From the NCBI GenBank assembly GCA_003514055.1, contig DOSG01000008.1:45895-109894 (forward strand): a stretch of DNA of 64,000 nt. Reading direction: 5' to 3'. The DNA is from Candidatus Yanofskybacteria bacterium (GTDB taxonomy: Bacteria > Patescibacteriota > Minisyncoccia > 2-02-FULL-40-12 > GWA2-44-9). Numbering within the stretch: the stretch's first letter is position 1; every line of letters starts with the position of its first letter. This document shows, in pieces, positions 1 through 64,000 of this stretch. Made by a program: the position numbers and the translations under genes. Below the pieces are notes generated by a model, which was not told where the DNA came from, made no database searches, and worked only from the letters and a program-made list of their open reading frames with translations.

Positions 1-704
1 ATTTCAGCTGTGCGTTTTTTCTGCTCAGCTATTTCTTCTTCTTTTCGCCAAGACTGGACTTCAGGATCTCGCCACTCCCAGATAAGTTCTACAAAATTCA
101 TAAGAAAGTCGAAGGCTATCTGTTCATGATGAGTTCGTTCGCGTTGGCGTGGTAGATTCGGAATTTCGAAATCATCAGCGTAGCGTCTCTGATGGATACT
201 AAAGAAGCCGAGGATGGCATTAAATATTCGCTCCGATTGAATAGTCTTATTCCAAAAACTACCAAAACTATCATCTCGTCGATATTCAATCACTTTTCGA
301 GTTTCTGCGCCTTTAAAAAAATTCTGAACAAGCATCTTGAATGCTTTTTGCGCCACGATTTGTCGAATTTCGCCCTCAGACCTTACTACTTCATTTCCAT
401 TTTTATCGTAGCCTATCCTAAACTTCGGCGGATCTAGCGGAGAATTGGATCTGAGCAAGAAATGGCCGTCAGCAACTAGAAAGTAAAATATCAGGCGATC
501 GATATCGTCGTAATCTGGCTCACCGTATGTTGATGCAGTAAGACTAACTTCAAAACCTTCATGAAGTAGCCCTAGCAATTCACCAAGAGTCTTGGCAGTT
601 TGCCACATCTTCAGCCATTCATGAAAGTTCTTAGTCGGCCTCACTTCTCTTTTTGAAAGATCACCGAGTACGGCTATGTCGTACTTCTGTTGTGGTTCGA
701 ACAC
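1..704 (-). CDS. hypothetical protein, 3'-truncated by window edge; probable GTG start at 704
   Basis: Minus-strand frame open from 704 to position 1 (>=234 codons). It is absent from the ORF track only because it runs off the edge. GGGAGG lies 5 nt upstream of the GTG. No family recognised. Confidence 0.45.
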   Translation of the reverse strand, partial: MFEPQQKYDIAVLGDLSKREVRPTKNFHEWLKMWQTAKTLGELLGLLHEGFEVSLTASTYGEPDYDDIDRLIFYFLVADGHFLLRSNSPLDPPKFRIGYDKNGNEVVRSEGEIRQIVAQKAFKMLVQNFFKGAETRKVIEYRRDDSFGSFWNKTIQSERIFNAILGFFSIHQRRYADDFEIPNLPRQRERTHHEQIAFDFLMNFVELIWEWRDPEVQSWRKEEEIAEQKKRTAE

Positions 705-832
705 CGTAGCCTCCCATGTTATGCCCCGCTCTGTGGCGGAACCGTGGAGCTATCTCCACCGATAATCTACGCCGTCTAGGCGATTTGTCAATAAGCAAAT
801 TGAGGGGAAAATAAAGCCGAGCAATTGCTCGG

Positions 833-1117
833 TCAGTCTATATGCACCTGACTTGGGATGACTTTTGGTTTTTTTCTCCTAATATCAGCCACTCGTAGAC
901 CCAGATCGCAACCGCCTCTTATGGCCACGTAATTTATGAAATCTACTACGACAGCCTCAGCGATTCGATTAGCTCTAGCTCTATTTGCATCAATCCAGTC
1001 GAAGTCAGATTCGGCTAAGCCGTTCTGATAGCTATTCCTGTAGATTGACGGAAGGATCCCTTTTAAATGAGTTCGGGCGTCTTCTTCTAACATGTCATGA
1101 AGCTCTTTTTTCGTCAT
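833..1117 (-). CDS. hypothetical protein (94 aa)
   Basis: ORF track only; no motif recognised; co-directional with the edge gene. Confidence 0.35.
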   Translation of the reverse strand: MTKKELHDMLEEDARTHLKGILPSIYRNSYQNGLAESDFDWIDANRARANRIAEAVVVDFINYVAIRGGCDLGLRVADIRRKKPKVIPSQVHID

Positions 1118-1183
1118 AGCGCCCTCGAGTACTCAGACTAGATTATCACTACAATATTAATAATCAAGCGGGCTTGATCACAA

Positions 1184-1219
1184 TTACAAAGAGCGCCCCG
1201 AGAAGGGCGTTCTTTGTAA
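1184..1219. repeat. GC-rich palindromic mini-element, intergenic copy; also the terminator hairpin 13 nt downstream of ctpA
   Basis: TTACAAAGAGCGCCCC-GAGAA-GGGCGTTCTTTGTAA. Arms match the copies at 6933, 30017 and 52719. Confidence 0.6.
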
Positions 1220-1231
1220 TCTACTGAGTTA

Positions 1232-2506
1232 TTATCTTAACAATTCCAAAGCCTTGTCGAGCTGAGGATCTTTCCCTTTCTCGCCTATAACCAATGCTTC
1301 GAGTTCTTTTGGATCTTCCGGCAACATAACCTTGATATCGGCTTCAATCCCTTTTTCAGAAATCGATATACCATTAGGTGTCAGCCATTTGGCAATCGTA
1401 ACTTTTAACGATGAGCCGTCGGAAAAGTTTTCCAATTCTTGGACAGAACCCTTTCCAAACGACTTTTCGCCTACTAATTTTATTCCTCTATTATCATGCA
1501 GTGCTCCGGCTAAGATTTCTGATGCCGACGCTGATCCGCCATTCATCAATATCACCGTAGGTAATTTGAGCAAGCCGTTACCATTACTCTTGAATTCGTT
1601 TCTCGTACCATCGCCGAACTGCTCCATGACTACAATCTGACCTCTATTTAAGAACCACCCGGCCATATTTATGGCAGAATCCAACAACCCACCCGGATTA
1701 TTTCTCAAATCCAAGATTAGCCTAGTAGCCCCACTCTTTATTATATCTTGTGCTGCCTTGTTGAATTCAGATTCAACATTCTGATTGAAGGAGTATATCT
1801 GCATGTAGGCGATTTTATTACTACCCTCTTCAAAATATTTCAGATCGACTGTCGGAATCTTGATCGTATCTCTCGTTAATTCATAATCTCTTAATTCTCC
1901 ATTGGAAATCGACAATATAACTTTAGTTCCTTTCTTGCCACGAATCAAGTTTACCGCTTCATCCACGGACATTTCTTGGGTGCTTTTACCATTAATCTTA
2001 ACAACTTTATCTCCAGCTTTTATCCCAGCCTTATCGGCGGGAGTGCCTTTTAATGGAGAAACGACGGTTAAAACATTATTCTTTTTACTCAACTCTAGAC
2101 CAACACCGCCGAAAGATCCAGATATTTCTTCCTGGAATTTTTTGCTTTCAACAGGTTCAAAGAACGTAGTATAAGGATCTCCGGCGCTGTTCACCATACC
2201 CGCTATAGCACCGTAAAACATTTTTTCGTTACTAAGTTCACCCTTATCTACGTATTTCTCGTTTAATTTGTCCCACACCTGCCAAAAGAGTTCAAAATCA
2301 ATGTCTTTGTACTTAACCGCATCCTTATTTATCAGCCTAGCTACAACCGGTGAAGGTTCGTATTGGCCAATAAAATAACCGACTGCTAAGCCGATTAATA
2401 AGACGCCAACAAGCACTACTAAGCGCCACTTCGATTTAGTCCTAGATGCTTCTGGTTGTAATATTTGATTTTCTGATTCCATATTTTTTAAAATATTTGA
2501 TAGCAT
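1232..2506 (-). CDS. ctpA: carboxyl-terminal processing protease, S41 family with PDZ domain
   Basis: N-terminal TM; PDZ (GIKAGDKVVKINGKS); S41 catalytic block GGSASASEILAGAL and KGSVQ. Confidence 0.9.
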   Translation of the reverse strand: MLSNILKNMESENQILQPEASRTKSKWRLVVLVGVLLIGLAVGYFIGQYEPSPVVARLINKDAVKYKDIDFELFWQVWDKLNEKYVDKGELSNEKMFYGAIAGMVNSAGDPYTTFFEPVESKKFQEEISGSFGGVGLELSKKNNVLTVVSPLKGTPADKAGIKAGDKVVKINGKSTQEMSVDEAVNLIRGKKGTKVILSISNGELRDYELTRDTIKIPTVDLKYFEEGSNKIAYMQIYSFNQNVESEFNKAAQDIIKSGATRLILDLRNNPGGLLDSAINMAGWFLNRGQIVVMEQFGDGTRNEFKSNGNGLLKLPTVILMNGGSASASEILAGALHDNRGIKLVGEKSFGKGSVQELENFSDGSSLKVTIAKWLTPNGISISEKGIEADIKVMLPEDPKELEALVIGEKGKDPQLDKALELLR

Positions 2507-3260
2507 CTTTTATGTGCCATCTGGTTTCTTTTTTGAATAAAGCATCAAAGACATCGAAGCGACTCTTCGAACCTCTACGATGATAGTGATACATTTTAGA
2601 TTTAGGATAATAAATTACTCTGTATCCATTTTCCCAGAAGCGACGCGCCCAGTCAACATCACTCATATAGAGAAATAGATTTTCGTCCATTGAGCCAACT
2701 TTTTTTATAGCTTTTTTACTAACCATGATTGCTGAGCCCATCAACCAATCGGCATCAGTTTCTTTGAACAGATCGTGATCGTGCATTAAGAACTGCTCAA
2801 CTTCTTTTTTAAATAATCCTATTCTGCCGATAAAACTTCGACGATATATGGTAGTTAGTGGCGAATAGAATCTAAAGTATGAATCCTGATGACTGCCGTC
2901 AAAATTTAATAATTCCGGGCCGACTATGCCAATTTTAGGATCATCTTTAATCAATTCATACAAAGTCTCTACTGCACCTTCAAGCGGAATTATATCGGGA
3001 TTGATTACAAATACGTAATCGTTAACGCTGGCCTGAAGGCCAGCGTTAACGCCTTTGGTATAACCGATATTCTGGTCGAATGCCACTAATTTTATATCCT
3101 TAAACTCTTCATTGACGACATTCCGGGTCTCTATACTGCTGGCGATATCGATAACTATGATTTCGTATTTAAAATCTGCGCGAACAATACGTTTAAAAGA
3201 TTTCAAACACAGTCGTAATAGCGCCGGATTCTTATAATTGATGACGAGTATCGAAAGCAT
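2442..3260 (-). CDS. glycosyltransferase family 2
   Basis: N-terminal ILVINYKN...IIVIDIASS GT-A signature; start overlaps the LCP stop (TAATG coupling); its 3' end overlaps the ctpA start by about 40-65 nt. Confidence 0.85.
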   Translation of the reverse strand: MLSILVINYKNPALLRLCLKSFKRIVRADFKYEIIVIDIASSIETRNVVNEEFKDIKLVAFDQNIGYTKGVNAGLQASVNDYVFVINPDIIPLEGAVETLYELIKDDPKIGIVGPELLNFDGSHQDSYFRFYSPLTTIYRRSFIGRIGLFKKEVEQFLMHDHDLFKETDADWLMGSAIMVSKKAIKKVGSMDENLFLYMSDVDWARRFWENGYRVIYYPKSKMYHYHRRGSKSRFDVFDALFKKETRWHIKDAIKYFKKYGIRKSNITTRSI

Positions 3261-4300
3261 TAATTTAAAGTTTCAGCGAAAAACTTTTTAAATAAATCGA
3301 AATTCTCGCCATTTGGAAGTAACACGTAAATTGCATCGATGTATGTTTGATAAAGTAAATTCGCGGTGGAAATTACATATTCTTTGGGCATAGCCTTTTT
3401 CACTTGTTGATACAAGTTTATTAATTCCGACAAATTCCAAATATTCAAATCTGTTTTAATGTCGCTGCGAACGACACTTAGCATGCCAAAAGCTTTAAGA
3501 GGATCTGAGGTCAAATTAGCAGTCATGACTTTGTCTTTAATAGCCATTATAATTTCCTGTTGACGCCTAGACCTATCGAAATCGCTAGTTGAATACCTCG
3601 ATCGAGCGTAATAGAGCGCACCTTCACCATCGAGATGATTGAGCCCAGCCGGCAGATAGAAGCTATTCCCCCACTGGCTCTTCTCTTCAAATGGTTTGTC
3701 TAGGTATACGTCCACCCCATCTAGCTCGTCAACAATTTTCTTGAACGCTGTAAAATCAAAGACTATGGCATTATCTATATATATTCCAGTCATTATCGAA
3801 AATACTCTCTTTGTAAAATCTAGCCCCTCTTTGCGACTAAGTCCATATTCATAAACTTCGTTTATCTTGCCCATCTTGTACTTGTCGATTTTTATGTAAA
3901 GATCTCGTGGGATAGACACCAACGATGACTTTGCGGTGGTCTTGTCGTAACTAAAAAGCAAGATCGTGTCGGTTAACATACCGCCTTGAATCGCGTCCGG
4001 ATCGTCGAGACCACGCATGCCTAATATTAAGATGTCTAAACGATTTGGGTCAGGCTTTGGTGTCGGATCGGTAGATATTGCGGCTACCGGAAATGACAAA
4101 ATGGCCGAGACACGATTCCAGAAAGGAACACTACCATCACTGGTAATGACAATCTCGTTATAAGCTAAGCCCAACATTAAAGCTCCGTAGCTCAAGGCTA
4201 CTATGGCTATAATTGAAACGCCTAGACCAAGTATCTTCTTCTTACTTGGCTGATTATTATGTCCTACGGGGTCTATAAAATTCATTTCTTTATTATTCAT
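3260..4300 (-). CDS. LytR-CpsA-Psr (LCP) family cell-envelope glycopolymer ligase
   Basis: N-terminal TM, then LILGMRG...DTILLFSYD...SIPRDLY LCP-domain motifs. Confidence 0.85.
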   Translation of the reverse strand: MNNKEMNFIDPVGHNNQPSKKKILGLGVSIIAIVALSYGALMLGLAYNEIVITSDGSVPFWNRVSAILSFPVAAISTDPTPKPDPNRLDILILGMRGLDDPDAIQGGMLTDTILLFSYDKTTAKSSLVSIPRDLYIKIDKYKMGKINEVYEYGLSRKEGLDFTKRVFSIMTGIYIDNAIVFDFTAFKKIVDELDGVDVYLDKPFEEKSQWGNSFYLPAGLNHLDGEGALYYARSRYSTSDFDRSRRQQEIIMAIKDKVMTANLTSDPLKAFGMLSVVRSDIKTDLNIWNLSELINLYQQVKKAMPKEYVISTANLLYQTYIDAIYVLLPNGENFDLFKKFFAETLN

Positions 4301-5357
4301 ACCATTCGCGCATTCGAGCTGGCGCGGCTACAGCTCGTCTCATAATGGCATTTCTCTTCTTGAGCATTTTAGGAATATTTTTTAATACCACGCTAACCTC
4401 GCTTAAAACGGCTGGCTCATAGATAAGGAGGTAGGCCAGCATGGTTAATTCTCTTTTCGCTATATAAAAGAAGTCCTTGAGGCAATTTATTATATACTCA
4501 TTCTTGATCATTGTAAACCTAAGATTTTTCCATTCAAGCCGGCGCTTATTGAGCGGTATCTGCTGTCTACTTTTTCTGAATTCGGTGAAACCGCCAGACA
4601 ACGATTTTGTTGTCTGGCGATCATGCCAAGCCAAAACTCGTGGAGCATATATCTGCTTCCAGCCGAATAGGTTCATGCGCCACGCAATATCTAAATCCTC
4701 GGCATACCAAAAAAAATCGTGATCGAATATCTCTCCGGCACCTGACGGATTGATTTTGATTCTTAAACTAGCAAACGCTTCCTTTCTAAAAACAGGCACC
4801 GCACCTTCAACGCCGAATATCTCTTTCTGCGTGTTGTATTGGCCCGTGTCTTTCTCGCCATGGCCGATATTAACTATCCTCCTCGATTTGAATATTTTAA
4901 AACCACATGTGTCTATGACGTCGGTACCCAGCCTAAGATTACGACCTTTCAGCTGGTCCAAATCAAATCGGTAGACTTTGGCCTGAAGTGCACCAATATC
5001 GGCGCTTACTTCCATGACCCCCATCGCTTCAAGTAGAAAATTCTTATCTAATATCACGTCTACGGAAAGCACGACCACATATTTCCCAGCTGATATTTCA
5101 AACAACTTTTCCTGCCCAGCCCACATGCCTATGTTTTGTGAATTTTCAATAACTTGAGAATTCACAAAAGCTAATTCTCCAAGTTCTAATTGCCAGTCTT
5201 TGATTATTTTCTTTGTTCCATCGGTTGAATTATTATCCCAGATATTTAGCTCAATTAGATCATGCGGATAGTTCAAGTTCTTTATCGAATCCAAACAATG
5301 GCGAATATATTTTTCGCCATTAAAAACCACTAGATTTATTGAGATTCTACTTGACAT
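4293..5357 (-). CDS. glycosyltransferase family 2
   Basis: INLVVFNGEKYI...DNNSTDGT GT-A N-terminus; 8-nt overlap with the LCP start. Confidence 0.85.
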   Translation of the reverse strand: MSSRISINLVVFNGEKYIRHCLDSIKNLNYPHDLIELNIWDNNSTDGTKKIIKDWQLELGELAFVNSQVIENSQNIGMWAGQEKLFEISAGKYVVVLSVDVILDKNFLLEAMGVMEVSADIGALQAKVYRFDLDQLKGRNLRLGTDVIDTCGFKIFKSRRIVNIGHGEKDTGQYNTQKEIFGVEGAVPVFRKEAFASLRIKINPSGAGEIFDHDFFWYAEDLDIAWRMNLFGWKQIYAPRVLAWHDRQTTKSLSGGFTEFRKSRQQIPLNKRRLEWKNLRFTMIKNEYIINCLKDFFYIAKRELTMLAYLLIYEPAVLSEVSVVLKNIPKMLKKRNAIMRRAVAAPARMREWYE

Positions 5358-5411
5358 CTTATTCCTAACATTATATCCTTTTTCCAGTCATTTTCCAAGA
5401 GAAGCAGAAAG

Positions 5412-5723
5412 ATGGATGAGCTTACTCCAAGCCAAGAAATTATAAAGAACGATTTAATCGCACATTTCAAAGAAGACGCGACATCGTCACTGAATCAAGT
5501 AGTCAATTTTCTTGGTCAAAAGCAAACTTGGTATTGCATAAATTTCGACCATAGATATCTCAACTTTGCCAAGCAAGACATGATAATGGTGCTAAAATAT
5601 TTGATAGCCCAGAGTATATTGGAAATATCCGATTGGAGGACATCTCCCGATATGAATGCTACATTTGGATTTGTGCTGGAACCAGTTTTTTCTCTTTCCG
5701 AAACATTTCAAGCCCAGGCTTAG
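5412..5723 (+). CDS. hypothetical protein (103 aa)
   Basis: ORF track only; weak RBS; convergent 4-nt overlap with the Wzy-like gene. Confidence 0.3.
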   Translation: MDELTPSQEIIKNDLIAHFKEDATSSLNQVVNFLGQKQTWYCINFDHRYLNFAKQDMIMVLKYLIAQSILEISDWRTSPDMNATFGFVLEPVFSLSETFQAQA

Positions 5724-7285
5724 TCTGGGCCTTTGTTTACCAAAAGAGCGGCAGAAACGGCAAGCATAAGAAAGGCGCGTTCGTCGAATATAGCTACGTC
5801 AGTCATTAAGTAAGCGAAGACCCACGGAATGAATAATAGACTTGCACCATAATAAGTTGCCAGCGTGGTGTCCGCCTTAGAATCGATGAATTTTCTATAG
5901 ATTATTTTGAATAACTCAAACAAGAATGCACATAGCGCAATCAGGGCAAAAACGCCCATCTCCGCGGCTACGTGCAAATAAATATTATGCGCCGAAGATC
6001 CAGCCTTAGACAGTTTAATATCTTGAGACAACACGACTGGATAATTACCAATACCCACTCCCAACAATGGATGGTCCGCTATAGATACTAAACTTTTTTT
6101 CCAGATTTCTATTCTTTGAGCGTTAGAAGTCTCACCAAAATCTATGACTGATCTAATTCGATTACCAAGCATGCTCCAATCCCCTTTTGATAATAAAAAT
6201 TGAGGCGAAGTAAATATCGGATAGGCAACAAAGAACATCATAAAAAACAAAATTATGTAGCTAGAAATGAATTTAAAATAACTCACCTTAGTTTCTTTCT
6301 TAATCGTCATATAGATAATCACGCCGATAGCAAGCGCAACCACTCCCACACTCGCCGCCCAGAAACCTCTGGTGCCAGTTAAAATTACTGCTAGGAATAT
6401 TATCGGCACCCAAACCACGAATAGCTTAGTCCTTGTTTTAATCAAATCTTGGAATTTCGCACCAACATCCATTTTGCGCATAGTCCAAGCAAAAATAGCT
6501 GGCATACCCAGAAGCAGAAATATTGGGAAAGAATGAGAATCTGGAAAAAGAGAAAACATCCTCAACGAAAGTTGCTCTCCGTAGTAAGCGAACCAAGTAT
6601 TACCAACCCTCACGGCAATATCGCACCATTGCTGACCAAACTGATTGCATTGGATGTTCTCACCCCATATGCGCATGAATTGATAAATATCAATAAAGTA
6701 ACTTGAGGCCAATTGTAAAAAACCAATAATCGTAACTAGTAAAACCGGAATCGTTAAGGCTCGAATTAGTCGCTTCGAAAAATCGCTACTTCTCGTGGTT
6801 AGATAGTAAACTGGAAAGCCAACCAAGCTTAAATTAGTAAAATAGATAATTCTTTTGATAGCGGCCGCCTTATCCGAAGCCATGGACACTGAAAGTAACA
6901 TCAGCGCATAAAGTGCAACGAGAGCCATTGCGTACAAAGGGCGCCATTGTACAAAGGCGCCCTTTGTAAAGATTTTCGTGGTTTTAAGCCGGGACAAAAA
7001 CCATTTCACGAATAATATGACTGAGAATATCCTCCAAGAATTAAAGTTATCAAAGCTAGAACTGAATGGAATCGCCAAAAACATCGGGATTGAGGCCGCA
7101 AAAAATATTACTCCATCCTCCAGCGGTGCTAAGATCAAATACAAAGCTAACATGGCCACTAAATATAAAACGAATTCGCGAGGTATAAGACCAGAAATAA
7201 CCAGAAAGAAGCAGATAACCTCAGCCACGTAAACTATTCCGCCAGTTTTTTTATTATTTAACATTCTCAAAAAATGATTTAGCAA
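5720..7285 (-). CDS. O-antigen ligase/Wzy-like polytopic membrane protein
   Basis: More than 10 predicted TM helices; SSAHNIYLHVAAEMG motif typical of the Wzy_C / O-antigen ligase family. Confidence 0.75.
   Translation of the reverse strand: MLNHFLRMLNNKKTGGIVYVAEVICFFLVISGLIPREFVLYLVAMLALYLILAPLEDGVIFFAASIPMFLAIPFSSSFDNFNSWRIFSVILFVKWFLSRLKTTKIFTKGAFVQWRPLYAMALVALYALMLLSVSMASDKAAAIKRIIYFTNLSLVGFPVYYLTTRSSDFSKRLIRALTIPVLLVTIIGFLQLASSYFIDIYQFMRIWGENIQCNQFGQQWCDIAVRVGNTWFAYYGEQLSLRMFSLFPDSHSFPIFLLLGMPAIFAWTMRKMDVGAKFQDLIKTRTKLFVVWVPIIFLAVILTGTRGFWAASVGVVALAIGVIIYMTIKKETKVSYFKFISSYIILFFMMFFVAYPIFTSPQFLLSKGDWSMLGNRIRSVIDFGETSNAQRIEIWKKSLVSIADHPLLGVGIGNYPVVLSQDIKLSKAGSSAHNIYLHVAAEMGVFALIALCAFLFELFKIIYRKFIDSKADTTLATYYGASLLFIPWVFAYLMTDVAIFDERAFLMLAVSAALLVNKGPD
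6933..6969. repeat. GC-rich palindromic mini-element, in frame inside the Wzy-like CDS
   Basis: TACAAAGGGCGCC-ATTGTACAAA-GGCGCCCTTTGTAA. 12-bp perfect stem. Translated in frame as TKGAFVQWRPLY. Confidence 0.6.
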
Positions 7286-8360
7286 AACTGCTCCAGCTAA
7301 GCCTTGGAATTAATTCTTTGTATCTATCCTTACAATATTTTCTTTTTTGCTCGTCTTTGAGTCCCCTATCAATAGCATCGGCAATCTTTTCTGAGGTACC
7401 GTTTGCAGCAAAAAAAGCAGCATCGTTAAAAAGTTCGTGATTCAAGGCGTTGTCCATCACAACTACTGGTACGCCATATGAAGCCGCTTCCACCGGCGGC
7501 AAACCGAACGCCTCTGATTCAGATACATAAACAACCAATTCGGCGCTAGAATACAATCTTGAGATTTCGTCATCAGCTACATAGTCACGATAATTAATTC
7601 TTTCACGGCCAAATCTATTATTCATTTCTTTAACCATGCTCTGAATTATCGGTCTGGGATATTTATCCCGGCCCACCAATATTAATCTCAGATCTGGATA
7701 TTTGGGGGCTATCTGACTAAAAGCTAATATCGTTTCTTTGGCGTGGCGTCTTGCAAACATTTGGCCCACGTATAATATGTACAGGCTATTCGATTTAAAA
7801 TCTTGTGCAACTTCTCTAGCCCGATGGGACCCAAGACGTGAAACAAATATCTTATTTGGTTTTATTTTGTATAGTCTGGCAACCTCATCTTTCGATGCCC
7901 CCGATATGGCCATGATTTTATAAGCGAACTTCGCGGCCCAGTTAGTAAACATCCCATAGGCTAATCTATATTTGAACGGCAACGTACCTTGCTTGTACTC
8001 ATAGTAAACATCGTTGGTCAGTATCACTACGGCTTTCCCTAAGTATAATGGCGGCATCATATAGGCCGGGAAAAACATTCTATCGACGCCGTCGAGCATT
8101 GCCTTAACTGGCATTAAAATGTGATAAAAAATATTAAACGATTTTAGGGACTTCCAGCCGACGATTCTTTTGACGAATATTGGATTCTTCAGAACTTCGT
8201 CGTCGGGGATGAATTGATTGAAATATAGATATAATTTAAATTCTTTATGCCATTCTATATTTTTCTCATATTCTTTAAGTAAATTTAAAACCACGTGGCC
8301 AACGCCCCATCTAGACTTTGCATCCTCTAAATTTTCGCACTCAATCCCTATTTTAAGCAT
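7254..8360 (-). CDS. glycosyltransferase family 1 (GT4)
   Basis: C-terminal EAFGLPPVEAASYGVPVVV GT-B motif. Confidence 0.85.
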   Translation of the reverse strand: MLKIGIECENLEDAKSRWGVGHVVLNLLKEYEKNIEWHKEFKLYLYFNQFIPDDEVLKNPIFVKRIVGWKSLKSFNIFYHILMPVKAMLDGVDRMFFPAYMMPPLYLGKAVVILTNDVYYEYKQGTLPFKYRLAYGMFTNWAAKFAYKIMAISGASKDEVARLYKIKPNKIFVSRLGSHRAREVAQDFKSNSLYILYVGQMFARRHAKETILAFSQIAPKYPDLRLILVGRDKYPRPIIQSMVKEMNNRFGRERINYRDYVADDEISRLYSSAELVVYVSESEAFGLPPVEAASYGVPVVVMDNALNHELFNDAAFFAANGTSEKIADAIDRGLKDEQKRKYCKDRYKELIPRLSWSSFAKSFFENVK

Positions 8361-8372
8361 GTCGTATTATTA

Positions 8373-8400
8373 TTGACACTCGAGGTTATCATCATATACT
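8373..8400 (+). promoter_or_regulatory. candidate sigma70-like promoter (TTGACA-16-TATACT) for the small gene at 8427
   Basis: TTGACA at 8373-8378 and TATACT at 8395-8400; GGAGG SD at 8417-8421. Confidence 0.35.
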
Positions 8401-8426
8401 ACGTGAAGATCTTTGTGGAGGCCATC

Positions 8427-8648
8427 ATGGCTAACAAAGCATTACTGCCGGGAAAAAGATTTGAGCTAAATAACCATTTAGGACAATCCTATCCCTTGCC
8501 ATGCCCAGGATGCAATACCATACTGCAACGCGATAACGTATCATTTGAATCTTGCGTTGAAGAAGGCCTGGTCGAACTTATCAATGGCGTGCTAGTACAG
8601 GAATTACATATTCCAGTCTGTCCATTCAGCTGGGTCGGTAATAACTAG
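8427..8648 (+). CDS. small Cys-containing hypothetical protein (73 aa; the ORF-track start at 8373 is a TTG extension)
   Basis: ATG at 8427 has GGAGG 6 nt upstream; CPGC...C...CPF cysteine pattern. Confidence 0.4.
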   Translation: MANKALLPGKRFELNNHLGQSYPLPCPGCNTILQRDNVSFESCVEEGLVELINGVLVQELHIPVCPFSWVGNN

Positions 8649-8666
8649 GGGCTAAGTAGCCTCTTT

Positions 8667-9608
8667 TTAATTTCCTATTTTGCCCATTTTATCTTTATAA
8701 AAATCGAATACTCCGTTTAGTATTGCCTGCGACCTTTCTTTTTCGATACCAAATATCAATTTGATTATCTGCTTTTTAATAATCCAGATGCTCCAGGGCC
8801 ACAATAATATTTGCACCCACCACGGACCAAATTTACGATTGAAATAAAGAGCGTTACGGTAATGATATCTCAACAGTAACGGAGACCCTAATTTTTTGGT
8901 TGAGGCCGATACCTTATGATTAATAGATACTCCTTCGGCTATGCCGATTGAAAACCCGGCTTGAGCCGCAGTCAATGATAAGTCGGCATCTTCAAAGTAC
9001 AGAAAATAGTCCTCATCCATTAGGCCAATCTTTTCAAACACATCACTAGATATGGCCGCGCCACCACCGATGGCGTAGATATTAGAAACACAATGGCCGC
9101 GTTGAATACAATGGCTGTCTTTTAGGCCGCAAAGACAGCCATTGTATTCAGGCGTATATATGTGTCCGAGGGTAGGCTTTAGCCACTTCACCAAGCCAGC
9201 ATAGGCCGTATGCCCACCCTCATCCAAAGGTATTGAAACTACCCCCCTTTTGAGCCTCAAAACGGCCTTTAGGCGAGCGATAAAGTCCTTTTCAGGTGTT
9301 GTATCGTTATTGATCAAAATCACCCATTTTGACCCTCCGGCCAAGGCCTTTTTTATGCCCACATTACACCCCCCAGAAAAGCCGAGGTTTTGACCATTTT
9401 TAATAACCACCAGGTTCTGCCAACCATGCTTTTTTTGATACTCATTGAGCCTATCTATGTCGGCCACGTTAGAACCATTCTCAACTACAATCAATTCGAA
9501 ATCAGAATCGGTTTGATTCTTAAATATATTTAGAAGATTAATCGTGTCTTCTGCTCCGTTATAATTTACAGTTACTATTGATATCTTCATCTTATCCATT
9601 AATACCAT
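8667..9608 (-). CDS. glycosyltransferase family 2
   Basis: KISIVTVNYNGAEDT...ELIVVENGS GT-A signature. Confidence 0.85.
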   Translation of the reverse strand: MVLMDKMKISIVTVNYNGAEDTINLLNIFKNQTDSDFELIVVENGSNVADIDRLNEYQKKHGWQNLVVIKNGQNLGFSGGCNVGIKKALAGGSKWVILINNDTTPEKDFIARLKAVLRLKRGVVSIPLDEGGHTAYAGLVKWLKPTLGHIYTPEYNGCLCGLKDSHCIQRGHCVSNIYAIGGGAAISSDVFEKIGLMDEDYFLYFEDADLSLTAAQAGFSIGIAEGVSINHKVSASTKKLGSPLLLRYHYRNALYFNRKFGPWWVQILLWPWSIWIIKKQIIKLIFGIEKERSQAILNGVFDFYKDKMGKIGN

Positions 9609-9616
9609 AATACTAC

Positions 9617-9641
9617 AAAAAGCGGCGAAACGCCGCTTTGT
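9617..9641 (-). terminator. rho-independent terminator hairpin
   Basis: AAAA-AGCGGCG-AAA-CGCCGCT-TTG. Lies 10 nt downstream of the 9648 gene stop. Confidence 0.5.
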
Positions 9642-9647
9642 TGATAT

Positions 9648-9968
9648 TTATGCCCGAGAAGTTTCTGCGATATAGCTCTGCTCGAAAGCAAACCACATCT
9701 CTCTCCACTCTCCGTTAAGACGGATCCTAGAAAATACGAGCATATCGGGCGGATCACCACGCCCCTGACAATTAAAATCAGACTTACTGTAAATTTTCTC
9801 ATGTTCCATTTTATAAACAGTACAACCGATTTCATTGCCGTAAAATTGATACCCAAGTTGCTCTGGGTTCTTAGCAATCTGAACGGCCGATATTAGGTCT
9901 TCAGTCATGAGAACTGGATCAGATACTTCTCCATGGCCAGTATCGTGCGTTGCGATGACAATGAACAT
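9648..9968 (-). CDS. hypothetical protein (106 aa)
   Basis: Strong SD (GGGGAGG) 5 nt upstream of the ATG at 9968; no family recognised. Confidence 0.55.
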   Translation of the reverse strand: MFIVIATHDTGHGEVSDPVLMTEDLISAVQIAKNPEQLGYQFYGNEIGCTVYKMEHEKIYSKSDFNCQGRGDPPDMLVFSRIRLNGEWREMWFAFEQSYIAETSRA

Positions 9969-10054
9969 GTAAGCCTCCCCTGCTTAGAAACTGAGCCGAT
10001 AATCTCACAAATCCCGGCATGCGTCAATTAACTCAAGGTGTTTAAAAATAGCGG

Positions 10055-10098
10055 GAGGAACTTTCGAGAGGCTCTCGCAGGAACGAAAGTTTTCCCCC
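10055..10098. repeat. hairpin sharing the GAGAGGCTCTCG core with the 17446 element (partial copy / terminator of the GT4 gene)
   Basis: AACTTTCG-AGAGGCTCTCGCAGGAA-CGAAAGTT followed by TTTCCCCC. Confidence 0.4.
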
Positions 10099-10102
10099 TA
10101 TT

Positions 10103-11167
10103 TTACTCGATTATCTCCAATATAGCATTTCTAAAATTTTCGAGAGAGAATCTCTTGGCTGATTCTTTGATAAGATTTGGGCTATATTTGTGATAATTAT
10201 CATTGAGCCTTCTAATGCCATCTGCCAAAGCTTCTGGTATCGGATCGTCAAAAAATTCTCCAGTAACCCCCTCTTCGATGATCTCCATGGCACCGCCCCT
10301 ACGTAGTGCCACTACTGGCTTGCCATAAGCCATAGCCTCAACCGGAGCAATCCCGAAATCTTCTTCTTGCGGCATAATGAATGCCCGACAATTCTTGTAA
10401 TAGCCAGCCAAAAACTCATCAGAAACGAATCCCAGCAAATCAACATTATCGCCAGCCATCCTTTTTAATCTCCTCTTGGTCGGCCCATCGCCGATTATGA
10501 TCAAGGGTAATTTTAGCTTATTAAAAGTATCAATAACCAAGGCAATATTTTTATAGTCATAAAGCCTCGAAACAATCAGATAATAATTCTCAATAGTCGG
10601 CACAAAATCTGATTCTATGTTGTAGGTATTCACTGGTGGGAATATAATCTTTGAATCTCTGTGGTAGTATTTTTTTATCCTATCTTGAACATTCTTCGAT
10701 ATGGCGATAAATTCATCGACTCTATCCGAGGCCAAGCGATCCCATATTCTTAAATAGTGTCTGGCGACTTTGCTAATTAATCCCGATCTTTCGTAGTCTG
10801 AATTTCTATCCCATAAAAATCTTGTTGGGCTATAGCAATAACAAATATGCCTAGTTTTTGGTTTTAGAACTAATCCCTTTGAGAAAATTACAGATGATGA
10901 GATTACTAGGTCAAATTCAGACAAATCAAATGACTCGATAATGCTAGGCATTATAAATGCTAAATATGGGTAAGCGGTCATCACGAAGGGAAGTCTCTGC
11001 AATCTGCTAGCTACAATTTTAGTATTAGGCAAATATCTACTAGTCAGCTTTTTCTTGTGAAATAAGGTATAAATCGGCGCATTGGGAAATATTTCATGCA
11101 AAGCAATAAGGGTGCGTTCGGCACCCCCCAAATTTAGAACCCAATCATGTACCAGCGCTATTTTCAT
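10103..11167 (-). CDS. glycosyltransferase family 1 (GT4)
   Basis: MKIALVHDW...GGAERT N-terminus and GIAPVEAMAYGKPVV C-terminal motif. Confidence 0.85.
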   Translation of the reverse strand: MKIALVHDWVLNLGGAERTLIALHEIFPNAPIYTLFHKKKLTSRYLPNTKIVASRLQRLPFVMTAYPYLAFIMPSIIESFDLSEFDLVISSSVIFSKGLVLKPKTRHICYCYSPTRFLWDRNSDYERSGLISKVARHYLRIWDRLASDRVDEFIAISKNVQDRIKKYYHRDSKIIFPPVNTYNIESDFVPTIENYYLIVSRLYDYKNIALVIDTFNKLKLPLIIIGDGPTKRRLKRMAGDNVDLLGFVSDEFLAGYYKNCRAFIMPQEEDFGIAPVEAMAYGKPVVALRRGGAMEIIEEGVTGEFFDDPIPEALADGIRRLNDNYHKYSPNLIKESAKRFSLENFRNAILEIIE

Positions 11168-11195
11168 TATATTAACTTATGGATGAGGCAAAGCG

Positions 11196-12197
11196 CTATC
11201 TCTTAGCTATCACATTTCTCTTGTAAACATCCAAATTCTCAAGGACTATACCCGTACCACGGGCGACACAAAATAAAGGATCGTCAGCTATCGACGCCGG
11301 TACGCCTGTAACTCGAGTGATGAGCGTGCTTATATTCTTTAACAAGGCTCCTCCACCGGAGACGATGATCCCCCGATCCATGATATCTGAACATAGCTCT
11401 GGAGGCGTAACTTCTAACACGCTTTTGATAATTTGAATTATTTCACGCAATTGTTCAGACATGGCGTCGGTTATCTCGTTAGAGCTTAACTCCACCGTTT
11501 TAGGATAGCCTGTAGCCAAGTCTCTACCTTTTATGTTTATCTTTTCTTCGACGGCCTGCTTAGCAGCGCTTCCGATGTTTATCTTGATCAACTCGGCTGT
11601 CCTTTCGCCGATAGCCAAGCCGTGCTTTTTCTTGATAAATTCAACAATAGCCGCGTCCAATTTATTGCCAGCCACTCTCACTGAAGAGCAACTCACGATG
11701 CCGCCCAACGAAATAACTGCCAATTCCGTGGTACCACCGCCAATATTTAAAATCATGTTGCCCGAAGGGTTGTTTATAGGGATCTTGGCACCAATCGCGG
11801 CTAGCACTGGTTCTTTGACCAAGTATACGGCCTTCGCACCAGCATTTAGAGCCGATTCGATAACAGCTCTCTTCTCGGTTGAAGTTATGCCAGCCGGTAC
11901 TGATATCAACACTTCTGGCTTAACAAAATTCATAAATCCACCAGCTTTTTTTATGAAATATCTTAGCATCGCCGTAGTAATTCTATAATCGGCGATAGCT
12001 CCGTCGACAAGCGGTTTTGAAACTATAATACTATCCGGCGTTCGGCCGATCATTTCTTTTGCCAAATTCCCCACGGCTATAACCTTATTATCCAAAACCG
12101 AAATCGCCACCACCGACGGTTCATTTATGACGATACCCTTCTTGGGCAAGAAAACTACTGTATTAGTTGTACCCAGGTCTATACCAATCTTTTTCAT
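11196..12197 (-). CDS. mreB: rod-shape determining actin homolog MreB
   Basis: KKIGIDLGTTNTVV phosphate-1 motif; length and overall similarity to MreB. Confidence 0.95.
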   Translation of the reverse strand: MKKIGIDLGTTNTVVFLPKKGIVINEPSVVAISVLDNKVIAVGNLAKEMIGRTPDSIIVSKPLVDGAIADYRITTAMLRYFIKKAGGFMNFVKPEVLISVPAGITSTEKRAVIESALNAGAKAVYLVKEPVLAAIGAKIPINNPSGNMILNIGGGTTELAVISLGGIVSCSSVRVAGNKLDAAIVEFIKKKHGLAIGERTAELIKINIGSAAKQAVEEKINIKGRDLATGYPKTVELSSNEITDAMSEQLREIIQIIKSVLEVTPPELCSDIMDRGIIVSGGGALLKNISTLITRVTGVPASIADDPLFCVARGTGIVLENLDVYKRNVIAKR

Positions 12198-12345
12198 CTT
12201 ATATAAGGAATCTACCCGTAAATCGTGGAATTAGCAATTTTCGAATAATCCGACGTTAATCTGCGGAGGGAGTTAGGAAAAATTGATAATAAGCGATCAT
12301 TTAAGCGCCTAAATTATACTAACTAATTATTCACAATACAAACAT

Positions 12346-12374
12346 TTGACAGATCTTTCTAAAGATTGATAATT
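12346..12374 (+). promoter_or_regulatory. candidate promoter TTGACA-17-ATAATT with an inverted repeat in the spacer
   Basis: TTGACA 12346-12351; ATAATT 12369-12374; the spacer AGATCTTTCTAAAGATTGA is palindromic (possible operator). Confidence 0.35.
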
Positions 12375-12399
12375 ACTACCTTTCTGATAATATGTATTC

Positions 12400-13239
12400 A
12401 TGACTAAGAGGCAAAAAAGATTATTATTCTATTGTGCAGTACTATTCTTCCTTTTCGGTAGCTATGTAGCCATTATGTACGCTCAAGGCTATAAATACGA
12501 TTTTGCAGAAAACAATTTTTTCAAAACTGGGACGTTCCACTTAAAAGTTAACGAAGACGCCGAAGTATTCGTAGATGGAGAATATATGGGCACCACTTCC
12601 TTTCTTGGAACATCGTTCAGTCACGAAAGATTACTACCAGGAACCTACCAGACTAAAGTTCAAAAGAATGATTACTCCACTTGGCAGAAAAACATACAAG
12701 TTGAAGAAGGCTTAGTTACTGAATTTACTTCAATCATGCTTCTACCTCAAGCTGGGGTAGAGAAAGATAAACTTCTAGAGGAGATCAGCCTAATATTAGA
12801 TGGCCCAAGTCCATCACCGACCCCCAGTGGATCAAAGGCTAGCCAGCCTAAGGGCTCACCCAGCCCCTCCCCAATAAAAACCCCGGAACTACCAAGCCTC
12901 CCATTCGTCATACAAAATAGAATACTATACCAGGCTAAGACCGATGACGATCAGATAACATTAGTCCCCGTAGCAGACGAAGCAACTGGATTTAAAATAT
13001 CTCCCGACAAAAATAAAATAGCTTGGTGGAATAAAGGTGAATTGTGGTTATATTGGGTAAACAAAACTAATTATCAGCCCATACACATCAAAGGAGATAT
13101 CGAATTGATCAAGACATTCGACGCGCCCATAAGTAAGCTTGATTGGTTTAGGGATAGTGAGCATATTGTTGTAGAGTCCATTGGGTTTAAGGTCATCGAG
13201 ATTGACTCAAGAGGCGGATTGAATATTATCTCCATCTAA
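12400..13239 (+). CDS. PEGA-domain membrane-anchored protein with a Pro/Ser-rich linker and C-terminal beta-propeller-like region
   Basis: N-terminal TM; FHLKVNEDAEVFVDGEYMGTT resembles a PEGA domain; SPSPTPSGS linker. Confidence 0.55.
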   Translation: MTKRQKRLLFYCAVLFFLFGSYVAIMYAQGYKYDFAENNFFKTGTFHLKVNEDAEVFVDGEYMGTTSFLGTSFSHERLLPGTYQTKVQKNDYSTWQKNIQVEEGLVTEFTSIMLLPQAGVEKDKLLEEISLILDGPSPSPTPSGSKASQPKGSPSPSPIKTPELPSLPFVIQNRILYQAKTDDDQITLVPVADEATGFKISPDKNKIAWWNKGELWLYWVNKTNYQPIHIKGDIELIKTFDAPISKLDWFRDSEHIVVESIGFKVIEIDSRGGLNIISI

Positions 13240-13255
13240 GAGATTTACTAAAGAT

Positions 13256-13284
13256 AAAAAAGCCCCGCGTATGCGGGGTTTTTG
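13256..13284. terminator. bidirectional rho-independent terminator between convergent genes
   Basis: AAAAAAG-CCCCGCGTATGCGGGG-TTTTT. Confidence 0.7.
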
Positions 13285-13287
13285 CGT

Positions 13288-14031
13288 TTAATAGCGCCGT
13301 TCGAGATCGAACCAGAAGTAGAAACCGGAGTCAGGCGGATGGTAGTGGCCTGGGATATTGCAGAAACCTCTGATCCAGACCCAGCATTGACACCATTCAT
13401 CCCATTCCCAGTGTCCTGGAACGTGCATGTATCTATCTCCCCAGAGGTCATGGAATGGCCTCCAGAAGAAGTAGTACTTATTCGCTCCGAACCACCAGCC
13501 GGAGGAATACTCTCCACGCCCGTAATCACCGAACTGCGGATGTGGCAGCGGCGTAGGTCGAGTCCTTGGAATGGCATAGCGCGGAAGATCCCTCAGAGGG
13601 AATCGCTGATGCGTTCCTTGGCCACCACGAGGCAACTCGTTCGAATAGATGCCAGGCGGCCGCATCATCGCGCCCGGCCCGCGACCCATGCCTTGACCTT
13701 GTCCACGGCCTTGCTGGTCACCACGACCCATGCCTTGACCTTGACCACGTTGAGTACCTGGATCTTGCCGTGGCCGACTCCGCTGAGGATCACGGCCCAT
13801 GCCTTGACCCGAGCCTGAAGGTGGCCCCTGCCGTTGTGGCGGTTGCTGTCTTGGTTCGGCCCGAGGCGGTGGAGCCTGACGTGGCGGCGGCTGTTGCCGT
13901 GGCCTTTCTTGAGCTTGCGGGTCTCGAGTTGATCTTGGCTTGGCCTTTTCCCTTTCCTGGCTAGCCAAGAGTGCCGCCGATCCAAAGATCAGCAGCAGTA
14001 GAATCGAAAGAACTGTTCGTTTGCGGCGCAT
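13288..14031 (-). CDS. secreted low-complexity Pro/Gln/Arg/Gly-rich protein with GQGMGRG repeats and a Trp/Phe/Tyr-rich C-terminal domain
   Basis: Signal peptide MRRKRTVLSILLLLIFGSAALLA; GC-rich codons; three alternative-frame ORFs in the track are high-GC artefacts. Confidence 0.55.
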   Translation of the reverse strand: MRRKRTVLSILLLLIFGSAALLASQEREKAKPRSTRDPQAQERPRQQPPPRQAPPPRAEPRQQPPQRQGPPSGSGQGMGRDPQRSRPRQDPGTQRGQGQGMGRGDQQGRGQGQGMGRGPGAMMRPPGIYSNELPRGGQGTHQRFPLRDLPRYAIPRTRPTPLPHPQFGDYGRGEYSSGWWFGANKYYFFWRPFHDLWGDRYMHVPGHWEWDEWCQCWVWIRGFCNIPGHYHPPDSGFYFWFDLERRY

Positions 14032-14105
14032 AAGTCACCTCCATGATGTAGCGCTCGACTCATTAACTTTACGCCATCATTAGATACTGTCAAGCTGGCG
14101 AACTA

Positions 14106-14145
14106 AAATCAAAACCCCTCGTTATTTCGAGGGGTTTTGATTTTA
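14106..14145 (-). terminator. rho-independent terminator of the ribosomal operon (16-bp stem)
   Basis: AAATCAAAACCCCTCG-TTATTT-CGAGGGGTTTTGATTT; 42 nt downstream of the rpsI stop. Confidence 0.75.
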
Positions 14146-14186
14146 TATTAAATAAATTAATCTTTCTGACGCCTTCGTTGTTCAAA

Positions 14187-14786
14187 CTAACGCTTGCTCC
14201 ACTGCGGCGATTTACGAGCCTTCTTCAATCCATACTTTCTTCTTTCCTTGGCCCTTGGATCTCTCTTTAGGAAATTAGCCTTTTTGAGCTTCTTCCTAAA
14301 ATTAGCGTCAAATAAAGTTAGAGCTCTAGCCAATCCGTGTCGAACGGCTCCAGCTTGTCCCGACAATCCGCCACCATTAACCATTACTGTCGCTTTAAAC
14401 CTTCCAATTGATTTCAGTCTCTTTAATGGAGATTCAACGACTAGCTGTAAATTACCATCCAAAAAATATTCTGTGTAATCTTTGCCATTAATTATAATCA
14501 GGGCCTTCTCGTCTTTAATGGTGTCAGTAGATTTTTTAGTATACAGCCTAACTCGTGCTGTGGCATTCTTCCTTCTACCAACCGTCTCATAGTACTTCTC
14601 TTTGCCAGACTTTTGCTCTTCGTCTATCTTTTCATCAACCGCCTTTAATACTTCTTTATCTTCTGGACTATCGAAAACCTCCACCAAAATTTCTGGTCTC
14701 TTAATCTCAATCTTTACGCTTTCAACCTTTTCGGCTGGCTTATCGACTGGTGCGGTCTTTTTAATTGTTTTCTTAGTAGTTGCCAT
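14187..14786 (-). CDS. rpsI: 30S ribosomal protein S9 with a roughly 65-aa Lys/Glu-rich N-terminal extension
   Basis: GRRKNATARVRL...GGGLSGQAGAVRHGLARAL...KYGLKKARKSPQWSKR. Confidence 0.9.
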   Translation of the reverse strand: MATTKKTIKKTAPVDKPAEKVESVKIEIKRPEILVEVFDSPEDKEVLKAVDEKIDEEQKSGKEKYYETVGRRKNATARVRLYTKKSTDTIKDEKALIIINGKDYTEYFLDGNLQLVVESPLKRLKSIGRFKATVMVNGGGLSGQAGAVRHGLARALTLFDANFRKKLKKANFLKRDPRAKERRKYGLKKARKSPQWSKR

Positions 14787-14790
14787 AAAA

Positions 14791-15132
14791 TTACTTGAAC
14801 TTTAGATTTCTAATTATTTTATCTCTTGATTTGTTCTTAGGCAGCATTCTATAAATCGCCATTCTAACAACCTCTTTAGGTTTTGATTTCCAAAGTTCAG
14901 ATAGTTTTTTTTCCTTCATACCGCTGTGATAGCCAGAATAATGATAATAAATCTTCTGATCCATCTTCTGACCTGTAAATTTGATCTTATCGATATTATT
15001 AATAATGACTTCAACCTCTGGCAATTTACTTGGCTCAAACGAAACTAAATGTTTTCCACGTAAAGCCGTGGCAGCTTCAGTCGCTACTCTTCCTAACGCT
15101 CTATTTGTCGCATTGATTTCGTAGGTAGTCAT
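14791..15132 (-). CDS. rplM: 50S ribosomal protein L13 (short form)
   Basis: LGRVATEAATALRGKH...YYHYSGY...RMLPKN. Confidence 0.85.
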   Translation of the reverse strand: MTTYEINATNRALGRVATEAATALRGKHLVSFEPSKLPEVEVIINNIDKIKFTGQKMDQKIYYHYSGYHSGMKEKKLSELWKSKPKEVVRMAIYRMLPKNKSRDKIIRNLKFK

Positions 15133-15134
15133 AT

Positions 15135-15506
15135 TTATTTCGCAGGTTTTTCGGCCTCTTTAAAAGTAAATTCTATAAAAACCATCGAGGCGGCATCGCT
15201 TTTTCTATCGCCTAATTTGGTAATCCTTGTATATCCGCCCTTGTGATCCTTGAATTTAGGAGCAATCTCGGTAAAAAGCTTGAAGATAGCCTTCGCGCCT
15301 AAATCTTTAGCCATTTCCCTCTTAGCAGCTACGCTATTAGACTTAGCCTTAGTAACCAGCTTAGAAACGTACGAAGAGATGGTCTTCGCCTTAGCAACCG
15401 TTGTCTTAATCCGGCCATGATCAATCAAAGCAGTAGCTAGCGCCTTATATAGTGCATGTCTCTGGATTGATTCTCTTCCAAATTTTCGGTGTTTACCTCT
15501 TCGCAT
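15135..15506 (-). CDS. rplQ: 50S ribosomal protein L17
   Basis: MRRGKHRKFGRESIQRHALYKALATALI...GGYTRITKLG. Confidence 0.9.
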   Translation of the reverse strand: MRRGKHRKFGRESIQRHALYKALATALIDHGRIKTTVAKAKTISSYVSKLVTKAKSNSVAAKREMAKDLGAKAIFKLFTEIAPKFKDHKGGYTRITKLGDRKSDAASMVFIEFTFKEAEKPAK

Positions 15507-15509
15507 ATC

Positions 15510-16274
15510 TTATTTTGACTTCTTTTTCTTAGTTGATTTCTTCTCTTCTGATACTTCTATCTTTATCTCTGATATACCTCTAAAGTGATCGTTCAATATA
15601 ACGGCGGCTTTTTGTAGCGCCTCTTCTGGTTCAATTGATCCGTCGGTTTCGATAGTCAAAACAACTTTATTGAAATCGATCCTGTCGCCAACGCGAATAT
15701 TCTCAATTGAAAAATTAACTAACTGAACGGGTGAGAATACGGCATCAACGGCGATTGCTCCAATAGCTAGCTTCTCTTTCTTTCTCTGTTCAACTGGAAC
15801 ATAGCCAACTCCCTTTTCAATATCAAGTTCCATGTTCAGCTCTGCTTTTTTATCAGTCAAAGTTGCTATGTGCTGATCTTCGTTGATAAGCTCTACATCT
15901 GACGTGAGATCTATGTCAGCTCCAGTCACGACTTTATCGCCCTTAACACTCAACGTGACTTTAACCGGACCATCGCCCAATAATTTAAATCTAAGCTTCT
16001 TAACGTTTAGGATGATTTCAATGATATCCTCCTGCATATTTGCTAGAGTTGAGAACTCGTGATCTACGCCCTTAATCTTTATAGCAGTTACGGCGGCACC
16101 CTCGAGAGATGACAAAAGCACCCTCCTCAATGGGTTAGCTATCGTTGCTCCATATCCTGGCATCAACGGTGATATCTCGAAAACGGTCGTATTACCATCC
16201 TTCGAAATTGTCTTAACTTGTTCCGGTAGCGTAAGCATTTGTTTTGTATGAGCATGCAGATTAGTAATCTCCAC
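15510..16274 (-). CDS. rpoA: DNA-directed RNA polymerase alpha subunit, N-terminal domain only; C-terminal domain replaced by a Lys-rich tail
   Basis: Aligns to the RpoA NTD through TIETDGSIEPEEALQKAAVIL, then ends EEKKSTKKKKSK at 254 aa. Confidence 0.85.
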   Translation of the reverse strand: MEITNLHAHTKQMLTLPEQVKTISKDGNTTVFEISPLMPGYGATIANPLRRVLLSSLEGAAVTAIKIKGVDHEFSTLANMQEDIIEIILNVKKLRFKLLGDGPVKVTLSVKGDKVVTGADIDLTSDVELINEDQHIATLTDKKAELNMELDIEKGVGYVPVEQRKKEKLAIGAIAVDAVFSPVQLVNFSIENIRVGDRIDFNKVVLTIETDGSIEPEEALQKAAVILNDHFRGISEIKIEVSEEKKSTKKKKSK

Positions 16275-16297
16275 ATACCCACAAGTTATTTATAAAA

Positions 16298-16930
16298 CTA
16301 TCTTGAATAATATTCGACTACGGCCTGAAGGTCTTCCATCTTTAATCCGCTTTCTTCTAGCGTTGCTTGCCCCTTAACCTTAGCCTCAACTTTCTCTTTA
16401 TTTATTTCTATCCACCCTGGACCCTGATATGCAGGGAACCATACTGGAAGTAAAGTTGTAAAATACTTGGTCTTCTTGCTACCCTCTCTAACCGATATGA
16501 TGTCATTCCTTTTTACCGTATATGAGGGAATATTCACTTTCTTACCATTTACTAAGATATGGCCATGAGATACTAACTGTCTTGCCTGATCTCTTGATTG
16601 AGCAAATCCTGATCTGAAAACCGTATTATCTAGTCTGTTCTCAAGCTTTCCGATGATCTCGGTGTAAGGCTCTTCTCTTGATTCAAGCGCATGCTTAATG
16701 CCATTCTTGAACTGCTTCTCAAGCATTCTGTATGTAGCTCTGACTTTCTGCTTGGCCATCAACTGTTGCCCGAATTCAGATATCTTGTTGTTTCTTCGGG
16801 TGTGCTGACCTGGCGGATATGGTCTTCGAGTTACGGCAGCTTTCGGAGAATACGAACGATCGCCTTTCAAAAAAAGACGCTCGCCAACTCTTCGCTCAAC
16901 TTTTTCTCTTGGTCCTAGATATCGTGCCAT
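16298..16930 (-). CDS. rpsD: 30S ribosomal protein S4
   Basis: MARYLGPREKVERR...S4 domain LDNTVFRSGFAQSRDQARQLVSHGHILVNGKKVNIPSY. Confidence 0.95.
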   Translation of the reverse strand: MARYLGPREKVERRVGERLFLKGDRSYSPKAAVTRRPYPPGQHTRRNNKISEFGQQLMAKQKVRATYRMLEKQFKNGIKHALESREEPYTEIIGKLENRLDNTVFRSGFAQSRDQARQLVSHGHILVNGKKVNIPSYTVKRNDIISVREGSKKTKYFTTLLPVWFPAYQGPGWIEINKEKVEAKVKGQATLEESGLKMEDLQAVVEYYSR

Positions 16931-16960
16931 GATCTTATTTTATAAAATGATAATTAATTG

Positions 16961-17398
16961 CTAGACTCTCCTCGGTTTCTTACTCCTAACGCCATTATGC
17001 GCAACCGGGGTATTGTCCTGGATCGATAAAACATTCAAACCCGTTCCAGCTATGCCTCTGATCGCCGATTCTCGGCCGGGTCCAATTCCCTTAGCGATAA
17101 TCTTGATATTGGTCAGATTAAACTTTTTAGCTTTCTCTACACAATCCTTAGCAACCATATTTGCGGCATAAGGAGTAGACTTCTTGGTACCCTTAAAACC
17201 CAAGCCACCAGCCGATGACCAAGCAATAATATCGCCTTTCTGATCGCTGATAGCAATAGAAGTATTATTATACGAAACGTTAATGTGGGCTATACCATTT
17301 ATAACTTGTTTCTTACTACTTTTCTTAGGAGCTGCGGGAGCGTTGCTTTCTGTTGCTCCAGAAGTCTCGGTTTTTGTGATGATTTTCTTTTTTCCCAT
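16961..17398 (-). CDS. rpsK: 30S ribosomal protein S11
   Basis: GIAHINVSYNNT...KGIGPGRESAIR. Confidence 0.95.
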   Translation of the reverse strand: MGKKKIITKTETSGATESNAPAAPKKSSKKQVINGIAHINVSYNNTSIAISDQKGDIIAWSSAGGLGFKGTKKSTPYAANMVAKDCVEKAKKFNLTNIKIIAKGIGPGRESAIRGIAGTGLNVLSIQDNTPVAHNGVRSKKPRRV

Positions 17399-17445
17399 TT
17401 TATTTAAATTCTCGAATCTACTAAGACGTTAGACTCAGACATAAG

Positions 17446-17526
17446 TTCTGAGAGGCTCTCGGAGCGCGACTGGCGCGAGAGAGAGGGTGATTTCTAGTAA
17501 GAAATAAACCCGTACTCGAAAAACTT
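17446..17526. repeat. conserved structured intergenic element (copy B) in the 152-nt rpsM-rpsK spacer
   Basis: GAGAGGCTCTCG / GCGC-GACTG-GCGC / GAGAGGGTGATTTCT-AGTA-AGAAATA / AACCCGTACTCGAAAAACTT; homologous to 63393-63477. Confidence 0.55.
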
Positions 17527-17550
17527 GTGTCTGGGCCTAACTAATATTCT

Positions 17551-17937
17551 TTATGTCTTCTCGGATGACGGTTTTCTGCCAGAGCCCATGGTTCTTCTTA
17601 CGTTGCCCCTGGTAGTTCTTGAATTTGTCTTAGAACGGCCATGCAGCGGCAACCTGTGCGCGTGTCTGAGTCCTCTCCAGGCCCCAATTTCCTTCAATCT
17701 TTTTATGTTTCCAGTGACTTCTTTTCTTAAGTCTCCTTCTACCTTATAGCTCAATTCAATTATCTTTTGGATTTTATTTAGTTCCTCAGTCGTTAAATCT
17801 TTGGCTAGCTTATTCTCATCGATACCTACGGTTCTTAAAATTATCCTGCTAGTGCTAAAACCTAAACCATAAACATACGGTAATGAGTAAACAATCTTCT
17901 TTTTATCAGGAATGACTATACCTAGAATTCTTGGCAT
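17551..17937 (-). CDS. rpsM: 30S ribosomal protein S13 (start at MPRILGI; the ORF-track start is 5 codons upstream)
   Basis: MPRILGIVIPDKKKIVYSLPYVYGLG...GLRH. Confidence 0.9.
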   Translation of the reverse strand: MPRILGIVIPDKKKIVYSLPYVYGLGFSTSRIILRTVGIDENKLAKDLTTEELNKIQKIIELSYKVEGDLRKEVTGNIKRLKEIGAWRGLRHAHRLPLHGRSKTNSRTTRGNVRRTMGSGRKPSSEKT

Positions 17938-18006
17938 TAAATGAATTATCAATTATCAGTTATCAATTTCCATTTTTATTGGTAATCGTTAACTGGTAAC
18001 TGTTTA

Positions 18007-18120
18007 CTACCCTTGTCTTTGCTTATGCTTGGCTATCTTGCAAATGCAATACAGGCGCCCCTTGCGTCTTACTAATTTGCAGCTAGTACACATTTTTTTC
18101 ACTGACGCTCGTACTTTCAT
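18007..18120 (-). CDS. rpmJ: 50S ribosomal protein L36 (37 aa; below the ORF-track size cut-off)
   Basis: Manual translation gives [37 protein letters not shown], between infA and rpsM as expected. Confidence 0.85.
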
Positions 18121-18131
18121 GGTCTTTATTA

Positions 18132-18344
18132 TTAAAATCTATAGACTATCCTGCCCCTGGCACCGTCTGGGCTCAATTCTAAAGAAACCTTGTCCCCTAT
18201 CATTACTTTAATGTAGTTAAGGCGCATCTTGCCCGCCAAGTATGCCAAAACCTCTTTGCCATCGTCAAGCTTAACTTTGAAGGTAGTACCTGGCAAAGCC
18301 TCTATAACCTGACCGTTTACTCTATTTTTGGGGTTTTCGTTCAA
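18132..18344 (-). CDS. infA: translation initiation factor IF-1
   Basis: S1-like fold sequence [31 protein letters not shown]. Confidence 0.9.
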
Positions 18345-18611
18345 TGATCCTTTGCTAAATAATCTCGAGACAAATTAACCTTACCTACTGGAAAGGCAAT
18401 TAGTCTCAATATTACATTTATAAAATGTCGGATTAGATCCCCATTTAGAAATCATGAGATCTAGCCCTGAGTATTTATTCAGTTGACGAGATTACTTTTA
18501 GCTCATTTATATTAGCAAAGAGGCTAAATAATGTCAAATTCCATATCCACACGCCTTGACTCGTCGGAATTACCAATATATCCTTGGCAAAGCTCTTAAA
18601 CGGAGAAAGTC

Positions 18612-18998
18612 ATGAAAAGACTGAATTTCGTGGATGAGGCCCTTATTCCAATTATTCTCGGTAAAAAACGCATAACCATTAGGAAGTACCGGGAAGGTTC
18701 CCACGACGTTACGTTTGCACAAATACTTCGTGCCGAGTTCCCGTGCGGTTTAGGACTTCTCATTCGGGTCACCAATACGCCCGACAAGACTCCCCTTAAG
18801 ATGCTAAGCCAGGACACACTCGAGCGGGATGGCTATGCAAATCATGAAGAAGCTCTCGCTGATCTTAAAAATTTCTATCCATATCTGACGATGGAGTCCG
18901 ACGTTATCGCGATTTCTTTTGAACCCCTAGGGTATTCCATCTCATTTGAGGATCAACCATTAATTGATGCCAGAGATGTAGCATTTCCCGCCTGGTAG
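18612..18998 (+). CDS. ASCH/PUA-like domain protein (tentative)
   Basis: N-terminal LIPIILGKKRITIRK pattern typical of ASCH domains; GGAG SD upstream. Confidence 0.45.
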   Translation: MKRLNFVDEALIPIILGKKRITIRKYREGSHDVTFAQILRAEFPCGLGLLIRVTNTPDKTPLKMLSQDTLERDGYANHEEALADLKNFYPYLTMESDVIAISFEPLGYSISFEDQPLIDARDVAFPAW

Positions 18999-19003
18999 AA
19001 TAC

Positions 19004-19032
19004 AAATCGGCGCGTATGCGCCGATTTTTTTG
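19004..19032. terminator. bidirectional rho-independent terminator
   Basis: AAATCGGCGC-GTAT-GCGCCGATTT-TTTT between convergent genes. Confidence 0.7.
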
Positions 19033-19052
19033 TTTAAATAACAGTTACAACT

Positions 19053-21149
19053 CTATTCAAATACTACCTCCATCTTAACCTTGGCTTTGTCTTTAGGTAC
19101 AGTTTTCACCCAAAAAGGCGAGAGACTTACTTTGGCTGAATCGATAACCTTATCGGCCTTGAGCTCCTGCAAGTAATCTCTAACTTGTGAATCCTTTTTG
19201 CCCAGCAAATCGACAAGGATCTTATCAGCATCAATCTTCTTATATTGCATGCCACGGACCATAGTCGTAAACGTTAAGGTGCTGGTTGCGTCATCGTAAG
19301 CTATATTAATGTAACTCTTATCAAGTTTATCCGCCTGCACCGTAGAGGTACCGCCCTTCTCTACATATTTAACTGCTAATTCGTCTATATCTTCCTCTCT
19401 GAAGCCAATAGTTTTAATAAGGCCCGTTAGAGTCATAGTAAAGGTATCGGCTGCCTCATCTACCTGAGCCGTAGATTGTGTGTCTTTAATCACGACATTG
19501 GCCGAATTAATAATCTTTAGATTGGCCGATTGAGATTTCAACGCCTCGGCCACGACTCTTTTAAGCTCTTCCATCAAAACATCTTTAGCCGCTTGATAAT
19601 CCTGATCAGTAACCACCTTAGCCTTACCGCTCGTACCACCCTTCATGGGCTGGACTGACTTACCATATACTTTCTTTAATTTCTCTTGGTCATTCTTCTC
19701 CTTGAAAGCTGATACGATGAAATCAGATGCGGCTATGTTGTATTCGATACCCGGCTTATCAGCTATTACTTCAACTTCCATAGTCCCAGAACTAGATTTG
19801 GCAGCCGGAACAGTTATAGACTTAAGAGTCCTAAAAACTAGACCCTCCTTGGTCTCGAACCTGGTAGTAGCTATTAATTGTTGAGTGACGGCCAAATCAT
19901 TATATACCACAATCTTGCCTCTAGCTTTTTGGGCTACATCTTTTTCTCCAGTAGCGGGAAAAGACTTTGAGGCACTCTTCTCAATATTAAATAATTGCCC
20001 AGGTATTTTGTTGGAGTTCGGATCAACAGATGAATATTTATCAGAAGCTGAAATTTTCAACTCTAATTTTAGTGGATCTTTGGCTGGTACGATCTTAATA
20101 TTGGCGGCACCGCTAACAATATATATAGTCACTAAAAGCACTCCCACCGCAAAAACACCAATGCCCACTATTGCTTTTGACATTCTTTTACCAGAAGGGT
20201 TCCTGTGTTTTGTGTACGAGCCAGCAGACTTATTACTAGATCTAAAAATCCCAGACCAGCTAAATTTTGATTCGGGCTTTCTCTTATCCCAAAGGTGCTC
20301 GCTTTCCCAAACTTCCGTTATCTCGTCCACGTTACCGCCTTTCTTACTATCCGATTCTTTTCTTACCTCAAGCTTTATCGGCTTATAACTGCCACTTTTT
20401 ATCTTTAAATTTTTTATATCTGTATCGGATTGAGATATTATGTCATCCAGATTCTTTCTAGCCATAGCTGTGACGACTTTATAATCATGGTCACTTCCAG
20501 AAAAAGATATTTCTTCGGCCTCTTCATCATCGTCAGTCTTTAGATCTTTATCGTCGAATTCCTCTTCCAACTCTTCAAGGTCTTCCTCTTCTTCAATTTC
20601 TTCTTCGACTTCCTTCTCTAGATCATCCTCTTCCAGCGCATCTTCTTCGATGTCAAGCTTTTTGCCTTTTTTCACGCCTTTATCTTCTTCGACATCTACC
20701 AAATCTTCGTCTAAGTCTTCATCTTCTTCGTGTAACCCACGATCACCTAAATTCTCAGAAACGAAATCTTCGTCATGATATACTTCGGGATTTTCTGGAT
20801 CATCATCATTAATAGAGCTATCATCAACCTGATTGACGGCTAGAATCGCCGACGGTTTTTTTGACCCAGATACCGGTGACAGCAAGATATCGAATTTGTA
20901 GCTCTTAGCCATCTCATTCATTTCTGGATTTGAGCTTAATAAAGATATGGATTTACCATTCTCGTTAGCTTCTTGGCTCAAGGTAGCAAAATTCTCTGGC
21001 CTACTGAAGGCTTTGGCCTTTTTTGGAACTATAAAAATAACTTCCTTGGCGGAAGCTTGCTTAAACAAATTTAATATTTCCTCGAACTTATCATCTTTGA
21101 GTACGTTTATAATCTTTGTCGATGACATATTAACTGAATTATACCACAA
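19053..21149 (-). CDS. large hypothetical membrane protein with an acidic (Asp/Glu-rich) cytoplasmic linker, one TM helix and a roughly 350-aa extracytoplasmic domain
   Basis: EEDLEELEEEFDD low-complexity stretch; TM helix AIVGIGVFAVGVLLVTIYIV. Confidence 0.55.
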   Translation of the reverse strand: MWYNSVNMSSTKIINVLKDDKFEEILNLFKQASAKEVIFIVPKKAKAFSRPENFATLSQEANENGKSISLLSSNPEMNEMAKSYKFDILLSPVSGSKKPSAILAVNQVDDSSINDDDPENPEVYHDEDFVSENLGDRGLHEEDEDLDEDLVDVEEDKGVKKGKKLDIEEDALEEDDLEKEVEEEIEEEEDLEELEEEFDDKDLKTDDDEEAEEISFSGSDHDYKVVTAMARKNLDDIISQSDTDIKNLKIKSGSYKPIKLEVRKESDSKKGGNVDEITEVWESEHLWDKRKPESKFSWSGIFRSSNKSAGSYTKHRNPSGKRMSKAIVGIGVFAVGVLLVTIYIVSGAANIKIVPAKDPLKLELKISASDKYSSVDPNSNKIPGQLFNIEKSASKSFPATGEKDVAQKARGKIVVYNDLAVTQQLIATTRFETKEGLVFRTLKSITVPAAKSSSGTMEVEVIADKPGIEYNIAASDFIVSAFKEKNDQEKLKKVYGKSVQPMKGGTSGKAKVVTDQDYQAAKDVLMEELKRVVAEALKSQSANLKIINSANVVIKDTQSTAQVDEAADTFTMTLTGLIKTIGFREEDIDELAVKYVEKGGTSTVQADKLDKSYINIAYDDATSTLTFTTMVRGMQYKKIDADKILVDLLGKKDSQVRDYLQELKADKVIDSAKVSLSPFWVKTVPKDKAKVKMEVVFE

Positions 21150-21191
21150 AATCTGAGAATCAAGGCCAGGATAGTTGATATTTTATCAAAA

Positions 21192-21213
21192 GAAAAAGAC
21201 GCTTTCGCGTCTA
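21192..21213 (-). terminator. terminator hairpin AAAAAGACGC-TTTC-GCGTCTATG
   Basis: Same stem sequence as the hairpin at 23327-23350. Confidence 0.5.
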
Positions 21214-21220
21214 TGTGTGG

Positions 21221-21625
21221 CTATGTCAATCCATTGTCTGAGGCTCCAGCTAGGCAGTCTATCATGCCCATCATAAAATCTGTCCTCTCACTATTCGTTT
21301 CATAAGTAGCCAATATCGTAGATATTGCACTCGAACCAATAGTGTTAATGACGCAAGCACAGTATGCTCCGGCATAATAAGGCTTCCTGTCCATAACTAA
21401 CTTTCTAAGTTTTGCCATAGAATCTGCGACCCATGCTTTTTGCTCAAGAACGATGGCTTTCTGGGTGGCTAATTCTGCTTCATGTCTGCGTACGACTTCT
21501 TCAGCTATTCTTAGGTTCTCCAAGGCGGATTTAACCACCACAGACTCTCCTTGGATATCATCCAAAATTGAGATAGCAAGCCCTTCTCTTAGCGTTTTGC
21601 TTTCAGGCATGGATACTCCATTCAA
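21221..21625 (-). CDS. hypothetical protein (134 aa)
   Basis: ORF track only; no motif recognised. Confidence 0.45.
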   Translation of the reverse strand: MNGVSMPESKTLREGLAISILDDIQGESVVVKSALENLRIAEEVVRRHEAELATQKAIVLEQKAWVADSMAKLRKLVMDRKPYYAGAYCACVINTIGSSAISTILATYETNSERTDFMMGMIDCLAGASDNGLT

Positions 21626-21647
21626 TGAGCTACCGATATAATACAGC

Positions 21648-22658
21648 TTATTTCGTTCGTGTCAATATTGTAAAGGCTTCGGTCGCAGACTTAGTAATCA
21701 TAAGCTCCATACGTAATTCTTTCGCGCCCTCCCAGCCCGAAATATACATTTTAAAGAATTTTTTCATGTTATCGTAATTTCTCTCTTTACCCCAAAACTT
21801 CTCATGCAGCTTCAAATGATATAGTGCCAATTTAATTCTCTTGTTTCGTTCAGAAGAGAAGGGCGCCTTTTCGTCCGACAATGCCGGATCAAAGATGCCC
21901 TTCGGAAAATTGCCTTCACTAAACACCCACGGATTCTGGAAAATTCCTCGCCCGATCATAATTCCATCTACGCCATATCTCTTGGCTTTATCCATCCCTT
22001 CTCCCACACTCAGAACATCACCGTTGCCAATTGCTACAATTCCCGCTTTTTTTATTAACTTAGTCGCTTTGGCAATTTCGTCCCAATGCGCTGGCACCAT
22101 CGACAATTCCTTGCTTGTCCGGCCATGCACCGTAATTGCATCAGGCTTAGCCCTTATTATCTCCGATATCCAATTTTTAGTATCGATTTTATTAAATCCG
22201 ATTCGAGTCTTAACCGAAACTGGTATCCGGCTACTGCCGGAGCCAGCTCCACGCTTAGTCGCGATTATAATCTCTTTGGCCAATTCAGAATTTGAAATCA
22301 GCTTAGCACCTGCGCCCTGCTTCGCCACCTTCTTAACTGGACAGCCCATATTAATATCAATACCATCAAAACCAAGCTTAACTGCCAGCTGAGCACATTT
22401 ATAAAAATTTTCTGGTTTAGTCCCAAAGAACTGAACCACGATTGGCTTTTCTTTCTTTGAGAATTTCAAATGCCTAATGAGCTTTTTATAACCCTTATTC
22501 GAAGACAGGCCATCAACCGAGACAAACTCTGTCCAAAGAACATCCGGCTTGCCACATTTTAAAATCACCTGCCTAAAAACAGGGTCGGTCACATCGGCCA
22601 TCGGCGCCAATGCAAAAAATGGCTTCTTCTTTTTCACTAATTTCTGCCAGAAGTTCAT
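21648..22658 (-). CDS. dus: tRNA-dihydrouridine synthase
   Basis: FALAPMADVTD...GFDGIDINMGCPVKKV...ITVHGRT TIM-barrel flavoenzyme motifs. Confidence 0.9.
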   Translation of the reverse strand: MNFWQKLVKKKKPFFALAPMADVTDPVFRQVILKCGKPDVLWTEFVSVDGLSSNKGYKKLIRHLKFSKKEKPIVVQFFGTKPENFYKCAQLAVKLGFDGIDINMGCPVKKVAKQGAGAKLISNSELAKEIIIATKRGAGSGSSRIPVSVKTRIGFNKIDTKNWISEIIRAKPDAITVHGRTSKELSMVPAHWDEIAKATKLIKKAGIVAIGNGDVLSVGEGMDKAKRYGVDGIMIGRGIFQNPWVFSEGNFPKGIFDPALSDEKAPFSSERNKRIKLALYHLKLHEKFWGKERNYDNMKKFFKMYISGWEGAKELRMELMITKSATEAFTILTRTK

Positions 22659-22716
22659 GTTGACAGATTATACCATCTGTTTTAATATTTGCCCAGCTAC
22701 TTGAAGGGAAATCTAG

Positions 22717-22959
22717 ATGTCATGTAACGTACTTCATAAGATGCAGGTAAAAACAGCCCTCATCGTTTCTTACTCGTTAATGATCATCATGTGTCTTGGA
22801 CTGTCTAGCCTTCTCGTTTGGCAAGTATGCCAAACCGAACTTCCGATTTCCACAAGTATAGGTTTCTCAATTTTTGCCCTGTTATTCCTGGGTCTTAGCA
22901 TCTTAAGCGCCACGTTTATGACTAAGATAATTCGAACGAAATCTATCGATACCGCCTAA
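22717..22959 (+). CDS. small membrane protein
   Basis: Two predicted TM helices; ORF track only. Confidence 0.35.
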   Translation: MSCNVLHKMQVKTALIVSYSLMIIMCLGLSSLLVWQVCQTELPISTSIGFSIFALLFLGLSILSATFMTKIIRTKSIDTA

Positions 22960-22989
22960 CGGCGGTCTTTTCTTACGCCTTGACGGTCT

Positions 22990-23304
22990 ATGTCAAAGCC
23001 TATACAATCCGATCAGCTGTTTTACTCGGAGGCGGACATGCGTTTTGTAGGTCTTAATCTCATGTTGTTCTGGTCTACTGTTCTGATAGTTCTAGCATAT
23101 CCAGTATTTGGCCTATTCGGCTCTATTGGATGGTCCTTGGTATGGTTATTGATGATGTTGTTGTTCGGCAAGCTCACTTCTATCTCGAGCATAAAAGGTA
23201 GTGTCGCAATGTTTGGAATCGCTTGGCTGACTATCGTAATGTTCATTTATAAGCCAGAATATGCGAAGAATTTTGAAGAGTTTTTCAATAAATTATTTCC
23301 ATAG
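22990..23304 (+). CDS. small membrane protein
   Basis: Three predicted TM helices; followed by the terminator GGGCCTAGGCCC-TTTTTTT (23303-23322). Confidence 0.45.
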   Translation: MSKPIQSDQLFYSEADMRFVGLNLMLFWSTVLIVLAYPVFGLFGSIGWSLVWLLMMLLFGKLTSISSIKGSVAMFGIAWLTIVMFIYKPEYAKNFEEFFNKLFP

Positions 23305-23322
23305 GGCCTAGGCCCTTTTTTT
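23303..23322 (+). terminator. rho-independent terminator
   Basis: Palindrome GGGCCTAGGCCC plus a T7 run. Confidence 0.6.
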
Positions 23323-23326
23323 GTTA

Positions 23327-23350
23327 CAAAAAAAGACGCAAATGCGTCTA
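23327..23350 (-). terminator. terminator hairpin AAAAAGACGC-AAAT-GCGTCTATG
   Basis: Downstream of the 23348 gene; duplicate of the 21192 hairpin arms. Confidence 0.5.
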
Positions 23351-23698
23351 TGGAAACATGAATTTCGAGAAGTCGAACAGAAAAGTTCTCAATCGCTGAC
23401 CCCAAGTAGTATCCACCCATATCCAAGCGATACATAAGGCTAGCCAAATAGTGCCGAAAAAATAACTAAGGATAGCTGTGCGTTTATTTACTTTAGCCCA
23501 GAATTCGTCTGCGTTAATCGTCTCATCTCTTCCTTTTATGGCTAGGATCCCGACGGTACCGGTCATCATAAGATAAACAAATGAAACCACAAATGACGCC
23601 ATTGAGAAATCTAACAACGTCCTTGGCCACGAATAGAGCAACATCATCGTGGCCAAAATAACCATCAGTATGGGCAGATAGAGCCTAAGTCTCGACAT
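23348..23698 (-). CDS. small membrane protein (116 aa)
   Basis: Three TM helices. Confidence 0.45.
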   Translation of the reverse strand: MSRLRLYLPILMVILATMMLLYSWPRTLLDFSMASFVVSFVYLMMTGTVGILAIKGRDETINADEFWAKVNKRTAILSYFFGTIWLALCIAWIWVDTTWGQRLRTFLFDFSKFMFP

Positions 23699-23750
23699 GT
23701 TTTTGGCCTCTCAAGAAACTACCAAGACAATAGCACATTTACCTAGATCG

Positions 23751-23787
23751 TCAAATAAAAAGAGCGGGCGCACCCGATGCGCCCGCG
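23751..23787 (-). terminator. rho-independent terminator downstream of alaS
   Basis: GCGGGCGC-ACCCGAT-GCGCCCGC, followed on the minus strand by TCTTTTTATTT. Confidence 0.65.
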
Positions 23788-23808
23788 AGGACATGAAACA
23801 ACTGCGAG

Positions 23809-25509
23809 TTATTGTAATACGATCCTAATACGTCTGATACCAGCCGAAACGGCCTCCTCTTTTGCGATTTTAATGTGGCCTATCTCGCCGGTGCGTCTAA
23901 CATGCGGACCACCGCAAACTTCTTTCGAAAAATAATCACCAGGATCGCCAATCGTATAGACTGTCACCATCTCTGGATATTTAAGCTTAAAAAATGCTAA
24001 CGCCCCAGAATCAATCGCATCCTGATATCTCATATCTTCAAAAGATACAGCCAGGTCATCGGATATAGCTTGATTAATTGTGTCCTCGACTTGCCTTATC
24101 TCTTCGGATGTCATCTTACGATCAAAACTAAAATCAAACCTCAACCTTTCGGCATTAATATCAGAGCCAGATTGATGGACATCATTGCCCAAGACTTTTC
24201 TCAAGGCAGATTGGAGTAAATGCGTGGTAGTATGATATTTGATTTTGATAACTAATTCCTCCTCGTTAGCGGCGGTTAAGTCACCCTTGGCAATGCCGTG
24301 GCCACCAAACTTTTTCTCCGCACCCGCCCGCGATAGTTCCTGATGCTTTTTAAATTCTTCGTCAAAGTTATCGCGATTCAAGCTCTTGGCCTTATCGCCA
24401 CCAACTTCTTTGATAATTTCGTAGGGTAACCCAAAACTTTCATAAAGATGAAAGGCATTAACCGCATTCAAGTCATCAATCTTATCGAGCTCTCTCATGC
24501 CTCGCTCTAAAGTGTTATCGAACTTATCTTTCTCCGTCGAAAATTCACTGATGATCAAGTTAATATCCAATTCCGGATAATAACCGTCGTATATTTCCTG
24601 AACCATTCTAAATAAATTCGAAATTATCTGCTTCTCAATCTTAAACTGAAAAGCATAAACGATTAGACGGCGCATTATTCTTCTTAATACATATCCGGCT
24701 TCTTTATTGGAAGGCCTGAAGCCATCTGACAACATAAACGCTACGGCACGAGCATGATCAGTAACGATTCTTTTCTTTCTTTCTTCCATACTAGGAATCA
24801 ATTCCATGATCGGCCGGAGTAAATCAGTATCAAATATAGTCGAGACGCCTTGGCTTACCATAACGAGCCTTTCTAGGCCCATACCCGTATCGATACCCGG
24901 CGTTTTGAGCGACTCTAGCTTCTTGTCCGCGTACTGATAATATTGATTGAAAACGATATTCCAGACTTCTAGCCCGTTTACATATATTTCCGTGGTTGGG
25001 CCACAAGGCCCTTCGGCGCCAGTCGGTCCCCAGAAATTATCTTTCCTGCCAAATCTCTTAACCACAATGTTTGGATCTAGTTCTTTCCAATATTTTTCAG
25101 ATTCGTCATCAGCCGGTACGCCATCACTACCTTCAAATACAGAGACATAATCGATCTTTAGTCCCATTTCCTTAACGATAAAGTCGTAGCCATATTGAAT
25201 GGCTTCTTTTTTAAAATATCCGCCAAATGAAAAGTTTCCCAGCATCTCAAAAAATGTCAGATGAGATTCATCGCCGACTTCATCGATGTCTGAAGTACGT
25301 ACACATTTTTGAATAGTAACCGTATTTAAAGAACCAAAATCTTTGGTTGCATCGGCCTGACCAGTATAATAATATTTAAATTGCTGCATGCCAGCCGTAG
25401 TAAACAACACCGACGGATCAGTTGGCATAAGTGAGGCCGAGGGCACAAGTTTGTGTCCCCTCTCTTGGAAAAATTTTATAAACTTGTCTCTTATTTCTTT
25501 GTGAGTCAT
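23809..25509 (-). CDS. alaS: alanine--tRNA ligase, short form (catalytic plus editing domains; no C-Ala domain)
   Basis: N-terminal class II core FTTAGMQQFK...; editing-domain HTTTHLL...CGGPH motifs; 566 aa versus about 870 aa in typical bacteria. Confidence 0.85.
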   Translation of the reverse strand: MTHKEIRDKFIKFFQERGHKLVPSASLMPTDPSVLFTTAGMQQFKYYYTGQADATKDFGSLNTVTIQKCVRTSDIDEVGDESHLTFFEMLGNFSFGGYFKKEAIQYGYDFIVKEMGLKIDYVSVFEGSDGVPADDESEKYWKELDPNIVVKRFGRKDNFWGPTGAEGPCGPTTEIYVNGLEVWNIVFNQYYQYADKKLESLKTPGIDTGMGLERLVMVSQGVSTIFDTDLLRPIMELIPSMEERKKRIVTDHARAVAFMLSDGFRPSNKEAGYVLRRIMRRLIVYAFQFKIEKQIISNLFRMVQEIYDGYYPELDINLIISEFSTEKDKFDNTLERGMRELDKIDDLNAVNAFHLYESFGLPYEIIKEVGGDKAKSLNRDNFDEEFKKHQELSRAGAEKKFGGHGIAKGDLTAANEEELVIKIKYHTTTHLLQSALRKVLGNDVHQSGSDINAERLRFDFSFDRKMTSEEIRQVEDTINQAISDDLAVSFEDMRYQDAIDSGALAFFKLKYPEMVTVYTIGDPGDYFSKEVCGGPHVRRTGEIGHIKIAKEEAVSAGIRRIRIVLQ

Positions 25510-25563
25510 GTCTACATTAATTTATCAGTATTAGCCAACCTTAGCAATAAATATGCTCGGGCG

Positions 25564-26850
25564 TTATCTCAAGGAGAACTTCTCAAATATGATATTTGAA
25601 CCTCTTAATCCGGCCGCCTTGAGTCCCGATACTAATGACTCAATCATTGGTATCGGGCCGCAGATATAAACCGTCCTTTCTTTATAGTCTTGAACTAATG
25701 CCTTGATTTTCTCAGGATCAAGTTGCCCCATCTTTTGTGATAAAAATTTAATTAGTCTCAGATTCTTGTATTCTGCAGCCAATAGATCAACCTCTTTCTC
25801 TAATACGATATTGCCTTCCTGGCGATTGCTATATATCAAGGCCACGTCCATATTATCTTTGATCATCTCTTCGGCCACGGCCTTAACCGGAGTAATGCCA
25901 ACTCCACCAGCAATTAAAAGAATCTTGCGATTTCCAGCTCTAGCAGTCGTAAAAACACCATTTGGACCATCAATAATGACTTTAGTACCAACTTTTAGCT
26001 CTCTAATTTTATTTGAATAATCACCTAGATTTTTAACGGTTATTCTTAAAAATTTGTCATTATGAATACTCGAAAACGAATACGGATGAGCTTCATACCA
26101 GAACCCTTCCTGAAGAAATCTGAATATCGCAAACTGTCCACCTTTAAACTCAAATCGCTTGAGATCTTTGCCTTGAATATATATGGAATGGGACTCCTCG
26201 GTATCTTTTTCTACTTTTTGGATTTCAAAACTATGTCTCCAAAAATAATAAATTGGCCTAGCGAATCTATACAAAATCAAATTACCAAAGGCAAATACAT
26301 ATAACACCCACCAAAAAACTACGAATAAACCGTTATCCCTAAAATCTCCGCCGAGTTCTAATTGATGCCCAAAAGCGAGGAGGATAGCTACGTAGAGTAG
26401 TAAATGCAGATAATACCAGATCTCATATTTTAATTTTTCTAACAATATTGGGATTAATATTCCAACAGCAATGATTATAATAGCCGCTATCGTTCCATTT
26501 AAAACGTCATCGCCGCCATTCAATCTAATGAAAGTTGCTACAAATCCAGAATCTCCAGACTTAGCTACGGTCAGCAAGATTGGGTGGGCTAAGAGCATGA
26601 CAAGAGTCCCAACTCCATTCCAATGATGGAAGCGAGCTAGTTTATCCATGCCAAAGATCTTTTCCAGCCAACCAGTTCGGCCAATAAGTACCAGTTGCAA
26701 CAACAACGAATAGACTAGGACTAAACCAGCCAGCCGGCCCATGGCGAGAGAAATATTGGAATCCATTAAAATCCAAGAATTCAGTGACCAGAAATAAACT
26801 ATCAGAACTAAGCCAATTAGTAGCAGCAGATAAGAAAATGTTTTATTCAT
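25564..26850 (-). CDS. ferric-reductase-like transmembrane heme domain fused to an FAD/NAD(P)-binding oxidoreductase domain (NOX/FRE family)
   Basis: Paired His in TM helices (HHWNG...LAHP; YYLHLLL...GHQL); HPYSFSS FAD motif; GGVGITP NAD motif. Confidence 0.75.
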   Translation of the reverse strand: MNKTFSYLLLLIGLVLIVYFWSLNSWILMDSNISLAMGRLAGLVLVYSLLLQLVLIGRTGWLEKIFGMDKLARFHHWNGVGTLVMLLAHPILLTVAKSGDSGFVATFIRLNGGDDVLNGTIAAIIIIAVGILIPILLEKLKYEIWYYLHLLLYVAILLAFGHQLELGGDFRDNGLFVVFWWVLYVFAFGNLILYRFARPIYYFWRHSFEIQKVEKDTEESHSIYIQGKDLKRFEFKGGQFAIFRFLQEGFWYEAHPYSFSSIHNDKFLRITVKNLGDYSNKIRELKVGTKVIIDGPNGVFTTARAGNRKILLIAGGVGITPVKAVAEEMIKDNMDVALIYSNRQEGNIVLEKEVDLLAAEYKNLRLIKFLSQKMGQLDPEKIKALVQDYKERTVYICGPIPMIESLVSGLKAAGLRGSNIIFEKFSLR

Positions 26851-26900
26851 TGCTTCTTGATTATGATGATAATTTATCAGTTATCACTGTTTTTTACAAT

Positions 26901-26927
26901 AAAAAAAGCGACACCTATGGTGTCGCG
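26901..26927 (-). terminator. rho-independent terminator overlapping the stop codon of the 26915 gene
   Basis: AAAAAAA-GCGACACC-TAT-GGTGTCGC. Confidence 0.6.
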
Positions 26928-27259
26928 GATTCAGTAATATCTCCTTCGGATATATCTTGCTCAGGGCTAACCACCGATTGGCCGACTCTCCCCGCCTTTA
27001 TCTTCATCAGAAAATCAATGCGTTCAGTACGCCAAGTATCGGGAAAATGCTTTCTTTCCAAAAACAAAACGTACGCCGTCAAAGAATTCTTCTTATCGGT
27101 CAGAAGTTGAACTTCCCTGGACAATCGTTCGTTGTCCTTAATTATACGCCTGAACTCCCTATAATTTATCCAGAACTTTTTCATCTCTCGAAGCCTCCTC
27201 CGAATAAATAAAAAAGCTCCAAACAGAACTGTTTCAGTTACCACAGTAACCTCCCACAT
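26915..27259 (-). CDS. hypothetical protein (114 aa)
   Basis: ORF track; N-terminal hydrophobic segment. Confidence 0.45.
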   Translation of the reverse strand: MWEVTVVTETVLFGAFLFIRRRLREMKKFWINYREFRRIIKDNERLSREVQLLTDKKNSLTAYVLFLERKHFPDTWRTERIDFLMKIKAGRVGQSVVSPEQDISEGDITESATP

Positions 27260-27307
27260 GAAAGAACCGAAGTGCTTGGTTTATTTTACACGTACAATTA
27301 GATTGTG

Positions 27308-27673
27308 TCAACAAACAAGCCTTGAGAACCCCCACAAATGCCACATTACTACAATTAATGAGATGGCGGTTAATGCCAGAAAAGCCAACCTAGCATGTCT
27401 TGACTCTCCTTTAGTAGGTAATCTCTCTTCGGCCACGCCATATATGAATAAGGCGCCGATGAGAGCAACAAGTTTTAGTAATATCATCGCCGGCAAGACG
27501 CCAATCTTTTGCATTAACAGCTTCAGAAAAGGATTCAATTCTGGGATGCCTATGCTTAAATAGAAAAACGTCCAGGCGAAATCGGCTATATTGGCTAGAA
27601 TGAACAAGATTAAGACTAGCCTTAATTTCATCCAAACCTCCATTGTCAAAGATTGTGTAATAATATTAATCAT
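27308..27673 (-). CDS. small membrane protein
   Basis: Four TM helices. Confidence 0.4.
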   Translation of the reverse strand: MINIITQSLTMEVWMKLRLVLILFILANIADFAWTFFYLSIGIPELNPFLKLLMQKIGVLPAMILLKLVALIGALFIYGVAEERLPTKGESRHARLAFLALTAISLIVVMWHLWGFSRLVC

Positions 27674-27732
27674 ATCGAATCAAGTCAAATAGACGCCGCT
27701 TGCTAGAGAAACAAAAACGGGTAGCTTATCAG

Positions 27733-28053
27733 CTACCCGTGAATCTCTAGCCATAACTTTATTCCGCCAATCACGACCGCACAAGAGAAGTATATAATCC
27801 CAAAGGCAAGTAGCTCTGAGTTAGTCAGATAAGCCAACTCAGAAAAGGTTATCGCCAGACAGATCATGAGTATGCCCAGAATAAAGATAGGTCCCTGTCT
27901 ACCCGCCTTTACTAGTTCATAAATCAAGACTATTGGCGATAGTAGGATTGAGAATACGTTCCACAGCCAACCAGTCAAAAAGAAAGCCACATTCGTCATA
28001 CGTGCCCTATTCTTCTGAGTTATCGTCAGAGGAATATTCTTCGGCAAGTCCAT
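27733..28053 (-). CDS. small membrane protein
   Basis: Three TM helices. Confidence 0.4.
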   Translation of the reverse strand: MDLPKNIPLTITQKNRARMTNVAFFLTGWLWNVFSILLSPIVLIYELVKAGRQGPIFILGILMICLAITFSELAYLTNSELLAFGIIYFSCAVVIGGIKLWLEIHG

Positions 28054-28357
28054 TCTGTATTGCGATTATCAAATTGGTCTTACCCATTTGCTCACAGTAC
28101 TGCTGCGGAGTCAGGCCCCCGAGCAAATCGCTTGGTTCAACCCAAAACTCCCACATATCTCTGGCGGCGATCGAACCAGCCAGAGCGATACGAATTACTT
28201 CCGGTATCGCCGAATTCAGTGGCATGATTTTTGCCATACATACTCCATGTTTGAGAACTGCCAACATTATACAATCGTGCCATTTTTTGTCAAAGACTAC
28301 GCTTGACAGTCGCTGGTTGGACATGCTATAATATATGAATAAGTCTGGTTCGTTCAC
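28007..28357 (-). CDS. hypothetical protein with an acidic C-terminus
   Basis: ORF track; overlaps the downstream gene by 47 nt. Confidence 0.3.
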   Translation of the reverse strand: MNEPDLFIYYSMSNQRLSSVVFDKKWHDCIMLAVLKHGVCMAKIMPLNSAIPEVIRIALAGSIAARDMWEFWVEPSDLLGGLTPQQYCEQMGKTNLIIAIQNGLAEEYSSDDNSEE

Positions 28358-28387
28358 AACCCAAGAAGGCAGCTATGCCACGAGCTT

Positions 28388-28894
28388 ATGCTCAAAAATA
28401 GCAGAGGAAAAATGAAAACTCTTCTGGCGATCATCTTCACGCTCCTCTTCATCGCCTGGGGCGTCGCAATGACCTTCAACTCGATCATGTTCAATCGAGG
28501 GTGTGGAGGCTACCTCAAACGGGCCGCCGACGCCAACACGACCAAGCTGGCGACCGAGAACCTCGAGATCGCGGTCAAGTACGCCAAGGACAATGGGCTG
28601 ACCTCCGGCTACACGTCGATCGTGTATCGGACTCCAGACGAAGACGTGGGCTTCTGGTACGACAACCTCAAGGAGTCACTGAAAGAGCTCCAGTCGACCA
28701 GCCCTGACGCCTCACGACTCGAGAAGACGAACGCTCTCATGAAGCTCAGAGAGACCCTTCTGGATTCCGGTCAGAGCACCAGCGTCACGGCTCCTGCCGG
28801 CATTAGCCGATACCCCCACAACGGCTTCTTGGCTCTGTGGGGATGGCTCTCGTTCATTCTGGCGATCATCTTCTGGCTCGGGGCTACCGTGTAG
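28388..28894 (+). CDS. hypothetical membrane protein encoded by a compositionally foreign GC-rich gene
   Basis: N- and C-terminal TM helices; codons dominated by G/C in third position, unlike its neighbours. Confidence 0.55.
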   Translation: MLKNSRGKMKTLLAIIFTLLFIAWGVAMTFNSIMFNRGCGGYLKRAADANTTKLATENLEIAVKYAKDNGLTSGYTSIVYRTPDEDVGFWYDNLKESLKELQSTSPDASRLEKTNALMKLRETLLDSGQSTSVTAPAGISRYPHNGFLALWGWLSFILAIIFWLGATV

Positions 28895-28912
28895 TAGCTA
28901 CTCGATCACCCT

Positions 28913-28958
28913 CCCTGGCGAAGCAAGCAGACAGCTGCTCTTCGCCAGGGCTTTTTTT
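28913..28958 (+). terminator. rho-independent terminator
   Basis: CCCTGGCGAAG-loop-CTTCGCCAGGG-CTTTTTTT. Confidence 0.7.
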
Positions 28959-31900
28959 ATTCCATCATTTTACGTAGCGCACAATATTCGCAGTCTTTTT
29001 CTTTGCATCCCTTATCCCAAAAATCCAGATTCATTATTTCTTGAGATGTTTTAATGACTAATTCTTTAAGTTCTACGACCTCATCGGACGTGACATAGAA
29101 ACTTTCTTTCTTATATCTCCCCTTCTCGTCCGGCTCTATGAAATCAATGTCACCCGATATCATTTTAAATTTCTTGCCTTCAGCATAATTATTCAATAAC
29201 AAATTGTAGAATACCAGCTGTCTTTTTATATCACCATTAGATGTTTGAGTAGTACCCTCAATTTCGCCACGAGTTTTCTGCCTACCAGTTTTATAATCAA
29301 CCACGTTCACCTCTCCCGAGTCATTCAGTATCTCAATTTTATCTATCTTACCAGTAATCCTAACGTCCGCGGCAACGACTATCCCTGGTATGTTGAATTC
29401 ATTCAAAAGATTAGCCCTCCAGTGACCAACGTAATTATCGTAATAACCAGAAAGCGATTTCTCTCCTTTCTGAAGCACTTCTTCAAAATCACTCTCCTTA
29501 AGGGGTTCTCTCTGTAAATATGTGACAAACTTACTCAATAGCATCTCTTTATTAGCTTCGCCTTCCTTGATTTTATCGAAGAAATCTTTGAGCGCACCGT
29601 GAATAGCTGTGCCATACATTTGATGCTTATCTTTGGCTTTTGGTATGCGTAACAGATTAGTATAGAAATACTGCCACGGACATCTTAGATAGTTGTTTAA
29701 GCCCGTAACTGATAACCCATTCTTAGTGAATAAGTCTTTTATGAATTCTTTGTCTTTTATACTTGTTCCAGATTTCACTTTTGGCGTAAACATAATTGTT
29801 CTGTCTCTTTCAAATCCATCTTCATACTCATCGGCAACGACGGTTTCTATGAGATCGGATTTAATCTCCTGGATAAATTGAGATGGTATCTGCTGCTTAC
29901 CGGAAAGTGCTTCCTGGGCATATGTAATTGTCACCAATTTCTTAGCTCGAGTTATGGCCACATAAAATAATCTCCTCTCGTCATCATTTCCATCATCATC
30001 TGCAAGATCCTTATCCTTACAAAGGGCGCCCCTGAGGGGCGCCCTTTGTAACCCAAGAGAATAGACCGAGGCAGGCAAAGACAACAGGTTAGTTCGCCTC
30101 TTATTACCCCAGTGGCCGTCAAAAGCATTCACTATATATACATATTCGAACTCCTGTCCTTTCGATCTGTGGGCGGTCATGAGTCTTATATTCTTTGTGC
30201 CCGATTGGCCTAAACTCTTTTTAATAAGTAGATTATGTATCTGAAGGGTGTCTATATATTTTATAAAATCGCGTAGATCGTAATCTTTGTGTTTCTCCAA
30301 CAATGACTTGATCTCGTTGAATAATCCATCCAATTTTTGCATCTTCTCAGCTACGTCCTTTTCTTTCATTATGTGAGCTAGAAAGCCAGACTCGTTTATC
30401 ATCAACTCGAAGAATTCCGATAAGCCCTGGTTTTTCTGAATCGTAGCCCACCCCGCTACTTTTTTATAGAAATCATGAATTTTATCGGCTGATTCGAGAT
30501 CAATACGCTCAAGATTCTTCTTATGTTTTACAATATCGTGTACGGGAATCTTTTCTTTGTTTGAATAGTTTATGATTTTGTATACGTCCAGCGGATCAAT
30601 ACCTAGAAAATCAATATGCATAGATTCGAGTATCCTAGCCTGAGATCCGAAATTATCCACCAGGCGCATTATCAGCATAAGCTTCTTAATATCGGGATCA
30701 GACAAAATATCCTGATCAGATTCTATAGCAAAAGGCACGTCAACTCTTTCAAGCATATCCGCAAAAGTAAAAACATCTTTATTGTCACGATACAGGATGG
30801 CAATCTCGGACGGCACAACGCCCTTAGAAATTAAATTCTTTATGCTTTTAGCCACGAAATACGCCTCAACTTTTGGCTTTGAAAAGGATAAAAGCCTTAT
30901 CTTTTCCTCTTCGTATCTCATATTAGCTTGTAGTTGCTTATCTCCGGCCAAGATACTATGGGCCGAATCTAGAATATTTTGAGTTGAGCGATAATTATCT
31001 TCCAAGACAATTAGTCTTGCCTTAGGATACAAATTCTTGAAATATAGAAAATTCTCTATAGATGCACCCTGGAATCTGAATATGGCCTGTTTCTCGTCGC
31101 CAACCACGAATATGTTTGGATTAGGATGGAAATTACAGAGTAGCTCCAGAACCTTATTCTGGGCATTATTTGTATCCTGGTGTTCGTCTACTAGCATGTA
31201 CTGGTGTTGCTCCTGCAATATCAATAAAAGATTCTGATTCTGACTGAGTTCTCGCAGAACCTCCATAATCATATCGCTATAGTCATACATCTTATTCTCA
31301 GCCAACTGCTTCTGATAAAATCCGTAGACCACGGCCAACTCCTTATTTTTTCGAATCTGCTTTTCAATTTTCTGATATTCACCCTTCATCTTACCCTTGT
31401 GTGCACCTTTCTCATGATAAAGATCGTCAATCGATGTAAAGTCTTTCTCCTCTTTCTCTACTAGCAGCTTAAATCCTTCCGGGCTAAGACCTTCGCGCTT
31501 AAGATCGTTTAAAGATTTCAAAATTTCTCGCGTGTAATAAAGCGGATCACCGAATGGCTTGAGATCCTTAAGAGGTAGGCCATCGATGGCTTTTTCGATG
31601 ATATTTATCTGATCAACTTCAGTAATATTCTGCGACCCAATGATTGCCGGAAATTCTTCGGGGTAATTTTTAATCACGTCATTGCAAAAACCATGAAAAG
31701 TACTTATCACCACCGAATATCCTGGAGTGCCAATAATCTCGACTAATCGTCTGCGCATTGAAGATACGCCAGATTCTGTGAATGTAAGCGCTAAAATATT
31801 TTCCGGTTCAGTATCGGTCTTCTTTAGTATATTAGCGATGCGCAAAGTCAAAATCTGGGTCTTGCCAGTTCCGGGTCCAGCCACCACCATCACAGGCCCA

Positions 31901-31983
31901 TCAACCGCATCCACGGCCTCCTTCTGAGCCTTATTGAGTTTTTTATATAGCTCCTCGAACTTCGCCATGATTAGATTATACAT
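28957..31983 (-). CDS. UvrD/PcrA-type SF1 helicase fused to a C-terminal Cas4/AddB-like PD-(D/E)xK nuclease with a four-Cys cluster
   Basis: Walker A MVVAGPGTGKTQ; UvrD motifs through about aa 700; C-terminal YLRCPWQYF ... CKEKDCEYC. Confidence 0.85.
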   Translation of the reverse strand: MYNLIMAKFEELYKKLNKAQKEAVDAVDGPVMVVAGPGTGKTQILTLRIANILKKTDTEPENILALTFTESGVSSMRRRLVEIIGTPGYSVVISTFHGFCNDVIKNYPEEFPAIIGSQNITEVDQINIIEKAIDGLPLKDLKPFGDPLYYTREILKSLNDLKREGLSPEGFKLLVEKEEKDFTSIDDLYHEKGAHKGKMKGEYQKIEKQIRKNKELAVVYGFYQKQLAENKMYDYSDMIMEVLRELSQNQNLLLILQEQHQYMLVDEHQDTNNAQNKVLELLCNFHPNPNIFVVGDEKQAIFRFQGASIENFLYFKNLYPKARLIVLEDNYRSTQNILDSAHSILAGDKQLQANMRYEEEKIRLLSFSKPKVEAYFVAKSIKNLISKGVVPSEIAILYRDNKDVFTFADMLERVDVPFAIESDQDILSDPDIKKLMLIMRLVDNFGSQARILESMHIDFLGIDPLDVYKIINYSNKEKIPVHDIVKHKKNLERIDLESADKIHDFYKKVAGWATIQKNQGLSEFFELMINESGFLAHIMKEKDVAEKMQKLDGLFNEIKSLLEKHKDYDLRDFIKYIDTLQIHNLLIKKSLGQSGTKNIRLMTAHRSKGQEFEYVYIVNAFDGHWGNKRRTNLLSLPASVYSLGLQRAPLRGALCKDKDLADDDGNDDERRLFYVAITRAKKLVTITYAQEALSGKQQIPSQFIQEIKSDLIETVVADEYEDGFERDRTIMFTPKVKSGTSIKDKEFIKDLFTKNGLSVTGLNNYLRCPWQYFYTNLLRIPKAKDKHQMYGTAIHGALKDFFDKIKEGEANKEMLLSKFVTYLQREPLKESDFEEVLQKGEKSLSGYYDNYVGHWRANLLNEFNIPGIVVAADVRITGKIDKIEILNDSGEVNVVDYKTGRQKTRGEIEGTTQTSNGDIKRQLVFYNLLLNNYAEGKKFKMISGDIDFIEPDEKGRYKKESFYVTSDEVVELKELVIKTSQEIMNLDFWDKGCKEKDCEYCALRKMME
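30017..30051. repeat. GC-rich palindromic mini-element, in frame inside the helicase-nuclease CDS
   Basis: TTACAAAGGGCGCCCC-TGA-GGGGCGCCCTTTGTAA. 14-bp perfect stem. Translated as LQRAPLRGALC. Confidence 0.6.
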
Positions 31984-32016
31984 TTTTTAAACAGATCCCC
32001 GTTATATATGGACTTG

Positions 32017-33000
32017 CTATTCGGTCATATTAATAGACGTATCCACTCCGAATTGTTTAAAACTACCTTCCCCAAATGTTCTTTCAATTATTCTTGCTAT
32101 TCTCAATAATCGGCCCGTCATTACAGCTTCTGCAAATAATTTAAACACATCTTCCTCTGAAGAGAATTCATCTGAATTTTTTACATAAATTTCTCTAACC
32201 AGACTACCTAGTTCTTTTCTCTCCTCGCTGTAGGCGTAGCCTTCTCTTAGCTTGATAGATGGGCCATCTTTTGTTTTGAAATCTCTGACCACGGCCAAGT
32301 CGTCTGCCGCAATCTCACGATTCCCATCTTCTGCAGATTTTTTGGCAATTTCTGATCTTTTTAATTCCCTTTCTTCGTATTCTTTTTTAGTAAGAGCCAG
32401 TCTACCGAAGTATCTTTTATCAAATCTTTTCATCAATTCCTCCGTTATCGCTTCGTTTAAATTATGAAAAAATATTTTATTCTTTTTCTCAGAAAAAATT
32501 TCGAAACCAATTCTTCTAGGCCCGAGAATTACCAATTCTCCTCCGTCGTCTTCGTCTTTCTCGAAGCGAAATTTTTTCCCTCTGCTTGCATTCTGGATAG
32601 ATTGGAAGGAATTAAAATGTAATAGCTCATGCACCACGCGTATCGCGGCTTTGAGATCGCTGTAACTTGAATCTACGAAGATAAAAATGGCCTGAGACTC
32701 AGGGCTGTAGAGTCCATTAAATTCTTGGGTCTTGTCGCTGGCACTTTTAGGAAGATTGTGCCTATCAATCACATGGATATTCTTGGCAGGCACATCGATA
32801 GGCTCTCCTCCATATTCGGAGACAAATTCTCTTAGAAAAGAATTAATCTGTCCCAGAGCTTCGATCCATTCGGGACTTTTAGCTACTTCATAAGACTTAG
32901 TTACGTTGCTATTTAATATATCACCGTACAAGTCCTGAAAAACTTCAGCGTCAGTCCTTAGTACTTTAGATATCCCGGATTTTCTTTCAAATTTATTCAT
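32017..33000 (-). CDS. hypothetical protein with an HExxH motif (possible Zn-dependent peptidase; an ImmA/IrrE-like fold not excluded)
   Basis: VVHELLHFNS at aa 124-128; 33-nt gap to the helicase-nuclease gene suggests co-transcription. Confidence 0.5.
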   Translation of the reverse strand: MNKFERKSGISKVLRTDAEVFQDLYGDILNSNVTKSYEVAKSPEWIEALGQINSFLREFVSEYGGEPIDVPAKNIHVIDRHNLPKSASDKTQEFNGLYSPESQAIFIFVDSSYSDLKAAIRVVHELLHFNSFQSIQNASRGKKFRFEKDEDDGGELVILGPRRIGFEIFSEKKNKIFFHNLNEAITEELMKRFDKRYFGRLALTKKEYEERELKRSEIAKKSAEDGNREIAADDLAVVRDFKTKDGPSIKLREGYAYSEERKELGSLVREIYVKNSDEFSSEEDVFKLFAEAVMTGRLLRIARIIERTFGEGSFKQFGVDTSINMTE

Positions 33001-33094
33001 GTCTCTAGCTTAGAATAATTGAAATTTATGAACAAGGGCACTTAGAAGTAAAAACCTGCTTAAAAAATAGTGTCTGGAAATGACGACCTATAAA

Positions 33095-33123
33095 AATCAA
33101 AAGCCGCCTGCAAGGCGGCTAGG
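33095..33123 (-). terminator. terminator hairpin, one of two exact 29-nt copies
   Basis: AATCAAAAGCCGCCTGCAAGGCGGCTAGG, identical to 33808-33836. Confidence 0.6.
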
Positions 33124-33753
33124 CTAGCCTTTACGCCACTCCCAACACAAGAATCGGCTTTTACGCATGCCAACTGGATAGGGATAATATGAGAACTCCA
33201 CGATCAGTGGTCTAATCCAGTGGAATCTCGTCAATTCGAAAGCGCGGTTTCTCAAAATCTCAGGCACCCATTCTGGCCACGGCTGCTGCAACCTTCTTTG
33301 GGCCGTCTTGAGAGTATCGATATCTCCATGCTCTATGTCTCTACCATAGCCAGATCCAGTCAAATATTCTAACTGCATCTCCACATGCTGGAATGCCTGA
33401 GAGATCCTTATCGTCCCCTGATAAATATTATCGGCTCGCGGCAACGTTTCATTGAATAAAGAAAAATAATTAGGGTTAGTTTCTTTAACGAAGCCGACTA
33501 TCGCATCCCAATCTTTCTGCTCTGGCTTAAATGGTCCGCGACCCTTATCATCTGCTCTAAATGTTCGACAGGAGATTAATCCACCACGCTCATCGAAAAA
33601 CTTTCTCAATTGATCGAAATCAATCCCTCCTGGAGGAAAAGCGATGTAATTCGGGATATTCTGACCAAACTCAAAAAGCTGCCACATACGATGATGCTTG
33701 AGAGGATATTCCAATTCTTGTCCAACCGAGACAATGTTAGATAGAGCCGCCAT
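33124..33753 (-). CDS. hypothetical protein (209 aa)
   Basis: ORF track; Trp/aromatic-rich; no family recognised. Confidence 0.5.
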   Translation of the reverse strand: MAALSNIVSVGQELEYPLKHHRMWQLFEFGQNIPNYIAFPPGGIDFDQLRKFFDERGGLISCRTFRADDKGRGPFKPEQKDWDAIVGFVKETNPNYFSLFNETLPRADNIYQGTIRISQAFQHVEMQLEYLTGSGYGRDIEHGDIDTLKTAQRRLQQPWPEWVPEILRNRAFELTRFHWIRPLIVEFSYYPYPVGMRKSRFLCWEWRKG

Positions 33754-33807
33754 AAGTCATCCTTTCAATGAGCACGAAGATAAATTATCACTATAAACAT
33801 TAAAGTC

Positions 33808-33836
33808 AATCAAAAGCCGCCTGCAAGGCGGCTAGG
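33808..33836 (-). terminator. terminator hairpin, second exact 29-nt copy
   Basis: AATCAAAAGCCGCCTGCAAGGCGGCTAGG. Confidence 0.6.
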
Positions 33837-33847
33837 AATGCGAAGTT

Positions 33848-34177
33848 CTAAAAAATATCTTCGCTCGGGGTATTGTTTGAAGCTCTGCCCTTCACGCTGA
33901 CAGTAGTATTCTCCGGATGAGCACATAAAGCATGGAGATCAATAGCTAAGATGTCAAAATAATTTTCACAGGTAGGACATTGAGCACAGCGACAATTAGG
34001 ACATTCGCCGGCCTTGTTGCCTTTCCAGCCAGGTTGATGGCAGAGACAACGACAAGGACTAGCATATTGATTAACGACACCCAGCATACTATTGCCACCA
34101 AGAAGATCTTCAATAATGTCGTGGGCCATATTGATTTCCCTTTTCAAAATACTAGTTCTATTCCAACATATTTCCAT
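33848..34177 (-). CDS. Cys-rich small protein (CxCxC...CxxCxCxxCxxC); the true start is probably at an internal Met
   Basis: Eleven Cys within about 35 residues (CRCLCHQPGWKGNKAGECPNCRCAQCPTC); upstream segment contains a Gly-Gly pair. Confidence 0.45.
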   Translation of the reverse strand: MEICWNRTSILKREINMAHDIIEDLLGGNSMLGVVNQYASPCRCLCHQPGWKGNKAGECPNCRCAQCPTCENYFDILAIDLHALCAHPENTTVSVKGRASNNTPSEDIF

Positions 34178-34190
34178 AGTTTAGTAAATA

Positions 34191-35180
34191 GTGTATACTG
34201 TTTCTACTATGTTAGTCGATGAACTAAAAATACGCGTTAGAGCCGGAAATGGCGGTCATGGCACCGTCGCTTTTAGCAAAATAAAAATGGCCCTTGGGCC
34301 AACCGGAGGTCGTGGCGGCAAAGGTGGCAGTGTTTGGCTAGAAGGAATTGCCGATATCGGTGGCCTAACTAAACTTAAGTTTGCCAAGACTTTTGAAGCC
34401 ATTGATGGCAAGAATGGTGGCCACCATCTAAACGATGGCCCCGACGGAGCAGACATAACCATTAAGGTTCCGGTTGGTACAGTAGCTAAGAATCTAACGA
34501 CCAAGAGAGAGATTGAAGTCACTAAAATCGGCGAAAGAGTTTTAATCGCGCAAGGTGGCCGTGGCGGTAGAGGTAATTTCCATTTTAGATCTTCGACCAA
34601 TACTAGCCCACAGCAATCTCAGCCCGGAACAAAAGGTGAGAAATATAATTTTAGACTAGAATTAAAACTTATTGCCGATGTCGGCCTAGTTGGCATGCCC
34701 AATGTTGGTAAATCATCTCTGATTAATGAACTCACAAAAGCCAAGAGTAAGGTCGCTAATTATCCATTCACAACTCTCGAAGCGCATCTTGGTTCTTATT
34801 ACGGATTGATCTTAGCTGACATTCCTGGAATTATTGAAGGTGCCCATGAAGGCAAGGGTCTTGGCATAAGATTTTTAAAACACGTAGAGAGAACTAAGGT
34901 TCTATTCCACCTCGTCTCAGCCGAGTCAGAGACCCCAGTTACCGATTATGAGGTAATGCGCGCAGAACTTGGAGCCTACAAAGAGGAACTACTAAACAAG
35001 AAGGAATACGTCTTCATCTCAAAATCAGACCTAATCAAACCAATTGAATTAAAAAAGATAATCACAAAGCTCAAAAAATTAAATAAAAATATACTTCCCC
35101 TCTCAATTCACGATTGGGACAGTCTAGAGGCAGTTCGCAAGATCCTCAACGAAATCCAAGCAGAAAAAACAGCCACCTAG
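34191..35180 (+). CDS. obg: GTPase Obg (likely true start is the ATG at 34209)
   Basis: Gly-rich Obg fold GNGGHGTVAF...GGRGGKGG; G1 motif GMPNVGKSS. Confidence 0.9.
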   Translation: MYTVSTMLVDELKIRVRAGNGGHGTVAFSKIKMALGPTGGRGGKGGSVWLEGIADIGGLTKLKFAKTFEAIDGKNGGHHLNDGPDGADITIKVPVGTVAKNLTTKREIEVTKIGERVLIAQGGRGGRGNFHFRSSTNTSPQQSQPGTKGEKYNFRLELKLIADVGLVGMPNVGKSSLINELTKAKSKVANYPFTTLEAHLGSYYGLILADIPGIIEGAHEGKGLGIRFLKHVERTKVLFHLVSAESETPVTDYEVMRAELGAYKEELLNKKEYVFISKSDLIKPIELKKIITKLKKLNKNILPLSIHDWDSLEAVRKILNEIQAEKTAT

Positions 35181-35193
35181 TGGCTGTTTTTTT
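35164..35193 (+). terminator. rho-independent terminator overlapping the obg stop
   Basis: CAGCCA-CCTAG-TGGCTG-TTTTTTT. Confidence 0.65.
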
Positions 35194-36115
35194 ATTTAAT
35201 ATAGAAAGTATAAGTTTTATAGGTTTCGAATTTATTGAAAAATTGAGTCTTAAATCTTAGCGCTTGAGAATCGCTACCCTCAAGATCACAACTCTTGTAT
35301 CCGGCATTTTTTATCCAAACTAAATCTTCATATAAAAGAGCCACTCCCAAATCTTTAATTGAGTAATCGTGAATACCGATACTCGCTGACCATTCGCTCG
35401 GGTTATTCGACGTCTCCCAACCAGCATTAAATCCTACCGGCTTGTTATCGACGATCATAACTCTCGAACTTTTCGTACCGCCAAAATTATTATCTATCAT
35501 GTCATGATAACGCTCAGGGAGAACCGCTATGCCTACTCTGGCACGGCTAGCGAACCATCGATCGACTATGTCGTGCAAATCTTTTTTGGATAACTCGCTC
35601 GTTTCCGAGATTTTGACCGCATGCTCACGATTAAATTTGCTAAGAGCATTTCGTAGTTCTTTAAAATGACTCCCCGGTAATTCTGGATTCCAAGTGGCCA
35701 TATCTACTACCGGCCAAACAATTTCATAGTCTGGTTTAAACTTATCTCTGTAATTTTTGATCGCGAAATCTTGCACGGACTCACGAACATCAAGAAAATA
35801 TATCGTCATACTCTGACCTAAAACATAATCGCACAATTCTTTCAAAATTTTGTCCTGGACATTCGTTGGAGCGATGGGATCGGCTACTATCACGTGCTGA
35901 TTAGTCTTTTTGTTTACATAAAACCAAACGCCTTCGCCGTCTTTCCAGACGACGAAGGCGGGGCTACCATCGTTCGAACAGCTCTTTAACCAATCAAAAT
36001 TGTGATCAGGCGAATATCCAAATTTACTTATCGAAGATTCGATAAGTTCTCTTTCTTCTTCTACGTTATCTATTATCCTCACGTCCCAAGAGTAACAAAA
36101 TATTTTTTTAACCAC
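35192..36115 (-). CDS. hypothetical protein (possible acyltransferase-fold / DUF2156-like; unverified)
   Basis: ORF track; divergent from the ATP-grasp gene across a 109-nt AT-rich spacer. Confidence 0.5.
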   Translation of the reverse strand: MVKKIFCYSWDVRIIDNVEEERELIESSISKFGYSPDHNFDWLKSCSNDGSPAFVVWKDGEGVWFYVNKKTNQHVIVADPIAPTNVQDKILKELCDYVLGQSMTIYFLDVRESVQDFAIKNYRDKFKPDYEIVWPVVDMATWNPELPGSHFKELRNALSKFNREHAVKISETSELSKKDLHDIVDRWFASRARVGIAVLPERYHDMIDNNFGGTKSSRVMIVDNKPVGFNAGWETSNNPSEWSASIGIHDYSIKDLGVALLYEDLVWIKNAGYKSCDLEGSDSQALRFKTQFFNKFETYKTYTFYIK

Positions 36116-36224
36116 AATTTTTCTTGTAATATTTTTTCAAAGGAATAATATTTAATTGTTCAATAATAATTTTCGAAATTAAAAATTTTATTTCAAAAAT
36201 TTTTCTAAATTAGAAACTAAGAAC

Positions 36225-37601
36225 ATGTCCAACGGAGAGGTAAAACAAAATGGATCGAACGGAAATGGAAATGGCAACGGCTCGCCTCGCGGCGAAACAG
36301 TAAACGGGCATCCTGAAAAACCCAAATATAAATTTCTTTTTATAAGCTGGGAAAGCTTGAGTGGAGATTTGGCCTGGCAAATAAAGAAAGAAGGCCATGA
36401 AGTCAAATGCTACATAAAAGATCTCGGCGGAACTAATGTCTACGATGGTATCTTAGAAAAAGTAGACGACTGGAAATCTTTCGTAGATTGGGCTGACGTT
36501 ATTGTCTTTGATGACATCTGGTTTGGCGATCAAGCTGACAAGTTAAGAAAGGCAGGAAAAGCTGTAATCGGTGGCAGCTCCTATACCGATAGATTAGAAG
36601 ACGATCGAGAGTTCGGACAATCAGAGATGAAAAGAATGGGCATGAATATTCTTCCGCATTGGGATTTTAGTGACTACGACGAGGCCCTGAAATTTATTTC
36701 CGAGAACCCAGGCCGCTATGTTTACAAGCCTTCTCTTGACGTCTCTTCCGATTGGAAAGGCCTTCTATTTATAGGCAAAGAAGAAGATGGCAAGGATTTA
36801 CATCAAATTCTATCCAGCAATAAAACCGTACTAGGTAAAAAAATAAAATCTTTTCAGCTACAGAAATATGCTTCTGGAGTCGAGGTCGGTTGTGCTGCGT
36901 TTTTTAATGGTCAAGATTTTATAATGCCCCTAAACATCGCCTTTGAGCACAAAAGACTTTTCCCCGGAGAGATTGGCCCCATGACTGGCGAAATGGGTAC
37001 TTCGATGTTCTGGTGCGGTCCAAATAATTTTTTCCGATCAACTCTTGAAAAAATGCTCGAACCTCTGCGCGCCTCTGGATATGTCGGATACATTGATATT
37101 AATTGCATAGTAAACGCTCGTGGCATTTATCCGCTAGAGTTCACCTGCCGTTTCGGTTACCCTACGATCTCCATTCAGCAAGAAGGGATACTGAACGATT
37201 GGGGAGAATTTTTTCATGCCATTGCCAACCATAAATCCTATGAATTGCGCACAAGAAAAGGATTCCAAGTCGGCGTCGTGGTTGCCACTCCACCATTTCC
37301 GTATGACGATAAGTCCGAGTTGGCGATTTACAACGACACATCTATTCTATTTAAAAAGCCCAATTATGAAGGCGTCCATCTAGGCGATGTAAAAATAGTC
37401 GATGGTGATTGGAAGATAGATGGCACTTGCGGATACGATTTGGTTGTTACGGGATCGGGCACGACGATGGAAGATGCTCGCCGTATGACCTACAACAGGA
37501 TCGACAACATTATGATTCTAAACATGTTCTACCGCACAGACATCGGCGCTACTTGGGCCGAAGATCGAGACAAGATGCACAGCTGGGAATACATTTACTA
37601 A
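36225..37601 (+). CDS. ATP-grasp enzyme of the phosphoribosylamine--glycine ligase (PurD) family, divergent, with an Asn/Gly-rich N-terminal tail
   Basis: PurD-like layout with a GEIGPMTGEMGTS loop resembling the GPNTGGMGAYSP motif; NGNGNGNG low-complexity N-terminus. Confidence 0.55.
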   Translation: MSNGEVKQNGSNGNGNGNGSPRGETVNGHPEKPKYKFLFISWESLSGDLAWQIKKEGHEVKCYIKDLGGTNVYDGILEKVDDWKSFVDWADVIVFDDIWFGDQADKLRKAGKAVIGGSSYTDRLEDDREFGQSEMKRMGMNILPHWDFSDYDEALKFISENPGRYVYKPSLDVSSDWKGLLFIGKEEDGKDLHQILSSNKTVLGKKIKSFQLQKYASGVEVGCAAFFNGQDFIMPLNIAFEHKRLFPGEIGPMTGEMGTSMFWCGPNNFFRSTLEKMLEPLRASGYVGYIDINCIVNARGIYPLEFTCRFGYPTISIQQEGILNDWGEFFHAIANHKSYELRTRKGFQVGVVVATPPFPYDDKSELAIYNDTSILFKKPNYEGVHLGDVKIVDGDWKIDGTCGYDLVVTGSGTTMEDARRMTYNRIDNIMILNMFYRTDIGATWAEDRDKMHSWEYIY

Positions 37602-37604
37602 TAC

Positions 37605-37637
37605 AAAGAAAGCCGCCCAGGAAGGGCGGCTTTCTTA
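37605..37637. terminator. bidirectional terminator
   Basis: GAAAGCCGCCC-AGGAA-GGGCGGCTTTC. Confidence 0.65.
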
Positions 37638-37644
37638 AGGCATG

Positions 37645-38199
37645 CTAAAATAAATATGTCTTCAGAAACACAATCATGCCAACAGCGGTCACCACAATCT
37701 CGCACCAAAAAGTTAAAGTAAATTTATCGTAATAACATCTAATAAATCTAAACCAGTAATTAAAAAATCTATCATTGACTAGCCCCAGTTTTAGATCTGT
37801 ATTCTTAATCGAGTAGTGATCTTTTTTAAATGGCCATAGCCACATAACTCCATATTGTAAGGAATCTAGAATGAAGTGGGAGAACACCCCAGCAAGAAGA
37901 ACGATGCCTAAATATCGTATAAATAGATCTTGGCTAATAAATATTACCAGCCCACACAGAACCAACCAAAGAAGCGGCGCGTGAGAGATGAACATTCTAT
38001 GGTCAACTTCCTCTCTCTTGAACGTCATCTCCCTATTCTTGAAAAATACGTAGAAAGCATCCAGGTCTGGGATCATACCAAAAAAAGTTCCCCAAATGAG
38101 CAACCAATTAAGTTGACTAGCATCAAGCTCCGGCTTAAAGAATTTGATTATTCCGACAGTCATCAAATATCCAGCCGCTAAGTGCCCGGGCATTATCAT
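37645..38199 (-). CDS. membrane-bound metal-dependent hydrolase-like protein (YdjM/DUF457-like, tentative)
   Basis: Four TM helices with conserved His residues (SHAPLLW, SHFILDSL). Confidence 0.45.
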   Translation of the reverse strand: MIMPGHLAAGYLMTVGIIKFFKPELDASQLNWLLIWGTFFGMIPDLDAFYVFFKNREMTFKREEVDHRMFISHAPLLWLVLCGLVIFISQDLFIRYLGIVLLAGVFSHFILDSLQYGVMWLWPFKKDHYSIKNTDLKLGLVNDRFFNYWFRFIRCYYDKFTLTFWCEIVVTAVGMIVFLKTYLF

Positions 38200-38203
38200 A
38201 AAT

Positions 38204-38530
38204 TTATATGGTTCTTAAAAATATTCCTATTCTAGCTATAACAACAAATCCTACTCCCCAAATAAGTGGGAGCCAGTAAGGCACACCGAAAAGATGCGCC
38301 TTAGGCCAAATCTGCTGATAACCTAATGTGCGCATACCTATCTCGATAACTACTCCCAATATAACTCCCACAAAATACAAATAAAACTCTCCAGAGTTAT
38401 ATTTAAATAACCATATGAGAACAACCGAAAATATGGCGAATACGGTAAACTGGATTTCGCTCAGCTTATTAATAGACTCCGCAACGAAAAACAAAACAAA
38501 TATAGCTAGGGGTATTAATATTTCTAACAT
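38204..38530 (-). CDS. small membrane protein
   Basis: Three TM helices. Confidence 0.4.
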   Translation of the reverse strand: MLEILIPLAIFVLFFVAESINKLSEIQFTVFAIFSVVLIWLFKYNSGEFYLYFVGVILGVVIEIGMRTLGYQQIWPKAHLFGVPYWLPLIWGVGFVVIARIGIFLRTI

Positions 38531-38666
38531 CTGGGGGGCGCCTGAAGGGAATCGGCTTCGACTCTCGTCGCCTTCCGACGACTCGGTCTAGCCACCACCT
38601 CGTGATCTCGCTCGCCCATTGCTCGCAAGACAACGCTCCGGCGTTCGATTCCAATTTAAATCATTC

Positions 38667-38740
38667 TGGGCGCCTGAAGGGAATCGAACCCTCGTGACCG
38701 CTTCCACAGAGCGGCGTTCTACCATTGAACTACAGGCGCC
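38667..38740 (-). tRNA. tRNA-His (anticodon GTG) with an encoded G-1
   Basis: Manual cloverleaf: G-1 + GCGCCTG acceptor / D stem GTTC-GAAC / anticodon stem CCGCT-AGCGG with loop CTGTGGA / T stem GAGGG-CCCTT with loop TTCGATT. Confidence 0.85.
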
Positions 38741-38766
38741 ATAACAACCCGAAAATTATACCACGA

Positions 38767-39615
38767 TTACTGCCGATTCGTAAAATCAACCGCGTCAATA
38801 AGCTCATGAAATCCTTTATCTCCAGAGAAAGACGTGCTCGAGTCTATCTTTTTTCTGAGAGCTACAATCGCCTGCTCATGGGTCATATGGCCTCTCCTTC
38901 TAAAAGCATCGTATACATCCAATACGCAAATTAATTTCTCGGGCCTATCGAATGATAAATTTTCGCCAAAATATTTTGTAAATCTTCCGTCGGCGGCGAT
39001 AATACCTTCGGGATTAATACCCTGAATAAAGTGATGACTTGCTGCGGCGACGACTGCTTCTGCCGGAACCCCATCGCCGCTTATTATCTGGAGTGTCCAC
39101 TCGGCATGCATATCCCAGAATTTTCTCATCACCATTTCTGGATCTAATCCCATACTCACGTAGACACCAACTCTCTCTGTATGATCATCTGGAAAATATT
39201 TTTCTAGATATTTTGCCACAGAAAGCTTATCTTCGCCACCACCCCAATCCTTACTGTCGATTGAGTATATAGTCGCGATCATCTTTTGCTGCTCGAAATT
39301 TGCTACCCTTGGTCCAGTTTTACCGACGTCCGAAAAAGTCGTACCGATAATTACTGTTTTTTGCTCTCGTTCGGTCCACCGTTCCTCTGGTCTATTATTC
39401 TCATACCAAGCGAACACAGCCCTGGCTAAGTGAATGGCGTTATGCTCGTCTTCGACGGTTTTAGTTAATTCCGCTAATAAGATCAAGCGACTAACAATAT
39501 CCGGCCTTATCTTCGCTATATCTAGGCCAACCTCTGTAAGTAAAAAACGCATCCTCTCATATCCTTCAGGATTAGTAATAGATTCTTGGTTATTAATAGT
39601 ATTTTGCTCCACCAT
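38767..39615 (-). CDS. hypothetical protein (282 aa), possibly HD-like phosphohydrolase
   Basis: His-rich patches (HNAIH, ASHHF) and a C-terminal DVYDAFRRRGHM segment resembling the HD-domain tail. Confidence 0.45.
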   Translation of the reverse strand: MVEQNTINNQESITNPEGYERMRFLLTEVGLDIAKIRPDIVSRLILLAELTKTVEDEHNAIHLARAVFAWYENNRPEERWTEREQKTVIIGTTFSDVGKTGPRVANFEQQKMIATIYSIDSKDWGGGEDKLSVAKYLEKYFPDDHTERVGVYVSMGLDPEMVMRKFWDMHAEWTLQIISGDGVPAEAVVAAASHHFIQGINPEGIIAADGRFTKYFGENLSFDRPEKLICVLDVYDAFRRRGHMTHEQAIVALRKKIDSSTSFSGDKGFHELIDAVDFTNRQ

Positions 39616-39630
39616 GCTTCCTTATGTAAA

Positions 39631-40122
39631 TTATCGATCTATTTGTGCGAATAATACCACGTAGTTTTTACCATATGCCTTGGCACATTTCGGACAAGTG
39701 GTATACGAGAAATATAAATTCATTATGTCGGAACCCTTAGATTTGATGTAGTCCCTCATCTCCTTGGCCCACTTACCAGCATTTTGATATGGCCCCTCGA
39801 AAACTTTCGTTAGAAATGTTCCTGAAAGCGTAGCCATCTGCGCTCCCGGCACATCTTTAGAAACGTCGACATAAATATCTGCGCCCCAAAGAGATTTCTC
39901 ATCCGTTAACATTAATTGGTGAGACGCCTTAGCGCCCGCCTTTTCAATGAGATCCAAGTTTTTAATAACTCTAGCTCCCATATTAATCGGCATATGTAAA
40001 AAACTAGTAATATGATCTTTCACAAAAAGTTTATCTTTCCAAATTATCTCCTTATTCTGCCAGAGCTCAGGATTAAACGGTTCGCAACATCCAGTCGATT
40101 GTATTGGTTCTTGAGTATCCAT
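39631..40122 (-). CDS. hypothetical protein (163 aa)
   Basis: ORF track; Cys pairs near both termini (GCCEP...TTCPKC). Confidence 0.45.
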   Translation of the reverse strand: MDTQEPIQSTGCCEPFNPELWQNKEIIWKDKLFVKDHITSFLHMPINMGARVIKNLDLIEKAGAKASHQLMLTDEKSLWGADIYVDVSKDVPGAQMATLSGTFLTKVFEGPYQNAGKWAKEMRDYIKSKGSDIMNLYFSYTTCPKCAKAYGKNYVVLFAQIDR

Positions 40123-40262
40123 ATATTTTCATTATATTTGTTGAGTGCGCAGAAACAACTGCCCTGCTCTTCCGTAGCTTTAGCGAAGGAGGGGCATACT
40201 CTTATGATTGAATCATGCCAGTATTTGATGAGAAATCCATTACTTACATTGAGCTAACGTTA

Positions 40263-40901
40263 TTAATTTCTTGATTCTAGGTTTGCAACAATCCAGACTC
40301 CCCATCCTGTCAAAGCAACACTTAATACAGCTAGAATTACAACACTGCTAACCAATAAGGTTGACCCACAAAAATAATCATAATTTGGTAATGCTAATAA
40401 GGAAATTACAATAGTCAATACGGCTAAACTTAGACTTAATCCTAAATTATTAATAATTTTTTTCTTATCCAATACCGACATTTTTAGGACATCCCTCTTC
40501 ATTGATAAATAGCCGTAGATTCTATCTGGGTCGGGTCCATAAAAACTATGCCATTCAGAATGTATAACCTCAAGCATCTCTGCTTTATATTTTTCAAAGA
40601 TCTTGCCTTCTAATCCTAATGTTTCACTTCTAGGATCCAGGCGATCTAGGCATTTCTGAAATAAGCTTAGGTAATCGTTGTTTGTTAATGCATCAATCTG
40701 ATGAATCTCCGTTGCATGAATTTCTTTGTCAAGTTGAGATGTGCCTAGAAGTATGAATCTTCTAATTCTAGGATCTTTTCTTATCTCTGTAATCTTACTG
40801 GATAGCATATTAAGATTAACAGCACCAAATGTTGCTACTAGCGCTATCATAGTAGCTAGGGTCTGAGGTATGGCACTTAATGTATAATACCAATATTCCA
40901 T
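40263..40901 (-). CDS. membrane protein (212 aa)
   Basis: N- and C-terminal TM helices. Confidence 0.45.
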   Translation of the reverse strand: MEYWYYTLSAIPQTLATMIALVATFGAVNLNMLSSKITEIRKDPRIRRFILLGTSQLDKEIHATEIHQIDALTNNDYLSLFQKCLDRLDPRSETLGLEGKIFEKYKAEMLEVIHSEWHSFYGPDPDRIYGYLSMKRDVLKMSVLDKKKIINNLGLSLSLAVLTIVISLLALPNYDYFCGSTLLVSSVVILAVLSVALTGWGVWIVANLESRN

Positions 40902-41102
40902 ATTAGAGATTCTTTATTTGATTCATTATGCTCTATTCCATTGGTTTTTCAAGCCAAAGGAGTCATAATAAAAACAACAATCAGGTTGCCTAAATTCATG
41001 ACCTAATTGTGATGAGATTGCAGATCCGATCAACAAACACAGACTTATCATTTCTATGGTGGCAAACCTCGAACTCAATGAAGAGAATCTAATCATTACA
41101 TG

Positions 41103-41140
41103 GAAAAGGCCGTTCGACTTAATTGCCAAACGGCCTTTTC
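41103..41140. terminator. 12-bp perfect hairpin
   Basis: GAAAAGGCCGTT-loop-AACGGCCTTTTC. Confidence 0.5.
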
Positions 41141-41231
41141 CTTCAAATGGTCGGGCACATTCGCGCTGGTGCGCTCAGTATTTCCTCGCTCACGCTCGGT
41201 CACTGCCTCTTGCCCTCATATACGGTAAATT

Positions 41232-41256
41232 AAAACAGGGTTTTTAACCCTGTTTT
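41232..41256 (-). terminator. terminator immediately downstream of tRNA-Pro
   Basis: AAAACAGGG-TTTTTAA-CCCTGTTTT. Confidence 0.65.
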
Positions 41257-41267
41257 AATTTCCGATG

Positions 41268-41338
41268 TCGGGCTGCCGGGATTTGAACCCGGACTAAAAC
41301 GTCCCAAACGTCTCGTGCTACCGTTACACTACAGCCCG
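41268..41338 (-). tRNA. tRNA-Pro (anticodon TGG)
   Basis: Acceptor CGGGCTG/CAGCCCG; anticodon stem AGACG-CGTTT; loop TTTGGGA; T arm CCGGG-TTCAAAT-CCCGG. Confidence 0.85.
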
Positions 41339-41351
41339 TTATTTCTAAATT

Positions 41352-41380
41352 ATCATATCGAAAAAAACATATTTTATCAA
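41352..41380 (-). promoter_or_regulatory. candidate tRNA-Pro promoter TTGATA-17-TATGAT (minus strand)
   Basis: The -10 ends about 13 nt before the mature 5' end. Confidence 0.4.
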
Positions 41381-41451
41381 ATAATGGCAATTGACAATAA
41401 GGGTAATTGTGGCAGAATGGCAATAAAGATCCTTGAAAAAAGGAGCGCCCC

Positions 41452-42522
41452 ATGGATGCCCAGAACAATGCACGAGTCGAAAGAAATCAAAATGGTGGCC
41501 TAGCTTTAATTCCCATGCCAGGATTTGAGAGCCTAGCCCTAGAGACAAAAACTTTAATTGAGAAGAACTATCCCGATAAAGTTGACATTGCCACGCCGAG
41601 AGTTGATCATCATAAAAGCGGTGAACCGTTTATTGAATTACCAAAAGATCATATTGGCGGACACGATTGTTTCCTACTCACGAGCGGTCCAGGCACAGAA
41701 CTCATGCTGGCTCAAACCCAGATAGCCCTGGCCTACCTCGTAGGCAGAAAAGCTAAACGCATAACCTTAGTATCTGGGTATAGTCCCCTTTCTAGGTCAG
41801 ATAAGGATGACGGACTTAAAGTTTTAGCGCTTAATCGCATTATTATTGATATGTTTTGGGCGGCATCATACCAGAAGCTTGAACGCATGATAGTCGCGAA
41901 TCTACATTCCCCGGGCGGAGTTGCCGCTGGACGACCTGGGCTGATCACCGAAATATCTCTAGCGAGAAGGGTTATTAAAAAAGCTATCAAAGACGCAATC
42001 AAACAATTTCCCGATAGAAATATCTGCCTGCTATTCCCAGACGAGAGTGCTTTAAAGAGAGTCGAACGCGAGATCGTAGAGATAGAGAGGGAAATGTCTC
42101 GGACTTTCCACATCATATGCGGTAGAAAAAGAAGGAAAAGCAGCGATGACATAACGTTAGCTGGATTCTCTGGCGATCTGGATAAACTGGATGGGTCAAT
42201 CGTCATATCCGTAGATGACGAGATAGCAACTGGAAATACAAATATCAAAACCGCCAAGGCCTTCAGAAGCTTTAGCGATATCAAGGCCTTTTGGGCCACA
42301 GTCATTCACTTTATCGGCTGCGGAAATTGCGTTAGTGCTCTCGCAGACGTCAACTGTCCCATAGATAGAATCTACGCCACCGACACGATACCCATAGATA
42401 ATAGATACGAGATTACGCCACTAATCGATAGTGGTCGACTGGTAATTCTCCGATGGGCGCGAGATCTGTTCAAGATTATTCGCTACTCTCATTGGGACAT
42501 GTCCATCAGAGAAATACGTTAA
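41452..42522 (+). CDS. prs: ribose-phosphate pyrophosphokinase (PRPP synthetase)
   Basis: RITLVSGYSPLSRSDK (PRPP-synthase flexible loop) and ISVDDEIATGNT PRPP-binding motif. Confidence 0.8.
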   Translation: MDAQNNARVERNQNGGLALIPMPGFESLALETKTLIEKNYPDKVDIATPRVDHHKSGEPFIELPKDHIGGHDCFLLTSGPGTELMLAQTQIALAYLVGRKAKRITLVSGYSPLSRSDKDDGLKVLALNRIIIDMFWAASYQKLERMIVANLHSPGGVAAGRPGLITEISLARRVIKKAIKDAIKQFPDRNICLLFPDESALKRVEREIVEIEREMSRTFHIICGRKRRKSSDDITLAGFSGDLDKLDGSIVISVDDEIATGNTNIKTAKAFRSFSDIKAFWATVIHFIGCGNCVSALADVNCPIDRIYATDTIPIDNRYEITPLIDSGRLVILRWARDLFKIIRYSHWDMSIREIR

Positions 42523-42527
42523 TTTCC

Positions 42528-42551
42528 AAGCGGCCGGAGGCCGCTTTTTTC
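42528..42551 (+). terminator. rho-independent terminator
   Basis: AAGCGGCC-GGA-GGCCGCTT-TTTT. Confidence 0.7.
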
Positions 42552-42640
42552 TTTACTTTTTGGTATTTTTGATCTATAATTACTAAGGGTTACAGAGCCT
42601 AGGATTGTCCAGGGTTAGAAGTTTGTAGTATAATCCCTGT

Positions 42641-42937
42641 ATGCCCTACAAACATAAAGAGGATTTATACAAGGCTCAAAAACGGCATAGGGTCAAGATA
42701 CGAAAAAATCTATTAGACTTTCTAAAGACGAGAGCCTGCACCGATTGTGGCGAAAAAGATTTTAGAGTATTAGATTTTGATCATATCGATCAGAAGAATA
42801 AGCTCAAATCGATATCAAGAATGCGCTCAGGTCATTATTCCTGGGAATCGTTACAGGTGGAAATACATAAATGCGAAGTAAGGTGTGCAAATTGTCATCG
42901 CAAGAAAACGTATTTACAATTAAAAGGAGGTAAATAA
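42641..42937 (+). CDS. HNH endonuclease (98 aa)
   Basis: CTDCGEKDFRVLDFDHID ... CANCH: two CxxC pairs flanking the H-N-H core. Confidence 0.7.
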   Translation: MPYKHKEDLYKAQKRHRVKIRKNLLDFLKTRACTDCGEKDFRVLDFDHIDQKNKLKSISRMRSGHYSWESLQVEIHKCEVRCANCHRKKTYLQLKGGK

Positions 42938-42941
42938 ATAC

Positions 42942-43016
42942 GCCCCCGTAGCTCAATGGATAGAGCAGAGCTCTTCTAAGGCTTTGATGTGGGTTCGATT
43001 CCTGCCGGGGGTACCA
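42942..43016 (+). tRNA. tRNA-Arg (anticodon TCT) with encoded CCA
   Basis: GCCCCCG acceptor; D arm GCTC-AATGGATA-GAGC; anticodon loop CTTCTAA; T loop TTCGATT; ends ACCA. Confidence 0.85.
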
Positions 43017-43021
43017 ACAAA

Positions 43022-43060
43022 GTATACTAAAACGCGCCTACTTGGCGCGTTTTAGTATAC
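43022..43060. terminator. 17-bp perfect palindrome (terminator) after tRNA-Arg
   Basis: GTATACTAAAACGCGCC-TACTT-GGCGCGTTTTAGTATAC. Confidence 0.65.
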
Positions 43061-43101
43061 TTATACTTTTTCTAAAATTTCGTTAGTACCCATATTCAGC
43101 A

Positions 43102-43129
43102 TTGACAAGTGCCATACAAGTGATATTTT
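43102..43129 (+). promoter_or_regulatory. candidate promoter TTGACA-16-(TG)ATATTTT
   Basis: TTGACA 43102-43107; extended -10 at 43121-43129; GGAGG SD at 43153-43157. Confidence 0.4.
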
Positions 43130-43163
43130 ACTCTCAGTTCGTTCTGGATTACGGAGGTTAATC

Positions 43164-43355
43164 ATGTCAGAGCAGAAGATTAGAAAGAGGAGATGGGCGC
43201 ATTATTCTAATATCTGCAAGTTTTGTAATGGACATAACTTTTTACTAAATACTTCAAGACTGGTGCTAGAGCAATGCCCACATTGTGATGGTACGGGCTA
43301 TGGAGATCAAGAACCGCCAGACGATGGCACTCCAGGCTCCAGCAATGCCGCATAG
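43164..43355 (+). CDS. small zinc-ribbon-like protein (63 aa)
   Basis: CKFC...CPHC pair of CxxC motifs; good promoter, SD and terminator. Confidence 0.55.
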   Translation: MSEQKIRKRRWAHYSNICKFCNGHNFLLNTSRLVLEQCPHCDGTGYGDQEPPDDGTPGSSNAA

Positions 43356-43362
43356 ATCATTC

Positions 43363-43385
43363 GCCGACTGACGTCGGCTTTTTTG
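43363..43385 (+). terminator. rho-independent terminator
   Basis: GCCGAC-TGAC-GTCGGC-TTTTTT. Confidence 0.65.
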
Positions 43386-43396
43386 ATACGCCGAAG

Positions 43397-43424
43397 TTGA
43401 CAAATATCGCCCGCATGGTATTCT
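43397..43424 (+). promoter_or_regulatory. candidate promoter TTGACA-16-TATTCT
   Basis: GAGGAG SD before the ATG at 43452. Confidence 0.4.
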
Positions 43425-43451
43425 AAGTTCACGTTCTTTGAGGAGAGGTCA

Positions 43452-43655
43452 ATGTGCCAAACAATGCCCGACGCTCCCGAGCCATTGGGGAAATTATTTC
43501 TTCAGGCAGCGAGAGACAGGAATATCGCGCTCTTGAATAGTGTTTTTGGTAGATGTCTTATGTGGGGAAAATACATGCGACAACTCCCAATTCAAGATCA
43601 AAAATGGGTTAGCAAGCACGCAGGGAGAACGAGAGAATCTGGAGTCACTGCCTAA
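43452..43655 (+). CDS. small hypothetical protein (67 aa)
   Basis: ORF track plus promoter and SD signals. Confidence 0.45.
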   Translation: MCQTMPDAPEPLGKLFLQAARDRNIALLNSVFGRCLMWGKYMRQLPIQDQKWVSKHAGRTRESGVTA

Positions 43656-43720
43656 ACTAGGCAAACTCTTAGAATGTCTTCTAATCTCAACGTTCTAACT
43701 AGAAGGCGATACATTGCGTT

Positions 43721-43797
43721 GCCCCAGTAGCATGGGGCTTTTTCGTACCTTAAGTCGTCCCAACTTAAAACCCGTCAGCCAATGGCTGACGGGTTTT
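43721..43797. terminator. tandem terminator hairpins (43721-43744 and 43767-43797)
   Basis: GCCCCA-GTAGCA-TGGGGC-TTTTT and AAAACCCGTCAGC-CAATG-GCTGACGGGTTTT. Confidence 0.6.
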
Positions 43798-43815
43798 AAT
43801 ATATGGTAATCATAT

Positions 43816-43944
43816 TTATTCTTGCTTCAGGGCCTCTTCCTTTGCAACCTCTTCCTTCTTACCATCCTCGCATCCACACGTGCAGGTACCATCCTCCTTT
43901 GTGTGCTCATGCATACATTTCAAACATTTTTTTTCGTCTGTCAT
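43816..43944 (-). CDS. unannotated 42-aa Cys-rich ORF (below ORF-track cut-off)
   Basis: Manual translation gives MTDEKKCLKCMHEHTKEDGTCTCGCEDGKKEEVAKEEALKQE; weak RBS. Confidence 0.3.
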   Translation of the reverse strand: MTDEKKCLKCMHEHTKEDGTCTCGCEDGKKEEVAKEEALKQE

Positions 43945-44047
43945 AGGTATATCACTGATATTACTAGTTAATAGTCGACCCCCTCAAGCATGCTCTTTGC
44001 CGAGGATAATGCAAGCATACTTTGAAATCTCAGGCAAAAATGTTCTA

Positions 44048-44076
44048 ATTGACTAATAAAAAGATTGACTGTAATT
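44048..44076 (+). promoter_or_regulatory. candidate promoter TTGACT-17-TAATTA
   Basis: Located upstream of the ATG at 44101. Confidence 0.35.
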
Positions 44077-44100
44077 AAGACGCATCAATCTATTAAAATT

Positions 44101-44604
44101 ATGCCTAAAAAATTAATCATAAAAATGGCTAGAAACGGCAAGGGCATTTTCGCCGCAAAAGCATTCAAGCAAGGAGAAATAATTGAGACTATCAGCGGGA
44201 AACTCGTACATCACGAAAGGGCGAGCAAGCTTTGGGATGAGAATGCCAGAAAAGCCGAAAACTTATTTCGTTATTGTGGGACAAGATACCTAAGCCCAGA
44301 AGGAGAGCTTGGAGATTATTCAAATCATTCATGCAATCCAAATTCAGGAGTTATAAAAAATAAAGGCAAATTATTCTGGATAGCCATAAATGACATTAAA
44401 CGTGGCCAAGAAACACTTATCGATTACTCAACCATAATTGGTGCCGATGACGCCTGGACCATGAAATGTAACTGCGGAGAGAAGGAGTGTCGTAAAATTA
44501 TAAGAAGCATCGACAAACTACCTAAGAAAATCCTCGATAGATACCTAAAACTAGGCATTATCCCAAGATATATCTTAAACACTATGAAAAAAGCACGCCC
44601 CTAA
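44101..44604 (+). CDS. SET-domain protein (putative lysine methyltransferase); the ORF-track start at 44065 is a TTG extension
   Basis: ELGDYSNHSCNPN (NHSCxPN SET motif), ETLIDYS, and a post-SET CNCGEKEC cysteine cluster. Confidence 0.7.
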   Translation: MPKKLIIKMARNGKGIFAAKAFKQGEIIETISGKLVHHERASKLWDENARKAENLFRYCGTRYLSPEGELGDYSNHSCNPNSGVIKNKGKLFWIAINDIKRGQETLIDYSTIIGADDAWTMKCNCGEKECRKIIRSIDKLPKKILDRYLKLGIIPRYILNTMKKARP

Positions 44605-44656
44605 GTGACGTGCCCGTGCTAATAAAAGAACATTATCGATAGCATACGCTTTCGAT

Positions 44657-45940
44657 CTAGCGCGATCCTCCCGAGATGACATATGTGAAATCATCCCCTT
44701 CTCTTCTAACGCCGGCCCTAGCAAAGGGCGTTTCTACGACTCCATCAGGTCCAGCCGATAAACACATTGAATTGTACGGCCACCTGAGCTCATCATCAAA
44801 GAAGAATATACTGTTAACCATGTACCTATTCCCCCAGGGATCTGGGCCGATAGCAGATAGATAAGCTCCTCTCCAGCCCATACCAATCGATGAGCTATAG
44901 CTTAGTCGCATTACATCTGGATATAGATATGCGTTTTCAATTCTGCCTCTCGGCAGATTCTGAACCAAGTGATTTTCCATTATATCAACCACCAGACTAT
45001 TCTCCGATTCATAGGCCCACCCAATCGTCTTGCGCTTCACCAACATCTGTCTCTCAAGCTTACTCTCGACAATAAATGATGACTGACGATCTGAGACGCT
45101 AAATAGCGCCAGATTTCCACAAGCTTCTGGAACTAGAAATATATATCTGGCCTTAGGAGTCTCGACCTGGAACATGAAGGCATTAAGTGACTCTCCGGAC
45201 CACTGAACATTTTTCAGCAGATCGACGGCGCGATCGTTAACTGCTGCCTTTGGACGATACGCCATCCACAGCATTCTTATCCCAGGATTCATTCTACATT
45301 TAACTATGCCACTTTGAGGCAATATTACCTCGCTACAAGACGTCATAGAGCCCTTCACCTCTTTAGCGTTAGAGATCCTACTAATTACAATCTCTGGGGA
45401 ATCAATCTCGGCCTTAACTAATAGCTCGCGGAAATCTGCCGCATGTTTCTCTGCCGCCGATCTCAAATCAATGTCTGATTTGATTTCTGATGTAAATGCG
45501 GTAGCGCCTCCTAAATGCGTCGCATTTATCCAAGTCATATTCGTTGCTACGATTCGTTGAGAGTAGCTGATTGACTCACGAGATGACATTCGCGTGTAGT
45601 TTGCTTCATATGAATATGATCCATAATCAAAGAGCTGAGCACCCAAGCCACGAGTTCTAATGGCGTTACCTTCGCTAACAAGCAGATTCACACGATTGTT
45701 TCTCGAGCATGGGAGACGACCGTCTAATCTAATACATGGACCCGTATCCACCAACATCCTAGACAACGACACTCCAATTGCCTCACAATCTTCTTTAACC
45801 TTTACAAAACGAGCATCTCGGACGAAATCCATGATCGAAGGAGCCAATACACCAGCCAAAAGCATCAATGTAGCCAATATTATGGTCACTTCGACTAGCG
45901 ATAAGCCATGCTTACCATGACGTAAGCGTTTGTATGTCAC
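44657..45940 (-). CDS. large type IV pilin-like protein (prepilin-type N-terminus); true start is GTG at 45940, so the ORF-track 5' extension is spurious
   Basis: GGAGA SD 6 nt before the GTG; leader MTYKRLRHGKHG followed by LSLVEVTIILATLMLLAGVL (class III signal peptide, Glu+5). Confidence 0.65.
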   Translation of the reverse strand: MTYKRLRHGKHGLSLVEVTIILATLMLLAGVLAPSIMDFVRDARFVKVKEDCEAIGVSLSRMLVDTGPCIRLDGRLPCSRNNRVNLLVSEGNAIRTRGLGAQLFDYGSYSYEANYTRMSSRESISYSQRIVATNMTWINATHLGGATAFTSEIKSDIDLRSAAEKHAADFRELLVKAEIDSPEIVISRISNAKEVKGSMTSCSEVILPQSGIVKCRMNPGIRMLWMAYRPKAAVNDRAVDLLKNVQWSGESLNAFMFQVETPKARYIFLVPEACGNLALFSVSDRQSSFIVESKLERQMLVKRKTIGWAYESENSLVVDIMENHLVQNLPRGRIENAYLYPDVMRLSYSSSIGMGWRGAYLSAIGPDPWGNRYMVNSIFFFDDELRWPYNSMCLSAGPDGVVETPFARAGVRREGDDFTYVISGGSR

Positions 45941-46043
45941 AAGGGTCTCCTTTTTTGAACGAACGGAACCTAAGGCTAGTGAACCACTTCGTGATAGCAG
46001 TGTCAATAAAAATAAGAAGGCCCGAGAACGTCTCAAGGCAATC

Positions 46044-46069
46044 AAAAAAGCACGCCCCTTGGGGCGTGC
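46044..46069 (-). terminator. rho-independent terminator
   Basis: AAAAAA-GCACGCCC-CTTG-GGGCGTGC. Confidence 0.6.
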
Positions 46070-47476
46070 CTATGCCGACAGAAGATAGCCGATAACGTCG
46101 GCTACTGTATAAGTATCATCTGGCCCACCCATCAGATGCTCCAAGAAGTTGACGTCATCTCCCAGAGTAGCAATTTCAGGCTCACCAGGGGTGCCTAGAT
46201 CGGCCGTGGCAAGCAAGCCTTGGCAAAGACAAGCCCTGCCTACCGTATCCTCAATCTTCCCGCCTTTGCGGACATACTGATCGACATCTTCAGACGCGCA
46301 AAGATAAATAATCTTTCCATCTTTTTCTACTGGCGTGGCCAAATAACGCAAGGCACAATATCTTGTTCGATTATCATAAACTGCAGAATCAGAAAGAGTT
46401 CCTGGTAATTCGACAACTTTAAATGGGAAGCCCGTTGGAGATACTCTAAAATCAGTTCTAATGCTAAAATTGGTGTCGACTCCAGTAGCTTTCAGGAATC
46501 CTCTTCTTCGAATCTCTCGCCTCAAGCTATCTTTCATACCTGATTGTTGGCTTAGGGCAAATATAGATCCAACTTGTATACCCTTTGCACCAGCCGATAT
46601 CGCCTCGGCTAATCCAGCCGGTGAAGCATATGACCCGCCAATCCAAAATGGTAATCCCAGCTCAACGATTTTCTCAAAATCCACTCTATCTTTTCCGCCA
46701 TACTCTTCGGAGTGCTTTTCTCGCGGCGGAGCATTATGCCCGCCAGCGGTAGGCGTTTCAATAACAAAGCCTTCGATACTCCCCGACGACCTAGTCAACA
46801 TTATCTTAGCCATAAGATTAGAAGAGATAATGGGCAAGAAGACTGGACGCTTTAATGTTCCCAGATCAGCGCCAAAATGCTTCCCGAAGTTGAATAATAT
46901 AGCCTTGTGCCCACCGATAGCATTTGTCACGCTAACCTTATAGATCGCATCCTCGCCGCGAGACAACGCGTCCATGACTCCAGGAATTTGAGTAGGAATC
47001 CCTGCACCCATGGTCACGCAATCAACTCCGGCTATCATAGCACCGGCGAGACTATAAACGTGAGGCATTTGTATTTTCTCAAGATAGTTAATGCTAATCG
47101 GATAATCGTGACCCTCTTTGGCAAGCCAGACAAAAGCGAAACTCGCACACACAAAGAGATTGATAGTTCTCCACGACGGCTTAAAGCTAAGTGGAATTAC
47201 GGTCTTATATTCTGCTCCCTCTGGGATACCACCTTCAACAAAGTAATAATCTACAATATCTTTAACTGCTTCTTGGAATGGAAAGTGGGCCAGAGCCCTT
47301 CGATAGTGCCCGCCAGGATCGCCTTTTTGCAGAATACGAGATAGAATCCTGTCAGCGGCGATACCAGATATAGTGCCAAGGGCCGAGCCCTTAGATACGA
47401 GTGAGACTTCTTTAGCAAGGAAAGGATGGGATATGTAAGCCCCCATGCCTCCTTGAATTATTCGCCAGTCTAGCAT
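46070..47476 (-). CDS. FMN-dependent nitronate monooxygenase / FabK-like TIM-barrel oxidoreductase family protein
   Basis: RIIQGGMGAY N-terminal motif and GGSYASPAGLAEAISAGAKGIQVGSIFA C-terminal motif. Confidence 0.65.
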   Translation of the reverse strand: MLDWRIIQGGMGAYISHPFLAKEVSLVSKGSALGTISGIAADRILSRILQKGDPGGHYRRALAHFPFQEAVKDIVDYYFVEGGIPEGAEYKTVIPLSFKPSWRTINLFVCASFAFVWLAKEGHDYPISINYLEKIQMPHVYSLAGAMIAGVDCVTMGAGIPTQIPGVMDALSRGEDAIYKVSVTNAIGGHKAILFNFGKHFGADLGTLKRPVFLPIISSNLMAKIMLTRSSGSIEGFVIETPTAGGHNAPPREKHSEEYGGKDRVDFEKIVELGLPFWIGGSYASPAGLAEAISAGAKGIQVGSIFALSQQSGMKDSLRREIRRRGFLKATGVDTNFSIRTDFRVSPTGFPFKVVELPGTLSDSAVYDNRTRYCALRYLATPVEKDGKIIYLCASEDVDQYVRKGGKIEDTVGRACLCQGLLATADLGTPGEPEIATLGDDVNFLEHLMGGPDDTYTVADVIGYLLSA

Positions 47477-47529
47477 TCTCGCCTCTTTTCAAAGACCACG
47501 TTAACTCTATTAAATCATTTGCTCGCAAT

Positions 47530-47560
47530 AAAACAACCCCGCCTAGGCGGGGTTGTTTTA
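47530..47560 (-). terminator. terminator downstream of tRNA-Gly
   Basis: AAAACAACCCCGCC-TAG-GGCGGGGTTGTTTT. Confidence 0.7.
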
Positions 47561-47593
47561 TTGGATTGAATGAGTTCATGTCATCACAATTTG

Positions 47594-47665
47594 AGCGGGT
47601 AAGGGGAATCGAACCCCTATTCACAGTTTGGAAAACTGTCGTAATAACCATTATACGATACCCGC
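47594..47665 (-). tRNA. tRNA-Gly (anticodon TCC)
   Basis: GCGGGTA/TACCCGC acceptor; anticodon stem ACAGT-ACTGT with loop TTTCCAA; T arm AGGGG-TTCGATT-CCCCT. Confidence 0.85.
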
Positions 47666-47935
47666 AATATCTTGCAGATTACTTAAATACGTCTACATAA
47701 GAGCTGCGTCTTGATAAAAGCATAGTATCAAAAATATAGTCTATTTTCAACCATTAGCGTCACTATGCATTTGTGAAGAAATACAAAAAAATATAGTTAC
47801 CCTATACTAAGAGCATTACGACCGTTCATCTGGCTACCGAAGACGAAGAAGAATAGATTGCCGGTCAATGATGAGCCTAGACTAGACGACATAGGTTTTC
47901 GTTAAAACATTAGATAACTATTGAAATAGTCCATT

Positions 47936-47965
47936 AGCAAAACCGCCCCAATGGGGCGGTTTTGC
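47936..47965 (-). terminator. terminator downstream of hup
   Basis: GCAAAACCGCCCC-AAT-GGGGCGGTTTTGC. Confidence 0.7.
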
Positions 47966-47996
47966 TAAAAAGTATTTTGGATCCAAAATACCTAGA

Positions 47997-48275
47997 TTAT
48001 AGAATAGCTTCTTTCAAAAGTTTACCCGGTGTAAATCTTGGCTTTTTGGAAGCTTTGATTTGGATTTTCTCTCCTGTTCTCGGGTTGACTCCTTCTCTAG
48101 CTTTTCTATCTGAAACCTTGAAGATACCGAAACCGGTTATGTTGACCTTATCGCCGGTTTTCAATACTTTCGTGATCTCATCTGTAAAAGCATCGATCCA
48201 CTCTAATGACTGCTTCTTAGAAACATTCATTTTCTCAGCTAAATTTTGAGCTAATTGACTCTTTTTGACTGGCAT
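47997..48275 (-). CDS. hup: DNA-binding protein HU
   Basis: GFGIFKVSDRKAREGVNPRTGEKIQI beta-arm motif. Confidence 0.85.
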   Translation of the reverse strand: MPVKKSQLAQNLAEKMNVSKKQSLEWIDAFTDEITKVLKTGDKVNITGFGIFKVSDRKAREGVNPRTGEKIQIKASKKPRFTPGKLLKEAIL

Positions 48276-48364
48276 ACGCACACCCCCTTTCTGTTTTAAT
48301 TATTGTACTTGTATAGTACTCAATCAAAATACTAGCATAAATACTAGATTTTTGGAACAACTGC

Positions 48365-49897
48365 CTATCTCGCGTATTCTACGGCTCTAGTTTCCCTTAT
48401 TACATTAACCCTGATTTCTCCAGGATATTTCATGTCTTCTTCAACTTTTTTAGCAACATCCTTAGCTAGCTTAATAGCTCCTAGGTCATCAATTTTCGTG
48501 GGCATTACGAATATCCTCAATTCCCTACCGGCCTGAACGGCATATGATTTCTCAACGCCCTCAAATGACGTAGCAATTTTTTCTAACTCTTCTAATCTCT
48601 TGAGATATATCTCAACAGTATCTTTTCTGGCCCCAGGTCTGGCGCCAGATATGGCATCAGCAGCTTGAACAATTCTAGACTCAATCGAAGAATATGGATA
48701 TTCCTCATGATGAGCCTCCATGCCTTCGATTACTTTCTTATCTATTCCGAATTTAGCCAAAATCTTTCTTCCAATTTCGACGTGAGTGCCCTGAACCTCG
48801 TGATCAACGGCCTTACCTATGTCATGGAACAATGCCGCCTTCCTGGCAACGCTTACGTCTGCGCCTAATTCTGAGGCTAGCATGGCCGCAATATGGGACA
48901 TCTCGATAGAGTGCAGCAATACGTTTTGACCGAAGCTAGTTCTAAAAGCTAATCTACCTAATAAGTATGTGAGCTTAGGGTCAATTGGGCCGACACCTAC
49001 CTCAAATAGAGCCGCTTCGCCAGCTTCTTTAATTTTGTCATTTATCTCGGCTTTGGCTTTGTCTACCATCTCTTCGATCTTAGCCGGATGTATCCTGCCG
49101 TCAGCAATCAACTTCTCGATGGCTAATCTAGCTACCTGTCTTCGGACCGGATCGAAACCTGAGACAACCAATGCCTCCGGCGTATCGTCAATAATAATAT
49201 CGACGCCAGTCAATCTTTCGATAGTCTTAATGTTTCTGCCTTCTTTGCCTATGATCTTACCCTTGACTTCATCGGAAGGCAGGTTAACTACCGTAGTCGT
49301 AGCATCGGCGATCTGAGATGAGGCATATCTCTGGATAGTCATAATCATTAATTCCCTAGCTCTCTTGTCTACCTCTTCTTTACCCTCAAGCTCAAGCTTT
49401 CTTATCTTAGTATAAAGCTCATCCTTATACTCCTGCTCAATCTTTGCGATTAATTCGATTTTAGCCGCATCACGTGTAAGATCGGTTATCCTTTCCAATT
49501 CTTTCATCTGTCTCTCTTTCCCCTGCTCAAGGTCGGCCTTGATTAGAGTAAGTTCAGCGGCCCTAGATTTAAGGAAATCTCTCTCAGCCAGAAGCTCCTT
49601 GCTTTTTTGGTCCAGTTCGTCTTCCTTTTTAGTAAGAAGATTTTCGATTCTAGTCAGCTGAGCATTCCTGTCTTTCTCCTCTTTTTTGGCATCTTCCAAA
49701 AGCTTAATAGCCTTGTTTTTAGCTTCAAGGAGGATATCTTGAGATTTAGATTTTGCCTCGTTCAGGACTGTGTGGGCCCTAGATTCGGCCGAGCTAATCC
49801 TAGCACTAGCTAAGATCTGACGAAGAACGTAACCAACGATAGTACCTAAGACTAAAGCCAAAAATGCCGCTAAAAGCGGATTCATTCCTAATATCAT
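48365..49897 (-). CDS. rny: ribonuclease Y
   Basis: N-terminal TM plus coiled coil, KH domain (GKIIGKEGRNIK), HD domain (ALFHDIGKAVDHE). Confidence 0.9.
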   Translation of the reverse strand: MILGMNPLLAAFLALVLGTIVGYVLRQILASARISSAESRAHTVLNEAKSKSQDILLEAKNKAIKLLEDAKKEEKDRNAQLTRIENLLTKKEDELDQKSKELLAERDFLKSRAAELTLIKADLEQGKERQMKELERITDLTRDAAKIELIAKIEQEYKDELYTKIRKLELEGKEEVDKRARELMIMTIQRYASSQIADATTTVVNLPSDEVKGKIIGKEGRNIKTIERLTGVDIIIDDTPEALVVSGFDPVRRQVARLAIEKLIADGRIHPAKIEEMVDKAKAEINDKIKEAGEAALFEVGVGPIDPKLTYLLGRLAFRTSFGQNVLLHSIEMSHIAAMLASELGADVSVARKAALFHDIGKAVDHEVQGTHVEIGRKILAKFGIDKKVIEGMEAHHEEYPYSSIESRIVQAADAISGARPGARKDTVEIYLKRLEELEKIATSFEGVEKSYAVQAGRELRIFVMPTKIDDLGAIKLAKDVAKKVEEDMKYPGEIRVNVIRETRAVEYAR

Positions 49898-50093
49898 GCG
49901 ATTGTGAAGTTATGTCTGTGGTCATAATCATCTTTAGATGACGTAAACTTACAGATTCCAAAACTCAAATGTTAAGTAATTACCATATTATTATATCACC
50001 CAAGGCCCAAATTAGCAACAATAGCCCTAAGGTGGCGGCCCAATTACGCTCATCAGAAATGCATTTCATTGATAGTCTGATATAATTAATCTC

Positions 50094-51644
50094 ATGAGAC
50101 CCGTCGTACTGTGCATACTCGATGGCTGGGGATTTTCCAAGCAAAAGCTCGGCAACGCTATTTCGACCGCCGAAACTCCAAACATCGACTTCATAAAAAA
50201 TAACTACCCATCCCTTTTGCTTCAGGCTTCCGGCGTTGCCGTCGGCTTATCTTGGGGTGAATCGGGCAATAGCGAAGTTGGCCACCTGACTATTGGTGCA
50301 GGCAGGATAATCTTTCAATATCTCAGTCGGATAAATAAGGCTATAGAAAATGGCAGTTTTTTTACTAACCCCGAGCTGATGCAAGCCATTGATCATGCGA
50401 AAAACAACCACTCCTCTCTGCACTTGGCTGGGCTATTAACCTCCAATTCGGTGCATGCCTATACCGATCACATTCTAGCTCTCATTGATTTAGCAAAACG
50501 AAACGGCATAAATAATGTTTATCTCCACCTTTACACGGATGGCAAAGACTCTGGCTTAAAAGAAGCTCCATCTATATATAAGAAGATCGATGAGTTTATG
50601 AAAACTTCTGGTGTTGGGAAATTAGCTTCTATGATAGGCAGAGATATAGCTATGGATCGAAATGAGAACTGGGATCTCACTGATCAAACGTATCAACTCA
50701 TGGTTAAGGGCGAGGCCGAATCGGCTACAGACCCATATGAGGCATTGAATAGTCGTTACGAAAAAGGACTAACCGACATAAATATGCCTCCTATGTTATT
50801 CGATGCGGATGGCACGATCAGGGACGGAGATGCTCTAATTTTCTTCAATTTTAGAGAAGATCGCATGAAGCAAATAGCCCAAGCCTTCACTCAAGAGAAG
50901 TTTGATAAATTTGAGACGATTGAGATGCCAAATCTCCTGACTATATGTATGACTCAGTACTTCGAAAATTCTAACCTCCATGTTGCCTTTCCGGCGACAC
51001 AAATTAACAACTGCTTATCCGAAGTAATCAGTACAAATGGACTTAGGCAATTGCACATCGCTGAGACGGAAAAGTACGCTCATGTGACTTTCTTTTTTAA
51101 TGCTCTCAGGCGACAGCCATTTGATGGCGAAACTGATACTTTGATCAAGTCAGACAGAGTGGCCACAGAAGATTCGGCCATGAAGGCTAACGAAATATGT
51201 GAAGCAGTTATTAAAGATCTAGAGAATGATATAAATTCATTCATACTGGTCAATTTTGCTAACGCCGATATGCTGTCTCACATGGGTGAATTCAATCAAG
51301 TTGTTGAGGGCGTAGAAACGCTAGATAGACTACTAGGAAAGCTAAGAGAAGTCGTCTTGGCTAAAAATGGATATTTAATTATCGCATCAGACCATGGCAA
51401 TGCCGAATCATTAACATACAAAGGCACTGGGGATTCCGAAACAAAGCACAACCCGAATCCAATCCCGCTATATTTGATAGCCAGGGAGTACGAGAGAGCT
51501 CGAACCCCAGAGGAAATCATTCGATCAGAGTCTAGTCCAGGTGGCTTTCTTTCGGACATAGCTCCGACCGTGATAGATCTTTTAGGCATTCAAAAGCCGG
51601 TCGAGATGACCGGCGATAGCCTACTAGAAACACTGCTCAATTAA
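50094..51644 (+). CDS. gpmI: 2,3-bisphosphoglycerate-independent phosphoglycerate mutase
   Basis: PVVLCILDGWG N-terminus and a DHGN metal-binding block. Confidence 0.9.
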   Translation: MRPVVLCILDGWGFSKQKLGNAISTAETPNIDFIKNNYPSLLLQASGVAVGLSWGESGNSEVGHLTIGAGRIIFQYLSRINKAIENGSFFTNPELMQAIDHAKNNHSSLHLAGLLTSNSVHAYTDHILALIDLAKRNGINNVYLHLYTDGKDSGLKEAPSIYKKIDEFMKTSGVGKLASMIGRDIAMDRNENWDLTDQTYQLMVKGEAESATDPYEALNSRYEKGLTDINMPPMLFDADGTIRDGDALIFFNFREDRMKQIAQAFTQEKFDKFETIEMPNLLTICMTQYFENSNLHVAFPATQINNCLSEVISTNGLRQLHIAETEKYAHVTFFFNALRRQPFDGETDTLIKSDRVATEDSAMKANEICEAVIKDLENDINSFILVNFANADMLSHMGEFNQVVEGVETLDRLLGKLREVVLAKNGYLIIASDHGNAESLTYKGTGDSETKHNPNPIPLYLIAREYERARTPEEIIRSESSPGGFLSDIAPTVIDLLGIQKPVEMTGDSLLETLLN

Positions 51645-52027
51645 TCTATGCCAGGTGCGTCCTCTTCAACTCTCCTCTCAAGCAAAGATTTCAATTCTAT
51701 CTCCCTTAGCTCATCAATCAGCATCGTTCGCAAATCGCTAATCTTATGGCTATTAGCTATCACCCCTTCCCTAAATAGATCGGCAAAGCAGTTTAGGGCA
51801 ACGGTGTGATCGATAGTCTCTTTTCTATCTAATGGATTCTCGGCTCGATGCAGAAGCGGCCATAGATTATTGACCGGCTCCAAGGAAACAAGGCGACCCT
51901 CTTCGATTAATATCCTAACGGCCCTCAGAAGATTAAGGAGACGAGATCTCCTCATCTTGATCTTTTGCTCATACGCCAAGAAAAAGGCAATCTCTTCGCG
52001 AGCCTTTTTACTTAGGTTGCTCTGCAT
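51641..52027 (-). CDS. hypothetical protein (128 aa)
   Basis: ORF track; convergent 4-nt overlap with gpmI. Confidence 0.4.
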   Translation of the reverse strand: MQSNLSKKAREEIAFFLAYEQKIKMRRSRLLNLLRAVRILIEEGRLVSLEPVNNLWPLLHRAENPLDRKETIDHTVALNCFADLFREGVIANSHKISDLRTMLIDELREIELKSLLERRVEEDAPGID

Positions 52028-52076
52028 GTCCGAGACCCCTTCCGACTAACCACTCAAAGAACGTAAATTTAAAATA

Positions 52077-53171
52077 TCACTTTATTACTCCTCCGCCAAG
52101 AAGAAGTTGTCCCCTGTAAAAAACTGCCGACTGGCCCGAAGTTATAGCTCTAACTGGTTTATCGAATTCTAAATTACCATCATCAGATAAAATGGCTTTT
52201 TCCGATTTAGTTCTGTATCTTATTTTAACGTCAATTCGTGCTGGTAATTTAATTGGACCATTGACCCAGCTGAGATTGCTCACGACCGTCTTCGTTGACT
52301 TGAGATCTTTCTCGCTTCCAACGTAAATAATATTTTTCTCTACGTCTTTTCCGATTACATAAAATGGACCATCTCCAGATTTAATATCTAACCCATGACG
52401 CTGGCCGATAGTATAGTAGAAAACACCATCGTGAGTTCCAATGGCTTGGCCATCTTTTATTATCTCGCCTTTTTTCGATTTTATTCTTTTCAGCAAGAAA
52501 TCTTTCACGTTTAATGGTCCGATGAAACAGACTCCTTGGCTATCCTTCTTCCCCGCATTCGGCAATTTAAATTTTTTGGCTAGTTTCCTTATTTCTGGCT
52601 TAGTATATCCTCCCACCGGGAATAAGCACCTTTCTATCTCTTTTTCTTTCAGAGTCCATAAAAAATAAGACTGGTCCTTGTTCTTATCTTTGCCCTGATA
52701 AAGATAAGAACCGCAAGAAACAAAGGGCGCCTTTTTGGCCCCAAAGGCGCCCTTTGTGATTTTTCTTACATAGTGTCCGGTAGCGATGAAATCCGCGCCC
52801 TCACTCAATGCTCTTTTCAAGAATAAGCCGAATTTAATCTCCTTGTTGCACATTACGTCAGGATTCGGAGTCCGACCAAGCTTATATTCTCTGATCATGT
52901 AATCGGCAACTTGTTTTTTATATTCCTTAGTAAAATCCCAGGTCTTAAATGGTATATTCAGACTAGCCGCGGCCTTCGCGGCTTCTTCGCGTTCTTCTTT
53001 CCATATACAAAAATCACCGACATCGGGTTGCCATTGTTTCATAAAAACTCCGACCACTTTATGGCCTTCTTGCTTGAGCAGTGCCGCAGCCACAGAACTA
53101 TCCACTCCACCGCTCATGGCCACATAAACCAGCTTTTTGTTGTTCTCTGCTAATCTTGACATAATAGTCAA
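52077..53171 (-). CDS. mnmA: tRNA 2-thiouridine(34) synthase MnmA
   Basis: PP-loop VAMSGGVDSSV; KDQSYFL motif. Confidence 0.9.
   Translation of the reverse strand: MTIMSRLAENNKKLVYVAMSGGVDSSVAAALLKQEGHKVVGVFMKQWQPDVGDFCIWKEEREEAAKAAASLNIPFKTWDFTKEYKKQVADYMIREYKLGRTPNPDVMCNKEIKFGLFLKRALSEGADFIATGHYVRKITKGAFGAKKAPFVSCGSYLYQGKDKNKDQSYFLWTLKEKEIERCLFPVGGYTKPEIRKLAKKFKLPNAGKKDSQGVCFIGPLNVKDFLLKRIKSKKGEIIKDGQAIGTHDGVFYYTIGQRHGLDIKSGDGPFYVIGKDVEKNIIYVGSEKDLKSTKTVVSNLSWVNGPIKLPARIDVKIRYRTKSEKAILSDDGNLEFDKPVRAITSGQSAVFYRGQLLLGGGVIK
52719..52757. repeat. GC-rich palindromic mini-element, in frame inside mnmA
   Basis: AACAAAGGGCGCC-TTTTTGGCCCCAAA-GGCGCCCTTTGT, translated as ITKGAFGAKKAPFV. Confidence 0.6.
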
Positions 53172-53185
53172 ATAATTATATTATC

Positions 53186-53545
53186 TTGGCAGCCGTTTTA
53201 CAAGAGGGGTGGGTCATCATGAACTTGCTCGTGGTGGTATTGCTATGCGTCCTTGTTTCATCTTTCTACCTAAATATGGGGTTCGGCATCAGGAAATTTG
53301 GAAGTTTAGTATTTAGAAATTGGCCTTCCGGAGCTTTTTTTGAAGAAGACATGAGATATGCGTGGGCGCTAATGTGGCCCTTCGCCATATTATTCATCGC
53401 CATCATTGCCATAATATACGCATTAGTGTGGATTTTCGCAAAATTGTTTGAAGCCATGCGCTCCATTGCTCTCTTCAGACACGTAATTAATTTCTTTGGA
53501 AGGGCAATAGGATATCTATTCCTCGGTAAAATGTGGAAAAAATAA
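53186..53545 (+). CDS. small membrane protein
   Basis: Three TM helices; followed by the terminator 53549-53576 (GACTCGC-ATAT-GCGAGTC-TTTT). Confidence 0.45.
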   Translation: MAAVLQEGWVIMNLLVVVLLCVLVSSFYLNMGFGIRKFGSLVFRNWPSGAFFEEDMRYAWALMWPFAILFIAIIAIIYALVWIFAKLFEAMRSIALFRHVINFFGRAIGYLFLGKMWKK

Positions 53546-53587
53546 TACGGACTCGCATATGCGAGTCTTTTGTTTTATACTTTCGAG

Positions 53588-53806
53588 ATGAGAATAAACG
53601 TAAAAGCTAAACCGGCCAGTCGCGAAGAAAAGGTTGAGAAAATTGATGAAACCAATTTTATTGTTTCAGTAAAAGAGCCGCCCATTCAGGGCCGAGCCAA
53701 TAAGGCCATAATCGAAACATTGGCGAAATATTTTGATATTTCAGCAATACGTATAAGAATCGTCTTCGGTGCCACCTCTCGCAACAAAATCATTGAGATT
53801 ACTTGA
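53588..53806 (+). CDS. DUF167/YggU family protein (start at MRINVK)
   Basis: VKAKPASREEKV ... GRANKAIIETLAKYF ... IVFGATSRNKII pattern. Confidence 0.55.
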   Translation: MRINVKAKPASREEKVEKIDETNFIVSVKEPPIQGRANKAIIETLAKYFDISAIRIRIVFGATSRNKIIEIT

Positions 53807-54209
53807 TCGGCGTACTATTGAAAACATATTTATCAAAAAATTTCTTTGTTGCCGGCCATAGCCTCATCCTACTCATTTCCTCCTGACTAAAAAATCCAGC
53901 ATCGACAATCTCGCTCTCTTGTATAATAAAAGGCTGGTCATTGTAATCACAAGTCCAGTAGTGTATAAATCTATCCTTCACATCGCCGAAGCCAGACGCG
54001 ACTTCCTTCAAAGGAAACACCTCTATTCCCAACTCTTCTTTTATTTCCCTCTTTAGTGCGGTCGCCTCATCTTCGCCTTCTTCAAGGTGACCTCCGGGTG
54101 GGTAGTAGCAGTCTTTAAAATCCTCGTAAAAGTCAGATCTAACGAGTAGAAATTTTTCGATACCGTCTTCTTTTTTTGATATTAATCCTACTACTGCATG
54201 CTTAATCAT
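53799..54209 (-). CDS. NUDIX hydrolase
   Basis: NUDIX box GGHLEEGEDEATALKREIKEELGIEV. Confidence 0.8.
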   Translation of the reverse strand: MIKHAVVGLISKKEDGIEKFLLVRSDFYEDFKDCYYPPGGHLEEGEDEATALKREIKEELGIEVFPLKEVASGFGDVKDRFIHYWTCDYNDQPFIIQESEIVDAGFFSQEEMSRMRLWPATKKFFDKYVFNSTPIK

Positions 54210-54302
54210 GTTTTTATAAGAGTTGCATTAAGACTTTCATGTACACATTGTAGCGATAAACTTCAATAAAATAAATATATAGGAGGGAGGCCTTGCGCTC
54301 AA

Positions 54303-54959
54303 CTAAAGCACGTATTTCAACATCAGCCAAAAATGGCAAAAACTACCCGCCAAAACAAAGATATGAAATATTTCATGCATTCCAAACCAACGTTTTCGAG
54401 GTATGTATCTTTCTAGACCAAAAAATATCGTGCCGACAGTGTAAAATAGCCCACCAGTAAAAAGCCACACCAATCCCCCATCTGGCAAAGATTTAGAAAG
54501 CGGAGAGATGGCCACGACTGCAACCCAGCCCATTAATATATACAACACCGTAGAAAGCCACGACTTGATCTTTAACTCTAAGAATTTTATTAATATTCCA
54601 GCGATAGCTAGACTCCAAACTATGCCAAATATGCTCCAGCCCCAACCACCCCTCAACACGATAAGGCAAATAGGCGTATAAGTGCCAGCTATAAGTACGT
54701 AGATTAAAGCGTGATCGAATTTTTGAAAAAGTTTTTTTCTGTTATTCTCCGAAGAGATGAAATGATAAAGTGCACTTGCGCCATATAATAGAACTAAGCT
54801 TATACCATAGATTGAGAAGCCGACGACCTTCCAAGCATTACCCTTAATAGCAGCCAAAACTACGAGCAGAATGAGTCCGACCAAGGACAAAATAGTCCCC
54901 AGAAAATGGGACAAACTGCTAAAAGGCTCGTTTTGCTTTAGTTTTTTGAGCTCGTCCAT
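54303..54959 (-). CDS. hemolysin III / PAQR family channel protein
   Basis: Seven TM helices with a C-terminal HEIFHIF motif. Confidence 0.7.
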   Translation of the reverse strand: MDELKKLKQNEPFSSLSHFLGTILSLVGLILLVVLAAIKGNAWKVVGFSIYGISLVLLYGASALYHFISSENNRKKLFQKFDHALIYVLIAGTYTPICLIVLRGGWGWSIFGIVWSLAIAGILIKFLELKIKSWLSTVLYILMGWVAVVAISPLSKSLPDGGLVWLFTGGLFYTVGTIFFGLERYIPRKRWFGMHEIFHIFVLAGSFCHFWLMLKYVL

Positions 54960-54971
54960 AGATACTCAGTA

Positions 54972-56255
54972 CTAATCGTATTTCTGTAAAAAACGAATCT
55001 TGGCTAGGTAGCCCTTTGTTTCTGGGAGTAACTTGCCAAGCCAATCACTGAAACCGCCGGCTATGGCGGCCTTCAACGAGCTATTAACTCGCGCCGGTGA
55101 GCCGTTGTATCCAGCTGCTAGATATTCTTCGAGTTTAGGGTCGTCAACTATTCTACTTCCATGGACTTTCATTAGGCCTGCTAAATTATAATCATACAAA
55201 AGCACAGCTGCCATCATAGAATTCAGATGGTTAGCCGCGCCTTTTTCAAAGTCACTAATTAGTCCGGCTTTGGAATATATTTTTGCTAGCTCTTTATAAG
55301 TTCTCGGCGTAAATTGCACCCAGCCACACGCCGCCGCATAATTACAATTATCAGCGTAAGCCCCAGCTCCATTAGCTCCTATTATAATCTTAACTCTTTC
55401 GGAAGTTTTAGTTGGATCAAGAGTAAATTCTCCTAAATCGCTGTGCTCAGTTATGGGAATTTTGATAAAGTAATCTTTTCTTAAAACCGATACATCGGAT
55501 ACCAAAATCTTGGGATAAGCCCTAGATAATACGCCCTTAGATTTTAACGTAGCATAGGCCTGATCAACCATATCTCTGACGTATTGGTTACCCAAGGCTA
55601 TCATCTCTTGAGTGTGGTAATCCTCACTATACGGAGCATAAGTTACATATTTTATGTTAACCTTATTCTCATATACGAAACTTTTTTTACCATTTTTCAA
55701 AGTCACCGGCTTCTTTATCTTCACATTCTCGGGCTCGGGCCATTTATTGAATAAGACCATGGCATTTGCCGGCTGAGTTACCTTATACTGAGTTGCCCAA
55801 TAATTCCAGCGTATGCCATTGGACCTCTCTACAACCTCTATCTGATAACCAAGTGGAGCAATTAAATCTCCTCCTCTTTTAATTATTTTCACAACCTCCA
55901 ATGCGCCAGAGATTTTATCCATGACTACCAAGGCGATTTCTCTTTCCGGATCTTTTAATGATTTATCAGATATTTTAATCTGACCACCATTGATTGAAAT
56001 TCTTTTCTCTGTGTAGGGAATATCTTTCGTGCCCACCTTGAGCTCAATATCTTTTAGCAACAAACGCGCCTCTGAAATTTTACTAGAAAAATTCCACGTA
56101 GAGGGAGTTGGCGACTGCTCGACGATCATGGTCGGCCCAATCTCTATATTGTTCTTCTTCAACGTTATCTTGGCTGAAACGTAAGTCCAAGTCAAAAACA
56201 GTGATACGACTATTACAATACCAAGTGCCCATTGGACTTTTTTCGTATTTATCAT
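54972..56255 (-). CDS. membrane-anchored lytic transglycosylase (SLT domain)
   Basis: GLMKV and AAGYNGSPARV motifs (GLMQ / AYNAG equivalents). Confidence 0.6.
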   Translation of the reverse strand: MINTKKVQWALGIVIVVSLFLTWTYVSAKITLKKNNIEIGPTMIVEQSPTPSTWNFSSKISEARLLLKDIELKVGTKDIPYTEKRISINGGQIKISDKSLKDPEREIALVVMDKISGALEVVKIIKRGGDLIAPLGYQIEVVERSNGIRWNYWATQYKVTQPANAMVLFNKWPEPENVKIKKPVTLKNGKKSFVYENKVNIKYVTYAPYSEDYHTQEMIALGNQYVRDMVDQAYATLKSKGVLSRAYPKILVSDVSVLRKDYFIKIPITEHSDLGEFTLDPTKTSERVKIIIGANGAGAYADNCNYAAACGWVQFTPRTYKELAKIYSKAGLISDFEKGAANHLNSMMAAVLLYDYNLAGLMKVHGSRIVDDPKLEEYLAAGYNGSPARVNSSLKAAIAGGFSDWLGKLLPETKGYLAKIRFLQKYD

Positions 56256-57571
56256 AGATTTGGCTCTATCTCAGCAGCCTTTCTAATAACCATGCTTGAA
56301 TACGAATAGCAAATTGCCTGAGTACAATTTGGATTGCCACTCACATAAGCCTTTGCTGCTCTTATCTCTCCTGCTTGAGTTTTACTATTGGCGCCGCCTG
56401 CGGCTAACTTGATAGCCGAGGCCATAAATGCATCTTCGATATTCCAAGGATTAGGAGGATTATGGCCCGTTAAAGCGGCTACCTTATCGACATATCCCAG
56501 CCAAGTAGTTGGCAAAAATTGAGCTGGCCCTAGAGCTCCTCCGCAACCATAATTTGGCTCTCTGGATACTTTGACCGTATCCGGATTCATACCTAGGCTA
56601 TTTACTATCTTCATGAAAGCTGCCTTTTCCTGTTCTGCTCGCTGAGGCTTGCCCAAACGCTTATAGCAACCATACATATCGTCAATCCATGTTCCCGTGC
56701 CAACATTTTTACCAAGCCTTGATTCTATCTCTAGAATAGCTATTAGAAAAGCCGGCCTGATACCTGCCGCAATGGCGGCCAATTGTCCAAATTTAATGGC
56801 ATCCTCCACAGAAACACCGTTCTGCTCTAGATAGGTGATCTGTTCTTTAATCATCTGGATATCTTTCTGGGACTTTTTAACCAACTCTTGGAATTTTGAC
56901 TCCTGGCCCTTCGTATCTCGCAATATTTTGTCTTTAGTGCTCTTATTCTGCACCAGATTTTTTTTCTCTAATTCTTGGATTGTCTTAAGCTGAAGCATCT
57001 CATCTTTTTTGTCTTCAAGGTCAATCTTTTTAATTTCCAAGCCAGATTTGATAGATCTTATGCTATCAATCGTATTTTGAAGATTTTCCTGAGTAGTTCT
57101 AACATTATTCAGCTCATTAAAAAAATCTGACAAAGCCCCATTTTTAAGAAGTATTTCGGTTAGAGTTTTCTGATCGTTCTCATAGGCAATCTTTAGATAT
57201 TGAACCAAGGCATTCTTATGTTTGCCTATATCGTCAAGAGCATTAGATATTTGTATCTCAGTATCACCTATCTGTAGGGCGGCCTTATTGATCTGAAGCT
57301 CTATGCTTCGTATTTCTAATTGAATTTGGTTCATCTGGCCATTTAATCTTGAGATCTCGCCCTGCAAGGTAGCTGACTTAGAACGATTTTGATCTATTTG
57401 CTTCTGATATTCATTAATTTGGGCTTGGATTTCGTCTATCTGCTTTTGTTTCAGGTTTATATCGTCTTGTGTGCTGGCGGCAAAAACGCCATTGGCAAAA
57501 AACATGGCAGTAATCGCGATTAAAATGACTAGTCCCAACCTTAACTTGTTGTGATCGCGTAGTCTTATCAT
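56252..57571 (-). CDS. coiled-coil protein with a C-terminal MltB-like (SLT_2) lytic transglycosylase domain
   Basis: About 200 aa of heptad-rich N-terminus; ILEIESRLG and GPAQFLPTTW motifs. Confidence 0.6.
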   Translation of the reverse strand: MIRLRDHNKLRLGLVILIAITAMFFANGVFAASTQDDINLKQKQIDEIQAQINEYQKQIDQNRSKSATLQGEISRLNGQMNQIQLEIRSIELQINKAALQIGDTEIQISNALDDIGKHKNALVQYLKIAYENDQKTLTEILLKNGALSDFFNELNNVRTTQENLQNTIDSIRSIKSGLEIKKIDLEDKKDEMLQLKTIQELEKKNLVQNKSTKDKILRDTKGQESKFQELVKKSQKDIQMIKEQITYLEQNGVSVEDAIKFGQLAAIAAGIRPAFLIAILEIESRLGKNVGTGTWIDDMYGCYKRLGKPQRAEQEKAAFMKIVNSLGMNPDTVKVSREPNYGCGGALGPAQFLPTTWLGYVDKVAALTGHNPPNPWNIEDAFMASAIKLAAGGANSKTQAGEIRAAKAYVSGNPNCTQAICYSYSSMVIRKAAEIEPNL

Positions 57572-57680
57572 CTTAGTCCATTATAGCATAATTTAAACAC
57601 TGCCCATGCCCAACACGCTCAAAACTAATAAGTGGATATTCTGCCTGACTTGAGACGATAAATCCTATATACTAATATTA

Positions 57681-59588
57681 ATGATCAAAAAGATATCATT
57701 ATTTATTCTCGCCTTTACGGTCGGCTTTGGATTATTTACATCTTCAGCTAAAGCAGAAGAATGTCCAGCAAGTGGAAATTATGCAGACAAGCTAAGAGGC
57801 GCCATGGATGCCATTCTAAAAGCAAATCCGAGTCTTGCCAATTCAACCAATACAGAAGAAAATAGTTTCGACTTCATAAGCTTGGTAGCAAAAAAGCCGC
57901 CGACGGGATTCAATGTAACAGATCAGGTCTTAAATGGAAACGGCAATCCTAATAGTGGAGATCTATTAGCAATATGGAAAAAGGGGGATGCTAAGATGGA
58001 GCGCTACGACGTGATAGCGGCCGTTGGTGCGGGAGATAGAACGATAGAATCCGCAGTAACCACTCAATTCGTCGGCTTAATACCTCTTAATTGTACAAGT
58101 AGCGGAGGAGGCAAGGAATGTAGTTGCGGTACCTCCGAACAAAATGCATCCAGACAGTGTGCTGTTGATGTTTATCAGGCTGGCGCTAGAGCAAAAGATC
58201 CAATTGCCATCGGAGCAGAATGCCGCAGTGCCGTCTGGTTCCAAAGAAATACCAATATAGCATTGTCCTGTTCGTCAGACTTTATATTTAGAGGGACACC
58301 CGCAAATCAGTGGAAGACATGGAGCGAAAACCAAATTGAGAAAGTCGTTAGGGCCTGTGATGGAGACAACGTGGCAAACGCCGATAAGATATTAGCAGCC
58401 CTTGAGGTAGTCTGGAGTTCTTGTTTGCCCGATAGAAAAGGAATTAGCTGTGTCTGCCAAACAGCAGAAGATGGAGAAAATAATTCATGCGCGATGTTTA
58501 TGGGAGAGATAGGCCCACCCACGATTACCTCTTTCACTCCGACAAAGGCAACGATCGGTACAGAAGTGTACATCGAAGGCACTCACCTGCCAGACAAGAT
58601 TGAGCTTCAGTCTTCCTCGCAAAAATACACCCTCGCTAGCCACGTTAATTCGACTTTCACGGGAACGACATTTACAGTTGATCCATCAGTAGAAGATGGA
58701 TCATACACTCTTTCAGTAGTTGGAATAAATGGAAGCGCTACAGCCAATCAAAAGCTGGTCATCACAGCTGGCGGCCCAGACTTCGCCGGCCGCACATTGC
58801 CAGCCACTCCGACTGGATATCCAGAAATGGGTGGCCTGTTGGGCATGATATTAACATGGTCTATTAGATTATTAGGCATATCCATATTTATTGTGGTCTT
58901 CTTAGCTGGCGCAGAATGGTTCTTTAATCAAGGCAATCCATCGATGTGGACTGGAGTTAAGACTAAGATACAAAATGCCATCATCGGAGCCATTATGCTT
59001 TTATCAGCCTATCTTATTCTATACACTATCAATCCCGACTTAGTTCAAGGCACATTCGAACTGCCAGGCATAACAGGAGGGAATACGGCACCAACAGCAA
59101 GTCCAAGCACTAGCCCATCGACACCGCCTACACCAACATCGTCCGGAACTCCACCCGAAGCTTGCAAACAAAATGTAGGCGGGACAGCATCTTCTGGCTG
59201 TACTCAAGCAACCTGCGTCGACATATCTAACTACACCCCTACCCATGGCTGCGAAAGTAATGGTGGCAAATGTTACGCATCATCTCAGGCAGCCCAAAAG
59301 ATACAGACTCTCGTTTCACGATTCAATGCCCTGTCAGGTGGTAGTTGTTCTCTACGAATATCTTCGACAATCCAAGGCCCAGGCGGACCGAGTATATCTG
59401 GATGCCACAAGCCAGGATCTGCCAATGCTGGGACATGTGCCGACTTCAACGTATCTCCGCACGGTTCTTGTTATAAATTCTTCTACCAGGCAGCAAAAGA
59501 AGCTAGCGTGGTATCTTTTCTAGATGAATACGTGCCAGCATGTATTCCTGCCAATGCTACCGGAGGGAATATCCACGTAAATTTCTAA
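57681..59588 (+). CDS. large secreted Cys-rich surface protein with an IPT/TIG-like segment, an internal two-helix hydrophobic hairpin, a Pro/Thr/Ser linker and a second Cys-rich domain
   Basis: Signal peptide; about 30 Cys; ITSFTPTKATIGTEVYIEGTHL; helices LLGMILTWSIRLLGISIFIVVFLAG and AIIGAIMLLSAYLILYTI; APTASPSTSPSTPPTPTSSGTPP linker. Confidence 0.55.
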   Translation: MIKKISLFILAFTVGFGLFTSSAKAEECPASGNYADKLRGAMDAILKANPSLANSTNTEENSFDFISLVAKKPPTGFNVTDQVLNGNGNPNSGDLLAIWKKGDAKMERYDVIAAVGAGDRTIESAVTTQFVGLIPLNCTSSGGGKECSCGTSEQNASRQCAVDVYQAGARAKDPIAIGAECRSAVWFQRNTNIALSCSSDFIFRGTPANQWKTWSENQIEKVVRACDGDNVANADKILAALEVVWSSCLPDRKGISCVCQTAEDGENNSCAMFMGEIGPPTITSFTPTKATIGTEVYIEGTHLPDKIELQSSSQKYTLASHVNSTFTGTTFTVDPSVEDGSYTLSVVGINGSATANQKLVITAGGPDFAGRTLPATPTGYPEMGGLLGMILTWSIRLLGISIFIVVFLAGAEWFFNQGNPSMWTGVKTKIQNAIIGAIMLLSAYLILYTINPDLVQGTFELPGITGGNTAPTASPSTSPSTPPTPTSSGTPPEACKQNVGGTASSGCTQATCVDISNYTPTHGCESNGGKCYASSQAAQKIQTLVSRFNALSGGSCSLRISSTIQGPGGPSISGCHKPGSANAGTCADFNVSPHGSCYKFFYQAAKEASVVSFLDEYVPACIPANATGGNIHVNF

Positions 59589-59618
59589 TAGATTACACTT
59601 TTAGAATAATCAGTACCT

Positions 59619-60092
59619 ATGGGATACGCGGCCATTATATTAGTCATAGCCACTATAATATTAGGAACCTACGCTGGTCCTGGCCTTTCCAATACACTTA
59701 AAGATGGATTAATAAGCAATATTGGCGAGGGATTCAAAGATCTGATACCGAAGAGTGAAAATGAGATAATAATAGAAAGTATAAATTCGACCAGCCGAAC
59801 CTTGGAAGATTTCTTTAATAATTCTGCGAATCAAATTCTTTCGGCGAAAGACGTATCAACTGAAGATAAAGAGGCGCTCAAAAAATCCATCCAGGCTTTC
59901 GTCGAATCAAAAGACCTAAATGCGAAGATAGAGACAAAACTCAAAAGCGAAGAAAGCCAAGGATTAGTCAGCAAAATAGTTGATAAAGTAATTGGAATCG
60001 GCACATCGAGTATCAATAACGCGACAACGAACAATAACCCGCCAGAGACTACCTACATACCGCCTCAGTGTAAAATGGTCTGCGATCCATAA
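59619..60092 (+). CDS. small secreted hypothetical protein
   Basis: N-terminal TM/signal; C-terminal CKMVC. Confidence 0.4.
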   Translation: MGYAAIILVIATIILGTYAGPGLSNTLKDGLISNIGEGFKDLIPKSENEIIIESINSTSRTLEDFFNNSANQILSAKDVSTEDKEALKKSIQAFVESKDLNAKIETKLKSEESQGLVSKIVDKVIGIGTSSINNATTNNNPPETTYIPPQCKMVCDP

Positions 60093-60103
60093 ATTGAAAT
60101 AAA

Positions 60104-60147
60104 GCTTGGGCCTTCGCTTCGATCAATTGGCTCGGCACAAACGAAGC
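60104..60147. repeat. direct repeat DR1 flanking the 29-aa-repeat gene
   Basis: GCTTGGGCCTTCGCTTCGATCAATTGGCTCGGCACAAACGAAGC; about 80% identical to 61108-61151. Confidence 0.55.
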
Positions 60148-60180
60148 ATAAGAAAAAGCCGAGCGTTGCTCGGCTATATA

Positions 60181-61065
60181 TTACTGACTCCTCCTCAACA
60201 AGGCCTGCTGAGTCTTGGTCAGGTTCTTCACGTCGTAAAGAGCGTAATTTGAATATTCTGCATTCTTGGCTACTGCCTTAACCAGAACATCTTTCTGAAC
60301 TCTGGTTAGACCCTTCATGTCGCGAAGAGTACGATATGCATATCTTACTTCTTTGGTCACTACTTTAATTAAGACATCTTTCTGAATTCTGGTCAGGCCG
60401 CCTACCTCGTAAAGAACGTCATGCGCATGTTCTGGGTTTTTGGCCAAACCCCTGACTAGAATGCCTTTCTGAGTGTTGGTCAGGTTCTTCACGTCACGAA
60501 GAACGTCAGATGCATATTCTGCACTCTTGGCCACGCCCTCAATCAAGATATCTTTTTGAGTCTCGGGCAGATCGCCTACCTCGCAAAGGACAGAAGACGC
60601 ATCGGTCACGTCTTCAGCTACACGAGGAATACAGATATCCATGAAGGCCGATCTCCAGAGCTCGGGAGCTCTTATGAGAATGTAACTGGCATCGTCTGGC
60701 TGAAGAGATCGTTTGAGCATTTTGCTCCAAGTATCAAAAAGAGTTTCGGGGGATTCAAGATGAATGGCAATTTCAGGTGGGAATTGAGTTTTATCCCAAA
60801 AATCCCTGTTTTCGAATTGAGGCAAACTTTCTGTCACTGGGCCATAGAAAGCATCAATAGCACTGTGCCCCAATATGTCGTTATGCATCGTACCTCGTAG
60901 AGTCTCTCTCCCATGAGGAGAAAATACATCTTTGTCCGTCAGAAAGTAGATATTCCCTTTAATATCCTTCTTCCAAGAGATGAAGTCGCACATGACACGC
61001 TTCCTTTCAAGAGAACTGAGGTGAATATACCACGCCCAAGCGGCATATGTCAAGTAGAGCATCAT
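60181..61065 (-). CDS. protein with 4.5 tandem 29-aa repeats (DVLxDVKxLTxxQKDxLxxxxAKNxEYAx) after a roughly 150-aa N-terminal domain
   Basis: Repeats visible by eye in the ORF translation; no known family assigned. Confidence 0.5.
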   Translation of the reverse strand: MMLYLTYAAWAWYIHLSSLERKRVMCDFISWKKDIKGNIYFLTDKDVFSPHGRETLRGTMHNDILGHSAIDAFYGPVTESLPQFENRDFWDKTQFPPEIAIHLESPETLFDTWSKMLKRSLQPDDASYILIRAPELWRSAFMDICIPRVAEDVTDASSVLCEVGDLPETQKDILIEGVAKSAEYASDVLRDVKNLTNTQKGILVRGLAKNPEHAHDVLYEVGGLTRIQKDVLIKVVTKEVRYAYRTLRDMKGLTRVQKDVLVKAVAKNAEYSNYALYDVKNLTKTQQALLRRSQ

Positions 61066-61107
61066 GTCTCAACGGCTCGAAAAAAACCCATCTAGCAAAA
61101 AGTCTAG

Positions 61108-61151
61108 GCTTGGGCCTTCGCTTCGATCAGTTAGCTCAATTCAAGCGAAGC
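61108..61151. repeat. direct repeat DR2
   Basis: GCTTGGGCCTTCGCTTCGATCAGTTAGCTCAATTCAAGCGAAGC. Confidence 0.55.
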
Positions 61152-61251
61152 TCGGCTAGTTTTCTCATCATTCACAGACAAGTCATGTATTAGAGGGTAG
61201 GTAGATAAAGAATCCAAAAAGATAGGTCGAGGGCGATACAATCACTAAGAA

Positions 61252-61280
61252 AGAAGGCCTCCGCTTTGCGGAGGCCTTCT
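61252..61280 (-). terminator. terminator downstream of the macB-like operon
   Basis: AGAAGGCCTCCGC-TTT-GCGGAGGCCTTCT. Confidence 0.6.
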
Positions 61281-61392
61281 TTAAATAATAGTGCGAGGGT
61301 TACCTGTCTTTTTGGTTGTATTCTTTACTATCTATCCCGAGAATACATGATACAGGCGAGGACACGATGAGAAAACTAGCTGAGCGAAGCGG

Positions 61393-62634
61393 CTATTCAT
61401 ATCTCAACGCCTCAATCGGACTCTTTTGCGCCGCTTTTCGTGCCGGGAATATGCCGAAAATAAATCCTATCGCACTAGAAACGAATACTCCCAAGAACGC
61501 TCCAAGATAAGAAAAAGCAAATGGGAAGTTAGTCGTTGTCAGATGATTGATAGAGAAGGTGGCCGCATAAGCCAACGCTGTCCCTAAAAATATTCCAACC
61601 AATCCCCCGCTGACCGTAAATATGATTGCCTCGACTAAGAATTGAGTAAGAATATCTTTGTTGGTAGCTCCTAGAGCTTTTCTCAGACCTATTTCCCTAG
61701 TTCTTTCGGTAACAGAGACGAACATAATATTCATAATTCCGATACCTCCTACAACCAATGAAATCGCCGCAACAGAGCTCAATAGTATAGTGAGAATGTT
61801 CGTGATTAAGCTTACCGTGTCTACTAAATCGGCCTGGGTCTGTATAAAAAAGTCGTCCTTGTCTGGATCAGTAATATTATGATTCGATCTCAATACGGCC
61901 TTAATATCGCTGACCACATCTGGGATATTCTCAACCGTATCGGCAACTACAACTACGCGGTGATAATATTTTATACCCAAGACATACTGCTGAATAGTAG
62001 AAACTGGGGCCACGACTGCCTCGTCAAAGTTAACAAATACGGCTTGTCCTTTTTCCGCCATAAGACCAACAACTCTAAAATATTTATCTTTTATTTTTAT
62101 CTTCTCACCAATTGGATCAGCAAGGCCAAATAATTTTTCAGCCACCGTCGTCCCAATAACTATTACATCGCTTTTTTGAGCGACATCTTCGTCAGTTATA
62201 TTTGTTCCCCTTGCGATATCAACTTGGAATAAATCGAAAAGCCTCGGATCAGCGCCCAGAACAGTAGCGTTGTAAGTCTCAGAATCATAATTAACGCTCG
62301 CCGGAGTAAAGACCATTCCCGTAATCTTGGCTGCATTCGGGACATTACTCTTCTTGGTTAAATCCTTTAGATCCCTTTCTTTCAGCGAGTCGGCTAGCAA
62401 AGTGCTAGAACCATCAGAGAATCCTTCGGGCTGACGACCAGGTATGATGAAGACATTAGTTGAGCCCAATCCCTGGACCTGATCGACGATAAGTTTTTGA
62501 GCGCTCTGACCTATGGACATAACCAGAATGATAGAAGATATACCGATAACAATCCCGAGAATAGTTAAAGCTGAACGAGTCTTGTTCGTGGATAATCCTG
62601 TTATCGCCATTTGTACGGTATCTCTAATCTTCAT
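61393..62634 (-). CDS. ABC transporter permease, MacB/FtsX family
   Basis: N-terminal TM, large periplasmic domain, C-terminal FtsX-type 3-TM bundle. Confidence 0.85.
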   Translation of the reverse strand: MKIRDTVQMAITGLSTNKTRSALTILGIVIGISSIILVMSIGQSAQKLIVDQVQGLGSTNVFIIPGRQPEGFSDGSSTLLADSLKERDLKDLTKKSNVPNAAKITGMVFTPASVNYDSETYNATVLGADPRLFDLFQVDIARGTNITDEDVAQKSDVIVIGTTVAEKLFGLADPIGEKIKIKDKYFRVVGLMAEKGQAVFVNFDEAVVAPVSTIQQYVLGIKYYHRVVVVADTVENIPDVVSDIKAVLRSNHNITDPDKDDFFIQTQADLVDTVSLITNILTILLSSVAAISLVVGGIGIMNIMFVSVTERTREIGLRKALGATNKDILTQFLVEAIIFTVSGGLVGIFLGTALAYAATFSINHLTTTNFPFAFSYLGAFLGVFVSSAIGFIFGIFPARKAAQKSPIEALRYE

Positions 62635-62639
62635 TCCGA

Positions 62640-63359
62640 TTATTTAAAGAATCCCTGCTTAGCGATTAATCGACGATTCTGAACCTTCTCGTCTCTATCA
62701 ATTAACCCATCTTTGATATGTAATATCCTTTCAGCGCATTCAGCGACATACGATTCGTGAGTTACCAAAATTATTGTATTTCCCTGGGAATGTAAATCTT
62801 GCAAAAATGACATAATAATCTCACCAGACTTAGAATCCAAGCTTCCCGTTGGCTCATCAGCGAAAATAACCTTAGGATTATTAACTAGAGCACGGGCGAT
62901 AGCTACTCTTTGCTTTTGGCCTCCAGATAGCTTCGTAGTCTTGAAATCTACCCTGTCATTTAGGTCCACCAAGCTGACCATGTCTCTCGCTCGCTTGTCT
63001 CTTTCTTCCTCGGATAACCTAGCATAGATTAAGGGCAATTTAACATTTTCCAATACCGTCAATTTGGGTAGAAGATTAAAAGCCTGAAACACGAAGCCCA
63101 TCTCTTTGTTTCTAATATGCGCCAACTGGTCGTCTGAATACTCGGTTATATTGTGCCCATTAAATATATATTCGCCACCTGATGGCCTATCAAGCACTCC
63201 GAGAATTTGAAGAAGAGTAGATTTTCCGGAACCAGATGGACCGATGATGGCGACAAACTCGCCTTCGTTGATAGCCAAATCAACGCCATTCAATCCGGGC
63301 GTTCTTACGTCACCATCCACATATATCTTCTCTAGTGATTTAACTTCAATAAGAGCCAT
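62640..63359 (-). CDS. ABC transporter ATP-binding protein (MacB/LolD-type)
   Basis: Walker [18 protein letters not shown] signature, Walker B IIFADEPT. Confidence 0.9.
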
Positions 63360-63392
63360 AAATAATTATCGAGTTAAGGGCGCAGATGTTAA

Positions 63393-63477
63393 TTTTGAGA
63401 GACCCGCGCAGAGCCGACTGGGCTCGAGCGAGAGGGTGATTTCTCAGCAGAGAAATACAACCCGTGCTCGAAAAGTT
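63393..63477. repeat. conserved structured intergenic element (copy C) in the 145-nt spacer between the adaptor and ATPase genes
   Basis: GAGAGACCCGCGCA / GAGCC-GACTG-GGCTC / GAGCGAGAGGGTGATTTCTC-AGCA-GAGAAATA / CAACCCGTGCTCGAAAAGTT. Confidence 0.55.
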
Positions 63478-63504
63478 AATATCTGCGACCTCTCGACGCA
63501 CCTT

Positions 63505-64000
63505 CTATTGGATTAGAATTTTATCTCCGGCCACGAGGCCACTAACGATCTCCGTTTTTCCGTCTGACCCCTTCAGTCCTGTCGTAATTGGCATTTCATA
63601 TACAACAGCGACGTCATCTCTTGTAGCTACTGATAAATTAGCAAATCTTGTGTTGGAAGCATCGTCTTGATTAGCCACCACGATTTTTACATATTTCTGG
63701 CCATCTCTTTGATAAATAGCTCTGGTCGGAATTACTAGAACCCCGTCTCTCATATCATTGAGTATGTCCATATTAGCAGTTAAGCCCGAACGAATCCTCT
63801 CATCGCTTTCGACAAACTGCAACTTAGTCTCATATGTCGGAACTCCATCAATCATCTTTTCGGCTGGGTATATGCTTGTAACCTTAGCCTCCCAAGAAAA
63901 ATCTTGACCAAAAGCATCTAAGGTCACCTTGGCTGTATTACCTACATTAACCTTAGATATGTCAGCCTCTGGTATATTAGAGGTTATTTCATAATTTGAG
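63505..64000 (-). CDS. HlyD/MacA-family periplasmic adaptor, 5'-truncated by window end
   Basis: C-terminal beta-barrel/MP domain; frame stays open to the window edge. Confidence 0.8.
   Translation of the reverse strand, partial: SNYEITSNIPEADISKVNVGNTAKVTLDAFGQDFSWEAKVTSIYPAEKMIDGVPTYETKLQFVESDERIRSGLTANMDILNDMRDGVLVIPTRAIYQRDGQKYVKIVVANQDDASNTRFANLSVATRDDVAVVYEMPITTGLKGSDGKTEIVSGLVAGDKILIQ

Follow-up and report, generated by a model that had tools for sequence, protein, structure and literature searches.

A palindrome read in frame in a helicase-nuclease gene of a Candidatus Yanofskybacteria genome is probably one copy of a REP-type family

The palindrome at 30017-30051 appears to be one copy of a REP-type family, of the RAYT-linked kind, in a Patescibacteria genome. 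We place the probability of this reading at roughly 0.78. REPs are short non-autonomous hairpin elements that are tied to an HUH/Y1 enzyme acting on single-strand DNA, RAYT (TnpA-REP). The palindrome lies in the 64-kb stretch of DNA that was analysed (the window), which belongs to the genome of Candidatus Yanofskybacteria GW2011_GWF1_44_227. The element forms a repeat family, it is read in frame in genes, the residues that it encodes are absent from homologues, and in related contigs it flanks RAYT-like genes on both sides.

The palindrome is perfect (TTACAAAGGGCGCCCCTGAGGGGCGCCCTTTGTAA), with 17-nt arms and one base at the centre. Four hairpins of the window have the common arms ACAAAG[G/A]GCGCC / GGCG[C/T][C/T]CTTTGT (Table 1). 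The first-pass annotation had described them as a dispersed palindromic mini-element, and its coordinates for the four copies are accurate to 1 nt. Seven exact occurrences of the 12-mer ACAAAGRGCGCC were counted in the window, where 0.02 are expected from shuffles, and none of 100 shuffles reached seven. A chance origin of the shared arms was therefore rejected. Folded as RNA, the hairpins are very stable at -24 to -35 kcal/mol (z -4.3 to -6.7), with the 30017 hairpin at -34.7 kcal/mol (z -6.7).

Table 1. Positions of the hairpins and of the helicase-nuclease gene in the window
Feature	Position	Strand	Context	Description
REP-like hairpin	1183..1220		intergenic	ATTACAAAGAGCGCCCC-GAGAA-GGGCGTTCTTTGTAAT; 12 nt past stop of S41 peptidase gene 1232-2506(-)
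REP-like hairpin, type A	6933..6968		in frame, Wzy_C/O-antigen-polymerase-like gene 5720-7285(-)	36-nt doublet form TACAAAGGGCGCCaTTGTACAAAGGCGCCCTTTGTA
Second-family hairpin	9103..9150		in frame, GT2 glycosyltransferase gene 8667-9608(-)	TGAATACAATGGCTGTCTTT-TAGGCCGC-AAAGACAGCCATTGTATTCA; encodes PEYNGCLCGLKDSHCIQ
UvrD-type helicase + PD-(D/E)XK nuclease fusion	28957..31983	(-)		1008 aa, intact; Pfam UvrD-helicase, UvrD_C, PDDEXK_1
REP-like hairpin, type B	30017..30051		in frame, UvrD-nuclease gene	16-17 bp stem, 1-3 nt loop
REP-like hairpin, type C	52720..52757		in frame, mnmA 52077-53171(-)	15-nt arms, 8-nt GGCC-containing loop

A fifth copy was found in the same genome, ~6 kb outside the window (L147:18388-18421), in an intergenic position. 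The window and its flanks hold five copies of 34-38 nt within ~82 kb. Three of the five are intragenic and in frame, rather than in the extragenic location by which REPs are recognised. No direct repeats were found flanking the 30017, 6933, 52720, 1183 and L147 copies, as is expected of Y1 enzymes. The same element is also present in about 10 low-GC metagenome contigs, and some of these copies are in frame in other genes (in L131, and in L134/L135 inside a long hydrophobic protein). The occurrence of further copies outside the window, on which the idea of a family depended, was confirmed by the L147 copy and by these contigs.

The arms by themselves are less informative. A scan of a genome collection with a loose arm pattern gave at least 120 matches, nearly all of them single terminator-shaped palindromes in unrelated, mostly high-GC bacteria, and no similarity of these matches to the window was found. 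Judged by their shape (A-run, GC stem, T-run), we read these palindromes of unrelated genomes as candidate terminators. Since isolated arm matches occur in unrelated bacteria, homology is poorly supported by short matches alone. The arm sequence alone is neither lineage-specific nor diagnostic; its repetition within this genome is what counts. The viral contigs scanned contained only two high-GC look-alikes and no RAYT. A search of the window with Rfam returned four tRNAs and nothing else.

The copies within genes add residues to proteins that are otherwise normal. The 30017 copy is translated as LQRAPLRGALCK, giving the residues LQRAPLRGALC(K), and the copies at 6933 and 52720 encode FTKGAFVQWRPLY in the Wzy-like protein and TKGAFGAKKAPFV in MnmA. 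All three are read without a stop, as the first-pass annotation had stated, and the palindrome is free of stop codons in five of its six frames. The peptides differ by the frame used (TKGAF..APFV, LQRAP..GALC, and ..RPLY), which argues against selection for one particular peptide. It was also considered whether the ORFs could be fusions or pseudogenes split by the hairpin. This was rejected because all three are intact and full length, with family matches from end to end.

The UvrD-nuclease possesses exactly 12 extra amino acids relative to its nearest homologues. In a 120-sequence alignment, ~110 of the 119 homologues lack the segment, and PcrA, Rep, and UvrD have nothing corresponding to it in the interval from the motif V region to motif VI. 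The insertion measures 36 nt, and the palindrome 35 nt. For MnmA, the E. coli protein (2DER) has an 11-aa gap exactly at KGAFGAKKAPF, and the loop is minimal in 53 of 120 homologues. The AlphaFold model places this insert as a coil between two strands, with a pLDDT of ~53 against a mean of 91. The Wzy copy sits in a loop of variable length, apparently between two hydrophobic segments. Here loop length differs across all homologues and an insertion relative to them could not be resolved. The proposal that the residues are insertions is supported for UvrD and MnmA and could not be shown for Wzy. The residues probably sit in loops of UvrD, MnmA, and Wzy that tolerate 11-13 extra residues. Two observations had been named that would speak against the element family, namely palindrome-free orthologues encoding the same residues and a lack of further copies. 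The residues are absent from most UvrD and MnmA homologues and copies occur beyond the window, so neither was made.

The insertions appear to be old. The UvrD-nuclease is named UvrD/REP helicase of Candidatus Yanofskybacteria GW2011_GWF1_44_227 in the database, and all members of its 90% cluster contain the insertion. The 90% clusters of UvrD, MnmA, Wzy, and GT2 showed no presence/absence polymorphism, all of their members carrying the hairpin-encoded residues. Apparent differences in one assembly (L148) proved to be N-runs and were rejected as polymorphism. An MnmA orthologue of 82% identity (L121) has the same arms at the same site, in flanking DNA that is 84-85% identical. Because the copies are fixed in their clusters and the mnmA copy is shared with the L121 species, these copies can be considered old and fixed.

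The connection to RAYT comes from related contigs. In L129, a 211-aa ORF (P0241) has the identical 36-nt palindrome on either side, 14 nt away upstream and 43 nt away downstream. The ORF scores 36 bits against Pfam Y1_Tnp (cut-off 23). In NCBIfam it matches REP_Tyr_transpos and no other model (E 2e-14), at 53.5 bits, which is under the curated cut-off of 80. It contains an HUH motif (NHFHLL) and a tyrosine motif (YIHQNP); across 51 homologues, neither the HUH histidines nor the Y-x-H-x-N-P tyrosine varies. The transposase as modelled by AlphaFold (pLDDT 86) has its best fold match in 4ER8_A (E 1.4e-7), the E. coli "REP associated tyrosine transposase bound to a REP hairpin," followed by the TnpA proteins of ISDra2, IS608, and IS200. 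Compared with PDB sequences, the RAYT gave no true match, either as a single sequence or as a 51-sequence profile, and 4ER8 was found by the fold search only. By its domain matches, motifs, and predicted fold, the L129 enzyme classes as a RAYT-type Y1 HUH protein rather than an IS200 TnpA. The JGI annotation already calls these genes "REP element-mobilizing transposase RayT."

The same arrangement was found with other homologues. L142 has a 48%-identical homologue with the element on both sides and one more copy in frame inside the RAYT gene. The homologues in L144, L143, and L155 each have their own palindrome on both sides. Palindromes that flank RAYT genes conserve the head TTACA/TGTAA and show compensatory changes in the core (GGGCGCC, GGTGCCC/GGGCACC, TGGGCATC, and TGGGCACC), with TTACA...TGTAA common to all five palindrome types. 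The tag is GTAA in most copies, GTAG in the L131, L143, and L144 copies, GTGA in the mnmA copy, and GTAT in others; the canonical tag is GTAG, which the usual GTAA resembles without being identical to it. In both L144 and L153-155, the RAYT gene is located upstream of a gene for a ~800-aa TPR protein, and these RAYTs are 71% and 54% identical to P0241. A shared placement despite this divergence may hint that the RAYT is a single-copy gene inherited vertically. No RAYT gene was detected by tblastn in the 64-kb window. The ~18 kb beyond both window ends also gave no RAYT gene and one more copy of the palindrome.

REP/REPIN elements and their RAYT (TnpA-REP) have been described in E. coli, Pseudomonas, and Stenotrophomonas (Nunvar 2010; Bertels & Rainey 2011, PMC3116915; Ton-Hoang 2012; Messing 2012, PMC3479197; Di Nocera 2013, PMC3733652). 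The family described here shares with them palindromes of 20-40 nt that are dispersed in the genome, a short conserved head at the stem foot, and a Y1 HUH gene flanked by the same palindromes (the "REPtron"), which is found here in related contigs. The enzyme fold is closest to 4ER8, and target duplications are absent. The extragenic copy lies directly past a stop codon, and in-frame intragenic copies are occasionally known among REPs too. In its most frequent form the element can be taken as a head-to-head doublet that makes one long hairpin, like a minimal REPIN, although it is spacerless and has 34-36 nt where a REPIN has ~100 nt. The head is GTAA instead of GTAG. The enzyme has ~206-214 aa and is under the NCBIfam RAYT cut-off. 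The host also differs, as Patescibacteria are not listed in the REP/RAYT surveys consulted.

In-frame intragenic REPs were documented in 2013 as a minority class, UvrD/Rep helicases included (PMC3733652), so a phenomenon of this kind is not new. Literature searches on REP, RAYT, or palindromic insertions in Patescibacteria/CPR gave nothing relevant. The earlier remark that no comparable family is known for CPR-like genomes agrees with these searches, in which no description of one was found. With the genes already named RayT by JGI, the remark holds in a weak sense only.

Elements of the IS200/IS605 group (IS608, ISDra2) are also similar. They belong to the Y1 HUH superfamily, use hairpins of single-strand DNA, insert beside a short specific sequence, and make no target duplication. 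IS608, for example, inserts next to TTAC. However, their end hairpins are subterminal and unlike each other, whereas the flanking palindromes here are identical. Their TnpA has ~130-155 aa, compared with ~210 aa and a conserved C-terminal W-S-S-Y region in the enzyme here, whose fold matches RAYT better than it does an IS TnpA. Yeast mitochondrial GC clusters and fungal mitochondrial hairpins are GC-rich palindromes of ~30-40 nt in an AT-richer genome and are occasionally found in coding sequence. These are from another domain of life and do not involve RAYT, and they serve as an analogy only.

If the family is of the REP/RAYT kind, a RAYT would have mobilised the window copies by a single-strand mechanism, and selection would have filtered frame and site. 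The RAYT would bind the element folded as a hairpin on single-strand DNA, most likely at the replication fork on the template of the lagging strand, and would recognise the short conserved head beside the stem foot, with TTACA...TGTAA in the role of the proteobacterial GTAG tag. The catalytic tyrosine would cut and rejoin the DNA, and the hairpin would be copied or moved without a target-site duplication. The genome has very little intergenic space, so many insertions would fall in genes. Those that survive would have a total length that is a multiple of three, would be open in the frame used, and would lie in tolerant loops. The UvrD and MnmA copies, and probably the Wzy copy, would have survived in this way. 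The hairpin past the stop of the peptidase gene would be of the ordinary extragenic kind.

The first-pass annotation took the Rickettsia palindromic elements (RPE-1 to RPE-8) as the closest relatives. These are palindromic repeats of a small reduced genome that insert in frame and add peptides to proteins that are otherwise normal. The element here is 34-38 nt long, GTAA-tagged, RAYT-linked, and hosted by Patescibacteria, and the descriptions of RPEs set it apart. REP/RAYT is the closer system, as the same palindrome is present on both sides of a RAYT-like Y1 gene. It is unlikely that a selfish hairpin similar to an RPE entered these ORFs by a route independent of RAYT and that the palindromes beside RAYT genes are mere further insertions. 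Such a route would agree with the in-frame behaviour described for Rickettsia RPEs (PMC3733652). It would also agree with the absence of a RAYT in or near the window and with the passenger copy inside the L142 RAYT gene itself. However, each of five independent RAYT-like genes lies between two matching palindromes, which are 0-50 nt away from the ORF and have a core that covaries with the protein, and chance insertion does not explain this. RPE-1 consists of longer palindromic insertions with no known dedicated transposase (PMC3733652), in contrast to the 34-38 nt seen here. Moreover, RPE-4 and RPE-6 of R. conorii are classed as CGTC-tagged REPs, for which a dedicated transposase is not apparent (PMC3733652), so the two categories overlap anyway.

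It could also be proposed that the intragenic hairpins are kept since they are useful, either as an RNA or DNA structure (an mRNA stabiliser, a translation pause, or a protein-binding site) or as a peptide. This is compatible with an origin as REPs, and we consider it quite unlikely as the explanation. The copies are fixed in the species. Comparison of the window with L121 shows no difference in either 12-nt arm core of the mnmA copy, where third codon positions in the rest of the gene are only 69% identical. All eight third positions in the mnmA arms are unchanged (chance roughly 0.05) and the loop has diverged. This conservation is marginal, however, and comes from one sequence pair. The encoded peptides vary with the reading frame, most homologues manage without the insertion, and the AlphaFold model predicts the inserted segment to be a disordered loop.

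An intrinsic (Rho-independent) terminator was tried as an identity for the family. Only the 1183 copy was flagged in the direction of its gene; the 6933 and 30017 copies were not flagged, and the 52720 copy was flagged in antisense only. As a single copy qualifies in the direction of transcription, this identity was rejected.

A very unlikely possibility is that the hairpins are immobile and arose at each site, by convergence on an A-run/GC-stem/T-run shape or by template-switch "perfection" of quasi-palindromes. The terminator-shaped arms that occur singly in at least 120 unrelated genomes would fit, and the 1183 copy has a position typical of a terminator. There are 20 strong hairpins in the window, with 0.8 expected, and some are native: those at 3020-3051 and 25625-25657 lie within native conserved protein motifs and are not insertions. 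Palindromes could therefore be generated or favoured in place here. Against this, arms of 12-17 nt are shared among the copies (0.02 expected), whereas the stems of the other terminator-like hairpins of the window are all different. The genic copies are extra residues in comparison with homologues (UvrD and MnmA), and they have no T-run after them in the sense direction. In addition, other organisms have the identical 34-36-nt sequence within unrelated genes as well as next to RAYT genes.

A MITE made of two terminal inverted repeats and moved by a DDE transposase, such as one of the IS630/Tc1 type with a TA target, is extremely improbable: several copies are bounded by TA...TA (TTACAAAG...CTTTGTAA) as if by a TA duplication, but the TA is missing from the mnmA and L147 copies, it belongs to the conserved palindromic head in every RAYT-flanking copy, the 36 nt inserted in UvrD for a 35-nt palindrome do not fit an element plus a 2-nt duplication, and the Y1 enzyme is the only transposase-type gene found beside the element in the fetched contigs, whose neighbouring genes were screened in part.

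To our knowledge, work on REP/RAYT systems has been confined almost entirely to Proteobacteria, and the elements are portrayed as inhabitants of extragenic space. The family described here would widen their host range to an ultra-small CPR genome in which most of the visible copies are translated within essential genes (those for a DNA repair helicase and a tRNA thiolase). Tentatively, coding sequence could even be the main niche of REP/RAYT in Patescibacteria, whose intergenic space is very scarce, and a general source of lineage-specific peptide insertions in conserved proteins, although we regard this as rather doubtful. In 67 of 120 Paceibacteria homologues, the β-hairpin loop of MnmA is enlarged by unrelated extra segments, and each of the four that were examined as DNA is a GC-rich hairpin. 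The same UvrD loop has another structured insert in a different lineage, and the in-frame copy within the L142 RAYT gene points the same way. In a stronger version, intragenic hairpins may be kept for a function at the DNA or RNA level, as the conservation of the arms at synonymous positions would suggest.

These elements offer a concrete origin for part of the so far unexplained insertions of CPR proteins and a natural map of the loops that tolerate them. They also matter for annotation, as peptides encoded by hairpins can be mistaken for lineage-specific features of a protein. Hairpins can break contigs in assembly, and N-runs are found in or near two of the hairpins in one assembly (L148).

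A second, related family of hairpins is represented in the window by the copy in the GT2 glycosyltransferase gene (Table 1). Its folding energy is -36 kcal/mol (z -7.8). The TACAA head and the architecture of this hairpin match the palindromes that flank the RAYT gene of L143 as well as the second hairpin of the L121 mnmA gene.

The palindrome in the UvrD-nuclease gene, TTACAAAGGGCGCCCCTGAGGGGCGCCCTTTGTAA, is perfect and consists of 17-nt arms and one central base. Its host ORF encodes UvrD-helicase, UvrD_C, and PD-(D/E)XK nuclease domains. The first-pass annotation had described a repeated, in-frame palindrome, and this is confirmed by arms shared at four sites in the window, a 12-mer excess, hairpin stability, and GC contrast. 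The exact 12-mer ACAAAGRGCGCC occurs seven times versus 0.02 expected. As RNA, all of the copies fold with -24 to -35 kcal/mol and no shuffle folded equally well. The hairpins have a GC content of 47-60%, compared with about 41% for the window. One further copy, which the annotation had suggested looking for, was found in DNA of the same genome fetched from outside the window ends. The palindrome is free of stop codons in five of the six frames, the exception being a terminal TAA in one frame. It is read in different frames in the UvrD, Wzy, and mnmA genes, and thus encodes different peptides.

Palindrome copies, other hairpins, and palindrome-flanked transposases
Feature	Coordinates	Setting	Sequence or product
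UvrD-nuclease copy	30017-30051	ORF 28957-31983(-), 1008 aa	translated as LQRAPLRGALCK
Wzy copy	6933-6968	Wzy_C-family ORF	same arms; translated as FTKGAFVQWRPLY
mnmA copy (also an MnmA loop hairpin)	52720-52757	mnmA	same arms; translated as TKGAFGAKKAPFV
Intergenic copy	1183-1220	12 nt past stop of S41 peptidase gene	same arms
Fifth copy	L147:18388-18421	intergenic, outside window	ACAAAGGGCGCCTTTGTACAAAGGCGCCCTTTGT
Metagenome copy	L131	in frame, TPR-containing protein	
Metagenome copies	L134/L135	in frame, long hydrophobic protein	
MnmA loop hairpin	L121:1494-1733		
MnmA loop hairpin	L122:368-547		
MnmA loop hairpin	L151	mnmA 6001-7128	
Second, related REP-like family	9103-9150	in frame, GT2 glycosyltransferase ORF 8667-9608(-)	48-nt perfect hairpin; arms TGAATACAATGGCTGTCTTT, loop TAGGCCGC; encodes PEYNGCLCGLKDSHCIQ
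Further strong hairpin	3020-3051	GT2 protein	encodes GVNAGLQASVND
Further strong hairpin	25625-25657	ferric-reductase-like protein	encodes GPIPMIESLVSG
Further strong hairpin	35929-35960	inside ORF	
Further strong hairpin	4590-4621	inside ORF	
Further strong hairpin	5134-5169	inside ORF	
Transposase P0242, 71% identical to P0241	L144 (4076-4711)	palindrome on two sides	TACAAAGGTGCCCTTTGTACAAAGGGCACCTTTGTA
Transposase P0246	L143	Yanofskybacteria assembly, palindrome on two sides	TTACAATGGGCATCTTTGCAA...TTGCAAAGATGCCCATTGTAA
Transposase P0380	L155	another Yanofskybacteria bin, palindrome on two sides	TTACATGGGCACCATGCAAATTTGCATGGTGCCCATGTAA

The MnmA, UvrD, Wzy-like, and GT2 proteins of the window are identical or near-identical to those of Candidatus Yanofskybacteria bacterium GW2011_GWF1_44_227 and its sister bins, which are Paceibacteria within Patescibacteria/CPR. 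The window copies are fixed within the species. Another assembly of the species, GCA_003509745.1 (contig L148), has runs of N inside the intergenic copy (L148:14979-14982) and at a 35-nt stretch matching window 4489-4523 (L148:4569-4571). Both appear to reflect problems of assembly or scaffolding and not true polymorphism. Over the window (1-64000), GC skew is negative nearly throughout and the minus strand holds most of the long ORFs, which is consistent with one replichore. Because the elements are perfect palindromes, the skew gives them no orientation.

The encoded residues had been suspected to be lineage-specific insertions, and this holds for UvrD and MnmA. In the Wzy-like protein the element falls in a loop whose length differs among all homologues and which seems to lie between two hydrophobic segments; no insertion could be discerned there. 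When the window UvrD was aligned with 119 homologues (54-66% identical), it had exactly 12 extra residues directly before helicase motif VI (DERRLFYVAxTRA). Approximately 110 of the 119 have nothing at this position, and no equivalent is seen in the structures of PcrA, Rep, and UvrD; without the translated element, the window protein is as long as its nearest homologues. For MnmA, the E. coli protein (2DER) aligns with an 11-residue gap exactly at KGAFGAKKAPF of the window protein. In the AlphaFold model this segment is a coil between two strands (pLDDT about 53, model mean 91). The mnmA copy is also present in a relative, L121 (82% identity in MnmA, 84-85% in the flanking DNA), and is therefore old. 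Its arms are identical in the two genomes and its loop is different. All eight third-codon positions in the arms are unchanged, while third positions across the gene are 69% identical. This (chance about 0.05) is a weak hint of possible constraint on the stem.

The scan for the arm pattern covered one genome per species. It gave at least 120 matches, of which nearly all were isolated palindromes from bacteria that are unrelated and mostly high in GC; they have the shape of a two-way terminator (A-run/GC-stem/T-run). Identical arms, ACAAAGGGCGCC...GGCGCCCTTTGT, were found singly in at least 120 unrelated bacteria (L001-L120) and in two phage contigs (L156 and L157), and no similarity to the window beyond the arms was found among the genome-scan matches. 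Thus, the arm sequence by itself is not lineage-specific, and pattern matches alone are no evidence of relatedness. The unusual features are the repetition of the arms within this genome and their location inside genes. The remaining terminator-like hairpins of the window have stems that are all different. A metagenome scan with a TA-extended pattern identified 20 loci. About 10 of these are low-GC contigs with the same 34-36-nt element, with some copies intergenic and others in frame in unrelated genes.

One contig, L129, carries two copies of this same palindrome in its 36-nt form, one lying 14 nt upstream of a 211-aa ORF and the other 43 nt downstream of it. The protein (P0241) matches Pfam Y1_Tnp above the cut-off. 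Its sole NCBIfam match is REP_Tyr_transpos (E 2e-14), under that model's strict cut-off. Its HUH motif (NHFHLL) and tyrosine motif (YIHQNP) are both invariant in 51 homologues. The best PDB match to an AlphaFold model of an L129-type protein (pLDDT 86) was 4ER8, the E. coli REP-associated tyrosine transposase (RAYT) bound to a REP hairpin, followed by ISDra2, IS608, and IS200 TnpA. A homologue on contig L142 (48% identical) has the element on both sides, and its gene, 602-1255(-), also carries its own REP in frame (hairpin 1083-1116), seen as an extra GVQRRPLQRAP relative to four homologues. Such homologues are numerous in Patescibacteria, and some are named 'REP element-mobilizing transposase RayT' by JGI. 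Across the flanking palindromes the head stays TTACA/TGTAA, with compensatory changes in the core that accompany those in the protein. Palindromes on either side of a transposase gene form the 'REPtron', the defining arrangement of REP/RAYT systems. No RAYT gene was found in the 64-kb window and about 18 kb of its flanks. The window family is probably a REP/RAYT system, with a probability of about 0.78. A RAYT lies directly upstream of an approximately 800-aa TPR protein in L144 and in L153/L154/L155 (P0380), contigs with diverged RAYTs (71% and 54% identical to P0241). The recurrence of this neighbourhood is a hint that the locus is conserved and inherited vertically, as RAYT loci are described to be.

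The biochemistry of E. coli TnpA-REP and IS608/ISDra2 is established (PMC3479197, PMC6006769) and is the basis for a possible mechanism. By analogy, a RAYT would bind single-stranded DNA in which the hairpin has folded and recognise the short head at the stem base. Its tyrosine would then cut and rejoin, leaving no target duplication; none was visible at any of the copies. In a compact genome many insertions would necessarily hit genes, and those visible there would be copies with a length that is a multiple of three, open in frame, and in permissive loops.

Proteobacteria and some other phyla are well-documented hosts of REP/REPIN-RAYT systems (PMC3116915, PMC5581495, PMC6006769). In-frame REPs are not new, as REPs have been found inside genes, many of them for replication and repair, with UvrD/REP helicase explicitly included (Di Nocera et al., 2013; PMC3733652). 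The likeness first drawn to Rickettsia palindromic elements (RPEs) is reasonable, since RPE-4 and RPE-6 of R. conorii are CGTC-type REPs (Di Nocera et al., 2013; PMC3733652), but REP/RAYT is the more exact label. A literature search for REP or RAYT in Patescibacteria/CPR found no paper. The earlier statement that no comparable family was known for CPR-like genomes holds only in a weak sense, as JGI already labels some of these genes RayT. The host lineage, the GTAA head, and the very compact doublet without spacer appear to be new. So does the large intragenic share, three of five known copies in the genome; REPINs, in contrast, have been described as located 'almost exclusively in extragenic space'. 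The feature is real and its explanation largely ordinary, namely a palindrome family of the REP type, of which no description was found for this lineage. It is unusual chiefly in how frequently it is translated.

Hairpins in the window are not limited to this family. There are 20 strong hairpins versus 0.8 expected from shuffles, and nine are inside ORFs. The 9103-9150 hairpin has the TACAA head and build of the L143 RAYT-flanking palindromes and of a second hairpin in L121 mnmA, ACAAAGACTGTCTTT...AAAGACAGTCTTTGT, which is present there in addition to the window's element. It is found in all members of the GT2 protein's 90% cluster. The MnmA loop between TGHY and D..KDQSYF is a hotspot among Paceibacteria homologues (P0121-P0240). 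It is minimal (12 residues) in 53 of the 120, and in the other 67 it is lengthened by 4-43 residues of unrelated sequence. Four of four extras read as DNA were GC-rich hairpins of differing sequence. The same UvrD loop has 20-35 extra residues in other lineages (P0007, P0006, P0008, P0087, and P0095). In P0007 (L152:2910-6002) a 72-nt GC-rich insert folds into several stems (DNA fold z -5.3); its sequence is not related to that of the window's element. The loop inserts, the second family in GT2, and the hairpin excess with its share inside ORFs suggest that proteins of this group may generally gain insertions from hairpin elements. At least two of the further hairpins, 3020-3051 and 25625-25657, presumably lie in native protein motifs and are not insertions; thus, it seems that palindromes can also originate, or be favoured, where they stand.

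Follow-up and report, generated by a model that had tools for sequence, protein, structure and literature searches.

Concerted evolution as the probable origin of an exact 29-nt terminator repeat in the obg-helicase interval of a Candidatus Yanofskybacteria genome

Genes and predicted terminators between obg and the helicase gene

The window, as we call the whole 64-kb stretch of DNA analysed, comes from an uncultured groundwater bacterium of Candidatus Yanofskybacteria (Parcubacteria, candidate phyla radiation). Between its obg gene and a helicase gene lie three tandem minus-strand genes, which encode a Cys-rich, a 209-aa and a 327-aa protein, together with two copies of a 29-nt sequence, T1 and T2. 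The locus was compared with that of a relative, L001, which shows approximately 80% nucleotide identity to the window. The features of the interval are as follows:

34209..35180, plus strand: obg (GTPase), the left anchor, divergent from the Cys-rich gene; Pfam GTP1_OBG and MMR_HSR1
33848..34129, minus strand: Cys-rich gene, probably of 93 aa; the reading frame is open back to an ATG at 34177 (109 aa)
33808..33836, minus strand: T1, predicted terminator ending the Cys-rich gene; stem AGCCGCCT/AGGCGGCT, loop TGC, tail TTTTGATT (exact 29-mer, terminator scan, folding)
33782..33813, minus strand: promoter-like element of the 209-aa gene, overlapping the T1 tail; TTGATT-18-GATAAT or TTGACT-16-TGaTAATTT (consensus scan only)
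33124..33753, minus strand: 209-aa gene, encoding a small stand-alone protein of predicted ATP-grasp fold
33095..33123, minus strand: T2, predicted terminator ending the 209-aa gene (identical 29-mer, terminator scan, folding)
32017..33000, minus strand: 327-aa gene with a HELLH (HExxH) motif, absent from L001
28957..31983, minus strand: gene of a UvrD/PcrA-type helicase with a C-terminal PD-(D/E)XK nuclease domain, the right anchor; NCBIfam pcrA/uvrD/addA, Pfam UvrD-helicase and PDDEXK_1

Obg orthologues begin at MLVDE, and UW46_C0001G0133 of Candidatus Yanofskybacteria GW2011_GWF1_44 has the same sequence as the 327-aa protein. The Rfam search of the window for non-coding RNA returned only four tRNAs.

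As the original prediction stated, the 29-mer AATCAAAAGCCGCCTGCAAGGCGGCTAGG occurs in two exact copies in the 64-kb window, at 33095-33123 and 33808-33836, at a distance of 713 nt. No further match with three or fewer mismatches was found in the window (0 expected in shuffles), and apart from a diverged coding tandem repeat the 29-mer is its sole exact dispersed repeat of such length. The bases next to the two copies differ, which sets the maximal exact repeat at 29 nt. Local alignment of 64-68 nt on each side gave no similarity between the copies above shuffled controls, and a larger duplication enclosing the 29-mer was rejected for this reason. Three further independent assemblies (L029-L031) match the locus at 100% identity, so the repeat is no assembly artefact.

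Read on the minus strand, each copy has the form CCT-AGCCGCCT-TGC-AGGCGGCT-TTTTGATT, that is, an 8-bp stem with six G-C pairs, a 3-nt loop and the U-tract TTTTGATT, with a predicted folding energy of about -14 to -16 kcal/mol. T1 sets in 11 nt past the stop codon of the Cys-rich gene, and T2 abuts the TAG stop codon (33124-33126) of the 209-aa gene. Stem, loop, U-tract and the position downstream of the stops all agree with the earlier claim that the 29-mers act as terminators of these two genes, and both copies are predicted Rho-independent terminators. They share with this class a G+C-rich 8-bp stem, a short loop and a U-tract, the placement of the whole 0-14 nt past the stop and location on the coding strand, as well as compensatory stem changes in L001. 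What distinguishes them from Rho-independent terminators generally is that two neighbours are identical over 29 nt, whereas the other terminators of the window all differ.

REP elements carry a conserved GTAG-type head and, like the 29-mer, are short extragenic palindromes found after genes. This likeness, and the extent of the search (64 kb of a contig of at least 445 kb), are consistent with a reading of the 29-mer as one member of a dispersed family of palindromic repeats, REP-like or terminator-like and possibly mobile, whose other copies would lie elsewhere in the genome. We consider such a family quite unlikely. Only two, adjacent copies are present in the 64 kb, at sites that are already terminators in L001; unlike REP/BIME elements they have no GTAG-type head, and no transposase Pfam match, RAYT-type (Y1) included, was obtained among 23 scanned window ORFs (nearly all of those of at least 90 aa within approximately 8 kb, plus the largest of the window). 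No further copies were found in the sequence collections either: 22 unrelated genomes have the 21-nt core once each, and we read these as convergent generic hairpins. A wide spread of the 29-mer was rejected as well, with a degenerate 24-mer matching one unrelated metagenome contig and no viral contig. The single occurrences of the core, together with the stems of some 30 other hairpin terminators of the window, which all differ from that of the 29-mer, also speak against a common terminator consensus, an objection that the original prediction had raised against itself.

Three states of the locus

Three arrangements of the interval were observed. The window (state A) has, in order, the Cys-rich gene, T1, the 209-aa gene, T2 and the 327-aa gene. 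L001 (state B) has the Cys-rich gene, a terminator T1′, the 209-aa gene and a terminator T2′, followed directly by the helicase gene, without the 327-aa gene. State C has a homologue of the 327-aa gene only and lacks both other genes of the interval. In L032, L033 and L035, which cover the whole interval, this homologue lies between obg and the helicase gene (split in L035); in L034 and L036 it lies on contig ends, on the obg side and the helicase side, respectively.

Amino acid identity between the window and L001 is 97% for the Obg N-terminus and 87% for the helicase, as against 68-78% and 63% between the window and the state-C genomes, and the phylogeny of the flanking genes places the window and L001 in one clade and L032-L036 in another. 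Because the flanking genes join the window with L001 against the state-C genomes, the 327-aa gene counts as ancestral, with a deletion in L001. The obg-helicase interval is a variable islet. Across the loci examined, the Cys-rich and 209-aa genes are either both present or both absent, and the 327-aa gene varies separately. The presence/absence comparison proposed with the original prediction found no genome that lacks the 209-aa gene alone: L001 has both genes of the pair, the five loci of the other clade have neither, and the two vary as a unit.

Two other histories of the locus were considered and rejected. The window is not a recombinant of 'pair-only' and '327-only' genomes, as its helicase is nearest to that of L001 (87% vs. 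63% amino acid identity). A foreign origin of the Cys-rich and 209-aa pair was discarded on finding no G+C anomaly, no PHROG or PADLOC match and no relative in viral contigs.

The 209-aa proteins of the window and L001 are 91% identical, with a dS of 0.65 between their genes. Four-fold degenerate sites are conserved at 35/49 positions in the 209-aa gene, 22/34 in the Obg N-terminus and 56/131 in the helicase gene, the difference between the 209-aa and helicase genes being significant (p = 0.0008). The lower synonymous divergence of the 209-aa gene may come from lineages having later exchanged the left part of the locus, or from constraint on synonymous sites. It is not explained by the copying of terminators discussed below, nor is it needed for it.

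Origin of the identity between the two terminators

The terminators of L001 are T1′, TCTAGCCCCGCTTAGCGGGGCTTTTGTTT, and T2′, TCTAGCCGCCCTACGGGCGGCTTTTTTGT, and their offsets from the stop codons equal those of T1 and T2. In the window as in L001, the stem of the second terminator (T2, T2′) sets in 3 nt past the stop, which makes its position orthologous in the two genomes. Compared with the 29-mer of the window, identity is 19/29 for T1′ and 22/29 for T2′, and T1′ and T2′ match each other at 21/29 positions. The promoter-like region of the 209-aa gene is 88-91% identical between the window and L001, T1 itself only about 60%.

The original prediction offered the insertion of a cassette as one origin of the repeat. 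According to this reading, the 209-aa gene would have entered with its promoter and terminator by Campbell-type recombination at a terminator, leaving two direct 29-nt repeats. Direct repeats around one gene are indeed the product expected of single-crossover integration, the gene content of the interval is demonstrably variable, and the dS of the 209-aa gene is below that of the helicase gene. Yet L001 has the 209-aa gene at the same site, with a homologous promoter region and the same offsets, and the terminators on its two sides are not identical. The 209-aa genes have diverged to a dS of 0.65, an age by far too great for a 29/29 identity to have persisted untouched, and none of the loci examined has the Cys-rich gene while lacking the 209-aa gene. 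Insertion of a cassette is therefore very unlikely in our view. As L001 has both sites and the 209-aa gene together with non-identical terminators, sites and gene predate the exact identity.

Integron attC sites are 57-141 nt long, have R″/L″/L′/R′ boxes and lie near an IntI integrase. The locus resembles integron cassettes in its variability and in its two tandem units of one gene each, with a hairpin site at each 3′ end, but its site is 29 nt long, with a perfect 8-bp stem and no R/L boxes, no integrase was found in the scanned ORFs, the genes have promoter-like elements of their own and the 209-aa gene is not independently variable. The 29-mer is not an attC site and very probably no insertion scar, and within the 64 kb and the public collections it shows no REP-like spread.

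Among the terminator pairs of the window, identity of at least 21/29 is rare (17/1,035, 1.6%). Seven of the best eight of these pairs are a single palindromic site read on both strands, and the eighth is the 29-mer pair. Because identity at this level is rare, T1 and T2 are probably paralogous. At positions 1, 11, 15 and 27 the copies agree within each genome and differ between the window and L001, with positions 11 and 15 forming a compensatory stem pair. Judged from the aligned sequences, these four positions read as a signature of concerted evolution.

Assigned by lineage, all 17 differences belong to L001 and 0 to the window. Under plain retention from an identical ancestral pair, the chance of this distribution is approximately 8e-6 (one-sided p), or 2e-4 with compensatory pairs counted as single events. 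The dS between the window and L001 lineages is at least 0.65, a divergence too large for two neutral 29-mers to have kept their identity. In this respect the original prediction, which took exact identity as a sign of a recent copying event, is borne out.

Selection could in principle have kept ancient duplicates identical, for example if one protein or RNA recognised both hairpins, and the identity does span the loop, the tail and the 5′ flank in addition to the stem. Both terminators of L001 have, however, drifted, loop and stem core included, with compensatory changes, which points to selection on structure and not on sequence; the divergence between the lineages likewise indicates that the sequence is not constrained. 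We regard preservation by selection as barely credible.

The reading that we prefer, at a probability of about 0.6, is a recent copy of one older paralogous terminator over the other in the window lineage, with the 209-aa protein most likely an ATP-dependent ligase or kinase and the Cys-rich product most likely zinc-binding. Two old paralogous terminators would already have been present in the common ancestor of the window strain and L001, and one of them would recently have been overwritten in the window lineage, by short-patch gene conversion or a template switch. The two hairpins have microhomology in common, CTAGCC at the 5′ end and GGCTTTT at the 3′ end, and the expected outcome would be identity over exactly the terminator unit, with nothing beyond. 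The identity would then have arisen secondarily, through concerted evolution in an islet prone to rearrangement, and would not mark an insertion of the 209-aa gene. The Cys-rich and 209-aa genes are inherited together, but each appears to have a transcript of its own. The second origin named in the original prediction, a terminator duplication, comes near to the data, with the amendment that both terminator sites predate the identity and that one was probably copied over the other.

Established examples of concerted evolution or ectopic gene conversion are rRNA operons, tuf genes and repeated intergenic elements. The terminators show the same pattern of identity within a genome and divergence between genomes, with four positions fixed in both copies of one lineage. 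In contrast to usual conversion, the tract measures 29 nt with approximately 7 nt of microhomology per end, which is below the usual RecA-dependent length, and template switching at the hairpins would for this reason be the more likely route. As the copies have no flanking homology, classical RecA-mediated conversion is unsupported and we infer the mechanism.

The stem of the 29-mer resembles T2′, and its tail resembles T1′. In L001 the tail of T2′ adjoins the deletion junction of the 327-aa gene, which slightly favours copying from T2 to T1, as judged from the single close relative that carries the gene pair. A search of the literature on terminator conversion or duplication gave nothing pertinent. 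The terminator pair would represent a small, clean case of concerted evolution on terminator hairpins, and an ordinary event. It also calls for caution: short exact intergenic repeats are not automatically insertion scars, and here a single relative sufficed to date the gene independently of the repeat.

The 209-aa and Cys-rich proteins

Besides the three-state islet, the analysis adds an ATP-grasp assignment for the 209-aa protein and a corrected start and likely zinc binding for the Cys-rich protein. The more useful by-products are a new family of ATP-grasp proteins of approximately 200 residues and an uncalled Cys-rich gene; current concepts are unchanged by either.

The original prediction found no assignable family for the 209-aa protein. 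This holds at the sequence level, with no match in Pfam, NCBIfam, PADLOC or PHROGs and no sequence-level match in the PDB, but not at the level of the predicted fold. A word-indexed search returned only four relatives. By profile search of 1.84 billion representatives, 151 proteins were obtained at E ≤1e-3, mostly stand-alone and 190-215 aa long. The family is mainly metagenomic, with members in Parcubacteria-type contigs; those looked up are all unnamed or hypothetical, one being annotated as Parcubacteria group bacterium.

With 5 sequences the AlphaFold model was of low quality (pLDDT 59), and an alignment of 67 sequences was needed. The central and C-terminal alpha+beta domains that define the ATP-grasp fold are both present in the predicted structure. 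The closest comparisons were with the beta subunit of an NDP-forming acyl-CoA synthetase (4xyl_B; 12.7), the ATP-grasp domain of a protein acetyltransferase (12.5), succinyl-CoA synthetase beta (11.9) and the ATP-binding domain of rifampin phosphotransferase (11.4), and the fold matches include the RiPP macrocyclases MdnB/C, CdnC and PsnB. Such structure matches suggest that the 209-aa protein is a minimal ATP-grasp domain without the pre-ATP-grasp N-domain. The nearest kind are the ATP-grasp domains that likewise have no such N-domain, namely those of NDP-forming acyl-CoA synthetase beta, succinyl-CoA synthetase beta and the nucleotide-binding domain of PPDK, PEP synthase and rifampin phosphotransferase. 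The 209-aa protein differs from the known ATP-grasp families in standing alone and in having no Pfam, NCBIfam or PDB sequence match, and the model identifies it as a predicted member of a previously unrecognised small ATP-grasp family.

Six residues do not vary across 59 members (K19, N32, R63, E186, G195 and W204), and E205 and R138 are almost as constant. Three long relatives have the 209-like domain N-terminal to PPDK_N and PEP-utilizers domains, and this fusion hints at phosphotransfer chemistry. As to activity, an ATP-dependent ligase or kinase is the most likely prediction. A sequence link between the family and PPDK_N itself was rejected, as the Pfam matches lie downstream of the 209-like domain and hhalign gave no significant result. 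By eye, the motifs of the family bear a resemblance to PPDK_N that can serve as a lead only. The gene neighbourhoods of homologues are inconsistent, with metK in two loci and DUF763 and SPP elsewhere.

For the Cys-rich gene, independent gene calls place the start at the ATG at 34129, giving 93 aa, and the L001 orthologue has 92 aa. The length of 109 aa given originally is correct for the longest ORF, but the gene itself probably starts at 34129. As we read the alignments, the 16 extra codons of the 109-aa ORF fall in the promoter region between obg and the Cys-rich gene, where a stretch of approximately 50 nt is identical to L001, which suggests that they are regulatory rather than coding.

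The Cys-rich protein and its L001 orthologue, the two sequences known, are 61% identical, with eight invariant cysteines and three invariant histidines. Common to both are the N-terminus ..DLLGGNSMLG, the pattern CxCxCH-x12-CPNCxCAxCPxC and H-x4-HP, so the motif CxCxC-x12-CxxCxCxxCxxC and the upstream Gly-Gly were correctly described at the outset. The Cys/His skeleton is conserved and the remainder evolves fast; a dN/dS of approximately 0.15 argues that the gene is real, if fast-evolving. In the C-terminal half both sequences have a C2H2-like arrangement, CPxC-x11-H-x4-H, which makes the metal binding initially proposed plausible, on profile matches that all stay below threshold: zf-Di19 scored 18.7 bits against a cut-off of 27.5 (E 0.002, L001 orthologue only), and the ZFAT match had an E of 0.7.

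With Di19-type C2H2 zinc fingers and small Cys-rich metal binders the protein shares CPxC-x11-H-x4-H together with a second cluster, CxCxCH...CPNCxC. It differs from C2H2 zinc fingers in its sub-threshold profile matches; its spacing is C-x2-C-x11-H-x4-H, that of the fingers C-x2-4-C-x12-H-x3-5-H. As far as its residue pattern indicates, the product is most likely a small intracellular zinc-binding protein. A marginal likeness to insect defensins (ARD1/heliomicin, E 0.02-0.03) was put down to chance; as we read the alignment, only 3/6 defensin cysteines pair up, and the match is weaker in the L001 orthologue, where the similar residues are less conserved.

A ribosomally synthesised peptide was the other role proposed for the Cys-rich product. 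It could be a precursor with a double-glycine-type leader (M..D.I.DLLGG) that the ATP-grasp ligase would modify, much as graspetide ligases or RimK do, and that the 327-aa HExxH protein would perhaps process. The conserved ..DLLGG N-terminus and Cys skeleton, the ATP-grasp fold of the neighbour with the macrocyclase matches named above, and the joint presence or absence of the two genes are consistent with this. We nonetheless judge a precursor peptide highly improbable. In the Pfam scan of the 23 ORFs no maturation gene was found, be it for a C39 peptidase, an ABC exporter or another function; the C39 peptidase-domain exporter that accompanies double-glycine bacteriocins is thus not among them. 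In graspetide families a precursor is conserved beside the ligase, whereas homologues of the 209-aa protein elsewhere (L026-L028, L037-L040) have no similar Cys-rich neighbour.

A further possibility, which we regard as very doubtful, is that the Cys-rich and ATP-grasp proteins form a lineage-specific two-gene module that moves through the islet as a unit, in which the ATP-grasp protein would ligate or phosphorylate the Cys-rich protein or use it as a zinc-dependent partner. If this were true, the 209-aa family, with at least 151 clusters, some fused to PPDK_N and PEP-utilizers domains, would constitute a new phosphotransfer or ligase class. The Cys-rich gene has been left uncalled in two GenBank records of the host organism.

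Gene calls for the Cys-rich gene

The ENA contig L002 (ERZ27254750 k141_470723; 1,572 nt) matches the window with 100% identity from 34698 to 33127, stopping 4 nt before it would reach terminator copy T2. This position of the contig end could be a coincidence, or the assembly graph could have broken there because of the repeat or of a difference between strains. In the ENA call for the Cys-rich gene, P0005 (L002 570-893, corresponding to window 34129-33806), the TAG stop was translated as Gln, and the predicted product continues across the terminator (…DIFQNFAFLAALQAAFD). For this 1.5-kb contig the gene caller evidently picked a TAG-recoded genetic code. The reading of TAG as Gln is probably an artefact of the caller, because the window's ORFs are uninterrupted when translated with the standard bacterial code. 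The Cys-rich gene was left uncalled in two NCBI entries for the same strain, L030 (GCA_001794775.1) and L031 (GCA_003483035.1), at locus positions 2872-3153, although it is conserved in L001, the relative at about 80% nucleotide identity, with a dN/dS of approximately 0.15.

The 327-aa gene and its terminator

32017-33000, minus strand: 327-aa gene; its product contains HELLH, an HExxH motif, at about residues 124-128

Weak matches of DUF6647 and Hvo_1808 to the 327-aa protein run across the HELLH stretch, and the protein may be an uncharacterised metallopeptidase. Among loci of the other clade, the homologue is found in two pieces (104 and 199 aa) in L035, and the corresponding 240-aa product of L036 has a HepT-like Pfam match. 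In the other clade the 327-aa gene has a terminator of its own, AGATCTGTTTGAATAGCAGATCTTTTT, at its 3′ side (L032 2081-2134 and L033 2238-2292). Comparison with these two loci showed that the left half alone, GGGGATCTGTTT, has been kept in the window at 31984-32016. Judging from this remaining half, the terminator of the 327-aa gene seems to have been lost in the window, and transcription may continue from this gene into that of the helicase.

Other hairpins and palindromes

A terminator at 5430-5453 of L025 (Ga0136588_1000001), CTAGCCGCCCTACGGGCGGCTTTTT, is identical over 25 nt to T2′, the counterpart of T2 in L001, and is likewise preceded by GCTAG. L025 is an unrelated 160-kb metagenome contig with a G+C content of 39% over the 8-kb locus examined, and the identity is probably due to convergence of simple hairpins. 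Several perfect palindromes of 18-20 nt were observed in the window (9103-9150, 14104-14145, 43020-43062, and 47526-47563); these look like bidirectional terminators, lying between convergent genes or beside tRNA genes.

Neighboring genes, composition and repeats

36225-37601, plus strand: a second ATP-grasp protein, 458 aa and of conventional type (GARS_A/GARS_C-like), at 2 kb from the locus
60208-60559, inside the minus-strand ORF 60181-61065: four tandem 87-nt units, 66-79% identical
13671-13809: short repeats with a 42-nt period, CCACGACCCATGCCTTGACC…, where ORFs overlap on both strands

The 458-aa ATP-grasp protein, which has an Asn/Gly-rich stretch at its N-terminus, has been kept by both clades. 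A local G+C peak of 0.56-0.58 (28400-29000), vs. 0.42 for the whole window, spans a 168-aa ORF (28388-28894) with no match in the Pfam scan. Two large ORFs, 19053-21149 (minus strand, 698 aa) and 57681-59588 (plus strand, 635 aa), likewise gave no Pfam match at E ≤1e-3. The four 87-nt units encode 29-aa repeats in a 294-aa protein, itself unmatched in the Pfam scan.

Follow-up and report, generated by a model that had tools for sequence, protein, structure and literature searches.

The 64-kb window (the whole stretch of DNA that was analysed; its strain is called W below) carries a tRNA-His(GTG) gene with a gene for a conserved hypothetical protein of 282 aa upstream and genes for a 108-aa membrane protein and a YdjM-family membrane protein downstream. 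The 3' end of this tRNA gene is present a second time, directly before the start codon of the 108-aa gene, and the two copies are separated by a short stretch of inserted DNA (Table 1). ARAGORN and Rfam alike called the tRNA at 38668-38739 (-). The G-1 base is encoded at 38740, the discriminator is C73, and CCA is not encoded.

Table 1. Features at the tRNA-His locus, in positions of the window
Feature	Position	Strand	Basis or remark
YdjM-family membrane protein gene, downstream syntenic anchor	37645..38199	-	
108-aa membrane-protein ORF	38204..38530	-	ATG directly after distal copy
Distal copy of tRNA-His 3' end, attR-like	38530..38554	-	Repeat search; orthology with L013 and L012
Imperfect 44-nt hairpin/palindrome, GGAA loop	38553..38596	-	-20.9 kcal/mol, z -3.45
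113-nt lineage-specific spacer (inserted DNA)	38555..38667	-	Composition; comparison with L013, L020 and L012
Proximal copy of 19-nt core (T-loop C56 to C74), attL-like	38668..38686	-	Repeat search
tRNA-His(GTG), functional	38668..38740	-	ARAGORN; Rfam tRNA 68.5 bits, E 7.7e-15; sequence reading
Promoter-like site TTTACG-18-TG.TATAAT upstream of tRNA-His	38755..38784	-	Conserved in L012, L013, L020
282-aa conserved hypothetical gene, upstream of tRNA-His	38767..39615	-	

By repeat search, an exact 19-nt direct repeat (GGGCGCCTGAAGGGAATCG on the plus strand, CGATTCCCTTCAGGCGCCC in its transcribed-strand form) was detected at 38536-38554 and 38668-38686, with a start-to-start distance of 132. 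The insertion beside the tRNA gene thus measures 132 bp. In tRNA-His the identity begins at C56 of the T-loop TTCGATT and runs through the 3' strand of the T-stem and the 3' strand of the acceptor stem to C73 and C74. The proximal copy completes the functional tRNA. The distal copy reaches 25 nt and consists of the exact 19-mer, a C-run three bases longer and AGA; given this 3-nt run difference (GGG versus GGGGGG), the TCT flank is also shared by both copies. An earlier note on this DNA had described the direct repeat of the tRNA's own 3' end and the expansion of GGG to GGGGGG, and both observations hold. Its repeat positions were nearly right as well, except that the distal copy occupies 38530-38554 rather than 38533-38554 and the spacer measures 113 nt rather than 112 nt.

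At up to 3 mismatches, the 19-mer has only two matches in the 64-kb window, against 0 of 100 dinucleotide shuffles, and the repetition of the tRNA-His 3' end is far beyond chance. A third copy bounding a larger island, which the earlier note had proposed to look for, is absent from the window. The other three tRNA genes of the window (Pro, Arg and Gly) show no duplication of their ends. Of these, Arg and Gly lie near a gene for a SET-domain protein (PF00856, E 6e-13) at 44065-44604 (+). At least 8 contigs assembled independently of one another (NCBI MAGs, JGI, Logan) show the duplication structure, identical base for base. Near-identical contigs with the window's proteins, identified by exact-protein match, include MGLA01000001.1 (GCA_001794775.1) and many Rifle and other groundwater contigs.

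The 282-aa protein encoded upstream has no Pfam match, and 19 homologues were found at E<=1e-5 among 5.8 billion proteins. The few homologues with a named source come from Parcubacteria/Patescibacteria, and judged by these matches it is a lineage-restricted conserved hypothetical protein. A strong promoter-like site precedes tRNA-His (Table 1), and there is no terminator-like site between it and the 108-aa gene, so the spacer is probably transcribed as a leader. More broadly, no terminator-like site was found in 38100-39000. A probable co-transcript would therefore comprise tRNA-His, the 108-aa gene and the YdjM gene, with the duplicated end and the spacer inside it as extra leader sequence. 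On the other side of the YdjM gene, a GARS-like ATP-grasp protein is encoded at 36225-37601 (+); it has a low-complexity N-terminal extension (NGSNGNGNGNGS), and its start position differs among the gene calls of the assemblies (419-458 aa).

The GC content of the spacer is 55.8% overall and 62% over 38555-38652 (98 nt), compared with a window mean of 41.6% (sd 6.1%), and by composition the spacer is foreign. GC richness alone was rejected as an RNA signal after a look at other GC-rich patches of the window; the one at 13.3-14.0 kb codes for a Q/P/R/G-rich protein. This patch is the most GC-rich stretch of the window (13288-14031 (-), up to 71% in 113-nt windows). The product of its 247-aa ORF has no Pfam match; it has a hydrophobic segment at its N-terminus and an extended low-complexity region rich in Q/P/R/G, in which repeats like QGQGMGRG occur.

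The 44-nt hairpin at one end of the spacer adjoins the distal core copy on its 5' side. With no U-tract after it, the hairpin is not a terminator; it could be an inverted repeat for protein binding that the lost element left behind, or simply fortuitous. Folding of the spacer alone is not significant against shuffles (z -1.3 to -1.9). In the minimum-free-energy fold of the 221-nt region (z -2.98), the 5' acceptor strand of tRNA-His pairs with the distal copy, a trivial consequence of the duplication. A second tRNA was found neither by ARAGORN on both strands nor by Rfam at E up to 10. More generally, Rfam 15 gave nothing credible on 38300-38900 at E up to 10, and a search of the whole window at gathering scores returned four tRNAs and no other family. 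There is no second copy of the spacer in the window or in any fetched locus.

Directly after the proximal copy, 30 nt of the spacer (ATGATTTAAATTGGA-ATCGAAC-GCCGGA) weakly resemble the start of the YdjM gene as it abuts tRNA-His in the relative L020 (ATGATTTTACCTGGACATTTAGCGGCCGGA); the similarity was reached in 2 of 500 shuffles, a value that is uncorrected for 21 comparisons. The YdjM-start-like stretch lies at 38637-38664 (-) and reads ATGATTTAAATTGGAATCGAACGCCGGA; possibly it is what is left of a tRNA-His/YdjM junction of the donor or of an ancestor. For the other ~80 nt, a GC-rich stretch, neither a YdjM gene nor any other fetched sequence gave a match.

We then compared the locus with its relatives, using the upstream 282-aa gene as a syntenic anchor and fetching the contigs of its homologues. 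In other Parcubacteria contigs the homologue is 85% identical in L012, 80% in L013, 78% in L014-L017 and 73% in L020/L021. In L013, 4 nt separate tRNA-His from the ATG of a 107-aa homologue of the 108-aa gene (...GGCGCCCTGCGATGGAAATATTAATACC), and there is no duplicate. In L020/L021 the encoded CCA of tRNA-His overlaps the ATG of YdjM (...GGCGCCCCATGATTTTACC), the 108-aa gene is absent, and again there is no duplicate. L014-L017 carry a quite different tRNA-His followed by a perfect terminator hairpin, with neither downstream gene and no duplicate. L012 has the same tRNA-His as W, then 13 nt, a degenerate second copy and YdjM; the 108-aa gene is missing. More distant relatives (282-aa homologue at <=55% identity) lack tRNA-His at this position and are uninformative, P0013 is an N-terminal fragment without the tRNA-His locus, and a search of genome contigs with the 282-aa protein gave one weak and irrelevant match, in a Methylobacter MAG.

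Read from their junctions, L013 and L020 are empty sites, as the earlier note had suggested looking for in related genomes, and the duplicated segment is not part of a conserved tRNA trailer. The junction of L013 can be aligned with what follows the distal copy in W (...GGCGCCCCCCAGATGTTAGAAATATTAATACC; 0 of 500 shuffles), and the distal copy is thus the native 3' end, still joined to the native downstream gene. The L012 second copy aligns with the W distal copy including both flanks (GAAGTAGATTCCCTTCGGGCGCTACCAAG versus GAAGCCGATTCCCTTCAGGCGCCCCCCAG; 0 of 1000 shuffles). The claim of orthology between W and L012 rests on the distal copy and its flanks, and the similarity of the two spacers just after the proximal copy is not significant by itself (442 of 1000 shuffles).

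A neighbour-joining tree of the 282-aa protein has the form ((W, L012), L013, L014, L020). With W and L012 as sisters and L013, L014 and L020 outside, a single gain suffices. The parsimonious reading of these sequences is one insertion in the common ancestor of W and L012, followed by erosion through deletion; in L012, about 100 nt of spacer would have been deleted, the distal copy would have decayed by point mutation, and the 108-aa gene would have been lost. The L013 site may never have been occupied, or an insert may have been excised from it precisely. The genes that lie downstream of tRNA-His differ among the relatives (nothing, YdjM alone, or the 108-aa gene plus YdjM), which is as expected at an integration hotspot.

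Other parts of the neighbourhood vary too. At the same syntenic position, L014/L015 (3368-3490) have a tRNA-His whose acceptor sequence is GGTGAGT, whose T-loop region (GGGATCGTGACCC) is unusual and whose CCA is encoded, and the tRNA-His gene appears to have been replaced within the clade. The interval from tRNA-Pro to the 282-aa gene also differs: in the window (39631-41338) it holds a 212-aa ORF and a Bact_hydrolase gene, and in L012 (998-2481) one 106-aa EamA-like ORF. By these comparisons the whole neighbourhood from tRNA-Pro to tRNA-His is plastic.

Searches for the inserted element itself were negative. Neither a tyrosine nor a serine recombinase was found by Pfam scans among the window ORFs >=150 aa in 64 kb (the earlier note had proposed to look for a tyrosine integrase elsewhere), and the 113 bp between the repeats contain no integrase. 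Viral contigs gave 0 matches to the spacer arm, the core, the degenerate core, the tRNA 5' half or the 108-aa protein. With the spacer as blastn query, phage records gave 0 matches and plasmids gave one 28-nt chance match (Neisseria records). In metagenome contigs the degenerate core CRATTCCCTYYAGGCGCCC was found at 51 loci, none of them a relative; three are unrelated tRNAs, and chance matches in coding DNA of high GC content account for nearly all of the loci. An attP-like core elsewhere was not found in the viral, plasmid, phage or metagenome collections, and no site occupied by a full element was found among the relatives.

Taken together, we consider the locus a decayed attL/attR-type scar of an element that inserted at tRNA-His and has since mostly been lost, with a probability of roughly 0.55. 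In the common ancestor of W and its closest sampled relative, the T-loop of tRNA-His would have been the site of a DNA insertion. The incoming DNA would have brought its own T-loop-to-3'-end tRNA segment, by which the tRNA gene was rebuilt (the attL-like proximal copy), and the original 3' end would have been displaced downstream, against the start codon of the 108-aa gene (the attR-like distal copy). Such an arrangement is what a phage or island typically leaves when it integrates site-specifically at the T-loop of a tRNA or tmRNA gene. The integrated phage or island, presumably larger at that time, would later have been deleted nearly completely, leaving 113 bp in W and 13 bp in L012, and the end state would be a CIME-like remnant in which the att sites are kept and the integrase is lost. 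The predicted attP junction is GAGAGTCGAAGC + CGATTCCCTTCAGGCGCCC + AGAATGATTTAAATTGG, i.e. ...GTCGAAGC + core + AGAATGATTT..., and the scar is most likely inert now.

The earlier note had read the locus as the mark left by an insertion at a tRNA gene, either a remnant or a mini-insertion, and the reading as an insertion that is now a remnant is borne out by the empty sites in L013 and L020, the native distal copy and the further decay in L012. It had also named an integrase as the agent. Integrase involvement is suggested by the start of the repeat in the T-loop, a canonical sublocation of tRNA integration, but the agent finds no support in the searches, which returned no recombinase among the scanned window ORFs >=150 aa, no third core copy and no attP-like copy. 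The same searches weigh against an integrase scar as a whole: there is no occupied relative, the spacer and core are absent from viral, phage and plasmid records, and the metagenome matches are chance only. Moreover, the YdjM-like 30 nt, if real, would point to chromosomal DNA of a relative and not to a classical element arm.

The main rival is homology-facilitated illegitimate recombination (HFIR), which needs no recombinase. Here, DNA of a relative would have been anchored by tRNA-His and joined illegitimately at its far end within the T-loop of the recipient, whose T-loop-to-3'-end segment would have been retained behind 113 bp of donor DNA (the donor having supplied tRNA-His and its downstream sequence). 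Such an event gives the exact layout of an intact anchor gene, foreign DNA and a duplicated recipient segment, the mechanism is documented for transformable bacteria in the part of PMC6382021 that deals with it, and it fits the lack of an integrase in the scanned ORFs. The YdjM-like stretch would be expected if the donor arrangement was of the L020 type, but after correction for the 21 comparisons this match is merely suggestive, and the other ~80 nt of GC-rich spacer have no counterpart in the fetched sequences. Furthermore, HFIR does not predict a junction exactly at the canonical T-loop sublocation of integrases. We regard it as an unlikely explanation, though one to be taken seriously. A local tandem duplication of tRNA-His or its 3' part, with the downstream copy decayed to a pseudo-tRNA with expansions, is improbable. 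By eye, the tRNA-body 8-mers GAACGCCG and TCACGAGG recur in the spacer in the same order, but alignment of the spacer with the 5' 54 nt of the tRNA is at chance level (54 of 500 shuffles for global and 70 of 500 for local alignment). ARAGORN and Rfam, even at E up to 10, detect no second tRNA, and the duplicated segment does not fold into one, an outcome that the earlier note had said would refute its reading. Neutral decay would not leave 19 nt perfect beside 113 nt that are unrecognisable, and the spacer GC is unlike the local DNA that such copying would use.

It is very improbable that the spacer and the distal half-tRNA form a functional RNA, for example a structured leader of the 108-aa mRNA or a tRNA-like signal for its processing, perhaps with the 5' acceptor strand alternating between the two 3' copies as pairing partners. 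The uninterrupted path from the tRNA promoter to the 108-aa gene, the z-scores of the hairpin (-3.45) and of the 221-nt fold with its distal-copy pairing, and the position of the tRNA 3' end against the start codon in relatives, where processing probably sets the mRNA 5' end, are in its favour. Against this, the spacer is dispensable, given that L013 and L020 do without it and L012 has lost nearly all of it; its available copies do not differ from one another, which leaves no covariation to test; and the spacer-alone fold is not significant, Rfam has no match, and the alternative pairing follows trivially from the duplication. An assembly artefact at the repeated tRNA sequence has nothing to recommend it except the general risk in metagenome-assembled genomes, and it is refuted for practical purposes because the identical contigs, at least 8 of them, come from differing samples, assemblers and projects.

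The junctions of the relatives deserve attention in their own right. In L020 (1432-1510) the A of the encoded CCA is shared with the YdjM ATG, and the L013 junction, with its 4-nt distance, lies at 2482-2560 (to be compared with 38528-38540 of the window). Neither junction contains a Shine-Dalgarno-like sequence or a terminator. These arrangements, in very compact Parcubacteria genomes, suggest tRNA-mRNA co-transcripts in which 3' processing of the tRNA sets the 5' end of a near-leaderless mRNA, and since the tRNA 3' end abuts the start codon, processing of the tRNA probably defines the 5' end of the mRNA. This would resemble mitochondrial tRNA punctuation. A tRNA-His that abuts or overlaps the next start codon is perhaps a more interesting lead than the scar. 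It would be a long shot to propose that the half-tRNA and the GC-rich hairpin spacer of W are not inert, with the distal copy preserving the processing/initiation context in a role like tRNA punctuation. If this were true, either 3' copy could serve as the pairing partner of the 5' acceptor strand, and tRNA-His maturation would be coupled to expression of the downstream membrane proteins.

The locus is a clean example, from the Candidate Phyla Radiation (Candidatus Yanofskybacteria), of insertion at a tRNA gene with both an empty site and a decay series. To our knowledge, few mobile elements have been characterised in bacteria of this radiation. The scar marks tRNA-His as a plastic spot in the W lineage, and a specific attP-like junction is now searchable, should the element survive somewhere. 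Its importance is modest, as it is an ordinary and well-known kind of feature and indicates no new mechanism.

Among known systems, the closest in layout are integrations directed by tRNA/tmRNA-targeting integrases. As far as the cited passages describe them, the canonical crossover sublocations are the anticodon loop, the T-loop and the 3' end, the T-loop sublocation comes with direct repeats of about 20 bp, and the 20-bp ssrA repeats in Dehalococcoides are an example of T-loop-type integration (10.1101/2020.11.02.365908; PMC3146451). On the points covered there, W is similar in the length of its repeat (about 20 bp) and the part of the tRNA gene that it covers (T-loop to 3' end), in its intact tRNA gene, in the native 3' end beyond the inserted DNA and in having relatives with empty sites; it differs in having only 113 bp between the repeats and no integrase, cargo or detected copy elsewhere. 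HFIR has been documented in naturally transformable bacteria (de Vries and Wackernagel 2002, cited in PMC6382021). Going by that secondary account, W would share with HFIR products a conserved gene as a plausible anchor on one side followed by foreign DNA, an illegitimate far junction and a short recipient segment that can be duplicated, and is unlike them in that its junction coincides with an integrase sublocation. Integrated elements also commonly decay to att-flanked remnants without integrase (CIMEs), according to the relevant part of PMC5704250. Within the scope of that description, W resembles CIMEs, with att-like repeats flanking DNA that has no recombination genes and a decay series from 113 bp in W to 13 bp in L012. 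CIMEs described so far are generally much larger, at kilobase scale, and a related integrase can mobilise them in cis, whereas nothing in the W scar suggests residual mobility.

Follow-up and report, generated by a model that had tools for sequence, protein, structure and literature searches.

The mnmA gene of a Candidatus Yanofskybacteria genome contains a perfect palindrome in the middle of its coding sequence. The question raised by this locus is where the palindrome comes from and what it means for the encoded tRNA 2-thiouridine synthase. We analyzed the gene within a stretch of 64,000 nucleotides (GCA_003514055.1 DOSG01000008.1:45895-109894), which is called the window throughout. All positions are counted from the first nucleotide of the window, and the features are collected in Table 1.

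A perfect palindrome within an intact mnmA gene

The mnmA palindrome is a member of a repeat family which we call F1. Its arms, 15 nt each, are 100% complementary and enclose a loop of 8 nt, and as DNA the hairpin folds with -18.2 kcal/mol (z -5.66). The first-pass annotation had reported a copy of a palindromic element at this place, with arms of 12-13 nt. The arms turned out to be longer than written there, and the recognition of a repeated element was correct, as the same arms were found at 6933-6968 and 30017-30051 and in degenerate form at 1183-1220. In the 64-kb window, 19 perfect hairpins have a stem of 11 bp or more, vs 0-2 (mean 0.25) in 20 shuffles. Hence, the mnmA palindrome is not a product of chance. 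The observation of a perfect, in-frame palindrome inside mnmA is confirmed.

A second perfect hairpin (52680-52711) follows in the mnmA mRNA. It encodes GSYLYQGKDKN, and the codons of the conserved KDKN form one of its arms. At the orthologous site of locus L121, which stems from the closest relative found (86% nucleotide identity), only 6 bp pair. This hairpin formed in place and lies outside the F1 family. When both hairpins are folded jointly as RNA, -46.9 kcal/mol is obtained (z -6.55).

The product of the host gene is 100% identical to a Candidatus Yanofskybacteria MAG protein (GW2011_GWF1_44; cluster P0001). In the public annotation, the start is placed at an ATG three codons downstream, which gives a protein of 361 aa. 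The identical MnmA cluster was recovered on 30 contigs of several sources, which makes an artefact of assembly unlikely. The domains PF03054, PF20259, and PF20258 were detected with Pfam, and a phmmer comparison with E. coli MnmA (2DER) gave an E-value of 1e-86. In an alignment of 24 close homologues (A1), the PP-loop SGGVDS (S20-S25) and the catalytic residues C108 and C215 are invariant. The AlphaFold2 model has a mean pLDDT of 80.7 and a TM value of 0.86 to both 2HMA and 2DEU. The host protein therefore has what defines a tRNA 2-thiouridylase, namely the PP-loop SGGVDS, two catalytic cysteines, and the three-domain fold, and the alignment indicates that its catalytic motifs are intact despite the insert.

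Table 1 Features of the mnmA locus and of related palindromes (window positions unless a locus is named)
Feature	Position	Strand	Arms and loop	Context or product
mnmA (tRNA 2-thiouridine synthase)	52077-53171	-		364 aa, intact
38-bp palindrome, F1 member (inverted-repeat search)	52720-52757		arms 52720-52734 (ACAAAGGGCGCCTTT) / 52743-52757 (AAAGGCGCCCTTTGT), loop 52735-52742	inside mnmA
Inserted loop TKGAFGAKKAPFV	52719-52757	-		codons 139-151 of MnmA, palindrome-encoded
Second perfect hairpin	52680-52711		GTTCTTATCTTT-8-AAAGATAAGAAC, 12-bp stem	8 nt downstream of the F1 copy in the mnmA mRNA
F1 copy	6933-6968			inside Wzy_C ("O-antigen ligase") family gene 5720-7285 (-); encodes FTKGAFVQWRPLY
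F1 copy	30017-30051			inside UvrD/PD-(D/E)XK helicase-nuclease gene 28957-31983 (-); encodes LQRAPLRGALCK in a different frame of the element
Degenerate F1 copy	1183-1220			intergenic, 12 nt after the stop of S41 peptidase gene 1232-2506 (-); terminator position
Related 48-bp palindrome	9103-9150		20-nt arms, loop GCGGCCTA (sense strand)	inside GT2 gene 8667-9608 (-)
Element similar to 9103-9150	L164 1124-1165
In-place palindrome	3020-3051		perfect, 15-bp arms	no length change
In-place palindrome	4592-4619		perfect, 11-bp arms	no length change
iPGM gene	50094-51644	+		convergent to the minus-strand operon

The palindrome as an insertion in the MnmA linker

The palindrome-encoded segment is flanked by the conserved blocks ATGHYVRKI and SCGSYLYQGKDKNKDQSYFL, the downstream block being also given as LYQGKDKNKDQSYFL. 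In the phmmer alignment with E. coli MnmA (2DER), a gap of 11 residues lies exactly over TKGAFGAKKAPF. From HYVR[RK] to KDQSYFL, the linker measures 16 aa in E. coli and 27 aa here. The first-pass annotation had given about 12 and 23 aa for these lengths; the absolute values need correction, and the difference of 11 aa holds. Its proposal of an insertion of about 12 codons agrees with the 11-residue gap and with the linkers of other homologues. A minimal linker, which is a five-residue connection (HYIIKKGNK-LYQ), is present in 9 of the 24 close homologues, and the remaining sequences have unrelated inserts that differ in length. The segment from TGHY through KDQ was also compared in another 79 MnmA loci from metagenomes. 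It spans 15-67 aa, with the minimum of 15 in 18 of the 79, as compared to 31 aa here. Palindrome-free relatives with the same linker, which had been named as evidence against an insertion, were not found. The site is empty in the MnmA of P0004/L123 (73% identity), and P0005 MnmA, which is without the palindrome, has a shorter and different linker. Across Patescibacteria, this linker of MnmA is in general a hot spot of indels.

In L121, the mnmA linker contains two adjacent palindromes. One of them has the same arms as the window copy and a different loop, and the other reads ACAAAGACTGTCTTT-GCGGCCAA-AAAGACAGTCTTTGT. As L121 already has the same arms together with a second palindrome, the insertion is older than the separation of its lineage from that of the window. 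From these alignments, the mnmA palindrome is an insertion which adds 11-13 residues to the protein.

In the AlphaFold2 model, residues 143-153 have a pLDDT below 50 and are placed between the strands 135-139 and 155-159. The model thus fits a disordered surface loop, which would cap a beta-hairpin of the N-terminal catalytic domain. Tryptic peptides across the insert are, for example, GAFGAK and APFVSCGSYLYQGK.

It could be argued that the inserted loop was selected for a role in MnmA and that its palindromy is incidental. The loop has been kept in frame in both the window and the L121 lineages. Its residues, however, differ between the two (GAK in the window vs SVS in L121), it is predicted to be disordered, and orthologues do without it. 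In addition, the helicase gene uses a different frame of this DNA element (Table 1). We regard an adaptive origin of the loop as extremely improbable.

A dispersed family of short palindromes

The 12-mer ACAAAGGGCGCC has six occurrences in the window, and these are always both arms of three palindromes (6933-6968, 30017-30051, and 52720-52757). The core of the F1 family is ACAAAG-N6-WTTG ... CAAW-N6'-CTTTGT, where N6' is the reverse complement of N6. This core is without a stop codon in all six frames. Thus, F1 copies can persist in coding sequence. We counted at least four copies in 64 kb (three of four intragenic), plus copies in seven related loci. The palindromes are 31-48 bp long, and the intergenic copies lie 12-57 nt after stop codons.

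The copy in the helicase gene is a clean insertion of 12-13 aa relative to 35 of 38 orthologues. The remaining three have different inserts at the same spot, one of which also folds (z -5.25). The palindrome at 9103-9150 is an insertion of 17 aa in the GT2 glycosyltransferase relative to the L130 and L131 orthologues. It has the module AAAGACAGCCATTG and the loop type in common with F1 copies in relatives, and its loop GCGGCCTA is similar to GGGGCCAA of the mnmA copy.

Among the relatives, a copy located 57 nt after mnmA in L133 differs by 1 nt from the copy inside the ligase gene of L125 and L132. An intergenic F1 copy (ACAAAGGTGCCCTTTGT/ACAAAGGGCACCTTTGT) is located between convergent genes in L123. 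The module ACAAAGACTGTCTTTG is found in mnmA of L121 and in the ligase gene of L130, and the latter gene shares the module AAAGACAGCCATTG with the GT2 gene of the window. Palindromes of other families were found as well. The palindrome AAGGTCYGACCTT is present in three different MnmA loops (L149, L153, and L197) and in another gene in L185, the palindrome CCCCTCTCCTTA is present in L177 and L190, and L168 has three identical palindrome copies, one of them inside mnmA. On the basis of these sequence comparisons, F1 is a dispersed family of short palindromes in the Candidatus Yanofskybacteria genome and its relatives. Dispersal is supported because near-identical copies are located at non-homologous loci of different genomes and other families occupy different MnmA loops.

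A scan of genome contigs with the pattern ACAAAGGGCGCC-N(0-24)-GGCGCCCTTTGT gave at least 120 matches. Nearly all of them are isolated hairpins of similar appearance from unrelated bacteria with GC-rich DNA (Proteobacteria, Actinobacteria, and others), and the window's own genome is absent among the matches listed. As the scan is swamped by look-alike terminators of GC-rich bacteria, the arm sequence alone is not diagnostic for the family. Scans of viral contigs with the family patterns gave two matches and one match, with no sign of a phage link for F1.

Inverted arms of this kind might also represent a DNA signal, either an uptake sequence or a site for a dimeric protein or a recombinase with a 13-15 / 8 / 13-15 architecture like that of lox or FRT. 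The over-representation of ACAAAGGGCGCC (11 matches with at most one mismatch vs 3.2 expected) is in line with a signal, and so are the exact 8-nt spacers of several intragenic hairpins (52720, 52680, 9103, and both L121 hairpins). In the window, however, ACAAAGGGCGCC is never single and occurs in inverted pairs only, which speaks against a DNA-uptake sequence. The spacers vary from 0 to 10 nt among the family copies, and the central N6 co-varies, which is the opposite of a fixed protein specificity. A recombinase site, as suggested by the 8-nt spacers, was rejected because the arm sequences differ and co-vary. Overall, we judge a DNA signal to be highly improbable.

Maintenance of palindromy and palindromes formed in place

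The ligase orthologues of the window, L125/L132, and L131 have 64-70% protein identity (about 33% divergence), and each of them contains a palindrome of 34 nt at the same site. In these palindromes, 16-17 of 17 pairs are Watson-Crick pairs and none is a G-T pair, and 5 of 17 pairs are changed on both sides between the orthologues. The palindrome at the L130 ligase site is partly decayed.

Two further palindromes of the window (3020-3051 and 4592-4619) are located in conserved coding sequence and arose without a change in length. At 3020-3051, the encoded residues are GVNAGLQASVND vs GVNEGL[RK].S.GD in orthologues. At 4592-4619, the residues are the same as in the orthologues and the codons differ. 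The orthologous DNA at both sites has only 3-5 bp of pairing. In the comparison of the window with L121, three palindromes are perfect in one genome, and in the other they either contain 2-3 clustered mismatches or pair much less. At the DUF167 palindrome, which is perfect in L121 and imperfect in the window, the outgroups are ambiguous as to the direction of change because Pro is also present in L133. From the in-place palindromes, some intragenic hairpins arise without a mobile element.

The frequency of intragenic perfect hairpins differs between loci. One was found in 74 kb of the more distant relatives L125, L126, L128, and L130, 8-9 in the window, and four in 9.6 kb of L121. The unrelated loci L001-L120 were rejected as a baseline for this density because the presence of a palindrome had been the reason for choosing each of them and because gene calls from ORFs cannot be relied on when the DNA is GC-rich. 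L124 was set aside as a strain comparator, as it is 99.9% identical and uninformative on the evolution of the palindromes.

Quasipalindrome template-switch mutagenesis (the Ripley model; in E. coli, Lovett and colleagues) creates clustered substitutions by which an imperfect inverted repeat is made perfect. Such a pattern is seen in the two in-place palindromes (3020-3051 and 4592-4619) and in the comparison of the window with L121, and the strictly Watson-Crick changes would be explained by this mutagenesis. It differs in being a mutational mechanism and not an element, and alone it gives no account of identical arms at unrelated loci. Symmetry with Watson-Crick pairs only, together with clustered changes in one arm, suggests intrastrand template switching and not selection on an RNA hairpin, which would tolerate G-U pairs. 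We infer that the arms are probably kept complementary in this way. The double-sided Watson-Crick changes at the ligase site and the in-place palindromes without indels point to a hairpin process at the DNA level.

The mnmA palindrome itself could have been made in situ by a snap-back or template-switch error at a permissive loop, with a secondary resemblance to the other copies. The in-place palindromes without indels (3020-3051, 4592-4619, and 52680-52711), the different perfection of palindromes in L121 and the window, and the MnmA loops of other lineages, which contain perfect hairpins with many unrelated sequences, would be compatible with such a local origin. However, both arms and the loop are extra relative to the orthologues, and the insert is thus no inverted copy of neighboring sequence. 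Furthermore, the same arms of 12-15 nt recur in three genes of the window and in L121, and near-identical 34-nt copies are located at non-homologous loci of different genomes. We therefore consider a purely local origin unlikely.

On a larger scale, 27 perfect hairpins were found inside genes in 0.96 Mb, and 12 of them lie in mnmA, where they occupy at least six different loops. This enrichment has p = 8e-6 when mnmA is compared with the other intragenic hairpins only, using approximate ORF-based gene calls, and is not significant (p = 0.076) when all hairpins including intergenic ones are taken. We tentatively raise the possibility that Patescibacteria have an active process at the DNA level which creates, copies, and keeps perfect short palindromes in genes, that it is a major source of the lineage-specific loop insertions typical of their proteins, and that mnmA is a preferred host. 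Such a process might rest on synthesis templated by hairpins, which a loss of surveillance by hairpin nucleases or 3'-exonucleases may have unmasked, or on a hairpin-mobilizing enzyme. With time, the inserts would decay and leave the long linkers without palindromes that are found in relatives.

Terminator-like features of the mnmA copy

A functional cis-element under selection was considered in two forms. One is a terminator inside the gene, which would act on antisense or convergent transcripts where the genome leaves almost no room between genes, and the other is a hairpin in the mnmA mRNA which would act on stability or translation pausing. On the plus strand, which is antisense to mnmA, the hairpin is followed by GATTTTTCTT and is the top terminator-like match of the region. 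The terminator consensus is matched on this strand only, and the sense-strand tail fails the T-tract criterion and was not called. The convergent iPGM gene overlaps the end of the minus-strand operon without an intergenic terminator. The hairpin in mnmA, however, lies 1.1 kb past the iPGM stop, and the helicase and ligase copies are without a T-tract. In general, F1 is similar to intrinsic terminators in its A-tract, GC-rich stem, and T-tract, and the intergenic copies are at terminator positions. It differs in that the mnmA, helicase, ligase, and GT2 copies are located in the middle of coding sequence.

The arms of the mnmA palindrome are identical between the window and L121 over 26 nt at a background identity of 85.8% (p about 0.02), and the loop has diverged. 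Arm conservation could instead reflect function. Palindromy is also kept in the ligase orthologues, as a cis-element would be. Against this stand the changes of Watson-Crick type only, with no G-U intermediates, and the MnmA orthologues, most of which have no hairpin, or decayed inserts only, at the site. No Rfam family was matched by the element, as Rfam 15 gave sub-threshold chance matches only over 52657-52784 and four tRNAs only over the whole window. In our assessment, a selected cis-element is decidedly unlikely.

A probable selfish hairpin repeat and its comparison with known elements

The explanation that we favor, with moderate confidence, is that the mnmA palindrome is a selfish hairpin repeat of the REP/RPE type, which is translated as a tolerated loop and whose arms are kept complementary by template switching. 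F1 would have spread as a non-autonomous selfish hairpin element, and either an enzyme or ectopic template switching would have copied it as DNA. The intragenic copies that survived would be those which landed in frame in permissive loops. The intergenic copies lie just downstream of stop codons, like REP elements and terminators. In mnmA, 11-13 codons would simply be translated as a disordered surface loop, and the copy would be without function for the enzyme.

Several observations weigh against this explanation. No transposase, including the Y1 (IS200/IS605-type), no RAYT, and no integrase was detected with Pfam among the 78 ORFs of the window, which represents 64 kb of the genome. At the flanks of the four window copies, no consistent target-site duplication or conserved flanking tag was found, and an ACGC repeat is present at 9103-9150 only. 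No presence/absence polymorphism between strains was caught with L124, the sole close strain. The family has only about four copies in the 64 kb, which gives no sign of a high copy number, and the palindromes formed in place also count against a mobile element as the source of every intragenic hairpin.

REPs are short (20-40 bp), GC-rich, multi-copy stem-loops which are located mostly downstream of genes and have stems of mostly 6-9 bp (Di Nocera et al. 2013, PMC3733652). Intragenic REPs in Proteobacteria are occasional copies in ORFs which add a few residues at variable sites, and REPs are found at about the same recB site in two Xanthomonas species (PMC3733652). The REP sub-families differ by complementary stem changes, and they are recognized by four unpaired nucleotides, GTAG or CGTC, which border the stem-loop on one side (PMC3733652). 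F1 resembles REPs in its short GC-rich stem-loops, in the location of its intergenic copies downstream of genes, in the presence of copies inside ORFs, and in the complementary stem changes. It differs in its stems, which are perfect and 13-20 bp long, and in its host phylum, Patescibacteria. A GTAG or CGTC tag is absent at the flanks of all F1 copies in the window and of the copies in relatives. The window flanks are AAATC/ACAAAG..CTTTGT/TTCTT, GCG/TACAAAG.., TCC/TTACAAAG.., and CAAT/TACAAAG.. (the slash separates flank and element).

RPEs are described in PMC10969869, citing Ogata et al. (2000, 2002), as selfish palindromic DNA that is present in frame in unrelated housekeeping genes of Rickettsia, at places compatible with the fold, and also in non-coding DNA. 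According to the same source, an RPE has about 100-150 bp and encodes a conserved peptide in one frame (PMC10969869). F1 is similar in being located in frame in unrelated genes at permissive sites (MnmA and helicase, with a related palindrome in GT2). In contrast to RPEs, its palindromes have only 31-48 bp, and their reading frame varies, giving TKGAF.. in mnmA and the ligase and LQRAPL.. in the helicase. F1 is also distinct from MITEs, which have terminal inverted repeats around an internal segment, a target-site duplication, and usually 50-500 bp, as the whole F1 element is the palindrome.

Mitochondrial GC clusters, "byp" elements, and hairpin elements of fungi, sponges, and placozoans are GC-rich palindromes of 30-55 bp which spread in AT-rich compact genomes, including coding sequence. 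To our knowledge, mitochondrial hairpin elements have no dedicated transposase. The byp elements are skipped by the ribosome. For F1, nothing suggests such a bypass, as all copies are in frame and stop-free. F1 is similar to the GC clusters in size and behavior, and the difference is that these belong to organelles and not to bacteria. Repetitive hairpin-forming elements are described in sponge mtDNA (PMC2800124) and hairpins in placozoan mtDNA (PMC7813641). Our literature search on palindromic or hairpin insertions in coding genes of Patescibacteria (CPR) found nothing specific and analogues in other taxa only.

Meaning for MnmA and for Patescibacteria

For MnmA itself, the consequence of the insert is probably nil. 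If the explanation as a selfish hairpin repeat is true, some of the extra loops in conserved proteins of Patescibacteria (CPR) would have an origin at the DNA level and would be translated hairpin repeats instead of adaptive domains. In annotation and structure prediction, such segments could then be masked, and in phylogenetics, they would have to be treated as homoplastic indels at hot spots. The concept of selfish DNA inside genes, as known from RPEs and intragenic REPs, would then include a further phylum and an element of far smaller size. The co-variation by Watson-Crick pairs only and the in-place palindromes suggest that template switching is frequent in these tiny genomes. The more interesting lead is the wider pattern, which consists of the palindromes formed in place and of the hairpin inserts that MnmA has in at least six loops across Patescibacteria.

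Perfect hairpins in MnmA genes

We examined 80 MnmA loci (L133-L212). Among these, the MnmA genes of many Patescibacteria carry perfect hairpins of 13-21 bp, which lie in at least six distinct loops and in every case are insertions relative to the orthologues (examples in the table). Of the 27 intragenic hairpins, 12 fall within mnmA, whose share of the sequence is about 9% (p = 8e-6, gene calls being approximate).

In L168, the perfect palindrome TATACTGAGATGGCGA|TCGCCATCTCAGTATA occurs three times (4048-4081, 4676-4715, and 5304-5335). The spacing is exactly 628 nt, and the flanks differ. The first copy lies within mnmA and encodes DILRWRSPSQYM. The palindrome core, GGCGATCGCC, is similar to the cyanobacterial HIP1.

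Coordinates of hairpins, palindromes, and large ORFs
Feature	Locus	Coordinates	Arms	Location
MnmA hairpin	L153	10145-10183		mnmA
MnmA hairpin	L149	8574-8612		mnmA
MnmA hairpin	L151	10329-10367		mnmA
MnmA hairpin	L193	2372-2414		mnmA
MnmA hairpin	L197	10848-11038		mnmA
MnmA hairpin	L212	2419-2460		mnmA
Long perfect hairpin	Window	41227-41261		directly 3' of tRNA-Pro gene
Long perfect hairpin	Window	43020-43062		directly 3' of tRNA-Arg gene
Long perfect hairpin	Window	47526-47563		directly 3' of tRNA-Gly gene
Perfect palindrome	Window	3020-3051	15 bp	GT2 glycosyltransferase gene
Perfect palindrome	Window	4592-4619	11 bp	GT2 glycosyltransferase gene
Perfect palindrome	Window	5134-5169	11 bp	GT2 glycosyltransferase gene
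ORFs without Pfam match	Window	19053-21149, 32017-33753, 41452-42522, 44657-46045, 54972-56255, 57681-59588		

Terminator positions and convergent genes

The hairpins behind the three tRNA genes are perfect over 16-19 bp and occupy ordinary terminator positions. From them it is clear that this genome has unusually long and perfect hairpins between its genes as well.

In two convergent pairs, the ends of the genes overlap at the stop codons: iPGM (+) with a 128-aa ORF (-) at 51641-51644, and a 103-aa ORF (+) with the ligase gene (-) at 5720-5723. Neither site has space for an intergenic terminator. Downstream of iPGM, the first strong terminator-like hairpin on the + strand is the palindrome in mnmA, 1.1 kb away.

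Several large ORFs of the window (327-698 aa) had no Pfam match at E <= 0.001; such ORFs are typical of the phylum Patescibacteria.

Strain comparison and palindromes in GT2 genes

The close strain L124 is 99.9% identical to the window except for a single stretch of about 28 bp that contains several indels, within the Wzy_C ("O-antigen ligase") family gene (window 6190-6245, L124 11041-11096). This difference is a localised replacement rather than scattered SNPs. Just past the window start, L124 also has two identical hairpins, ACGGGCGGCC-tgtt-GGCCGCCCGT (18183-18206 and 19642-19665), with near-identical flanks, set 1.46 kb apart. This pair is a further small dispersed hairpin repeat of the same genome.

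The three palindromes in GT2 genes are distributed over two genes. At 3020-3051 and 4592-4619, the length is unchanged relative to the orthologues, and those of the more distant relatives L125 and L130 have identical or similar residues with DNA pairing of just 3-5 bp. These two look like quasi-palindromes made perfect by template switching.
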